Assembly: GCF_001581925.1 (NCBI RefSeq)
Contig: NZ_LQZA01000004.1
Coordinates: 49,764-81,763 of the forward strand
Length of the DNA stretch: 32,000 nt
Direction of reading: 5' to 3'
Source of the DNA: Ferrovum sp. PN-J185
Lineage (GTDB): Bacteria > Pseudomonadota > Gammaproteobacteria > Burkholderiales > Ferrovaceae
The notes under the pieces are model-generated. The model made no database searches, was not told the DNA's origin, and was given only the letters and a program-made list of their open reading frames with translations. Shown here piece after piece: positions 1 through 32,000 of this stretch. A program made the translations under genes and the position numbers. Positions within the stretch are counted from its first letter, which is position 1. The number at the start of each line of letters is the position of its first letter.

Positions 1-1
1 A

Positions 2-1501
2 ACAGTTAAAGGCTATGGTATGGGTGAGGCTGGAGAGGGGCAAAACATTACTCACCAACAGAAAAAAATGGGTGAACATGCAATCAAACAATTCCGTGAT
101 CGTTTCCAAATACCGATATCAGATGAAGTGATTGCAGAAATCCCCTTCTATCGACCAAGTGATGACAGTCCTGAAATACAGTACTTAAAACAGCAACGAG
201 AAAAACTAGGTGGGTATATCCCTGCAAGACGCTTTGATGTACCCAAACTCACTGTCCCGCCACTATCAACCTTTGAGTCACTATTACAAAGTACAGAAGA
301 TCGACAATCGTCCACTACTATGGCCTTTGTGAGAATACTAACACTACTAACTCGCGATAAAGAACTGGGTAAATTAATCGTACCAATTGTACCTGATGAA
401 TCAAGAACCTTTGGCATGGAGGGGATGTTCCGCAGTCTAGGTATTTACTCTTCTGTGGGGCAACTGTATGAACCACAGGATCACGACCAGTTGATGTACT
501 ACCGTGAAGACGTTACTGGCCAAATTTTACAAGAAGGGATTAATGAAGCGGGAGCGTTCTCATCATGGATTGCAGCTGCTACTTCCTATGCAAACCATGG
601 TGTTACCACAATTCCGTTTTATATTTTCTACTCCATGTTTGGTTTTCAAAGAGTGGGGGACCTCGCTTGGGCTGCAGGAGATATGCAGTGTCGTGGATTT
701 TTAATTGGTGGGACTTCAGGTCGTACTACTTTAAATGGTGAAGGCTTACAACACCAAGATGGTCATAGCCAAGTTCATGCAAGCTTTATTCCTAATTGCG
801 TGTCTTATGACCCCACCTTCGCCTATGAAGTCGCCGTCATTATGCAAGATGGTTTAAGAAGAATGTATCAAGAGCAAGAAAACATTTTCTACTATATAAC
901 CACTTTGAATGAAAATTACTCCCACCCCGCAATGCCCCAGGGAGTTGAGGCTGGTATCTTAAAAGGAATGTATTTATTTAAAGCTCGCCAAGAAAAACAT
1001 AAAGGCCCTGAAGTTCAATTACTTGGTAGTGGGTCCATATTACGTGAAGTTATTGCCGCCTCAGAGCTGCTGGCTGAAGATTGGGGTATCAATAGCCAAG
1101 TGTGGAGCGCAACAAGTTTCAATGAGCTTGCACGTGAGGGACAGAATACTGTCAGATGGAATCGTCTACATCCAACCGCACCAAGAAAACTGTCTTATGT
1201 GGAAAACTGCCTAAAAGATACCAATGGGCCAGTTATTGCTGCAACAGATTACATCAAAACCTTTGCTGAGCAAATTCGAGCTTTTGTACCAGGTAAATAT
1301 GTGACTTTAGGCACCGATGGATTTGGTCGTTCTGATACCAGAGCCAAACTCAGACACTTCTTTGAGGTTGATCGTTATTACGTAACAATTACTGCCCTTA
1401 ATGCCCTGGCTGAGGAAGGTAAAATCAAACCTGAGGTAGTATCTGAAGCTATTAAGAAATACAACATAAACCCAGAAAAACCTGTTCCAACATCAGTGTA
1501 A
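2..1501 (+). CDS. aceE: Pyruvate dehydrogenase E1 component (homodimeric AceE type). This is the C-terminal part; the 5' end lies outside the window.
   Basis: The frame is open from position 2 (TVKGYGMGEAGEG...). The translation looks colinear with the C-terminal half of AceE-type E1 (GYGMG.AGEG, TSGRTTLNGEGLQHQDGHS, GTDGFGRSDTR). A hairpin plus T-run terminator follows. Confidence 0.9.
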   Translation, partial: TVKGYGMGEAGEGQNITHQQKKMGEHAIKQFRDRFQIPISDEVIAEIPFYRPSDDSPEIQYLKQQREKLGGYIPARRFDVPKLTVPPLSTFESLLQSTEDRQSSTTMAFVRILTLLTRDKELGKLIVPIVPDESRTFGMEGMFRSLGIYSSVGQLYEPQDHDQLMYYREDVTGQILQEGINEAGAFSSWIAAATSYANHGVTTIPFYIFYSMFGFQRVGDLAWAAGDMQCRGFLIGGTSGRTTLNGEGLQHQDGHSQVHASFIPNCVSYDPTFAYEVAVIMQDGLRRMYQEQENIFYYITTLNENYSHPAMPQGVEAGILKGMYLFKARQEKHKGPEVQLLGSGSILREVIAASELLAEDWGINSQVWSATSFNELAREGQNTVRWNRLHPTAPRKLSYVENCLKDTNGPVIAATDYIKTFAEQIRAFVPGKYVTLGTDGFGRSDTRAKLRHFFEVDRYYVTITALNALAEEGKIKPEVVSEAIKKYNINPEKPVPTSV

Positions 1502-1508
1502 CGCTCAC

Positions 1509-1549
1509 TCCCTCTAGGTAGAAAAACCCTAGAGGGATTTTTTTGTTTT
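1509..1549 (+). terminator. Rho-independent terminator after aceE
   Basis: Stem ccctctagg (1510-1518) pairs with cctagaggg (1528-1536). It is followed by a T-run, tttttttgtttt. Confidence 0.75.
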
Positions 1550-1606
1550 CTTTTTCTTATTATTTTTATAGAATTAGTCTAAACTTTCATAAACATGGAG
1601 AATCTC

Positions 1607-2194
1607 ATGGAACACCAGTTACCTGCTCTGCCTTACGCCAAAAATGCCTTAGTACCGCATATGAGCGAAGAAACCTTTGATTATCATTACAGTAAACATC
1701 ATAACGCCTATGTAGTGAACCTCAATAACCTGATTAAAGGAACTGAGTTTGAAAGCTTGGATTTAGAATCAATCGTAAAAAAAGCACCTGCAGGCGGAAT
1801 CTACAACAATGCGGCCCAGGTTTGGAATCATACCTTTTTCTGGCATTGTCTTAGCCCACAGGGTGGCGGAGAGCCAACTGGCGCATTACTTGATGCCATT
1901 AATAAGAAATGGGGTTCTGTAGATGAGTTTAAAAAAGCCTTTCAAACTGCTGCGGTTGGAAATTTTGGCTCTGGTTGGACTTGGTTGGTAAAAAAAGCAG
2001 ACGGCAGCCTTGATATTGTTAACATGGGCGCAGCGGGTACACCACTTACTACTGGAGATAAAGCTGTTCTATGTATTGATGTATGGGAACATGCTTATTA
2101 CATTGATTATCGCAACTTACGTCCTAAGTTTGTCGAGACTTATCTCGCTCATTTAGTTAACTGGGAATTTGCTGCAAAGAATTTTGCTGCGTAA
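1607..2194 (+). CDS. sodB: Fe-type superoxide dismutase
   Basis: MEHQLPALPYAKNAL..HYSKHHNAYV..NNAAQVWNHTFFW..FGSGWTWLV..DVWEHAYYIDYRN is near-colinear with enterobacterial SodB. A GGAGAA Shine-Dalgarno sits 7 nt before the ATG at 1607, so I prefer that start to the track start at 1595. Confidence 0.93.
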   Translation: MEHQLPALPYAKNALVPHMSEETFDYHYSKHHNAYVVNLNNLIKGTEFESLDLESIVKKAPAGGIYNNAAQVWNHTFFWHCLSPQGGGEPTGALLDAINKKWGSVDEFKKAFQTAAVGNFGSGWTWLVKKADGSLDIVNMGAAGTPLTTGDKAVLCIDVWEHAYYIDYRNLRPKFVETYLAHLVNWEFAAKNFAA

Positions 2195-2228
2195 TAATAT
2201 TTGTTAATTAATAGTTAGTTTTTAATCT

Positions 2229-2262
2229 AAAAAGAGCTGAAATAGTTTTCAGCTCTTTTTAT
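2229..2262. terminator. Bidirectional hairpin terminator between convergent sodB and the helicase gene
   Basis: aaagagctgaaa (2231-2242) pairs with tttcagctcttt (2247-2258), with a 4-nt loop. A-runs and T-runs lie on both sides. Confidence 0.7.
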
Positions 2263-4895
2263 TGATACTCTTCAACTATTAACAAATCAGGATGAATGTT
2301 TTTTAGATTTATTAATTCTTTGATCCAAGCGGTCTCTTTTTCCTCAACTCCTCCCAGAATATATAACTCACTCTGAGCTCTTGTCATAGCAACATACAAT
2401 AAATTATTTTCTTCCTGTTGAAGTAACGCTTCCTCTCTATCCAAGTAAAACAACTGAGTTTTGGGAATCATTTTTTTCTCAGGCACATAAGAAAAGTAAT
2501 CAGGATAAGCGTGCTCAGGTAACCAATTTACATACCAAAAATGACTTTTCCCCTTAGCACGCCATCCATCATGGTCAACTAACCATACCATTGGTGCCTC
2601 TAAACCTTTTGCTCCATGAATCGTCATTAATTTAACAGCATTGGTTGTAGCTGAAAGCATGCCTTGATCAGGAGCTTGTGACTCATCATTACGTAATTCA
2701 TCCATTTCCATAAGAAAACGCACTAGATTAGGATAACGTCCACTATTCCACGATAGAGTAAACTCTAAAAAAGCGTCAATATTTGACTGTGCCTGATAAT
2801 AGCGCTCAAAAGATAAACACGCTTGATAGGACTGTAGAACTTTTCCTTCAATTAGTATCGTTTCTAACAAATCATGAACGGGAACCTGTTGTGACAGTTT
2901 CCTCCAGTGGTCCAGTAAAAGGAAAACATCGTTAAAGCAAGATATGGACGACAATTGATGCCACCATGAGAGATCTTGAGAAAACCTCAATAAATCTGTA
3001 TCTGTGCGATTAAAAACAGGGGATTTTAAAACTTTGGCTAAACTTAAATTATCCATTGGATAGACCAACACTTTTAGCAAACTTAAAATATCTTCAATTT
3101 CCAAAAAAAATAATAGTTGGCCTTTTTGCTGACTAATAAATGGAATACCTAGGTCTCTGAATACTTCTTCAAACTCTATCAGTGTTTGTCGTCGTCTGGC
3201 GAGAATTAATATATCACTATACTCTAGTGTTTTTTTCCCTTGCCCTGTTAAGATATCTCTCTTCCCAACAGAGTCATTGAGTAGGTGAGCAACAGCCATT
3301 GCCCCTGTAGGATTCATTTCATATTCTTCACGAGCCGTTTTTAATGGATGACGTAATAGATTATCCGAATAGGCTTTTTTATTGGTTTCAAGTTTACGAT
3401 TTTGTTTGTCTACAATAAGTTTTACCAATCCTTTATCTGTATTGTTTTTTGCTTGATGAGCAACATGAGGAAAAGATGACTTGTTTTCAAATAAACGATT
3501 AACTAAGTTAATAATTCCTTGATAACTACGATAAGACTGAGACAGAGTTAATTGTAAAGCGTCATATTGAGCTAACAACAACTCCTTTGCCTCTTCAAAA
3601 ACTCGACTATCCGACCGTCTAAAACGATATATCGCTTGTTTAGGATCCCCTACAATAAATAATCTCAGAGAAGAATCTGACTCTCGAGCATTAACAAACC
3701 ACTGTTTTAAAATATGCCACTGTAACGGACTGGTATCTTGAAACTCATCTACTAGAACTTGTTGGAAACGAGTGTCTAATCGATAGAACCAATGTGGTGC
3801 TTGTATTGGATCTCTCAATAGCTGATAGATCCAATAGGCTATATCAGAGAAATCTGCTTCACGATTAATCTTTTTAAGACGAATCAACTCTTGTATGTAT
3901 GCATCAAGGCAAGTGAAGAGTTGTAAATTTAACTGCCGAGTAAACTCAAGCCGAACCCCCTCTCTATACCGCTCCATTAAATCTACCCAATCTAACCACA
4001 ACTGATTCTGCTGAACTGCATTTAAGGCATTAGCAATATTCTGTCTTGGAGTACCATATCCTTCCTGAGTAAAAGTCCACTCAATGAAATCTAACACTTG
4101 TTCTGAAGTGGATATAAGTAGAGACAATTCTTGAGCTTGTCTTTGTAAAGCAGGAGTTAATTGTGTTAATTGCTGAATTAATGCTAAGGCTAATACATTC
4201 ACTCTAGAGTCGTTCATCATGTCTTGAGGATTGATTGCCCCTGCTTGTTCAAAATCTATTTTTTCCCATACTAATTTAGGGTTATTGTGTTGTGTAAATA
4301 ATTGCCACTCAACACGCCAGTTAGCTCCTTCAAATAATATTTGTCTAAGAGATTCGGTACCTATTTTTTTAATTAAATTATTTATCTCAGCGTGATCATT
4401 ATTTAATTCAATTCTTTTTAATAATGATAGCCATGCTTCCTGACGAATCGACAAACGATCAATTCCAGGATTTACATCAAATTGTATTGATGAGGATAAG
4501 GGTGCTTGTTTAATTAAAGACAAAAACCATTCGTCAAAAGTATTTATAACAACACCAGGTTGTGCCATTAGATTTTGATAGAGCTTTCTGGCACGAGGTA
4601 AATAGTTACTTATCTGCTGATGAGTAATTCCTCTTTCTACTAGAAAATCAATTACCCAAGAGTCATGTTCAAATGCTAATTGATGACTCCATTCTCGTAA
4701 ACGTACTTGCATTTCTGATGCTGCTTTTCTTGTAAAGGTAATTGCAACAATTTGATTAGGAGGAACATTATCTAAAAGTAAACGAATAATTCGCGAAACT
4801 AATAACCAAGTTTTTCCCGTTCCAGCACAAGCATCCACTATCACAGAGCGCTCTGGATTAAGTGCTTCGTATGTCCTCAACAGTGAAGTATTCAT
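2259..4895 (-). CDS. UvrD/Rep superfamily-1 helicase, AddA/RexA-like subunit of a two-gene helicase-nuclease
   Basis: Walker A is DACAGTGKTWLL. Other SF1 motifs are present: ITFTRKAASEM, VDEFQDTSPLQW, VGDPKQAIYRFR, TIHGAKGLE and LLYVAMTRA. The likely start is the internal ATG at 4895 (MNTSLL...), 1 nt after the stop of the upstream partner gene. The 23-aa extension in the track overlaps that gene. Confidence 0.8.
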   Translation of the reverse strand: MNTSLLRTYEALNPERSVIVDACAGTGKTWLLVSRIIRLLLDNVPPNQIVAITFTRKAASEMQVRLREWSHQLAFEHDSWVIDFLVERGITHQQISNYLPRARKLYQNLMAQPGVVINTFDEWFLSLIKQAPLSSSIQFDVNPGIDRLSIRQEAWLSLLKRIELNNDHAEINNLIKKIGTESLRQILFEGANWRVEWQLFTQHNNPKLVWEKIDFEQAGAINPQDMMNDSRVNVLALALIQQLTQLTPALQRQAQELSLLISTSEQVLDFIEWTFTQEGYGTPRQNIANALNAVQQNQLWLDWVDLMERYREGVRLEFTRQLNLQLFTCLDAYIQELIRLKKINREADFSDIAYWIYQLLRDPIQAPHWFYRLDTRFQQVLVDEFQDTSPLQWHILKQWFVNARESDSSLRLFIVGDPKQAIYRFRRSDSRVFEEAKELLLAQYDALQLTLSQSYRSYQGIINLVNRLFENKSSFPHVAHQAKNNTDKGLVKLIVDKQNRKLETNKKAYSDNLLRHPLKTAREEYEMNPTGAMAVAHLLNDSVGKRDILTGQGKKTLEYSDILILARRRQTLIEFEEVFRDLGIPFISQQKGQLLFFLEIEDILSLLKVLVYPMDNLSLAKVLKSPVFNRTDTDLLRFSQDLSWWHQLSSISCFNDVFLLLDHWRKLSQQVPVHDLLETILIEGKVLQSYQACLSFERYYQAQSNIDAFLEFTLSWNSGRYPNLVRFLMEMDELRNDESQAPDQGMLSATTNAVKLMTIHGAKGLEAPMVWLVDHDGWRAKGKSHFWYVNWLPEHAYPDYFSYVPEKKMIPKTQLFYLDREEALLQQEENNLLYVAMTRAQSELYILGGVEEKETAWIKELINLKNIHPDLLIVEEYQ

Positions 4896-4896
4896 A

Positions 4897-7590
4897 TTAA
4901 TTCCAATATTGACGACGGCAAACACCTTGATATTGGCAATACTCGCAGGTTTTGGTTGTCCCATTTGCAGGCCAACTTATGCCATTACGTGTATCATTTA
5001 CAATATCAAACCATCTCTCCATAATTTTTTCGCTTAACTCAGATAGATGATTAATACTCACTTCTCGTATGGGTTGATCTTCAAGAAAAACATAACTGGT
5101 TTTTGGCTCTAGCTCATCAAGTAATTGGGCATAGAAAGGAAGTTGAATTTCTTCTCCTGATTCAATATCTTTTCTTATAATGTGTTTACTACTTCGTAAT
5201 TTATAATCTAAGATTTCTGTAATCTGTTGTCCATCTTCAACTTTAGTATCTAATCTATCGATATTACCAACTAATTCAAACTCCTCACCCCGCGAATTAT
5301 GTTTTAACTTATTTATATGTTGCTCAATGCCAATTGTTTGCCAATTAGCTTGTTCTCGTTTATCAAACCATTCTGAAATAACCGGAATCAAAGAACACCA
5401 GTACACATACCAAGCCTGCCAGTAAGGATCCTCTTCTAATAATGGTTGCCAGAGACTGTCTGTTACCTGCATAAGACAATCGTGCCAAGTCTGGTTAGGA
5501 TGACATTTTTTAAACACAACAACTTTTTCAAGTACTCGGTGAACCAATTGGCCAAACTCCGCTTTTGTCACGCCTTCGGTGACTGGGAAAGGTTTTTTTA
5601 CACACAAAATATCATATAAAAATGCCTGATAAGGACAATTCATAACTCTTTGATAAAACGATGCAGTAACCGTTTGAGGGAATTTATTAGCGGGAATAGA
5701 TACCTTTGGCCTAGTTACCTGAATTGACTGATTCTCTATATTAGATGATTGTGTACTAATAAAAAGAGAACTTCCATACATATATTTATGGGTATTTTCC
5801 ATGAGGTCAATCATGGGTGCCAATACGGATTGGGCTCCATTAATTTGTGTACGATAGGTCATCACTATTGTATTGGAATGCTCAATCAACTCCATTATAT
5901 CTTTTGTCGATTCCTCTAAAAAATCTTCTCTCAGGGGCAAACCAAATACTTTTCTTACAGATTCACCAAATATGGGGTTAACTGGAATATATGGTAACTG
6001 AGTACTATCTATACCAAGGACAAGAGTGGCTGTTGATGATATATACAATGACTGAGACAATTGGCTAAAAGTAACTACAGGATTAGTATATTCAGGTTTA
6101 AAATAACTACTTTCTAGTACTTCTTCCAACCATCCCACCCATTCATTAAAAGCATAAAGTCCTTGTTGATGTTGTTTATTTGAAAGGAGTTGTTGCAAAT
6201 ACTCCAGGAATTGTTGTCCCGCCATATCTTTAGTTAAAGATGTGTACATAGACCAACACTCTAATAATTGAAACAGTTGATTGATCCATCCACTAAGACT
6301 TAATCTTCTATGTTGAAATAATGATAATCCAGTTAAAAGAGCTCTTTTTATCTTATTCGTTTTATTATTATTTTCTTCTTCTAATACAGTCACATTTACT
6401 AACCATTTATTTAACTGGCTTTGGTTAGAGAACTGTCCAATATCATTAATAAGCTGTTCAATTAATTGGCAACGTTCATTTTCCTCTTCATCGCCCATAA
6501 ACCACGGTATATGAAACAACTCAAATAAACCTTGCCTTGAAAAACCTCGTTGAGCTAAATTCAAACAAACCTTAATAGCCGCAACTACAGTGGTAGTGCT
6601 AAATATCCAACCTGTAGTATCTTCAAAAGGAATATTTTTAGAAGATAAACAAGCCTGTAACCGTCTTACAGATTGTCTGTCTTGAGCAATTACCATCACA
6701 GGGACTTGATTGTTTTTTATTCTTGCTTCAATCCAAGACACAGCAAACTCAGTCTCTTGCTCAAAATAATCGCAAGCAACCAAATTAACCCGATTAATTA
6801 ATGGACTATCATGGCATCGTGTTTTATAAGAATTCGCCCAATCTACAAGCGCTATGTCTGAGCGATGTAACCATAAATTCGACAACCAATCTCTTAATTT
6901 AGAATGCTGGATGGGTTCTGTTGCAATTATCTTTATTAATACGTTATCACTGATATCTTCTAGAAACTGTCTCTCCGCCGGGTAACGAATGCTTGCCTCC
7001 ATCACCATCAATACATTCATTGAACAATATTTAGGCAAGTTTTTTAGGCGCGCTATATATGCCATTGAGCTTGATAAATAGCGGGAAGAATCATGAAGTA
7101 GTTGCCAAAGTGTATGAACAACTCGTGCTTCAAACTGAAGAGGCTGTGATAGAGCTGACTGATAAGCACTTGCAAGAGTCTGCGCTAATTCTGATTCGTT
7201 ATTTGGCCAAATAATACCTTGGAGATTTAATTCATCCATTAACCTCACTGACTCTTGTGCGAAATGCCAGCGATAATGCTCTTCAAACCAACTATTTTCT
7301 ACTAATGCATCATAAACCAATTGTTGGCGTTCATATTCCCCAACAATTTGACCATGTAAGGGAACCTGTTCTGCCAATAGTGAAAAAGTTGTGATATGTA
7401 CATATCTAGCATATGAGAAAACCAATGATTCGAGGTGGGGAATAAGTTTTGCGTGTGGGACGACTACAGTGACTCCCCTACCCTCAGGATATTGCTCAAT
7501 TATCGTCTTTATTTCATGGGCTGTTGCTAATAGCGCCCATGATGATGTTATTTCTCTAAGAAGTCTCGTTTGTCCTTCACGTCTTTCCAC
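4897..7590 (-). CDS. AddB/RexB-like PD-(D/E)XK nuclease subunit with a Cas4-like 4-Cys cluster
   Basis: The C-terminal region has MNCPYQAF, a nuclease-like block NIDRLD...ILDYKLRS, and [11 protein letters not shown]. That is a C...CxxCx5C iron-sulfur signature typical of AddB-type nucleases. The gene lies immediately upstream of the SF1 helicase. Its start overlaps the fdxA 3' end by 43 nt. Confidence 0.7.
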
Positions 7591-7871
7591 TCATCAGCAT
7601 CCTCTAAAGGGTCCTTACGTTCAATAATAGGCTTCCACACTTTCGCAAGGTCAGCATTAATTGCAATAAAGGCACGTTGGTTTTCAGGAACATCATCTTC
7701 AGCATAGATCGCTTCAACAGGACATTCAGCGACACATAAGGTACAGTCAATACATTCATCAGGATCAATAACTAAAAAGTTAGGTCCTTCACGAAAACAG
7801 TCAACTGGGCAAACATCAACACAATCAGTATATTTACAACGAACACAAGACTCAGTCACCACATACGTCAT
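7548..7871 (-). CDS. fdxA: Azotobacter-type 7Fe ferredoxin
   Basis: 107 aa. It carries CxxCxxxxCxxxCP plus CxxCxxCxxxCP motifs ([31 protein letters not shown]). Confidence 0.9.
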
Positions 7872-8127
7872 GACAGCACTCTCCTAACCTAAAATAAACA
7901 TTCTAACAGCACTAAAAGGCCTATCACAAATACTAAAATTGAATTAATTAAGATTTAAAATGTCTATGTAAGCGAGAGTATTTTGTCATTTTAAACAACT
8001 AATTGCTTTTTCTGACAACTTTGTAACTACTATGCGACAATAATGAATTGGGTTAAAATGAATTAAATTTCGATGAATCATCTGATTCATCAAACACAAT
8101 TCAAGTTTGTTTTTTCAGAGGAAAATC

Positions 8128-8454
8128 ATGAGTGAATCAATAATACACGTGAGTGATCGTTCATTTGATGCTGACGTTTTACAAGCCAGTACCCCTGTAC
8201 TTTTGGATTTCTGGGCTGAGTGGTGCGGTCCATGTAAATTGATCGCCCCTATTCTTGAAGAAATTTCAAAGGATTACGCAGGTAAATTAAAAATCGCTAA
8301 ATTAAATGTTGATGATAACCCTGAAACTTCAAGAAAATTTGGTATCAGAGGTATTCCAACATTGTTACTGTTTAAGAATGGTAATGTTGAAGCAACCAAG
8401 GTTGGTGCTTTATCAAAATCACAATTAAGCGCGTTTATTGACAGTCACCTTTAA
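8128..8454 (+). CDS. trxA: Thioredoxin 1
   Basis: WCGPC active site, 108 aa, with a C-terminal half typical of TrxA ([14 protein letters not shown]). A GAGGAAAA Shine-Dalgarno precedes the ATG at 8128, so the track start at 8107 is probably too long. Confidence 0.92.
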
Positions 8455-8466
8455 AAAGCGTAAATT

Positions 8467-8500
8467 CTGTTGCACAGTATCAGTAAATACTGTGTAACAG
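8467..8500 (+). terminator. 14-bp stem hairpin between trxA and rho (possible trxA terminator or rho leader structure)
   Basis: ctgttgcacagtat (8467-8480) pairs with atactgtgtaacag (8487-8500), with one G-U pair. No T-run follows, so its function is uncertain. Confidence 0.4.
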
Positions 8501-8576
8501 AACCAACAGTAATCTTAACCTTCAAATTCCACTATATATTTTCCCAAAATCATATTTTTAAATTTTTATTAATTCT

Positions 8577-9836
8577 ATGCATTTATCTGACCTAAAAACA
8601 CTTCACGTTACCGAATTAGTCGAAATGGCTATTAAAAATGAAATTGAAGGTGCCAATCGACTACGAAAACAAGAGTTAATATTTGCTTTATTAAAAAATC
8701 AAGCTAAAAAAGGCGAAAGTATATATGGAGAAGGTACCCTTGAAGTTCTCCAGGATGGTTTTGGTTTTCTCAGATCACCTGAAACCTCTTACTTGGCAAG
8801 CCCTGATGATATCTATATTTCGCCCTCACAAATCAGGCGTTTTAATTTACATACCGGCGATAGTATTCAAGGTGAAATTAGGATTCCTAAAGAAGGTGAG
8901 CGTTATTTTGCTTTAGTTAAAGTGGATGCAGTGAATGGTGAACCACCTGAACAAGCAAAAAACAAGATTCTTTTTGAAAACCTTACTCCACTGTTCCCAA
9001 CAGAACCACTTATATTAGAACGTGATATCAAAGCAGAAGAGAATTTCACTGGTCGCGTTATTGATATTGTTGCGCCAATTGGTAAGGGACAGCGTGGGTT
9101 ACTCGTTGCAAGCCCTAAAAGCGGCAAGACTGTTATGTTGCAACATATTGCACATTCTATTTCCTCAAATAATCCGGATGCACATCTAATCGTTTTATTA
9201 ATCGATGAACGTCCCGAAGAAGTAACTGAAATGCAACGTTCAGTTCGTGGTGAAGTGGTTTCTTCTACTTTTGATGAACCAGCCACACGTCATGTACAAG
9301 TAGCTGAAATGGTTATTGAAAAAGCAAAACGTTTAGTAGAACACAAACGAGACGTGGTTATTTTACTTGACTCTATCACTCGTTTAGCCAGAGCTTACAA
9401 TACCGTTATTCCCTCATCAGGTAAAGTGCTAACAGGCGGGGTTGATGCCAACGCCTTGCAACGTCCAAAACGTTTCTTTGGCGCAGCGCGCAATGTTGAA
9501 GAAGGTGGGTCACTGACCATCATTGCCACAGCGCTTGTAGATACTGGATCTCGTATGGATGATGTGATTTACGAGGAGTTTAAAGGCACGGGTAATATGG
9601 AGATTCATTTGGACAGAAGAATGGCCGAAAAACGAATCTATCCAGCTATTAACGTTAACCGCTCAGGTACACGCCGTGAAGAAATGTTACTCAAACAAGA
9701 GGTTCTTCAGAAAATCTGGGTTCTACGTAAGTTGCTTTATCCAATGGATGAGATTGAAGCATTGGAGTTTTTACTAGATAAAATTAAAGCTACAAAGAAC
9801 AATGCGGACTTTTTTGATTCTATGCGTAGAGGATAG
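8577..9836 (+). CDS. rho: Transcription termination factor Rho
   Basis: 419 aa. The N-terminus is MHLSDLK...EL. It has an RNA-binding domain (GFGFLRS), a Walker A (PKSGKT), [12 protein letters not shown] and the C-terminal part up to NMEIHLDR. Confidence 0.97.
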
Positions 9837-9933
9837 TTAAGTTCCAACATCCTTATTGCCATAAATAGCGTTTTAAGTCATAATATTGGGCTTAGTGTCG
9901 TATACCCCGACATATTGTTTAGGATAAAAGATT

Positions 9934-10140
9934 ATGAAACCCGAAATTCACCCAGAATATCAAGACGTAACTGTTACTTGTAGTTGCGGCAACTCATTTG
10001 TTACCAAATCAACACTTGGTAAACCAAACCTCTCTGTTGAGGTTTGCTCAGCTTGCCATCCTTTTTACACCGGTAAACAAAAAATTGTGGATACTGCAGG
10101 TCGTGTTGAGAAATTCCGCCAAAAATACGCTCGTAAGTAA
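9934..10140 (+). CDS. rpmE: 50S ribosomal protein L31 (zinc-binding type A)
   Basis: 68 aa starting MKPEIHPEY, with C16xC18...C37xxC40 and FYTGKQ. Confidence 0.95.
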
Positions 10141-10160
10141 TCATTTTATACAGCATAAAA

Positions 10161-10180
10161 AGGCAGCGATCGCGCTGCCT
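10161..10180 (+). terminator. Hairpin after rpmE
   Basis: aggcagcg-atcg-cgctgcct forms a perfect 8-bp GC-rich stem. The T-tail is only short. Confidence 0.55.
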
Positions 10181-10200
10181 TTAGTCTAACTGGAGATCAC

Positions 10201-11859
10201 GTGCTATCACTTCTCTCCAACAAAAAGTCCCTAAGTTTTGACGGAAAATTTACCCCAGGTAAAACCATACTCTTTGTATTAATCTGTTTTGCATGGCTTA
10301 TTCCCGGTCTCACAGGTCACTCTCCCTGGAAATATGACGAAGCCGTCAGCCAAGGTATTGTTTACCACTTAAATCATGGTGGACATTGGTTGTATCCAAC
10401 TTTGGGTGGAGAGCCTTATTTCAATACCCCCCCTTTTTATTTTTGGGTCGCAGCTCTAATACAACGAGCCTTTGAAGGCTGGATTAATCCTGCAGATGCA
10501 GCAAGGCTCGCAAGCGGTCTATTCATGGCTCTCACTTTTATTATTACAGCATTAGGTGGATACACTTTATTTGGTGTTAGGGCAATGCGTGCGAGCGTCA
10601 TTTTGCTTATGGGCTGCGTGGGATTGTTGCTACGCGCCCATGAGATGAGTTCACATCTGTCTTGGATTACGGGTACTACCATGGTATTGGTAGCTATTCC
10701 TTGGTCGAGGAATCAATCTGTATGGGCTGGTTTATTAGCAGGAACTGGGCTTGGTATAGCGTTTTTATCTATTGGTCCAATAGCTATTGGGCTATTGTTA
10801 CCACTGATGATTTTTAGTCCGATAGTTATTAGACCCGTAAAACCCAAAAACCCACTTTTTTATTTATTTGCTATTGCAGTTACTCTGGCACCTTTCTTGG
10901 TTATTTGGCCCTACGCGCTTCATTTACATCATCCACATGAGTTTCAGCAATGGTGGATTAGACTTGTAGAACCATTTTTGCATCCTGAAAAATGGTTTAT
11001 TCTTACAACAAGTCCACTGTATTATCTTGGTGTAAGTATTTGGTTCGCCTTTCCTGCAGCCCCTCTTGCTTTAGGAGTAGTTTGGTATGGGGGGAAAGCC
11101 TTAAGATCAAGACCATCTATACGCTTTATTATGTTAACCATATTGTGGTTTTACTTTGTGCTGGGCTTTTGTACACAACCTAATGAATTTTATACACTAG
11201 TACTTTTAGTTCCTCTCTCATTATTGGCTGGCGGAAATATTGATTTATTAAAAAGAGGAACAGCTCACGCGCTTGATTGGTTTGGGATGATTACTTTCGG
11301 TTTAATCACCCTTGTTCTTTGGCTTGGTTGGATTGCGCAACTTTTGAATTTTCCAGAAAGTATTGTAAATGTGTTAGATGACAAATTACCCGGTTATAGA
11401 GCACAGTTTCATGTTCTGCCCTTTCTCTTTGCTTTATTTATCAGCTTATTATGGATAGTAACCATTATGCGCTCTCATCAAAATGCCAGACGAGCGTTGA
11501 TAAATTGGTCTGTCGGATTAACTGTCACATGGTTATTATTAATGACTCTCTGGTTACCTTACATAGAACGTGCTAGAGGATACACTTCTGTAATGGCATC
11601 CTTATCAACTCATTTAGTTAATAATCAAGATTGTGTAGCAAGCCTTGGTTTAGGAGAACCACAACGTGGTTTACTCGAGTACTACCTTAACCTACATACT
11701 GAGCGCGAAGAAATTAATCGTGGGAAAAATTGCCACTTAATTCTCATTCAAGATAATCCTCGTCACCGTATTTATCCCTCTATAAAAGGCACACTACTAT
11801 GGAGTGGATCTCGTCCTGGTGACCACAGCGAGCGCTTATATCTTTACTCTAAATCATAA
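10201..11859 (+). CDS. Polytopic membrane glycosyltransferase, family 39 (ArnT/PMT-like)
   Basis: 552 aa with a GTG start and many hydrophobic segments. The N-terminal loop (PWKYDEA...GGHWLYPTLGGEPYFNTPPFYFW) resembles the ArnT/PMT signature DE..Y......G.W..P...G.PY..KPP..YW. Confidence 0.6.
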   Translation: MLSLLSNKKSLSFDGKFTPGKTILFVLICFAWLIPGLTGHSPWKYDEAVSQGIVYHLNHGGHWLYPTLGGEPYFNTPPFYFWVAALIQRAFEGWINPADAARLASGLFMALTFIITALGGYTLFGVRAMRASVILLMGCVGLLLRAHEMSSHLSWITGTTMVLVAIPWSRNQSVWAGLLAGTGLGIAFLSIGPIAIGLLLPLMIFSPIVIRPVKPKNPLFYLFAIAVTLAPFLVIWPYALHLHHPHEFQQWWIRLVEPFLHPEKWFILTTSPLYYLGVSIWFAFPAAPLALGVVWYGGKALRSRPSIRFIMLTILWFYFVLGFCTQPNEFYTLVLLVPLSLLAGGNIDLLKRGTAHALDWFGMITFGLITLVLWLGWIAQLLNFPESIVNVLDDKLPGYRAQFHVLPFLFALFISLLWIVTIMRSHQNARRALINWSVGLTVTWLLLMTLWLPYIERARGYTSVMASLSTHLVNNQDCVASLGLGEPQRGLLEYYLNLHTEREEINRGKNCHLILIQDNPRHRIYPSIKGTLLWSGSRPGDHSERLYLYSKS

Positions 11860-11864
11860 CTACC

Positions 11865-14800
11865 ATGGAAAAAACTGCCTTGAGTCCAGAGTTTGATGGC
11901 TCATTGCCCATTCATGAACATCTAGAAGAGATTCAATCTCTTATATCAAGTCATCAAATACTAATTTTATGTGGTGAAACAGGATCAGGGAAAACCACTC
12001 AGATCCCTAAAATGTGTCTTAGTCTCGGTTTTGGACAAACCAAAATGATCGGTTGTACCCAACCCCGACGTCTGGCTGCACGATCGGTTGCACAACGCTT
12101 GGCCTTTGAATTAAAAACTGAAGTTGGTGTGGGAGTAGGCACCAAAATTCGTTTTCAGGACAGAGTAAACCCCAAGCTTACCTCAGTAAAAGTTATGACA
12201 GATGGTATTTTATTAGCAGAAATCCATCATGACCCCCTACTCAAAGCATACGATGTCATTATTATTGATGAGGCTCACGAGAGAAGTTTAAATATTGATT
12301 TTCTATTGGGCTATTTAAAAAATTTACTGCCCAGACGACAAGACTTAAAACTGATTATCACCTCAGCAACCATTGAAACAGAAAAATTTTCAGCGTTTTT
12401 TAATGGCGCTCCAATTGTTGAAGTGAGTGGCAGAAGTTATCCTGTGGATATACGATACCGTCCTCCTTTAATTGATGAAAATGATGAACAAGAAGACGAA
12501 GAAGAACGAGATACTAAAAGTCATCTTTTACATGTAATAGATGACTTAATGAAAGAAACCTATCAAGGAGATGTTCTGGTATTTCTTCCGGGCGAGAGAG
12601 ATATCAGAGATACCCTCGATTCGTTGAAAAGACAACAACCTCCTCATACAGAAATTGTTCCTTTATATGCTAGGTTATCTCAAGAGGAACAAGATAAAAT
12701 TTTTAAAACAACTGGCCAAAGAAGAATCGTTTTATCTACTAATGTTGCTGAAACCTCACTCACTGTCCCTGGAATTCGATATGTGATAGACGGTGGTTTA
12801 GTGAGAGTTAAACGCTTCAGCCAACGTAATAAAATCGATCAATTGCTCATAGAGAAAAACTCTCAAGCCTCAGCGCAACAACGGGCAGGACGTTCAGGAC
12901 GTATTGCCCCTGGTATCTGTGTTCGCCTTTACAGTGAGGAGGATTATCTCAGTCGACCCGCTTTCACTACTCCAGAATTATTGAGAAGTTCTCTGGCAGG
13001 GGTCATGCTAAAAATGGCTTATCTCGAGCTGGGTGAAATAGAACACTTTCCCTTCATCGACCCTCCCTCACCAAAAGCCATACAAAGTGGACGTATTGAA
13101 TTACTCGAGCTAGGTGCCATTGATCACCAATACCAACTAACAGCTTTAGGGAAACAAATTGCTAAAATTCCTATTGATCCGCATCTAGGACGTATTTTAA
13201 TTGCCGCACAAGATTATCATAGCGTCACGGAAGCTCTCATTATTACCTCTTTTTTGAGTATACAAGATCCACGTGAACGTCCCTTTGAATGGCGACAACA
13301 AGCTGATCAACAACATAAACTCTTTGCTGACCCTCAATCTGACTTTGTTACTATCATAAACATATGGCATGCCTACCTAAAAGAACAAGGAAAAAGTAGA
13401 AAACAACAAATACGTTGGTGTCACGAACATTTCTTAAACTACAAAAGAATGCGGGAGTGGCATGAATTACATCATCAAATCAAACAAACTGCTCAAGGTT
13501 TTCATATCATACCTAACGACAAAGAAGCCACCTATGAACAATTACATCGTGCATTGTTAAGTGGTTTAATTAGTCAAATTGGCTATTATCATACGGAGTT
13601 AGAGCACTATCAGGGTGTGAGAAGCTTAAAATTTAAAATAAGTAAAGGATCTACTTTAGCGTCGAAAAAACCAAAATGGATTATGGCAGCAGATATTCTT
13701 GATACAGGATTGTTACAAGCACGAATAGTAAGTCAAATTCAAAATCACTGGGTTGAGGAATATGCTAAGCAATTAATGCACTATACCCTGACTCCAGGTG
13801 AATGGGATCCTCAACAAGGTCAAGCTATAGCCTATGAAAATGGCTCTTTGTATGGTTTACAAATTATAAATAGAAGAAAGGTGTCACTATCACAACGTGA
13901 TCCTGAACAAGCACACACACTATTGCTTCGTCATCTGTGTGTACTACAAGAGTCTGAAAAAAACATACCTGACTTTATACGAGTTAATCATGAAACTATT
14001 GAAAATGTGGCTCTGATTGAACATAAAACACGACGCCAAGATGTACTTATCGATGAAGAGGCGATAGTAAATTTATATCGACAATATATTCCCTCTCACA
14101 TTACTAAAGCACAAGAGTTACAAAATTGGTATCAAAAGCGTTCATCACTAGAAAAACAACAGCTATTATTCACACCAGACCAATTAAAAAAACATAATAG
14201 TATTTCAACAACCATCGTTTTATATCCTGATACCTTAACTATAAACAATCATACCTACGATTTAACCTATCGATTTGAACCGGGACATTCTCTTGATGGA
14301 GTAACCATTACTGTCCCACTTCCCCTGTTAGTGACCTTACAGGAGAGTAACCTCGAGTGGCTTGTTCCTGGATTGATACGAGATAAAATTCAACAATTAA
14401 TTAAAGGCTTACCTCAGCAGATAAGACGTAACTTAGTTCCTGTTCCAAAATTCATCACAGAATTTTTAGATTGTTACTCAGAAAAAAATGGATCACTAAA
14501 AAACTGTTTAGAAGAATTTATTGCAAAGCGTTATCAACAAAAAATACAACCAGATAATTGGCCTAATACACTATCAGATCATTTATTAATGAATATCCGT
14601 GTGGTTGATGATTCTCTGCAAGAGATCGCTCAATCTAGGTCTCTAAGCACGTTAAAAGATAAGCTCAAGCAACGTCTAGAAAAAGAAAAACAACAACTTA
14701 GCCATCCGCTTTTACAATTAGCAGAAATCACACAATGGAACTTTGGAACCTTACCTGAGTACATTGATATTGTAAAACAAGAGATGACAGTTAGAGTGTT

Positions 14801-15587
14801 TCCTGCTCTCGTTAATGAGAACGATCATCTCTTTATTCGTGCTGTTGAAGATCCTACTGAAGCAAAAAATACAACGCAGCAAGGAATTGTAAGACTATTT
14901 GAAATTCAATTTAAATCTTGGTTAAATAACATTGATAAAAATTTCTCAAATAGTAAAGAAATGGGATTATTGTTATCGAAACTTGCACATCCTCCTGTTT
15001 CTCCTATTGAGGTATGGCTAAAAAAAGCATGGCTTCACCTTCTTCTAAGACACTGTTTAACTACTTTTAATACCACTATTAAAGATGAAGAAGCATTTAA
15101 TCAATTCTATCTCTTTACTAAATCAAACCTAACCACCTATCTTAATCAGTTAAATAATGTTCATCGAAAGATAATCGAACTGGCAAAACGTTATTACTCA
15201 CATACAGACAAGTTAAAAAAATCTTCTAATAATGTCTCATTAACAGATATAGCTACCCATTTTGAATCCTTAATGAATTGGTCAATGTGGACTAATCTGA
15301 CATTTGATGAACTAATGCTGGTACCACGCTATCTAGAGGGACTCATTATTCGTCTTGAAAGGTATAGTTTAGATACTCGGCAGGATTTAGAAAAATGTAA
15401 ACAGTCTCTGCCTTTTAAGAAAAGACTGACTGACCATATCTCAAAATATGGTCAATCCTCACATACTAAACAATTTGCTAAAATGTTAGAAGAATTTTAT
15501 ATTTCTTTATACGCTCAACCCATGAAAACCACATTTCCCATTTCGCTACAACGATTAGAGAAATATTGGACTGAGCATTTAAAATAA
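11865..15587 (+). CDS. hrpA: ATP-dependent RNA helicase HrpA (DEAH box)
   Basis: 1240 aa. Motifs present: GETGSGKTTQ, IIIDEAHERS, TSAT and QRAGRSGR. The long C-terminal extension is typical of HrpA. Confidence 0.92.
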   Translation: MEKTALSPEFDGSLPIHEHLEEIQSLISSHQILILCGETGSGKTTQIPKMCLSLGFGQTKMIGCTQPRRLAARSVAQRLAFELKTEVGVGVGTKIRFQDRVNPKLTSVKVMTDGILLAEIHHDPLLKAYDVIIIDEAHERSLNIDFLLGYLKNLLPRRQDLKLIITSATIETEKFSAFFNGAPIVEVSGRSYPVDIRYRPPLIDENDEQEDEEERDTKSHLLHVIDDLMKETYQGDVLVFLPGERDIRDTLDSLKRQQPPHTEIVPLYARLSQEEQDKIFKTTGQRRIVLSTNVAETSLTVPGIRYVIDGGLVRVKRFSQRNKIDQLLIEKNSQASAQQRAGRSGRIAPGICVRLYSEEDYLSRPAFTTPELLRSSLAGVMLKMAYLELGEIEHFPFIDPPSPKAIQSGRIELLELGAIDHQYQLTALGKQIAKIPIDPHLGRILIAAQDYHSVTEALIITSFLSIQDPRERPFEWRQQADQQHKLFADPQSDFVTIINIWHAYLKEQGKSRKQQIRWCHEHFLNYKRMREWHELHHQIKQTAQGFHIIPNDKEATYEQLHRALLSGLISQIGYYHTELEHYQGVRSLKFKISKGSTLASKKPKWIMAADILDTGLLQARIVSQIQNHWVEEYAKQLMHYTLTPGEWDPQQGQAIAYENGSLYGLQIINRRKVSLSQRDPEQAHTLLLRHLCVLQESEKNIPDFIRVNHETIENVALIEHKTRRQDVLIDEEAIVNLYRQYIPSHITKAQELQNWYQKRSSLEKQQLLFTPDQLKKHNSISTTIVLYPDTLTINNHTYDLTYRFEPGHSLDGVTITVPLPLLVTLQESNLEWLVPGLIRDKIQQLIKGLPQQIRRNLVPVPKFITEFLDCYSEKNGSLKNCLEEFIAKRYQQKIQPDNWPNTLSDHLLMNIRVVDDSLQEIAQSRSLSTLKDKLKQRLEKEKQQLSHPLLQLAEITQWNFGTLPEYIDIVKQEMTVRVFPALVNENDHLFIRAVEDPTEAKNTTQQGIVRLFEIQFKSWLNNIDKNFSNSKEMGLLLSKLAHPPVSPIEVWLKKAWLHLLLRHCLTTFNTTIKDEEAFNQFYLFTKSNLTTYLNQLNNVHRKIIELAKRYYSHTDKLKKSSNNVSLTDIATHFESLMNWSMWTNLTFDELMLVPRYLEGLIIRLERYSLDTRQDLEKCKQSLPFKKRLTDHISKYGQSSHTKQFAKMLEEFYISLYAQPMKTTFPISLQRLEKYWTEHLK

Positions 15588-15619
15588 TCATGCTACTATT
15601 TACGTTTTGAGGAGATTCT

Positions 15620-16063
15620 ATGAAAAAACTGCTGGTTTTTTTTATTGCTTTTTTTGCTTCTTTTTTCATAGCCCATAATAGTTTTTCAGGTTCTACGGAG
15701 AAAACCACAATGACACTAGACGGCTTAACAATGATTGATCATGTGATTGGGACAGGGGCCACTGCTAAAGCAGGACGAGAAGTCTCGGTTCACTATACTG
15801 GTTGGTTATATGATCCTAACGCAACGGATCATAAAGGCCAAAAATTTGATAGTTCAGTTGATCGTAACCAACCTTTTCAGTTTCCACTTGGTGCAGGACA
15901 AGTTATAAAAGGCTGGGATGAAGGCGTGGCTGGAATGAAGGTTGGGGGTAAGAGAACCTTAATTATTCCTCCTCATTTAGGGTATGGTAGCCGTGGTGCA
16001 GGTGGTGTTATTCCCCCTAATGCCAAACTTATTTTTGATGTGGAATTACTGGAAGTCAATTAA
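15620..16063 (+). CDS. Secreted FKBP-type peptidyl-prolyl cis-trans isomerase
   Basis: It has an N-terminal signal-like segment ([18 protein letters not shown]). The FKBP core is [45 protein letters not shown]. Confidence 0.9.
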
Positions 16064-16066
16064 TCA

Positions 16067-16939
16067 ATGATGAAAAACCACGTAATACATCCATTTTTTG
16101 ATAAAGAGACATGGACATTTTCTTACGTGGTTTATTCCCCTAATGATGCACATGCTTTAGTCATCGACTCGGTATTAAATTTTGATCAAAAATCTGGGCG
16201 GTTTCATACTCATTCAGCTGATGAAATCATTCATTTTGTTAAACAAAACAATCTTATTGTTGACTATATATTAGAAACCCATGCTCACGCAGACCATATC
16301 AGTGCAGGTTATTATTTAAAACAAGCACTGGGCGGGCAATTGGTTATTGGTAAGACTATTACAGGTGTTCAGTCTGTATTTAAAGACATTTTCAATCTTG
16401 GCAATGAATTTATACCTAATGGAAGCGACTTTGATATTCTGTTGAATGATAAAGATTGTATTCAATTTGGTGAATCCATCTGCGAAGCAATTACCGTCCC
16501 TGGTCATACCCCTGCATGTCTAGCTTATCGAATTGAAAACTGTCTTTTTGTTGGTGATACATTATTCATGCCTGATGTAGGAACAGCACGCTGTGACTTT
16601 CCTGGAGGAGATGCGAGCTCATTGTATTGGTCGATTCAAAAACTCTACTCTTATCCTGATGATACCTTAGTTTATCTTTGTCACGATTATCCACCTCAAG
16701 ATAGACAACATATTTCTTATCAGACCACCATCAAGGAACAAAAAGAAAAAAATATTCATGTTCATACTGGGGTAACAGAAGAACAATTTGTCGAGCTTAG
16801 ATCAAATAGAGATAAAACATTAACTTTACCTAACTTAATTATCCCATCTATACAAATAAATATTCGCGCAGGGAAGTATCCCACTCCTGAAAGTAATGGT
16901 GTAAGTTACTTAAAAACACCTATAAATTACTTTATCTAA
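16067..16939 (+). CDS. MBL-fold metallo-hydrolase (glyoxalase II / persulfide dioxygenase-like)
   Basis: HxHxDH motif (THAHADH), plus PGHTP, GDTLF and CHDY. Confidence 0.8.
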   Translation: MMKNHVIHPFFDKETWTFSYVVYSPNDAHALVIDSVLNFDQKSGRFHTHSADEIIHFVKQNNLIVDYILETHAHADHISAGYYLKQALGGQLVIGKTITGVQSVFKDIFNLGNEFIPNGSDFDILLNDKDCIQFGESICEAITVPGHTPACLAYRIENCLFVGDTLFMPDVGTARCDFPGGDASSLYWSIQKLYSYPDDTLVYLCHDYPPQDRQHISYQTTIKEQKEKNIHVHTGVTEEQFVELRSNRDKTLTLPNLIIPSIQINIRAGKYPTPESNGVSYLKTPINYFI

Positions 16940-17105
16940 TAAATCCATTCATCAACCAAAGAGATAAATAGTGTCCTGTAATATTTAGTTAAGGTCGTGC
17001 TGTTAGCGGATGTTCCTAGTGACTATAAGTAGTGATACTCTACTTAGACAAAAGAATATTGATCCGTATTTGCGAAAGGCTTGGAGAGCTAATGAACTAT
17101 TCATC

Positions 17106-17372
17106 TTAGCGCTTTAAATCTCGATAGAAATTTTCATGCGATCGAAACGTTAAAAGCTTGATGCTTTCTGCATCTAAAATTCGATAAGCTAATAAACACC
17201 GCTGCTGAAATAGTCTAAATTTATAGACATATATCCCCAATAAATCTCTTAGCTTTGCTTCTCCAATAGTAGGATCTTTGCAGATAAGTTTGAGCGCGGC
17301 ATCTAACTCTAACTTTTGTGGGGTATGCAGTTTTTTAGTGGCCCTTATAAAAGTAGCCGACCAGTAAACGCA
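17106..17372 (-). pseudogene. RelE/ParE-family toxin with no in-frame start codon (frameshift right after the coupled ATG)
   Basis: My manual minus-strand translation is CVYWSATFIRATKKLHTPQKLELDAALKLICKDPTIGEAKLRDLLGIYVYKFRLFQQRCLLAYRILDAESIKLLTFRSHENFYRDLKR*, 88 codons with ParE/RelE-like architecture. The TAATG stop-start overlap with the antitoxin (ATG at 17373-17371) is offset by one nucleotide from this frame. In its own frame that ATG stops after 12 codons. Confidence 0.6.
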
Positions 17373-17582
17373 TTAGTTAAAAACGTAATCGCCAACAGTA
17401 GACTCTTGATCGGCAATTAAAATTTCCCGAATCAAAGAAAAAGGTAAGTCTGGATTTTCTTGGGCAATTTTGCCAATCTGAGACCAATACTCAATTTGTT
17501 TGGGCACTGAGCGATGCTCAATACTTCCAATCATTTTGGCTTGCTCAACTAGCTTTTCTGACAGTTTCACGTTAATAGACAT
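17373..17582 (-). CDS. ParD-like / ribbon-helix-helix type II antitoxin
   Basis: 69 aa (MSINVKLSEKLVEQAKMIGSIEHRSVPKQIEYWSQIGK...). It sits directly upstream of the RelE/ParE-like frame, overlapping it in TAATG. Confidence 0.6.
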   Translation of the reverse strand: MSINVKLSEKLVEQAKMIGSIEHRSVPKQIEYWSQIGKIAQENPDLPFSLIREILIADQESTVGDYVFN

Positions 17583-17599
17583 GATGGATCTCCGTTAGA

Positions 17600-17638
17600 A
17601 GGTTCCATCATAGATTGAAAAGTTTATTTTTGGAACCT
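17600..17638. promoter_or_regulatory. Candidate operator of the TA module
   Basis: An 8-bp perfect inverted repeat, aggttcca (17600-17607) and tggaacct (17631-17638), lies just upstream of the antitoxin start. Confidence 0.35.
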
Positions 17639-17780
17639 ATATTAAAAGACTGCTTGACTACTATAAGGCAGCCAATTGCTGTTTTTGAGCCTACTTCTTG
17701 CTCTGATTGGGATTACCCGAATTTGACTAGCATTCCAGAAATTATTAACTATGGGTATTTTGATTGATAAATGCTTAAAG

Positions 17781-17810
17781 AAAAAGCCTCTAACAAAAAA
17801 TGTTAGAGGC
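17781..17810 (-). terminator. Rho-independent terminator directly 3' of the tRNA fragment
   Basis: gcctctaaca (17786-17795) pairs with tgttagaggc (17801-17810), with a 5-nt loop. On the minus strand a T5 run follows. Confidence 0.75.
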
Positions 17811-17818
17811 TTTTATGT

Positions 17819-17863
17819 TGGTGGGCCCACCAGGACTTGAACCTGGGACCAAAGGATTATGAG
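17819..17863 (-). tRNA. 3' fragment of a tRNA(CAU) gene (Met or Ile2 type), from the anticodon loop to CCA. This is a probable att direct repeat, not a functional gene.
   Basis: The minus strand reads CTCATAA-TCCTT-TGGTC-CCAGG-TTCAAGT-CCTGG-TGGGCCC-A-CCA: anticodon loop, 3' anticodon stem, variable loop, a perfect T-arm, the 3' acceptor strand, discriminator and CCA. The bases 5' of the loop (CTGCT) cannot pair with TCCTT, and there is no D-arm or 5' acceptor strand. Confidence 0.8.
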
Positions 17864-17949
17864 AGCAGAAGCCCATGATAGACCCCCACAAACAGGGGAT
17901 CTGCGGGTGGTCAGTGTCGGTGTGTAAGCAAATGTGTAGTGAGCAAGCT

Positions 17950-18330
17950 TTACTTATATAACTTATACAAGGTGTCTTCAAAACTCTTAACAAGCAAGGG
18001 AGCTACTTTATTTTCCTGGAACCACTCAAGCATTGTCATTCTCGCCATCATCTGAGCCATACCAAGCTTAGGTAAGTATTGCGGATCCTTGAAAAAATTC
18101 AAAGCTATGGACAGAGCCAAATCATGTGTTGAATAGGGGATAGGGCCACTCTCAAGTTTGGTGCCGATAATTGAGATTTCCTTCTCTGACACCTCTCCCA
18201 TTAATAACTCTCCAGCAAGATCAATAGCGGCAGATAAATTCGCTCTTTTTGCTGGTGGCGGGTCTCCATAAATGGCTTTAATGAACTGATCCATTGCGGA
18301 TTCTTGTTTCTTGCTCCCAAATCCAAACAT
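17950..18330 (-). CDS. Hypothetical protein, 126 aa
   Basis: A long ORF, last gene of a three-gene minus-strand cluster. I recognise no motif. Confidence 0.5.
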   Translation of the reverse strand: MFGFGSKKQESAMDQFIKAIYGDPPPAKRANLSAAIDLAGELLMGEVSEKEISIIGTKLESGPIPYSTHDLALSIALNFFKDPQYLPKLGMAQMMARMTMLEWFQENKVAPLLVKSFEDTLYKLYK

Positions 18331-18464
18331 AATTAATCCTTAGTTACTTGTTAAATAGTCGCTCATAAAGCTTATTACATTAATAATTAATTTGAAAGAA
18401 GTTTGTATTAATAGCCCCTATTTAAGGCGCCTTATGTCTAATTAACAGAATTAGAGGGCACACT

Positions 18465-19331
18465 TTACTTTTTCCGGCGAAATGCTGCCAGCATTCCATT
18501 AGCCAACTCGGGGCGCTTCCTACATATTTCCTTGATTATCCTTCGCCTTCTTTTTTGCATAGCCTTTTTATAAAAAATATCAACGCTATTAGTTGCACGT
18601 TTCAAATCTGAACAAAACTTATCCGAAATCTGCTCCAACATCCTATGATCATTTTTTTGTTCAAGTACCTGTTCCGCAAGTACAAAATATCTTCCATCAC
18701 GCTCCAAACAAATAAATTGCATAAATGAGGCAGATTTAGGCGTATTTAAATATTTCTTACCCATCTTAAAACTAGCAAGAGGGAGCTCGGTGCGAGCTAT
18801 TAGATACTTCCGAGCTAGCTCAAGCCTTTTCTCTCTTGTTCTCTTGACTTCAACAGCTTCATCTGGGATCAAGAGATTACAAGCAGACTCCGAGCGTATA
18901 CGCTCTACCCCACCCGCCTGGTCGACATACTCAGGAAATTTAGAGCTATCAATCTTATTCAGGCGAGCGGTCTCAATTGCACGTGAATAGACGTGGGCAG
19001 TTTTACGATCCGCTTGGGTTATATAACGTATGAGAACTGTAGTATCTGAAGTATTTTCCTGTGTACGGATACCGTACTTTTCAGATAAAACCTTTCTTAA
19101 GATGGCAACCTGGTCTTCCCTATCAATACTCCTATCCAACCGTTCAGCTAAGGCATAAATTTTTCCAAGTAGCTCATACAAGGCTTTTCGACCTGAAATG
19201 ATATATCTATCATTAAATTCTTCATGTTCACGTGCTAATTCATCAGCCTGGCCAATTAAAGTCTTAGCAATAACTAGACTAGCTTTCTTGAATGCATTTA
19301 TTTCTTGCACTTCATTAATCAAATTCATCAC
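18465..19331 (-). CDS. Hypothetical protein, 288 aa, with a very basic C-terminus
   Basis: A long ORF starting 33 nt downstream of the GNAT gene stop. The tail KKAMQKRRRRIIKEICRKRPELANGMLAAFRRKK suggests nucleic-acid binding. I recognise no family. Confidence 0.55.
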   Translation of the reverse strand: MMNLINEVQEINAFKKASLVIAKTLIGQADELAREHEEFNDRYIISGRKALYELLGKIYALAERLDRSIDREDQVAILRKVLSEKYGIRTQENTSDTTVLIRYITQADRKTAHVYSRAIETARLNKIDSSKFPEYVDQAGGVERIRSESACNLLIPDEAVEVKRTREKRLELARKYLIARTELPLASFKMGKKYLNTPKSASFMQFICLERDGRYFVLAEQVLEQKNDHRMLEQISDKFCSDLKRATNSVDIFYKKAMQKRRRRIIKEICRKRPELANGMLAAFRRKK

Positions 19332-19363
19332 TATTCCCTTTCATTATTCTAGTGATATGTGGT

Positions 19364-20008
19364 TCAAGAAAAAAGCATACTGGACCGGTTTATCTCGGAT
19401 ACTTTTTTACTAATAACTTCTTCAAAAGAATTTAAGTAGCATCTTGAAAGACCATTGCCACTTCGTACCTCATACGTAAATCCAAATTTGTTGAAATAAC
19501 GTTTCTTTTCCTTATATCGATCCTCCTCCAGGAAAATCGACTTAACCTGGTTATGCCTCAAAACATACTTCATCAGTTTCGATGCAACGCCGTGACTTCT
19601 ATATGGTGGCTTCACATATACTTCTGCAATACCCCAAATCTCACCGCTATAAAGCCCCTGGAAATAATCTGTGTGGTTAGTAATACGAATAAAACCCAAT
19701 TCCTTATTCCCAATTTTTGCAATAAACATACGAGATTCTTCTGGATCATAAGAATTAAGTTTTAATTTTCTAGCCTCGCCTGAATAGGCCTTTATAAAAT
19801 AACTTGACCATTTAATTTTCTCCGCTAATTTAGTTACTTCAATCACTTCTGGATCCAAAACCCCAATCTCTTTCGAGTAACCCAATTTTGATTCCGAGGG
19901 AGATTTCATTCTCAGATTCATAAACCCCTCATACCACTCCGCAGAGTGAGTAATAGAGGGCTTGCTGATTAAATTTTGACTTACGGTTTTCATCATTGAT
20001 TCCTTCAT
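19364..20008 (-). CDS. GNAT-family N-acetyltransferase with an N-terminal extension of about 90 aa
   Basis: The C-terminal half has GNAT motif A-like sequence: IAEVYVKPPYRSHGVASKLMKYVL ... RYFNKFGF. Confidence 0.65.
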   Translation of the reverse strand: MKESMMKTVSQNLISKPSITHSAEWYEGFMNLRMKSPSESKLGYSKEIGVLDPEVIEVTKLAEKIKWSSYFIKAYSGEARKLKLNSYDPEESRMFIAKIGNKELGFIRITNHTDYFQGLYSGEIWGIAEVYVKPPYRSHGVASKLMKYVLRHNQVKSIFLEEDRYKEKKRYFNKFGFTYEVRSGNGLSRCYLNSFEEVISKKVSEINRSSMLFS

Positions 20009-20103
20009 TAATCACGGGAAGACCCCGTATTGAAAGAATCTCATTTATTACTGTTTGTAAAAATTACCATATATATAAATCACTATTCTGGTAATATTTA
20101 AAT

Positions 20104-20973
20104 ATGGCAAATCGACAAAAATTACCTCGTTTTAAGGATCAAGGCAGTAGTTGGGAGAGCGCCGGCTTATACGCAGCTATTGATTGGCGCTATGACGCCT
20201 TGGTTGATTACTTAAAACTTAGTCCCAGCTACAAGCTGGTGTCTGAATGGACTAAAAGGGGGCAAAAAACCCTGCCCACCAATTCGCCTCGGGATTGGAG
20301 CAAGCTCACTAAGACTTATGAGGATTTTGGGGATGTTTGGCGCATACCGGAGAGTCGTTGGTGGGATAGTCGCGGACGAGAACTCTTTGGCATTAAAGCA
20401 GCAAAGACACAAAGCTTTACCGTGGGCAAATCTGACGATAAGAATCTTATGAGTGGCAATATTATTTCTAACTCACAAAAGCTCTGGGAGGATATGGCTC
20501 AGCCAGAATGTCTCATCGTTGCTATTCCCACTAATCAAACCAAACAGATGGTACTAAGGCAAATTAATGCAATCATAAGAAGTAATACTTTTATTACGTC
20601 AAAACCCAAGCTTGTAAAACCGAAATACGAGCTGGTACGATCAAAACTGCGTGAACCCACCATTAAGCTAGGCACCATTGCATTAAAGATGTATCAAGTA
20701 GGCAAACCACTTTGGGCCATAGGAAATGAGCTAGGTTTATCGCCAGCTCATGCAATTCAAATTGATAAAAATGGTAAACCTATTTCTAATGAGCTTAATT
20801 TGCCAGAAAAAAAGATGCGCTTACAAGTACTCGCTAGCAAATTAATTGCAAAAGCAGAACTTATTGCTGAAAATGCTGCTCGCGGACGCTTTCCCACAGA
20901 TGCCCCTTGTACATTTGCTATCAAGTTTGAATCAAAGACCCGTAAAGTAGGCAGACCCAGCAAAGTTAAATGA
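20104..20973 (+). CDS. Hypothetical protein, 289 aa, with a possible HTH and an AT-hook-like tail
   Basis: It is a long ORF with an HTH-like segment (KPLWAIGNELGLSPAHAIQ) and a C-terminus RKVGRPSKVK. It is convergent with the recombinase gene, overlapping it by 8 nt. Confidence 0.5.
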   Translation: MANRQKLPRFKDQGSSWESAGLYAAIDWRYDALVDYLKLSPSYKLVSEWTKRGQKTLPTNSPRDWSKLTKTYEDFGDVWRIPESRWWDSRGRELFGIKAAKTQSFTVGKSDDKNLMSGNIISNSQKLWEDMAQPECLIVAIPTNQTKQMVLRQINAIIRSNTFITSKPKLVKPKYELVRSKLREPTIKLGTIALKMYQVGKPLWAIGNELGLSPAHAIQIDKNGKPISNELNLPEKKMRLQVLASKLIAKAELIAENAARGRFPTDAPCTFAIKFESKTRKVGRPSKVK

Positions 20974-21604
20974 GTTCTACTGCCATGCGCTTCATATCGT
21001 CATTCACATCAATGTAAGCCTGCGTAGTACTGATATTGCGATGACCCGCTAGACTCATGAGCACCCTAACTCCGATGCCTTTACTTGCAAGGTTAGTAAT
21101 AAAGCTTCTACGCCCGCTGTGACTAGTAGCACCAGATATACCAGAAGCTTTGTAGATACTTTTAAAGTGTTGCGTCAGCGTATTGGCTGTAAAGCCTCGC
21201 TTTGGGTGCTTTTGCGTGGGGAAGAAGGCATGGTTGCGGTCTTTATTGGTGATCTCATTGGCAAACGCTTGTAGCTCTGCTTTTAAGCGCTCATTGAGAA
21301 AGACTGTCCTTGGGTGGCGTCCCTTGGTTTGCTCCGGCAATAAGCGGATCTCACTTTTCACCTGGTTTTCAGGGTCTAAAACATCGCATATACGTAGGGC
21401 TGCTACTTCCCCTACTCTGAGCCCACCCCAATGGGTTAATAGCAACATAGCACGGTTACGTACGCTGTGTTTGGTGGTTTTTACATATGTCAAAACTTGG
21501 GTTAGCTCTGTACTACTAAACGATTTTGCTTGTGGCATATAGCTGTCCTTTAATTGTAATAAATACGCAGCTACAGTATGTTTTCTGATGTTTGGTTTGG
21601 ACAA
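20966..21604 (-). CDS. Short tyrosine recombinase (phage-integrase catalytic fold, FimB/FimE-like size)
   Basis: 212 aa with a TTG start. The catalytic residues are in the canonical order: GLRVGEVAAL (Arg), HSGRRSF (H-x-x-R), AGHRNISTTQAYIDV (His, Tyr). It lacks the long N-terminal arm-binding domain of typical island integrases. Confidence 0.8.
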   Translation of the reverse strand: MSKPNIRKHTVAAYLLQLKDSYMPQAKSFSSTELTQVLTYVKTTKHSVRNRAMLLLTHWGGLRVGEVAALRICDVLDPENQVKSEIRLLPEQTKGRHPRTVFLNERLKAELQAFANEITNKDRNHAFFPTQKHPKRGFTANTLTQHFKSIYKASGISGATSHSGRRSFITNLASKGIGVRVLMSLAGHRNISTTQAYIDVNDDMKRMAVELI

Positions 21605-21607
21605 CCG

Positions 21608-21760
21608 ACTATGGCTTAAATGCCACAGAAAAAAGGGCTTTCGATTTCAATGACTTACAAGATAACTACACTTTTGCATGAAAAAGTGTAGTTTTTTATT
21701 TAGCTACTTTTTACTGGAAAACTATGGCGCAAATGACAAAAGATATGGCTCAAATGCCAT
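21608..21760. repeat. Three direct copies of an approximately 18-20 bp partially palindromic site next to the recombinase start
   Basis: The copies are ACTATGGCTTAAATGCCACA (21608-21627), ACTATGGCGCAAATGACAA (21721-21739) and ATATGGCTCAAATGCCAT (21743-21760). The third is ATGGC-N6-GCCAT. Confidence 0.55.
21665..21698 (+). terminator. Strong plus-strand rho-independent terminator in the recombinase upstream region
   Basis: A 12-bp perfect stem, actacacttttt (21665-21676) with aaaaagtgtagt (21682-21693), has a 5-nt loop. The run t93-t98 gives T6 (t93 closes the stem), then a and more T. The T-run exists only on the plus strand. Confidence 0.65.
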
Positions 21761-21770
21761 GATCTTTGCG

Positions 21771-22445
21771 TTAGCGGAACAAAGCTTCTGAATCCTTACT
21801 AATCTGCCAGTCACCCTGGGAATCTCGCTCTACAAGATATATTTCCTGAGAATCGAAATTTGAGCACTGAAATTCACAATCGCAAGTAAGGCCGTTATAA
21901 GAAATTGATTGGACATCTTTCTCGAGATCATCAGCCAAGCCCAACTGCCAAGTGGCGCCTGAATAATCTGATGATGTATCTAGGTCTTTTAATTCCAGTC
22001 TAAGATTTTTGATGTCTATAGGAGCATCCGTTTCAAAGCCAGCATTTAAAGTTGCTAGGCTATATCTATCAACGACCACTAATGCATATTGATCTGAAGC
22101 TATTTCACCATCCAGCTCATTTATAGTCTCATCGCTGTAAAACAAGATGTTTCCCATTGAGTCTTCAAGAGAGGCATCTTCATCATCCACATTTCTAACT
22201 TCGGCCATCTCAAAAGTTTTGCCATCAATTTCGATAGAAATTTCACGAGGACCATCAAATACATCTATGCCCCAACAGATTAATTCACCATCAATTCCTT
22301 TTAGATTGAGAATCTCATGGTATTTTTTGGGAGTATTAGATTTTGAATTGGCCTTCAAGGCCTGCAAAGTGGTCTTATCAATGCAATAAAGATTGATCTG
22401 CACTCCAGGACCTGAGATCTTCATCTCTAAGTTATGTTTAGACAT
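21771..22445 (-). CDS. Strongly acidic hypothetical protein, 224 aa
   Basis: A long ORF. By my count it has 45 Asp+Glu against 19 Lys+Arg. I see no TM segment and recognise no motif. Confidence 0.55.
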   Translation of the reverse strand: MSKHNLEMKISGPGVQINLYCIDKTTLQALKANSKSNTPKKYHEILNLKGIDGELICWGIDVFDGPREISIEIDGKTFEMAEVRNVDDEDASLEDSMGNILFYSDETINELDGEIASDQYALVVVDRYSLATLNAGFETDAPIDIKNLRLELKDLDTSSDYSGATWQLGLADDLEKDVQSISYNGLTCDCEFQCSNFDSQEIYLVERDSQGDWQISKDSEALFR

Positions 22446-22485
22446 AATTCACATTTTCAATTGAGTTAAGCCATTCTACATAATA

Positions 22486-22751
22486 AGGCGAATGGCTTCG
22501 CCTGTGATTTCGCTTATCGCTCATCACATTTTTCATATCTTTGATGATTTTCGCTAGATTCAACCTACACTGAGCCTTAAGCAACAGGCTCAGTAATAGG
22601 AAAGGACTTTCGCTGAGTTCTTTGCTACACCACTTATGGGCACAACCAATTTGGGAAGGGCGGTTTCGCTGTCTCCTTTTATGTGCGGCTTGAAACGCAA
22701 TATATACAAAAGCAATAAGTGGCTACCTTTGCACTAAATCGCAAGTTCGCT
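22486..22751. promoter_or_regulatory. Iteron-like array of TTTCGCT motifs plus a TTCGCC palindrome in a divergent intergenic region
   Basis: TTTCGCT occurs exactly at 22508, 22549, 22608 and 22664, and GTTCGCT at 22745. The palindrome AGGCGAA-tggc-TTCGCCT lies at 22486-22503. All are in the same orientation, with spacings of 41, 59, 56 and 81 bp. Confidence 0.5.
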
Positions 22752-23138
22752 GTGTAAGCTTCTTGCTCGTGATCCATAAAACTAGGTTTTATGATCTTTG
22801 TGCTAATTTATATACTTGATTCATATTAGTCAGCAAGGCTAATGGCGTCCTGTAAAGGATAGTGAATTAAGTCTCTGCTACCGCCCAGAATTTCCGTCTC
22901 CGTGATCAACAATGTCCAGTTTTCGGGTGACATAACGACTAGGTGTCACAGCCCTTGTTTCGGTAGTAATAAGTAATGGCATACAAAACGTTCTTTTGTT
23001 TTGTCGTCATAGTTATTTAGCAAACCACACAAATTCCTGCTTAATTCTGGATTCTTTTGGTTGCCTATTTTCAGGTTGCTCAACCCCTATTTCTGATCAT
23101 ATTGTTATATGTGCCCATTCACTATTAAGGAGCCATAC

Positions 23139-23576
23139 ATGAGCACACTAGAAACACTGAAATTCGTCAGCGTTACTAAACCCACTAAATTACCCGCTGT
23201 TGTCCAGAGACGTAATAAGCTATCCGATAAGCTGTGGGAACAGATCCAATTAGCTGAAGCTAAAAGCGCTGGCACAAGCTATGCCCCATTAAAAACCAAA
23301 CGATTAAAAGATATTGAAGGCAATATCAAAATCTTAGAAGTGCCAAAACGTATCAAGCCTTGGTGGTTTACTGCCCAAAATGGCAAGTCCTGCCTTGTTG
23401 TCAGGTACGGATCCAAAACGCTAGAAATATCACAAGGTAAATCGACTATTGAGCTAGATAAGCCCGATGAGCTTATACATATATTAGAGATGATTAAAAC
23501 GGCTGTAGAAGCTGGCGAGCTAGATGCACAAATAGAGCGGGCAGCTGGACTGCTTAAAGAAGGGTTTGCCAAATGA
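23139..23576 (+). CDS. Hypothetical protein, 145 aa
   Basis: An AAGGAG Shine-Dalgarno sits 7 nt before the ATG at 23139, so I prefer that start to the track start at 23109. I recognise no family. Confidence 0.55.
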   Translation: MSTLETLKFVSVTKPTKLPAVVQRRNKLSDKLWEQIQLAEAKSAGTSYAPLKTKRLKDIEGNIKILEVPKRIKPWWFTAQNGKSCLVVRYGSKTLEISQGKSTIELDKPDELIHILEMIKTAVEAGELDAQIERAAGLLKEGFAK

Positions 23577-23722
23577 AGAAATACTTATTATGGGTACGTA
23601 TTAACCAAACCCAAACAGCCCATACGGTTGTGTATGCAGAAGGTCAATATCAAGCCAAGCAATTGGGTGAGATGCAGTACGGTATAGGAAATGTACTTAA
23701 TTACACAGAAATTCATGAATAA
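23573..23722 (+). CDS. Small hypothetical protein, 49 aa (below the ORF-track cutoff)
   Basis: An ATGA start/stop overlap with the preceding gene suggests translational coupling. My translation is MKKYLLWVRINQTQTAHTVVYAEGQYQAKQLGEMQYGIGNVLNYTEIHE*. Confidence 0.45.
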   Translation: MKKYLLWVRINQTQTAHTVVYAEGQYQAKQLGEMQYGIGNVLNYTEIHE

Positions 23723-23745
23723 TAAGCATTAGGTTAAATACAGTA

Positions 23746-23928
23746 ATGCGCTTCTATGAATTTGGCATTAAATCCATTAAACCCTTATCAGCCCTAACTC
23801 CTGAAAAAGCACGCCTTGCCCACCTCAAGCAATCGAGCGAACGAGCCAAAAAACTTTATAAGGCTGAACGAGAGCGGCAAAATCTTATTAAATCCCAGCG
23901 TAAGATTTTTAATCTTTCGAGACCTTGA
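23746..23928 (+). CDS. Small basic hypothetical protein, 60 aa
   Basis: An ORF on the same strand, 24 nt after the 49-aa ORF. It is Lys/Arg-rich (KQSSERAKKLYKAERERQNLIKSQRK). Confidence 0.4.
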   Translation: MRFYEFGIKSIKPLSALTPEKARLAHLKQSSERAKKLYKAERERQNLIKSQRKIFNLSRP

Positions 23929-24084
23929 TTCATTTCGAGTGAAATCAGGCTGGTTTTTGGCGGTTCTAATTGCAAAATAGCACTGAGCTGCTATGGGGTT
24001 GAACAAGTATGCGAGACTGGTTTCAGATGACTCTGCCACCGTTACTTAAAGTAACGCCTAAATGCCACGATTTCAGGATAGGTG

Positions 24085-24501
24085 CTACCAACTAATTCCA
24101 TCATCCTGAAATGGCTCAGGAATTATTAAATCCGCCATTACTGTCCCTGCAGTTATAGCTTTGGGTACATGCAAATCATTTAAATCATAAAATGCATTTA
24201 GTAACCTAAAGCAATCAATAACCGAATGACGAGTTGATATAGACTCAATTTCTAGATTACTTATATTTGAGGTGCCTGAATATATTTCAGAGTGAATGCC
24301 ATATATCCACTTGTCTACGAGTGCAGCATTGCTGCCTGCCAGCATTGCAAGTGTCCTGATAGAAAAAAAATTGCTAGCACCCTTTAAAATTTCTGCAGCA
24401 AGATAGTCATTACCCTCAAGTAAAGCTTCTTCACTGGCTTTAGCTGCCCATGCAAGTACTTTTTGATCGTCCCTTTTATCCCAATTCCAACTTCTACTCA
24501 T
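24085..24501 (-). CDS. Hypothetical protein, 138 aa, translationally coupled to the 3' end of zorD
   Basis: Its ATG overlaps the zorD stop by 4 nt (24498-24501). It is the last gene of the operon. I recognise no motif. Confidence 0.6.
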   Translation of the reverse strand: MSRSWNWDKRDDQKVLAWAAKASEEALLEGNDYLAAEILKGASNFFSIRTLAMLAGSNAALVDKWIYGIHSEIYSGTSNISNLEIESISTRHSVIDCFRLLNAFYDLNDLHVPKAITAGTVMADLIIPEPFQDDGISW

Positions 24502-27500
24502 ACATTGGCCGAAAATTTAGATGTGTTCATATAAAACTTAAAAATTTCCTCATCTAAAGCAAGCTGCTTAAGCTTTACTTTGTTCAACAATTCAATCAAC
24601 TCAGCCCTTCCAATCAGCTTTACCCCTAAAGTATTAGCTTGTTGAATAGCTGTAGAGTTGAATTTTTGATTGGTGATTGCAACCTTTTGAAACATTACGC
24701 CCGGATGTCGTGCTTGATAAGCCGGACTACCAGCAGCAACCTCTTTAACCGCATCCCAACCCAGCTCATCTTGCATACTATATTTGCACTGACAAATCAT
24801 TCCTTTGCCATCATTACCAATAACAACGATATCGATGCCACCGTCGCCTCTTTGCTTCTGGGTAATGTAGGCTTTATTTGGATAAGCGCCAAATAAAAGC
24901 TGACAAAATACTTCAAACGTAGCTCCATCCAAAGTATCCACACGGCTTATATCAACTAACTTATCCGCGTCAACTTGAATACCGCCAGGTCCACTATCAG
25001 GCATCAATGTTCCGGTTGGGATATCAGAGCCCACTCCATCTAACATATCTCCAGCAAGATCCATCTTTAAAGTCATCAATCGATCTAACTTGGCGTCAAA
25101 GGTCACAAAGTCTTCAGCTGTAATAGTTGGGCAATAAACATATACATCCTTGGTCTGCCCAATGCGATATGCCCTATCTGTTGCTTGACCCTCTTTAGCC
25201 GGATTCCACGTTCTCGTGAAATGAATAACATGATTAGCTGAAACTATGTTTACTCCAAAGCCAACGGCTAATGGCGAGAGAATGATTACGCCAAAACCTT
25301 CGCGTGATTGGAACGCATCAATTAAATCCTGTCGATCATCAATATCTCCATTAATAATCTGCGCGGAAAAATCAAAGCGCTTACGAATAAACATAACCAA
25401 TGATCTTTGAATTTCCTTAATATCTGTGAATATGATTACTTTTTCTTGCTTTTGCGCGATTAATTCCAGGGTACTCAATAGCCACTTTAGTTTTGGGGCA
25501 TTGTTTAAATGGGCGTCTATTCCGTTTACATCAATAGTAAACGTTGTCTTTGGCAGACAATATGGCTCAGAACACAAGGCTCTTACAAAATGTAAAACTG
25601 CAAAAGAAACATTCGACCTTCTTTTTGCATCCTTTTCTTGGGCTGCTGCAGCGATTTGTCGTAATCCCTGCGCATATAAATTTCTCTGATGATTTGAAAT
25701 AGGCACAGATAACCTTTTTCTAAGGGCTCCATCAAACTCATATTCATCATTTGAAACCAGTATCTTCTGAGGCAACTCATCAGCAATATCGCTCTTCATC
25801 CTTCTTAATATCTGAGGGCTAACTATTGCACGCAGATGTTCAATTACTTCTGCTGCCTTTTCATCACCAGCTTCCTTCGCTTCAATGGGCTTTCTATATG
25901 TTCTACCAAATTCGTCTAATGCCCCGAGCAAACCGGGCTGTATAAAGTCAAACAAGCACCACAAATCTGCCAAACTATTTTCTACAGGCGTTCCTGTACA
26001 TGCAATTCTAAATTTAGCTTTCTGCTTCTTAGCTGCTGTTGTAGATTGCGCATTAGGTGTTTTAATTTTTTGAGCTTCATCACAAATCATGAAGGTAAAT
26101 TCTTGTCTGGCTAAACTAAATTCATAATCTCGAACAGTTTCATATGTGGTCAAAACTACCTTAGCAGAACCCAACCAATTTGGTGTTAATAAATTAACGA
26201 TTTTTTTATCTAATAATGACTGGTCAATAAATTGCTTAGGCTGTCTTCTAGCGCTCAATCCTTCAGCATGGAGCAATAAAATCTCTGGAAAATTATTAAA
26301 AAAGTTCCTAGCTTCATTCTTCCAGTTTTGCATTAATACCGGGGGAGCAACAATTAATGATGGTGGCGCCTCAGGATTGCGTTCATAAAACCAAGAAAGC
26401 AATGATAGAAGTTGTAATGTCTTCCCAAGACCCATGTCGTCAGCCAACAATGCACCTCGACAATATTCTGGAGCCTTTGAATACAAGTACTGCATCCAAG
26501 CTAATCCATCTAACTGATGTTTTTTTAACTTAATTTCACTCTTCAGATCAGTAGGCAATTGAGGCGAAAAGCCTTCGGGCACCTTAAGTATTGCCGCACG
26601 CATTTCCTCTGCCGCAGTTTCGCTATAGTCAAGCTGTGTAATATTGACTTTCACCAAGAGTGTTTCTTTGCGCCCCTTTCCGGGCGGGTTTGGACTTGGC
26701 GGAGTTGGGCCAGGTGGTGTCGGCCCTGGAGGAGTTGGGCCAGGTGGTGTCGGCCCTGGAGGAGTTGGGCCAGGTGGTGTCGGCCCTGGAGGAGTTGGCC
26801 CCGGAGGAGTTGGGTCAGGTGGCAGAGGGTCACCCCCTGAACCAATAATTCCAAGTAAAACCTTTAGATCTTTTACCAAATCAATAGCTTCAGGTATTGA
26901 AAGAGGAATTGGTAATCGGGGATCGGCAACTTTGTCGACACCTGCTGCCTTTGCCTGCTCAATCTTGGCCTCAAATTCCGTTACCCATATTTCATCAACA
27001 GCTATAAAAACAGGCGCTGAGCCTGGAGTTAATGAAACACCGAGAAGCGGTGGCGCCCAAGAGGAGTCATCTCCACCCTCTTTTTTTATGTAAGCTGAGT
27101 AGATGGGTTTTGCAACTCCAATACCATCAATTCGCCCACCATAATTATCGAGAGCATAAATGTCGTTAAAGTCTATGAAATTTTTTACCTGATCTTTCCA
27201 AACATTGAACCAAGCCTTAGCACTATCCAATGTCTGATAAAGATCACCATCAACATCAATTACAAAATTACGCCAAGTAAAAAATTGACGCTCTTCCGAG
27301 AGAGCCGATTCAATTTCTTGTATTAACAAGTTAAGCTCATGGGCAGTTGAAATAATTGATCTATCGGCCTTCGCCATTCCATCTTCAAGATTTTGATAAA
27401 CGCTTGCTGTTACGCTTTCAATGGCACCCTTTGAAATATCTGGAAATAGTGATATTCGAGTAGAAAAGATTCCAGCCTCTTCTTTGGCTTCTTGTATCTG

Positions 27501-28493
27501 ATTCTCATCCAATACTTTGGAGGCAGCCTCACCAAGATAAGCGAAAGGATTTCTAAGAAAGGCTTCAGCCTTACTACCAGCAACTTTGCGCCCATCAAAT
27601 TGTGTTTTGATAACCGTTAGAACATCTCGTATCGCCTCAGGAAAAATGACCCTTGTTCTGCCTGTAGCCGTTGGAAAATCACTGTGTTCAGGAATGAATT
27701 TGAATGAATCAAATTGCCCCATCCAATCATCAGGTGCCCCATCAAAATATGGTTCAATTGTGACAACACTGGTTCCCAGAGCTTGCGCTCTGATGTAACG
27801 CATCTTTAGCAAGCTTGGAACTAAAACAATGGTTGCAGCCAAATAAGGTGAAAGCTCTGCCTTTGCTAACAAGGCGAATTTGCGAGCCTCACCCCACAAT
27901 ATTTCATTTTCAGATTGAGAGCGTGACTGGGCTTCAAATCCATGATTGCGACTAATAAAGTCTATTAATTGCCAAGAATCCTTTGATTGAAGTGAGTAAG
28001 TAGACCCATCAACAAAAGCACCTCCAAGCCACTTTCTAACTCTAATGCTACGGCCTGAAACCTCTCGCCAACCATCAATTCTTAACCTAAAGAACTTATC
28101 TGCAACTGTTCCATCTTCCCCAAGAATTGGGATTGAATGATCAATCTTTGGAAGCGACAGCAGATATAGAGAATCTTCATGTTCAGCATCTTCGAATAAA
28201 GCGTAAAGATCAGACCAAGGAATAGCTATCTCGGAATTATTGAATGCTGCCACGCCATCGGACACTAGCTGAGCAAGGTAAATTAACTGCTGACTACCAG
28301 AAACAGGATCGGTTGCAATATCCATTAACTGACTCGAGGCACTTAACCCGATATTAACGTCAATAAGGTAAGAGATCCTATCGTTAGAAAATGCAGGTTG
28401 AATTAACTTTTGGGAAGATGGATTATTACCCATTTCCTCGAAAACATTTTTAACTTCGGGACGTGATTTAAAAAGCCTGCTAAGAAAATTCAT
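24498..28493 (-). CDS. zorD: ZorD-like SNF2-family helicase fused to a C-terminal Mrr-type PD-(D/E)xK nuclease, 1331 aa
   Basis: SNF2 motifs are present: LADDMGLGKT (res 683-692), DEAQ (res 805-808, DNA 26070-26081), ACTGTPVEN and QATDRAYRIGQ. The C-terminal nuclease-like block is GDGGIDIVV...ICQCKY (res about 1216-1238). It sits after zorC with a TGATG stop-start overlap. Confidence 0.85.
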   Translation of the reverse strand: MNFLSRLFKSRPEVKNVFEEMGNNPSSQKLIQPAFSNDRISYLIDVNIGLSASSQLMDIATDPVSGSQQLIYLAQLVSDGVAAFNNSEIAIPWSDLYALFEDAEHEDSLYLLSLPKIDHSIPILGEDGTVADKFFRLRIDGWREVSGRSIRVRKWLGGAFVDGSTYSLQSKDSWQLIDFISRNHGFEAQSRSQSENEILWGEARKFALLAKAELSPYLAATIVLVPSLLKMRYIRAQALGTSVVTIEPYFDGAPDDWMGQFDSFKFIPEHSDFPTATGRTRVIFPEAIRDVLTVIKTQFDGRKVAGSKAEAFLRNPFAYLGEAASKVLDENQIQEAKEEAGIFSTRISLFPDISKGAIESVTASVYQNLEDGMAKADRSIISTAHELNLLIQEIESALSEERQFFTWRNFVIDVDGDLYQTLDSAKAWFNVWKDQVKNFIDFNDIYALDNYGGRIDGIGVAKPIYSAYIKKEGGDDSSWAPPLLGVSLTPGSAPVFIAVDEIWVTEFEAKIEQAKAAGVDKVADPRLPIPLSIPEAIDLVKDLKVLLGIIGSGGDPLPPDPTPPGPTPPGPTPPGPTPPGPTPPGPTPPGPTPPGPTPPSPNPPGKGRKETLLVKVNITQLDYSETAAEEMRAAILKVPEGFSPQLPTDLKSEIKLKKHQLDGLAWMQYLYSKAPEYCRGALLADDMGLGKTLQLLSLLSWFYERNPEAPPSLIVAPPVLMQNWKNEARNFFNNFPEILLLHAEGLSARRQPKQFIDQSLLDKKIVNLLTPNWLGSAKVVLTTYETVRDYEFSLARQEFTFMICDEAQKIKTPNAQSTTAAKKQKAKFRIACTGTPVENSLADLWCLFDFIQPGLLGALDEFGRTYRKPIEAKEAGDEKAAEVIEHLRAIVSPQILRRMKSDIADELPQKILVSNDEYEFDGALRKRLSVPISNHQRNLYAQGLRQIAAAAQEKDAKRRSNVSFAVLHFVRALCSEPYCLPKTTFTIDVNGIDAHLNNAPKLKWLLSTLELIAQKQEKVIIFTDIKEIQRSLVMFIRKRFDFSAQIINGDIDDRQDLIDAFQSREGFGVIILSPLAVGFGVNIVSANHVIHFTRTWNPAKEGQATDRAYRIGQTKDVYVYCPTITAEDFVTFDAKLDRLMTLKMDLAGDMLDGVGSDIPTGTLMPDSGPGGIQVDADKLVDISRVDTLDGATFEVFCQLLFGAYPNKAYITQKQRGDGGIDIVVIGNDGKGMICQCKYSMQDELGWDAVKEVAAGSPAYQARHPGVMFQKVAITNQKFNSTAIQQANTLGVKLIGRAELIELLNKVKLKQLALDEEIFKFYMNTSKFSANV
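26676..26831. repeat. GC-rich in-frame tandem repeat encoding the (PTPPG)n linker of ZorD
   Basis: There are three perfect 30-bp units, ggagttgggccaggtggtgtcggccctgga, at 26701-26730, 26731-26760 and 26761-26790. Degenerate copies lie on both sides. The protein reads DPTPPG(PTPPG)x7 PTPPSPNPPG, residues about 555-606. Confidence 0.9.
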
Positions 28494-29974
28494 CAGAAAT
28501 ATTTGTCAATTGAAAATGTGGTTGTTCCTGAACCCACTTTACCAGCTCGGACATCATCAAAGATGCCAAATGCAGGCAATTGATAGGTTCTAGCTTTATA
28601 TTGCCATCCCTCTCTATGAACTATGTCAGGACCTTTGGCGCTACCAGTGTAATAACGCTCTTTTAAGCCTCTTTGGCTAGTTGAGGCATCAAGACTAACG
28701 GCATTTACATTAAATGTGTTTTCCCCTTTTTGATAGATGTAGCATCCACCATGGGGATTAAATTCAACAATTAAATGTCCGCTAATTTCCATAATGAATG
28801 CATCTAGCGAAGACTCGCCTTTCGCCCCCATTAGATTGGCATATGACTCGACATCATTTTTAAAGTGCTCTTTTAACTCTGGATGTGCCGTCAAATATCT
28901 GCGCATATCCTCGCCCAATACAAGTCGAGTAAAGGTTATTTGATTTATATATTGCATCCAAAAATCAACTCTTCCATGTAGATCTGGAACACCACGGCGC
29001 TTAAGTAACTCAAAGAACAGCCTTAGATTGGCCTCTTGTACCCAAGTTAAAACCATTCGCCAAGTTGGCTCTGACACGTGAATCCATTTGGAAGCTCCTG
29101 TATTTCGTAGCTTGGGACTCTTCCATGTTTCTAGGGCAAATTCTTTGAGCTCCCTGTGAACCCGTATATCTGAGGAAGCCCGATATCTATCCAATAAGGC
29201 ACGCAGTCCATTATCTAAATAGGATGGATGCCTTTTAAGTAGGGCAATAATAAGTGGGATAGATTCTTTAAACTTAGCATCTGATTGAGATAACGAAGCC
29301 TTTAAGCATGACTTAAAAAATTCCTCCCAAAACCAACTTGTATCCGGAATATGCAACTCCTGCTTAATTTGCTTAACCCGAACCTCACTTCCGGCAAGCC
29401 ACTCAGCGCCATAAACCTCGCATGGTGACTCACCAAGCAAATGCTGATTTGCCTCAATACTTTTCATCCAATTAGTTGAGAAAGCTGCATTCTTTTTTAC
29501 ATCTGGCCAAGTTTTAACTAGGAAGCTCCTTATAGCTCGCTGGGAGCTAAAGAAACTATCCCCTTGGTAATTCAGCTTTTGCGCCTGAAAATAAGATTGA
29601 AAAACGCCGAACCAAAATATTCCATCAATCTCATCACTTTCAAACTCTTTTGCATAACGATCCAAAAGAGACCTTAGCTTTTCAGAAGCTGAGGCAACAG
29701 ATATGCCGCCTAATTCAGAAATGGGTTTTGTTAAAACAAATGAGATGATTTCATACTCGCCAACATCACCATTTAACGAGCCATCAAGAAAGTTACGTGC
29801 TGCAGCATAAGCAACTTCATCTTTTGGTTTCAAGATGAAAGTAAATTCATCAGTTATTTTTTTATGGATTTTAGAAAGCTTGGGATAACTCTCCCCACGA
29901 TCACTCTTCAATTCATATTGAAAAGTACTATTTAAATCAGCAAGTGAATTTTTTAATAGGTCTGTGAAGGACAT
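28493..29974 (-). CDS. zorC: ZorC-like protein (candidate EH-signature family), 493 aa
   Basis: The call rests on position (between MotB-like zorB and SNF2 zorD), overlapping junctions with both neighbours, and a size close to known ZorC. I cannot confirm the EH-signature domain itself by eye. Confidence 0.6.
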   Translation of the reverse strand: MSFTDLLKNSLADLNSTFQYELKSDRGESYPKLSKIHKKITDEFTFILKPKDEVAYAAARNFLDGSLNGDVGEYEIISFVLTKPISELGGISVASASEKLRSLLDRYAKEFESDEIDGIFWFGVFQSYFQAQKLNYQGDSFFSSQRAIRSFLVKTWPDVKKNAAFSTNWMKSIEANQHLLGESPCEVYGAEWLAGSEVRVKQIKQELHIPDTSWFWEEFFKSCLKASLSQSDAKFKESIPLIIALLKRHPSYLDNGLRALLDRYRASSDIRVHRELKEFALETWKSPKLRNTGASKWIHVSEPTWRMVLTWVQEANLRLFFELLKRRGVPDLHGRVDFWMQYINQITFTRLVLGEDMRRYLTAHPELKEHFKNDVESYANLMGAKGESSLDAFIMEISGHLIVEFNPHGGCYIYQKGENTFNVNAVSLDASTSQRGLKERYYTGSAKGPDIVHREGWQYKARTYQLPAFGIFDDVRAGKVGSGTTTFSIDKYF

Positions 29975-30702
29975 ACGCCAAAATCTTTTCCAGATAAATC
30001 AATCGTAGATTCCTCTTGCCTCTTTTTATCGTCACCCAACTGCCAGAATTCAAGCTTTAACTCAGCCCGCCGACTTTCTTCATCGCTTCTTTTCTGCGAG
30101 TTAAATGAAAAGCCGCCGACAAGAAAAAGGCTTTTAACTTGATTTTTATCATCTAGCGATAATCCGCCAGTTCCATCAGGATCGGTTTTGGCGAGTTCGC
30201 AAATAACCTCTTTACTGCGCTTTAACGACAGGTCTAAGTTAGTCATATAGTTACCAGTTTTACTGGTATACCCCTCAACTATCACCCTTCTGAAAAACTG
30301 CTTACATTCATTATTCTTAACTGTTTTAAGTACTGTTGGGATATAGTCCCTTAAGAACTTTGAGGCTTCTGAACTAATTCCGTGCTTGCCATCATCAAAT
30401 TTAACGATTGACCCCAAATCAATCCGTATTGCATCTCCCTTGCTATATTCAATACGAGCCTGACCAGGAAAGCGTTGGTTTGCAATTCCTTGAAGATCTT
30501 TTGCGCAAGCTGAAATCGTTGCCTCTCTGGCTGCTTCGGCAGCATATTGATTTTCATACTTCTTTTTCAACATCACAATTGTTACCGCCATAACTACTAG
30601 AAAAAGTGTCATGCATGCAGTCATTAGATCTGAATAGGAAATCCAAAAGGGCTTCTCACCTTCATCCTTGTACGACTTCTTGGAAGATCTTTGGTTAAAC
30701 AT
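29953..30702 (-). CDS. zorB: ZorB: MotB-like stator subunit with an OmpA-like peptidoglycan-binding domain
   Basis: It has a single N-terminal TM segment preceded by the MotB-type motif FWISYSDLMTACMTLFLVV (conserved Asp at residue 25). The C-terminal OmpA-like block is VEGYTSKTGNYMTNLDLSLKRSKEV. A 1-nt stop-start overlap links it to zorA. Confidence 0.8.
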   Translation of the reverse strand: MFNQRSSKKSYKDEGEKPFWISYSDLMTACMTLFLVVMAVTIVMLKKKYENQYAAEAAREATISACAKDLQGIANQRFPGQARIEYSKGDAIRIDLGSIVKFDDGKHGISSEASKFLRDYIPTVLKTVKNNECKQFFRRVIVEGYTSKTGNYMTNLDLSLKRSKEVICELAKTDPDGTGGLSLDDKNQVKSLFLVGGFSFNSQKRSDEESRRAELKLEFWQLGDDKKRQEESTIDLSGKDFGVCPSQTY

Positions 30703-32000
30703 TATTCAGACTTTTTAAGCTTGGCGACTGACATCAGCATTGACTGAACTGCACCCTCTAAGGCGCTTAAGGAGCCCGTTAACAAAGTATCAGACGACAC
30801 TTTGAGCGCCTCGACCTGGGCTACCATTTCCTGCCCAAACTGCTGGAATGATCCCTTGAGTACCGAATTAACTTGATTTAAATAGTCAGTACTTTGCTTT
30901 TCAGCAGTTTGCAATGAACCTAAAATTCTCTCCAGATCTGAAAGCATTTGCGTGCTTAATCCAGCTTCTTTTTTTGCGTTTTCCACAAGAGCTTGAAGCT
31001 GGAGCACGTAACCCTGAACAGATTCCCGAGACTCATCATATTTCTCGAATGCAGTTCTTACCGATGCAGAAGCCATTTGAAGCGTAGAGGCTGTTTGCTC
31101 TAATTGATCAGTTACCACACGACTCTTATCAAATACACCTCCGATACTATCGCCAGCCTTAGTGAATCGATCTGCTGCATCACGCATCACAAGAGCTCCG
31201 TCATTCATTCCGGATATTGCAACGGTGGCAGCATTTTGAATGGCTTTAATATTTTCCTCGGTCTTAAAAGCAGCATCCTTCACATCGCCCATTAACTGAA
31301 CAACGTTATCAGTTAAGCCGCTATAGAGACCTTCTGTTTCTGCCACTAAGCGCTCTGCCCGGGCCTTATCTGCTACAGCCTGATTCTCTCTTTCTGCAGA
31401 AATTACGGAGATTGATTTCTCAAGCTCAGATAAGATTTTTTGCATAGTCTCATCCATTGCCTGCTTCGTTTGATTTTGCTGCTCAAGGATTAACTTACGC
31501 AACTCCTCAACAAAACTGCGCAACTGTTGGTTCATCTGCTCTTGTGCAAGAGCAGCCTTAGACATTGACTCCTCCATCTTCGCAGACATTTCAGATGTGG
31601 CTTTTTGACCAGCGCCTGAGATATCCGTAATCAAACGAGTCATTGCCTCTTGAACCATAGTCATAGAGTCAGATGACTTCTGAATTGCTGTATTGATATT
31701 CTGAATTTGAGATCCAAAGGTCTCATCAATTTTTGCCATAAATGCGCTCAGTAAATTCTCCAGCATGCCTGTTACAGCACCACCCTGCTCACCCGATGCT
31801 CTAGCAACGACCTCCATCAGATCCTTCATCGGAGCATCTAGACTCTCTTTAATAGCACCCGATACCTGTGATGAGAAGTTTTGTGCTGACTGAAGCTGAG
31901 CATTGATTTGTTTATCTGCTACCTCATGCATTAACTGCTTTAAATCATCAATTAATGCATCCTTAAGGCTTGCTGTATTGGCTGAGCTTTTCTCAGAGGC
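30702..32000 (-). CDS. zorA: ZorA, C-terminal coiled-coil tail only; the N-terminal MotA-like part lies outside the window
   Basis: The reading frame stays open past the track ATG at 31931 up to the window edge (...ASEKSSANTASLKDALIDDLKQL-MHEV...). The visible 432 codons are Q/E/A/S-rich and heptad-like, resembling an MCP signalling domain, with no TM segment. It lies directly upstream of zorB. Confidence 0.7.
   Translation of the reverse strand, partial: ASEKSSANTASLKDALIDDLKQLMHEVADKQINAQLQSAQNFSSQVSGAIKESLDAPMKDLMEVVARASGEQGGAVTGMLENLLSAFMAKIDETFGSQIQNINTAIQKSSDSMTMVQEAMTRLITDISGAGQKATSEMSAKMEESMSKAALAQEQMNQQLRSFVEELRKLILEQQNQTKQAMDETMQKILSELEKSISVISAERENQAVADKARAERLVAETEGLYSGLTDNVVQLMGDVKDAAFKTEENIKAIQNAATVAISGMNDGALVMRDAADRFTKAGDSIGGVFDKSRVVTDQLEQTASTLQMASASVRTAFEKYDESRESVQGYVLQLQALVENAKKEAGLSTQMLSDLERILGSLQTAEKQSTDYLNQVNSVLKGSFQQFGQEMVAQVEALKVSSDTLLTGSLSALEGAVQSMLMSVAKLKKSE

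Follow-up and report, generated by a model that had tools for sequence, protein, structure and literature searches.

A type I Zorya operon of Ferrovum sp. PN-J185 with a short ZorC, an Mrr-bearing ZorD and a variable fifth gene

Type I Zorya and the comparison with EcZorI

Type I Zorya, as defined (Doron et al. 2018; PADLOC, DefenseFinder ZorA1/B1/C1/D1), comprises four genes, and its mechanism has been described for the Escherichia coli system (PMC11946911 and PMC11890865). An Mrr-like nuclease on ZorD was part of the original type I description (PADLOC descriptions; PMC11890865). Additionally, it was demonstrated for the E. coli system, EcZorI, that removal of the ZorC C-terminal globular domain abolishes both defence and ZorC DNA binding (PMC11946911).

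The locus described here lies in a 32,000-nt stretch of Ferrovum sp. PN-J185 DNA, referred to below as the window, and differs from the four-gene definition in having five genes. It is a known kind of system, whose five-gene form is modestly new. The whole is very probably best explained as a type I Zorya operon on an integrase-bearing island, representing a freshwater subclade with features of its own, in which the fifth gene, orf5, is inferred to encode a subunit.

Compared with EcZorI (E. coli NCTC 9026; PDB 8qyd for ZorAB, 8r68 for ZorC, 8qy7 for ZorD; Hu et al., Nature 2025, PMC11946911), the zorA-zorB-zorC-zorD order is common to both operons, as are the ZorA membrane domain and long helical tail, the ZorB plug, transmembrane aspartate (D25 for D26) and peptidoglycan-binding domain, the ZorC EH core with its D/R/W/E network, and the ZorD N-terminal domain followed by an SNF2 domain with a DEAQ box. 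Identity is low, however, at roughly 30-45% across the aligned parts, and the two operons differ in several respects. The Ferrovum ZorA has a shorter tail (653 aa versus 729 aa), ZorC is without the C-terminal globular domain (493 aa versus 560 aa), ZorD carries a linker of approximately 50 aa, (PxPPG)n, and an added Mrr_cat domain (1331 aa versus 1080 aa), and orf5 is an extra gene.

Going by their E. coli homologues, ZorA and ZorB would form a ZorA5B2 complex acting as an ion-driven rotary motor in the inner membrane, and perturbation of the envelope by a phage would cause ZorB to anchor to peptidoglycan. The long ZorA tail would then rotate, leading to the recruitment and activation of ZorC and ZorD, and phage DNA entering the cell would be destroyed by ZorC, which would bind DNA through its EH core, and by the SNF2 motor nuclease ZorD.

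As a type I Zorya locus the operon is ordinary, and its value is comparative. Judging from sequence conservation, a well-conserved natural clade appears to function without a ZorC domain that the E. coli system cannot spare, and this clade has acquired a fifth protein as well as a long polyproline linker and an Mrr nuclease. The rewired effector arm and the exchangeable small partner provide a concrete handle on how ZorAB activates ZorC and ZorD, the main question about Zorya.

Operon layout and identity

The five minus-strand open reading frames of the original prediction, with their junctions, were all recovered at the predicted coordinates when the ORF coordinates and the junction letters were read. 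The zorA/zorB junction is TAATG, with an overlap of 1 nt at 30702, zorB and zorC overlap by 22 nt (29953-29974), the zorC/zorD junction is TGATG at 28493, and zorD and orf5 overlap by 4 nt in ATGA (24498-24501). Since these junctions and the protein lengths are repeated in independent loci, the arrangement is not due to chance. The operon is complete except for zorA, which is cut by the window edge.

The co-directional order zorA-zorB-zorC-zorD had been read as type I Zorya, and this reading was borne out by PADLOC, whose type I model is the top match for each of the four proteins (ZorA1 5e-126, ZorB1 3e-86, ZorC1 3e-101, ZorD1 E=0). These proteins also match the solved E. coli chains 8qyd_A, 8qyd_F, 8r68_A and 8qy7_A, respectively, and the proposed Pfam searches gave matches to MotB_plug, EH_Signature, SNF2-rel_dom, Helicase_C and Mrr_cat, in line with the positive PADLOC result. 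The NCBIfam equivalog models ZorB1, ZorC and ZorD were the top matches of their proteins, yet with scores under the strict cut-offs. The genes zorA to zorD are under purifying selection (omega 0.01-0.17). On these profile and structure-chain matches, the locus is truly a type I Zorya operon, predicted to act against phages, and its zorA-zorB-zorC-zorD core is ordinary.

ZorA and ZorB

The C-terminal part of zorA, encoding the predicted cytoplasmic coiled-coil tail, occupies 30702..>32000 on the minus strand (432 codons, open at the window edge), and the gene runs approximately 221 codons further. This tail covers profile positions 232-662 of 663 in the PADLOC ZorA1 model PDLC00598. The full-length Ferrovum ZorA was found in the protein database as P0077 (653 aa), whose residues 222-653 are 100% identical to the 432 aa of the window. 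The original prediction hinged on a membrane domain upstream of the tail, and P0077 carries one, as its residues 32-252 align (E=3e-43) with residues 40-265 of the E. coli protein (8qyd_A), which form the membrane domain there. The PF01618 search suggested for this purpose was run on the N-terminus of a 97%-identical Polynucleobacter ZorA and was marginal (E=0.064); therefore, that test as named would have seemed negative, and the domain is supported by the E. coli ZorA alignment instead. Additionally, NCBIfam antiphage_ZorA_3 scores above its cut-off, and the ZorA of this locus is already named as such by NCBI.

The zorB gene (29953..30702, minus strand), the PADLOC ZorB1 match, encodes a MotB-like stator subunit of 249 aa that combines a plug and a peptidoglycan-binding domain with Asp25 in the transmembrane part. 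Among the Pfam models, MotB_plug scores above its cut-off (26.9 versus 24 bits) and OmpA below (22.7 versus 27.2 bits), and residues 6-231 match E. coli ZorB (8qyd_F, E=1e-41). The SYSDLMT motif was found as predicted, with Asp25 aligning with Asp26 of E. coli ZorB.

ZorC and ZorD

The zorC gene (28493..29974, minus strand) encodes a protein of 493 aa that consists of the EH-signature core only. The original prediction, which depended on an EH-signature match for this protein, was upheld by PF15611 (9.7e-37; 127.7 bits against a cut-off of 27.5). The PADLOC ZorC1 match spans profile positions 39-481 of 575, and alignment with E. coli 8r68_A (E=5e-32) pairs D331, R335, W339 and E404 with D332, R335, W339 and E400. 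H453 is invariant across the family alignment. ZorC stops at residue 493, approximately 12 residues past the core, and is without the C-terminal globular domain, whereas in the alignment long ZorCs extend 50-100 residues further, with a conserved GPxAxxLKxLGF...GWW motif. When the six-frame translation of the window was searched with an HMM of this domain, none was found, the best match (E=0.05) being in an unrelated place.

The 491-495-aa form of ZorC is kept across more than 35 protein clusters with 41-100% identity, and zorC is under strong purifying selection (omega 0.05-0.15). Since some ZorC1 profiles in PADLOC are short, with 432-465 positions, the C-terminal globular domain is a feature of E. 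coli ZorC and not part of the family definition. With a ZorC that is without a domain essential in E. coli, the E. coli mechanism is not transferable unchanged.

The zorD gene (24498..28493, minus strand), matched by PADLOC ZorD1, encodes 1331 aa, in which an N-terminal domain is followed by a Pro-rich linker, then by an SNF2 ATPase and, at the C-terminus, by an Mrr-type nuclease domain of the PD-(D/Q)xK kind. The Pfam matches are SNF2-rel_dom (8.5e-52), Helicase_C (4e-13) and Mrr_cat (1.5e-9, residues 1186-1303), the match to E. coli ZorD 8qy7_A has E=2e-196, and the motifs GKT (690), DEAQ (805), GDGGID (1216) and QCK (1235) are present. The linker is encoded by a 15-nt tandem repeat (26697..26813, minus strand; Tandem Repeats Finder, period 15 and 30), which gives (PTPPG)x8 from residue 561, between the N-terminal and SNF2 domains. 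The (PxPPG)n linker, of a flexible polyproline type, varies in copy number and sequence among the orf5-bearing relatives and is absent in loci L006, L007 and L008.

Two other explanations of the four-gene core were considered. That the operon is another MotAB-associated system, be it a Zorya of type II or III or a stator paralogue with no part in defence, might be suggested by weak secondary PADLOC matches to ZorA2, ZorA3, ZorB2 and ZorB3 and by the non-significant PF01618 result on the ZorA N-terminus. However, the margin in favour of the type I profiles is tens to hundreds of orders of magnitude, ZorC with its EH signature and ZorD with its SNF2 domain stand in canonical order, and no ZorE-, ZorF- or ZorG-like partner was found with Pfam, PADLOC or NCBIfam; this explanation is extremely improbable, and the profile matches, with the E. 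coli ZorC and ZorD structure-chain matches, effectively refute it. Decay into a non-functional Zorya, as could follow from the loss of a ZorC domain without which EcZorI neither defends nor binds DNA (PMC11946911), is the second proposal, given that ZorC ends so shortly past its core and that a copy of the domain was found nowhere in the window. It is nevertheless quite unlikely, since the short ZorC is conserved in those more than 35 clusters under low omega, the catalytic and EH-network residues are all intact, and profiles of the short form are already in PADLOC.

The fifth gene, orf5

The orf5 gene (24085..24501, minus strand) encodes an acidic protein of 138 aa (pI 4.7), predicted to form four helices, and overlaps zorD by the ATGA noted above. 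It is considered to be coding because its omega is 0.13-0.39, 28 columns of its alignment are invariant and its AF2 model is confidently helical (pLDDT 79.6); a C-terminal DLIIPEP motif is also conserved. The five-gene architecture is found in the window and in loci L001-L004 and L010-L018, and orf5 directly follows zorD on its 3' side in 14 of the 14 loci having upstream sequence, with a 4-nt, 1-nt or near-zero gap, whereas the genes after it differ among loci (an MmeI RM, an NERD helicase, an RNase_T-like gene or DUF6641). The orf5 gene always accompanies zorD in the freshwater betaproteobacterial clade, and it is unusually variable. By its sequence features, the operon is placed in a subclade of these bacteria marked by the short ZorC, the polyproline-linked, Mrr-bearing ZorD and a putatively translationally coupled orf5.

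No homologue of orf5 was found in Pfam, PADLOC or NCBIfam, its profile matched none of the PDB sequences, and the best Foldseek match of its model in PDB and BFVD reached only E~1. An exhaustive HMMER search of 1.84 billion representatives returned 7 matches, all of 46-151 aa, with no fusions and no other context; none was found in phage, plasmid and viral-contig collections. In the Zorya literature searched, no fifth Zorya component was found.

The closest comparisons are with Polynucleobacter sp. MWH-P3-07-1 (L002, CP061296) and the metagenomic loci L010 and L011, whose five-gene architecture and protein lengths are identical to those of Ferrovum, with identities of 97-99% for the ZorA tail and 93-99% for ZorC. 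They differ in linker copy number and in the orf5 allele, which is 43-60% identical, and L002 is additionally mosaic in the periplasmic part of ZorB and the N-terminus of ZorD. In L010, ZorA-D are 98-99% identical to the window proteins and orf5 only 43%, with dS of 0.02-0.17 for zorA-D versus 3.7 for orf5; at the nucleotide level the two operons are 96.7% identical as far down as 24466, where the identity is lost. Across loci, the divergence of orf5 showed no positive correlation with that of the Zorya parts, Mrr included (Spearman -0.19 to -0.42, for six loci only). In the comparison with L010, orf5 behaves as an exchangeable cassette swapped between operons.

We infer that this Zorya variant uses orf5 as an accessory or regulatory subunit; docking on ZorD would be through the conserved helices and the DLIIPEP tail of orf5, and recombination would exchange its variable loops between operons. 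A more specific proposal, that orf5 is a fifth subunit in the full sense and the operon a five-gene type I subtype of its own, with orf5 serving as a small acidic four-helix adaptor docked on ZorD and as a swappable specificity or decoy module, is tentative and on balance unlikely. In such a subtype, the conserved aromatic-rich helices and the DLIIPEP tail would contact the polyproline linker or the Mrr domain of ZorD, the hypervariable loops, recombined between operons that are nearly identical elsewhere, would set the phage cue or the phage-encoded anti-Zorya inhibitor answered by the effector arm, and the module would compensate for the lost ZorC domain. Strict compensation for the short ZorC is weakened by L006, which has a short ZorC and no orf5. 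The alternative that orf5 stands outside Zorya, as a passenger at the edge of the variable flank or as the first gene of neighbouring cargo adjoining zorD, is also rather unlikely. A passenger would explain why the L010 recombination breakpoint falls at the start of orf5, with all downstream sequence likewise unrelated, why its divergence is uncoupled from that of every Zorya protein, and why L006 (whose zorD is followed by 468 nt free of ORFs) and L007 have an Mrr-bearing ZorD and no orf5; the gene is also without functional annotation in Pfam, PADLOC and NCBIfam. It would not be expected, however, to follow zorD in every one of the 14 loci while the next genes change, nor to have its 7 representatives in no other context and to be missing from the phage, plasmid and viral-contig collections. 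Gene fission, in which orf5 would be the detached ZorC C-terminal domain, was rejected, as the orf5 profile finds no PDB sequence, full-length EcZorC included, the long-ZorC C-terminal HMM is empty in the six-frame window, and orf5 is all-helical against an alpha/beta-looking domain motif.

The island

The operon had been described as carried on a tRNA-linked island, and this description stood in part: a tRNA 3' fragment ending in CCA is present in the window, but no tRNA gene was found with ARAGORN or with Rfam at its gathering score. An intact tRNA gene at the other end of the island, if there is one, would be past 32000. The tRNA-like 3' fragment (17822-17885, minus strand) scores 22.4 bits in Rfam against a gathering score of 29 and is therefore sub-threshold. 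It belongs to a 120-nt element (17822..17938, minus strand), a probable island end (attR), whose last 48 nt or so correspond to the 3' part of a tRNA ending in ACCA; the element is 95% identical to L002 16885-17004, with identity ending exactly after the CCA. The tRNA 3' fragment at 17822-~17870 resembles an attR, that of an integrative island which Ferrovum and Polynucleobacter share.

In seven neighbouring accessory ORFs, no PADLOC match indicated further defence systems on the island. Its downstream part is the same in L002, L010 and L011 as in Ferrovum (DUF6641, a short integrase, a 289-aa gene and the attR-like tRNA fragment), and the comparison shows what appears to be a Zorya-bearing integrative island moved recently between Ferrovum and Polynucleobacter-like freshwater bacteria. 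The integrase of this island is a short tyrosine recombinase of 212 aa (20966..21604, minus strand; Pfam Phage_integrase 3.8e-27), and L002 and L010 have short integrases in syntenic positions.

Organization of the Operon and Identity of the Core Genes

The original prediction had described consecutive minus-strand genes forming a type I Zorya operon, and an ORF scan of the window recovered all five ORFs at the predicted positions on that strand. The tail of zorA lies between 30702 and the window edge at 32000, with a frame that stays open over 433 codons, and is followed by zorB (29953..30702, 249 aa), zorC (28493..29974, 493 aa), zorD (24498..28493, 1331 aa) and the small gene orf5 (24085..24501, 138 aa). 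The junctions were read directly, with TAATG joining zorA and zorB, a 22-nt overlap between zorB and zorC, TGATG between zorC and zorD and ATGA between zorD and orf5. Independent genomes and metagenomes show the same ORF lengths and junctions again, so that this arrangement is conserved and not a product of chance.

The assignment to type I was supported by PADLOC type I profiles, Pfam domains, solved E. coli structures and the retention of functional residues. The zorA tail matched the PADLOC ZorA1 profile (5e-126) over positions 232-662 of 663, which places approximately 231 ZorA residues beyond the window, and the remaining core proteins matched ZorB1 (3e-86), ZorC1 (3e-101) and ZorD1 (E=0). 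Pfam detected MotB_plug, EH_Signature (9.7e-37), SNF2-rel_dom (8.5e-52), Helicase_C and Mrr_cat (1.5e-9) in the core proteins, with OmpA in ZorB slightly under the cut-off. The top solved-structure matches were those of E. coli Zorya, namely 8qyd_F for ZorB (1e-41), 8r68_A for ZorC (5e-32) and 8qy7_A for ZorD (2e-196). In the alignments, D26 of E. coli ZorB corresponds to D25 of the window protein, and the D332, R335, W339 and E400 network of the E. coli EH domain corresponds to D331, R335, W339 and E404 of the window ZorC. Additionally, ZorD carries GKT at 690, DEAQ at 805 and an Mrr domain with GDGGID...QCK.

A MotA/ExbB-type membrane domain, expected in the N-terminus of ZorA, was confirmed in the full-length protein of Ferrovum sp. 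PN-J185 (653 aa), which is 100% identical to all 432 ZorA residues in the window and is named "anti-phage ZorAB system protein ZorA" by NCBI. The membrane domain of E. coli ZorA (residues 40-265) aligns to residues 32-252 of this protein (E=3e-43), and the NCBIfam model antiphage_ZorA_3 scores above its cut-off. The Pfam model PF01618, run on a 97%-identical Polynucleobacter ZorA homologue, gave a marginal match (E=0.064), and thus the domain is established by direct homology to E. coli ZorA rather than by PF01618. The locus is therefore a genuine type I Zorya operon. Systems of this kind are known, and NCBI had already named the ZorA of this one. The operon is also a member of a five-gene Zorya subclade, no description of which was found in the Zorya papers searched.

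Departures of ZorC and ZorD from the E. coli System

Unlike that of the E. coli type I system (EcZorI), the window ZorC has no C-terminal domain, and its 493 residues stop approximately 12 residues past the EH core, whereas the alignment shows an additional linker and a conserved C-terminal domain in related ZorCs of 544-600 aa. In EcZorI, this domain is needed for both DNA binding and defence (PMC11946911). It was not found encoded anywhere else in the window. The short ZorC forms a conserved clade of 491-495 aa, comprising more than 35 clusters with 41-100% identity, and is under purifying selection. PADLOC already contains short ZorC1 profiles, so this form is unusual in relation to the model system but not to the family.

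ZorD also differs from its E. coli counterpart, in which the proline-rich (PTPPG)x8 linker found here between the N-terminal and SNF2 domains is missing. At the DNA level, this linker corresponds to a tandem repeat of 15-nt units inside zorD (26697-26813). Relatives present 6-10 copies or PNPPG/SNPPG variants, and the repeat is absent from the more distant Zorya operons L006, L007 and L008. Moreover, the window ZorD runs approximately 180 residues past the end of EcZorD, with a predicted intact nuclease domain of the Mrr type, which was previously noted in some ZorDs (PMC11890865). The proline-repeat DNA also gives rise to several long ORFs, both out of frame with zorD and on the complementary strand (26559-27093, plus; 26651-26854, minus), bearing GVGPG-type and LLQGRHHLAQ-type repeats; these were rejected as genes, being artefacts of the zorD repeat.

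orf5, a Fifth Gene Exchanged Independently of the Core

The fifth gene, orf5, is a further difference from EcZorI. Its product is acidic (138 aa, pI 4.7), and its AF2 model, fairly confident (pLDDT 79.6, pTM 0.75), presents four helices together with a C-terminal motif, DLIIPEPyxDDGI, which is extended and conserved. Across 17 homologues, 28 alignment columns are invariant; together with omega values of 0.13-0.39, this indicates that orf5 is coding. No relatives of known function or fold were detected in Pfam, PADLOC, NCBIfam, PDB or BFVD, and orf5 was not found in phage, plasmid or viral-contig collections. When 1.84 billion representatives were searched exhaustively with HMMER, only seven orf5 proteins were returned, all short and none fused. 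In the 14 loci with upstream sequence (the window, L001-L004 and L010-L018), the ZorD C-terminus immediately precedes orf5 without exception, while the genes 3' of it vary by locus, being an MmeI-type RM system, a NERD helicase, an RNase_T-like gene or DUF6641. This constant position behind ZorD, with differing next genes, indicates that orf5 travels with this Zorya clade.

Across loci, ZorA-D share 72-99% identity versus only 38-62% for orf5, whose divergence showed no correlation with any other Zorya part in the six loci compared. The variation within the orf5 family is concentrated in the inter-helix loops. The clearest case of exchange is that of the metagenomic operons L010/L011, in which ZorA-D are 98-99% identical to those of the window and the orf5 protein 43%. 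Between 32000 and 24466 the DNA is 96.7% identical; the similarity then fades over the end of zorD that encodes the Mrr domain and disappears approximately 36 nt into orf5. Considering that dS reaches 3.7 in orf5 versus 0.02-0.17 in zorA-D, the orf5 allele was replaced through recombination rather than by fast evolution in situ. At the level of sequence comparison, orf5 is thus an exchangeable cassette.

Different roles could be considered for this gene. By analogy with EcZorI (PMC11946911; PMC11890865), ZorA and ZorB would assemble into a proton- or ion-driven 5:2 motor (ZorA5B2), and upon envelope perturbation the peptidoglycan-binding domain of ZorB would anchor to the wall, allowing the rotation of ZorA and its tail; ZorC and ZorD would then be recruited and activated, leading to phage DNA degradation. 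Within such a scheme, we infer with moderate confidence that orf5 encodes a partner of the ZorD effector arm, with an accessory or regulatory role. The possibility that orf5 is the detached C-terminal domain of ZorC was rejected, since the orf5 profile had no match in the PDB, full-length EcZorC included, the orf5 product is all-helical whereas that domain looks alpha/beta, and the domain HMM found nothing in the window. A strict compensation of the short ZorC by orf5 becomes less likely in view of L006, where ZorC is short but orf5 is absent. Alternatively, though less probably, orf5 could be a passenger gene lying at a recombination boundary.

Divergence is also uneven within the core genes when the Ferrovum operon is compared with that of Polynucleobacter sp. 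MWH-P3-07-1 (L002). The ZorB periplasmic region (30201-30600) and the first approximately 150 zorD codons (28001-28400) show 65-76% nucleotide identity, whereas neighbouring segments are 84-99% identical. This mosaic suggests intragenic recombination or local diversification.

The Island and Its Possible tRNA Link

Core genes fill positions 1-16939, encoding pyruvate dehydrogenase E1, SOD, an AddAB-like pair, ferredoxin, thioredoxin, Rho, HrpA, FKBP and an MBL-fold protein. The accessory part, syntenic with the Polynucleobacter locus, comprises a GNAT gene, the gene of a short tyrosine recombinase, a DUF6641 gene and several ORFs without assignment. The recombinase (20966-21604, minus strand, 212 aa, TTG start) contains only the catalytic Phage_integrase domain; similarly short versions in L002 and L010 (188-190 aa) show that the reduced length is a conserved trait and did not arise from truncation at this locus.

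The original prediction had placed the operon on a tRNA-linked island. Neither ARAGORN nor Rfam at gathering score detected a tRNA gene within the window, but the link is plausible in view of a 120-nt minus-strand element at 17822-17938, 95% identical to Polynucleobacter CP061296 (L002, 16885-17004). Its last approximately 48 nt correspond to a tRNA 3' part, with a CTCATAA loop, T-arm, acceptor strand and ACCA, the homology to Polynucleobacter ends exactly after CCA, and a terminator-like hairpin follows at 17780-17819. This element is the probable attR of an integrative island shared with Polynucleobacter, of the type inserted into a tRNA gene; the intact tRNA would lie beyond 32000.

Other elements were observed on or beside the island. 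The DUF6641 gene (23109-23576, plus) is located downstream of orf5, at a distance of 1-2 kb and on the opposite strand, in at least six loci (the window, L002, L010, L015, L016 and L018); it could be either another conserved companion of this Zorya clade or a component of the island backbone. Between it and a 224-aa ORF, a full-length Rfam Polynucleobacter-1 RNA motif (RF01718) was identified at 22814-22954 on the minus strand (81.6 bits, E=5e-16, gathering score 37), and no copy was detected in L002, L003, L004, L007 or L010, which are related loci. Right behind the last core gene, approximately 95 nt at 16990-17086 match, with 74-78% identity, the sequence just 3' of orf5 in L002 (10425-10518) and L004 (9502-9590), and may represent what is left of the 218-aa RNase_T-like gene flanking orf5 there. 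Finally, a small antitoxin-like gene may be present in the stretch that separates the core genes from the attR-like element, as a predicted 69-aa ORF (17373-17582, minus) with degenerate-looking short ORFs beside it.

Follow-up and report, generated by a model that had tools for sequence, protein, structure and literature searches.

A hypervariable, exchangeable fifth cistron in a clade-specific variant of the type I Zorya operon

Work on type I Zorya reportedly includes that of Doron in 2018. Published models present type I Zorya as a four-protein system, ZorABCD (Hu et al. 2024, PMC11946911; Mariano et al. 2025, PMC11890865), and the Zorya literature that we searched describes it as four genes, in agreement with the preliminary description of the DNA examined here, and makes no mention of a fifth. 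In the window (the whole stretch of 32,000 nucleotides that was analyzed), however, a type I operon runs on past zorD into a further reading frame, ORF5. Is ORF5 a fifth Zorya component, how widely among Zorya systems does it hold that place, and what might its product do there?

The operon and its last cistron

The operon lies on the minus strand in the order zorA-zorB-zorC-zorD-ORF5 and has no intergenic gaps; from zorA to ORF5, its five cistrons abut or overlap by 1, 22, 1, and 4 nt. The features are as follows.

23109-23576, plus strand: convergent DUF6641 gene, the next credible gene past ORF5
24070..24112, no strand: 10-bp perfect inverted repeat with a 23-nt loop, probably incidental
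24085..24501, minus strand: ORF5, 138 aa, ATG start, fifth cistron
24498..24501, minus strand: ATGA junction of the zorD stop and the ORF5 start, a putative translational-coupling site as read from the sequence
24498..28493, minus strand: zorD, 1331 aa (PADLOC ZorD1, Pfam domains)
24585-24938, minus strand: Mrr_cat nuclease domain of ZorD (Pfam)
25158-25481, minus strand: Helicase_C domain of ZorD (Pfam)
25560-26519, minus strand: SNF2 domain of ZorD (Pfam SNF2-rel_dom)
26679-26825, minus strand: PPGPT-repeat linker of ZorD
within 24498..28493, minus strand: N-terminal domain of ZorD
28493..29974, minus strand: zorC (EH_Signature), 493 aa, 1-nt overlap with zorD
29953..30702, minus strand: zorB (MotB plug and OmpA-like domain), 249 aa, 22-nt overlap with zorC
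30702..32000, minus strand: zorA, C-terminal 432 codons of a gene cut by the window end

Judged by its sequence, the operon is a type I Zorya system, and ZorA, ZorB, ZorC, and ZorD each agree with every sequence feature that was tested. ZorD matches the PADLOC ZorD1 profile with 1279.6 bits, has the Pfam domains SNF2-rel_dom, Helicase_C, and Mrr_cat, and contains the motifs GLGKT, DEAQ, and GDGGID...QCK; the GDGGxD...QxK residues of Mrr_cat are invariant in a 37-row alignment of 8 ZorD C-terminal halves from the clade and 29 ZorD homologues, and the predicted Mrr active site consists of D1217, D1221, Q1235, and K1237. ZorC matches EH_Signature (Pfam PF15611, E = 9.7e-37) and PADLOC ZorC1 (337.9 bits), and ZorB matches PADLOC ZorB1 (287 bits) and Pfam MotB_plug (E = 3.7e-6), with a Pfam OmpA match under the cutoff. 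For the truncated zorA, a 409-aa ORF that begins at the first ATG in the window matches PADLOC ZorA1 (PDLC00598, 385.8 bits) from profile position 255 onward; the 432 zorA codons within the window contain no in-frame stop up to position 32000, and the encoded sequence is 97% identical to residues 221-652 of a Polynucleobacter ZorA.

The window operon therefore resembles known type I Zorya in its ZorA/ZorB motor pair, its EH-signature ZorC, its SNF2 helicase-nuclease ZorD, and an identical gene order. It differs in the fifth cistron with its ATGA overlap, which is missing from the PADLOC models, and in the architecture of its 1331-aa ZorD, where a PPGPT-repeat linker is combined with an Mrr_cat domain at the C-terminus. 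In contrast, the plasmid-borne ZorD of Klebsiella/E. coli (~1082 aa) aligns only to residues 72-1133 of the window protein and thus lacks the Mrr region.

The extent of ORF5 (24085-24501, minus strand, 138 aa) and the 4-nt overlap of its ATG with the zorD stop codon were confirmed as first described. The minus strand reads ...gcc aat gta TGA at this junction, where the ORF5 start (24501-24499) and the zorD stop (24500-24498) together form ATGA. ORF5 was likewise found to be the final cistron, as had been claimed, with the convergent DUF6641 gene as its next credible neighbor.

A further claim, that an inverted repeat at the end of ORF5 may be the operon-end hairpin, was not supported. The repeat itself is exact (ATTTCAGGAT at 24070-24079 and ATCCTGAAAT at 24103-24112) and brackets the stop codon at 24085-24087. 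That it is the intrinsic terminator of the operon is quite unlikely, in spite of its perfect 10 bp at the end of the last cistron and its inclusion in a minimum-free-energy fold, where it is extended to ~19 pairs. The stem is AT-rich (3 of 10 pairs are G/C), the loop is 23 nt long, the stem is followed by CGUGGCAUUU and not by a U-tract, a terminator scan makes no call, and the fold is weak (z-score of -1.5, with 16 of 200 shuffled sequences folding equally well). The repeat is also the weakest of 22 comparable repeats listed for the window. One of its arms encodes the conserved residues PFQD, and the distal arm lies in DNA specific to the window, as homology to all other loci extends no further than the ORF5 stop; no such hairpin is conserved in other ORF5 loci, and in the exonuclease-carrying ones, which make up most of the others, a convergent DEDDh gene begins 1-2 nt past the ORF5 stop or overlaps it. 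Perfect inverted repeats of at least 10 bp are, as a class, enriched in the window (11 observed versus 1.9 expected), and the origin of the repeat at 24070-24112 may therefore be non-random.

Coding capacity, family, and clade limits of ORF5

The reading frame of ORF5 is intact in all 20 contigs examined, with no frameshift and no premature stop. Pairwise dN/dS values range from 0.1 to 0.5 (median, ~0.2), and 28 alignment columns are invariant, among them W5, W7, and the SNFF, LLN, and IxP motifs. Conservation is concentrated in the N-terminal SWxW...DD, in the helices (ASEEALL, EILxGASNFF, LLNSFFDLN), and in DLIIPEP near the end of the protein, and no opposite-strand ORF overlaps ORF5 that might account for it. 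These signatures indicate that ORF5 is a genuine protein-coding gene under purifying selection.

An AF2 model built from a 17-sequence alignment (pLDDT 79.6, pTM 0.75) predicts four helices (aa 9-28, 32-48, 59-78, and 88-107) followed by an extended tail. The protein is predicted to be acidic (pI 4.7), as are 17 of 17 homologues (pI 4.4-5.4, net charge of -5 to -14). Three segments are variable, with an entropy of ~2 bits: two loops (aa 49-58 and aa 79-87) and the tail segment of aa 108-122. The second loop carries an insertion of 10-13 aa in one allele class. The DLIIPEP motif in the tail (aa 124-130) is conserved and forms the extreme C-terminus in some alleles.

The statement that ORF5 has no recognizable motif was borne out, since searches of Pfam, PADLOC, NCBIfam, and PHROGs gave no match. 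Foldseek comparison of the model with PDB and BFVD returned nothing similar (the best PDB hits, at E = 0.99, are designed helical repeats), and the ORF5 profile found nothing significant among natural proteins in PDB. Immunity families in Pfam and NCBIfam gave no match either, nor did Im proteins and known DNA mimics in the Foldseek search. By these comparisons of sequence and predicted fold, ORF5 belongs to no known family. We also considered ORF5 as a duplicated or split-off Zorya domain and rejected this origin: hhalign probabilities against ZorA, ZorB, ZorC, and ZorD are all <1%, which argues that ORF5 is not derived from a Zorya gene. An origin by gene fission or fusion was rejected as well, because an exhaustive HMMER search revealed no ZorD with a fused ORF5-like domain.

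Could ORF5 then be a decaying or spurious reading frame, devoid of function, whose conservation is a by-product of neighboring sequence? The failure to match a known domain or fold would agree with this, as would the fact that no other part of the operon diverges as strongly. Yet dN/dS of ~0.2, the invariant columns, the 20 undisrupted copies, the empty opposite strand, and the confident four-helix fold that the alignment yields all argue in the opposite direction, and we regard a functionless ORF as extremely improbable.

ORF5 has ~25 homologues in total. A search of 5.8 billion proteins returned 16 of them (127-151 aa, 49-65% identity), with no domain in any, and the only named one is annotated as a hypothetical protein in Polynucleobacter sp. 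MWH-P3-07-1. When 1.84 billion cluster representatives were searched exhaustively with an HMMER profile, 7 matches emerged, all to short ORF5-like proteins. No homologue was found in plasmids and phages (tblastn) or in viral contigs (IMG/VR scan). The host of the window is a Ferrovum-like betaproteobacterium, since its Rho protein clusters at 90% or more with Ferrovum spp., and an assignment to Legionella was rejected on this ground. The five-gene operon is carried by this host, Polynucleobacter, a betaproteobacterial metagenome-assembled genome, and freshwater betaproteobacterial metagenomes; a ZorD-based scan of genome contigs returned one locus.

Genomic context was assessed in 20 distinct contigs for which DNA was available (the window and loci L001-L016, L018, L027, and L028). 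In all 20, the homologue sits directly 3′ of a 1,321-1,333-aa, Mrr-bearing ZorD inside a zorABCD operon, and the ATGA overlap with zorD recurs in every locus examined; L012 and L016 have an additional TGA, which turns the junction into TGATGA. In three more contigs without DNA, the homologue likewise overlaps a long upstream gene by 4 nt. The gene-neighborhood check proposed in the preliminary description thus came out in favor of co-occurrence after zorD, and the converse finding that it had named as a refutation, homologues mostly in non-Zorya contexts, was not encountered, as all usable contexts are zorABCD operons. Genes downstream of ORF5 are far less uniform: most loci have a convergent DEDDh exonuclease gene, others a NERD helicase and a DUF2779 gene, further ones a 126-aa gene followed by an MmeI enzyme, and the window has an integrase module in a rearranged flank. 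Because these neighbors differ among loci, the association of ORF5 is with zorD and not with the neighborhood. Retention of the ATGA junction despite 40-60% protein divergence suggests selection for co-expression with ZorD specifically.

The association ends at the limits of a narrow clade. ORF5 is absent from all 7 type I Zorya loci with ZorD of at most 68% identity, namely, three metagenomic loci (L024-L026, at 68%, 51%, and 48% identity) and plasmid loci of Nitrosospira (44%), Polaromonas (38.5%), Polymorphobacter (41%), and Klebsiella (38%). What comes after zorD in these loci is either a gap or genes that are unrelated or convergent, and a six-frame HMM scan of the loci detected nothing (best E of 5). 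Since 5 of the 7 ORF5-less ZorDs keep the Mrr domain, ORF5 is no obligate partner of the domain, and since seven related type I loci do without ORF5, it is not required for the core mechanism. Outside this comparison, we note that the ZorD of Polynucleobacter antarcticus (P0055) is 78% identical. The proposal that ORF5 is a candidate fifth Zorya component consequently stands within a narrow ZorD subclade (20 of 20 contigs) and fails across type I (0 of 7 loci with ZorD at or below 68%). The distribution indicates that ORF5 is a clade-specific add-on and not a general fifth component.

Divergence and exchange of ORF5 alleles

ORF5 is the most divergent and fastest-evolving segment of the operon. 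Between loci, its amino acid identity is 38-95%, versus 86-98% for the adjacent 260 residues of ZorD. The mean nucleotide distance is 0.32 in ORF5 versus 0.14-0.30 elsewhere in the operon, and dN is 0.31 versus 0.05-0.13 for zorB, zorC, and zorD and 0.075 for the Mrr domain.

Comparisons of individual loci bear on the origin of this divergence. Synonymous distances are discordant in both directions: between L016 and L018, dS is 0.31 in zorD and 2.06 in ORF5, and between L005 and L018, it is 1.75 in zorD and 0.27 in ORF5. In other pairs, identity dips in ORF5 only. L001 and L027 are 78-93% identical in nucleotides at the 3′ end of zorD, 47-67% in ORF5, and 76-93% in the downstream exonuclease gene, and L007 and L016 are 85-96% identical (mostly 90-96%) before ORF5, 70-74% within it, and 80-96% downstream. 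Between zorB and about position 25150, where Helicase_C ends, nucleotide identity of the window and L027 is 96-100% (one bin, in the Pro-repeat linker, has 91%); beyond this point, it declines, first to 84-93% over the linker and Mrr region and then to 57-67% in ORF5 (41% in amino acids). Taken together, the discordance of dS in both directions, the dips confined to ORF5, and the drop between the window and L027 argue for more than faster drift, with alleles moved by recombination. ORF5 is thus a 3′ cassette that recombination exchanges between otherwise conserved operons, either by itself or along with the Mrr-coding end of zorD, and its genealogy is uncoupled from that of zorD.

Whether selection also favors new ORF5 alleles is less clear-cut. 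No dN/dS value above 1 was found in ORF5, pairwise or segment-wise (Nei-Gojobori), in a test that is weak because dS is saturated for most pairs. In close pairs, dN/dS is 0.46 in the loops and 0.24 in the helices. The allelic pattern suggests diversifying selection but does not demonstrate it, and relaxed constraint together with recombination could yield much of the divergence.

ORF5 distances do not co-vary with those of the last 600 nt of zorD, which encode the Mrr domain (Spearman rho = 0.06-0.09), and this absence of correlation is neutral to mildly negative for a tight interface between Mrr and ORF5. A co-variation scan of the operon (8 taxa) placed the top window in zorC (29302-29003; rho = 0.59, family-wise permutation P = 0.015). 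We regard this as a weak lead, and the pair of the window and L027 contradicts a strict co-adaptation of ZorC and ORF5, as their zorC genes are 97-100% identical in nucleotides.

The mobility of ORF5 also bears on the possibility that it is a hitch-hiker, that is, an independent module (for instance, for addiction or anti-anti-defense, or one unrelated to defense) that settled at a recombination-prone operon end and uses zorD for its expression only. The 3′ end of the operon is indeed a recombination hotspot, at which downstream genes vary and the flank of the window is rearranged; the family is very young and narrow, with its 7 representatives among 1.84 billion; and the core system works without ORF5 in other clades. 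Against this, no homologue was found in plasmids, phages, or viral contigs, or in any other genomic setting, and the ATGA overlap is retained in every locus despite the divergence of the protein. We consider a hitch-hiker unlikely. Given the exclusive context and the coding signal, both this explanation and that of a functionless ORF are less likely than a role of ORF5 in Zorya.

Comparison with known systems and a possible role

The main rival to the modulatory role that we propose below is that ORF5 is a stoichiometric inhibitor of the ZorD Mrr nuclease, providing self-immunity or autoinhibition in the manner of a colicin DNase immunity protein or a DNA mimic, and that it would be freed once ZorAB has signaled an infection. 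ORF5 has the appropriate properties, being small, acidic, and helical by prediction, and it is encoded right after the nuclease-coding end of zorD with overlapping stop and start codons. The unit swapped between the window and L027 spans both the Mrr region and ORF5, and full-length E. coli ZorD is autoinhibited (PMC11946911). Against an inhibitor stand the Mrr-bearing ZorDs at 38-68% identity that have no ORF5, as well as the conservation of the Mrr domain, which ORF5 does not share and with which its pairwise distances show no co-variation. Such co-variation is the norm in cognate nuclease-immunity pairs. The lack of a match to immunity families in Pfam, or to Im proteins and known DNA mimics in Foldseek, also speaks against it. 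All told, we rate a stoichiometric inhibitor as somewhat unlikely. Among the functions offered in the preliminary description, self-immunity matched to the nuclease fits least, because the variation of ORF5 does not track Mrr and other Mrr-bearing ZorDs lack ORF5.

The comparison with immunity systems can be extended to the Im7/Im9-type immunity proteins of colicin and pyocin DNases and to the toxin-CT/immunity cassettes of CDI and Rhs systems, whose general features are well known. Like their products, ORF5 is small, acidic, and helical, is encoded 3′ of a nuclease-coding end, and combines a conserved core with variable segments, and like the cassettes, it recombines behind a conserved upstream region. 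Unlike them, it has no sequence or fold match, its neighboring nuclease domain is conserved instead of polymorphic and does not co-vary with it, and its context is a defense operon and not a secreted toxin. By sequence, fold, and co-variation alike, ORF5 falls outside the immunity families.

Within Zorya, the closest precedents are ZorE of type II and ZorF and ZorG of type III, which are lineage-specific soluble components on a conserved ZorAB core (PMC11890865). They show, as ORF5 does, that the 3′ part of the Zorya operon evolves in a modular way. ORF5 differs from them in that it is added to ZorC and ZorD and does not replace them, and in that it carries no enzymatic motif, nuclease or other, and gives no PADLOC match to ZorE, ZorF, or ZorG. 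Outside Zorya, HsdS-type specificity subunits serve restriction systems as target-recognition modules. By analogy, ORF5 may be compared with them as a rapidly diversifying, recombination-shuffled module in a conserved defense operon, but it has no homology to them and no predicted DNA-binding fold, and it is acidic. In function, the analogies suggest that ORF5 most resembles post-nuclease immunity or adaptor proteins, and either the recombining 3′ cassettes of polymorphic toxins or restriction specificity subunits.

We tentatively propose, with somewhat less than even confidence, that ORF5 is a modulatory subunit that can be swapped and that, as an adaptor or guard, would control the release or targeting of the ZorD nuclease; we do not take it for a housekeeping component of the motor. 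Ribosomes that end ZorD would re-initiate on ORF5, so that both proteins would be made together, in a ratio of nearly 1:1. Through its conserved core and tail motif, ORF5 would dock on a Zorya partner that is itself conserved, most likely the linker and Mrr module at the C-terminus of ZorD (aa ~1115-1331), which would leave the ribosome just before ORF5. The variable loops would face a factor that differs among lineages, most likely a phage-derived trigger or inhibitor, and ORF5 would determine the timing or the target of ZorD nuclease release. The mechanism is inferred from the sequence features described above.

In a related reading, which we see as conceivable but rather improbable, ORF5 is an exchangeable specificity or guard module, whose core plugs into ZorD and whose hypervariable loops recognize lineage-specific phage factors (triggers or anti-Zorya inhibitors). 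If this were true, a cassette swap would retune the phages to which Zorya responds, and ORF5 would be the first identified target-specificity determinant in a Zorya system.

In either capacity, as a modulatory subunit or as a specificity module, ORF5 is a candidate tuning or specificity part of Zorya. What our comparisons add, at the level of sequence, is a previously undescribed, hypervariable, and exchangeable fifth cistron of a clade-specific type I Zorya variant, and current defense-system models (PADLOC and NCBIfam) miss this conserved component in the ORF5 clade. Because it is obligatorily co-encoded with ZorD, ORF5 offers a concrete handle on ZorD regulation or specificity. The window and L027 amount to a natural experiment, with ORF5 alleles that are 41% identical in operons whose identity is 96-100% between zorB and the point where the ZorD helicase domain ends, and since ORF5 is the most variable part of the operon and is swapped in a near-identical background, it can be tested directly by allele swaps. 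The clade is small and environmental, comprising betaproteobacteria of fresh water and acid-mine sites, and ORF5 may therefore speak more to the evolvability of Zorya than to a universal mechanism.

A breakpoint within zorD

Features of the operon discussed in this section are as follows.

30702-32000: zorA, C-terminal 432 codons only; the gene continues past the end of the window
26679-26825 (zorD amino acids 557-605): PPGPT pentapeptide-repeat linker, joining the ZorD N-terminal domain to the helicase
about 25000-25150: recombination breakpoint relative to locus L027, in zorD, at the Helicase_C end or the start of the linker to Mrr

The zorA gene is listed as a 409-aa open reading frame (ORF) only because it was counted from the first ATG within the window. 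In comparison with L027, a related Zorya locus from a metagenome, nucleotide identity is 96-100% upstream of the breakpoint, with a lone 91% bin in the proline-repeat linker, and 84-93% downstream of it. The breakpoint is clean. Exchange between operons extends to ZorD's own Mrr nuclease module.

At the DNA level, the PPGPT linker is a 15/30-nt tandem repeat (26697-26813), and the linker varies between loci in both repeat number and sequence. A 149-aa ORF on the strand opposite zorD (26644-27093) is an artefact of this repeat.

The rearranged 3′ flank and the adjacent integrase module

ORF5, the last cistron of the operon, is followed at its 3′ side by these features.

23794-24039, minus strand: 81-aa ORF with a GTG start, on the same strand as ORF5 and 45 nt 3′ of it
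17950-23576: small integrase module (126-aa, 288-aa, GNAT-like 214-aa, 289-aa, tyrosine recombinase, 224-aa and DUF6641)
23109-23576: DUF6641 gene of the module
20966-21604: tyrosine recombinase of the module, 212 aa
17006-17099, plus strand: remnant of a DEDDh exonuclease gene (RNase_T plus QSregVF_b), 3′ end only

Most homologous loci have the DEDDh exonuclease gene convergent with ORF5 and abutting its stop codon. In the window, the gene is missing from this position, and its relic, which is decayed and carries in-frame stops, lies about 7 kb away, adjoining a chromosomal MBL-fold gene. The displacement of this relic from the ORF5 flank indicates that a rearrangement occurred at the 3′ end of the operon. 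For the 81-aa ORF, Pfam gives no match and a tblastx comparison with other loci no more than a marginal one; the ORF is probably non-coding DNA that arose from the rearrangement.

The core of the integrase module (DUF6641, the integrase and the 289-aa gene) is found in identical order beside the Zorya operon of Polynucleobacter; DUF6641 and the integrase are also present in L027, and the integrase in one further comparison locus (L015). A small integrative island thus appears to be the vehicle of the Zorya operon. The window contains no tRNA gene.

The ORF5 tail and other ORFs downstream of zorD

24088-24130 (amino acids 124-138): conserved acidic/hydrophobic tail of ORF5, DLIIPEP(Y/F)xDDGI
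L026, 9990-10643: 217-aa ORF, same strand as zorD and 138 nt downstream
L020, 8729-9193: 154-aa ORF, same strand as zorD and 33 nt downstream

One ORF5 allele class ends exactly at the tail motif (...DLIIPEP, then stop). The tail loosely resembles the C-terminal tails of SSB (DDDIPF), which recruit nucleases and helicases. The usual neighbour of ORF5 is the DEDDh exonuclease gene, an observation that might be set beside this likeness as an idea.

In L026 and L020, two more distant type I Zorya operons with Mrr-bearing ZorD, zorD is followed by other, unannotated ORFs, and neither has a domain match or similarity to ORF5. The site after zorD may be a recurrent place for lineage-specific add-ons.
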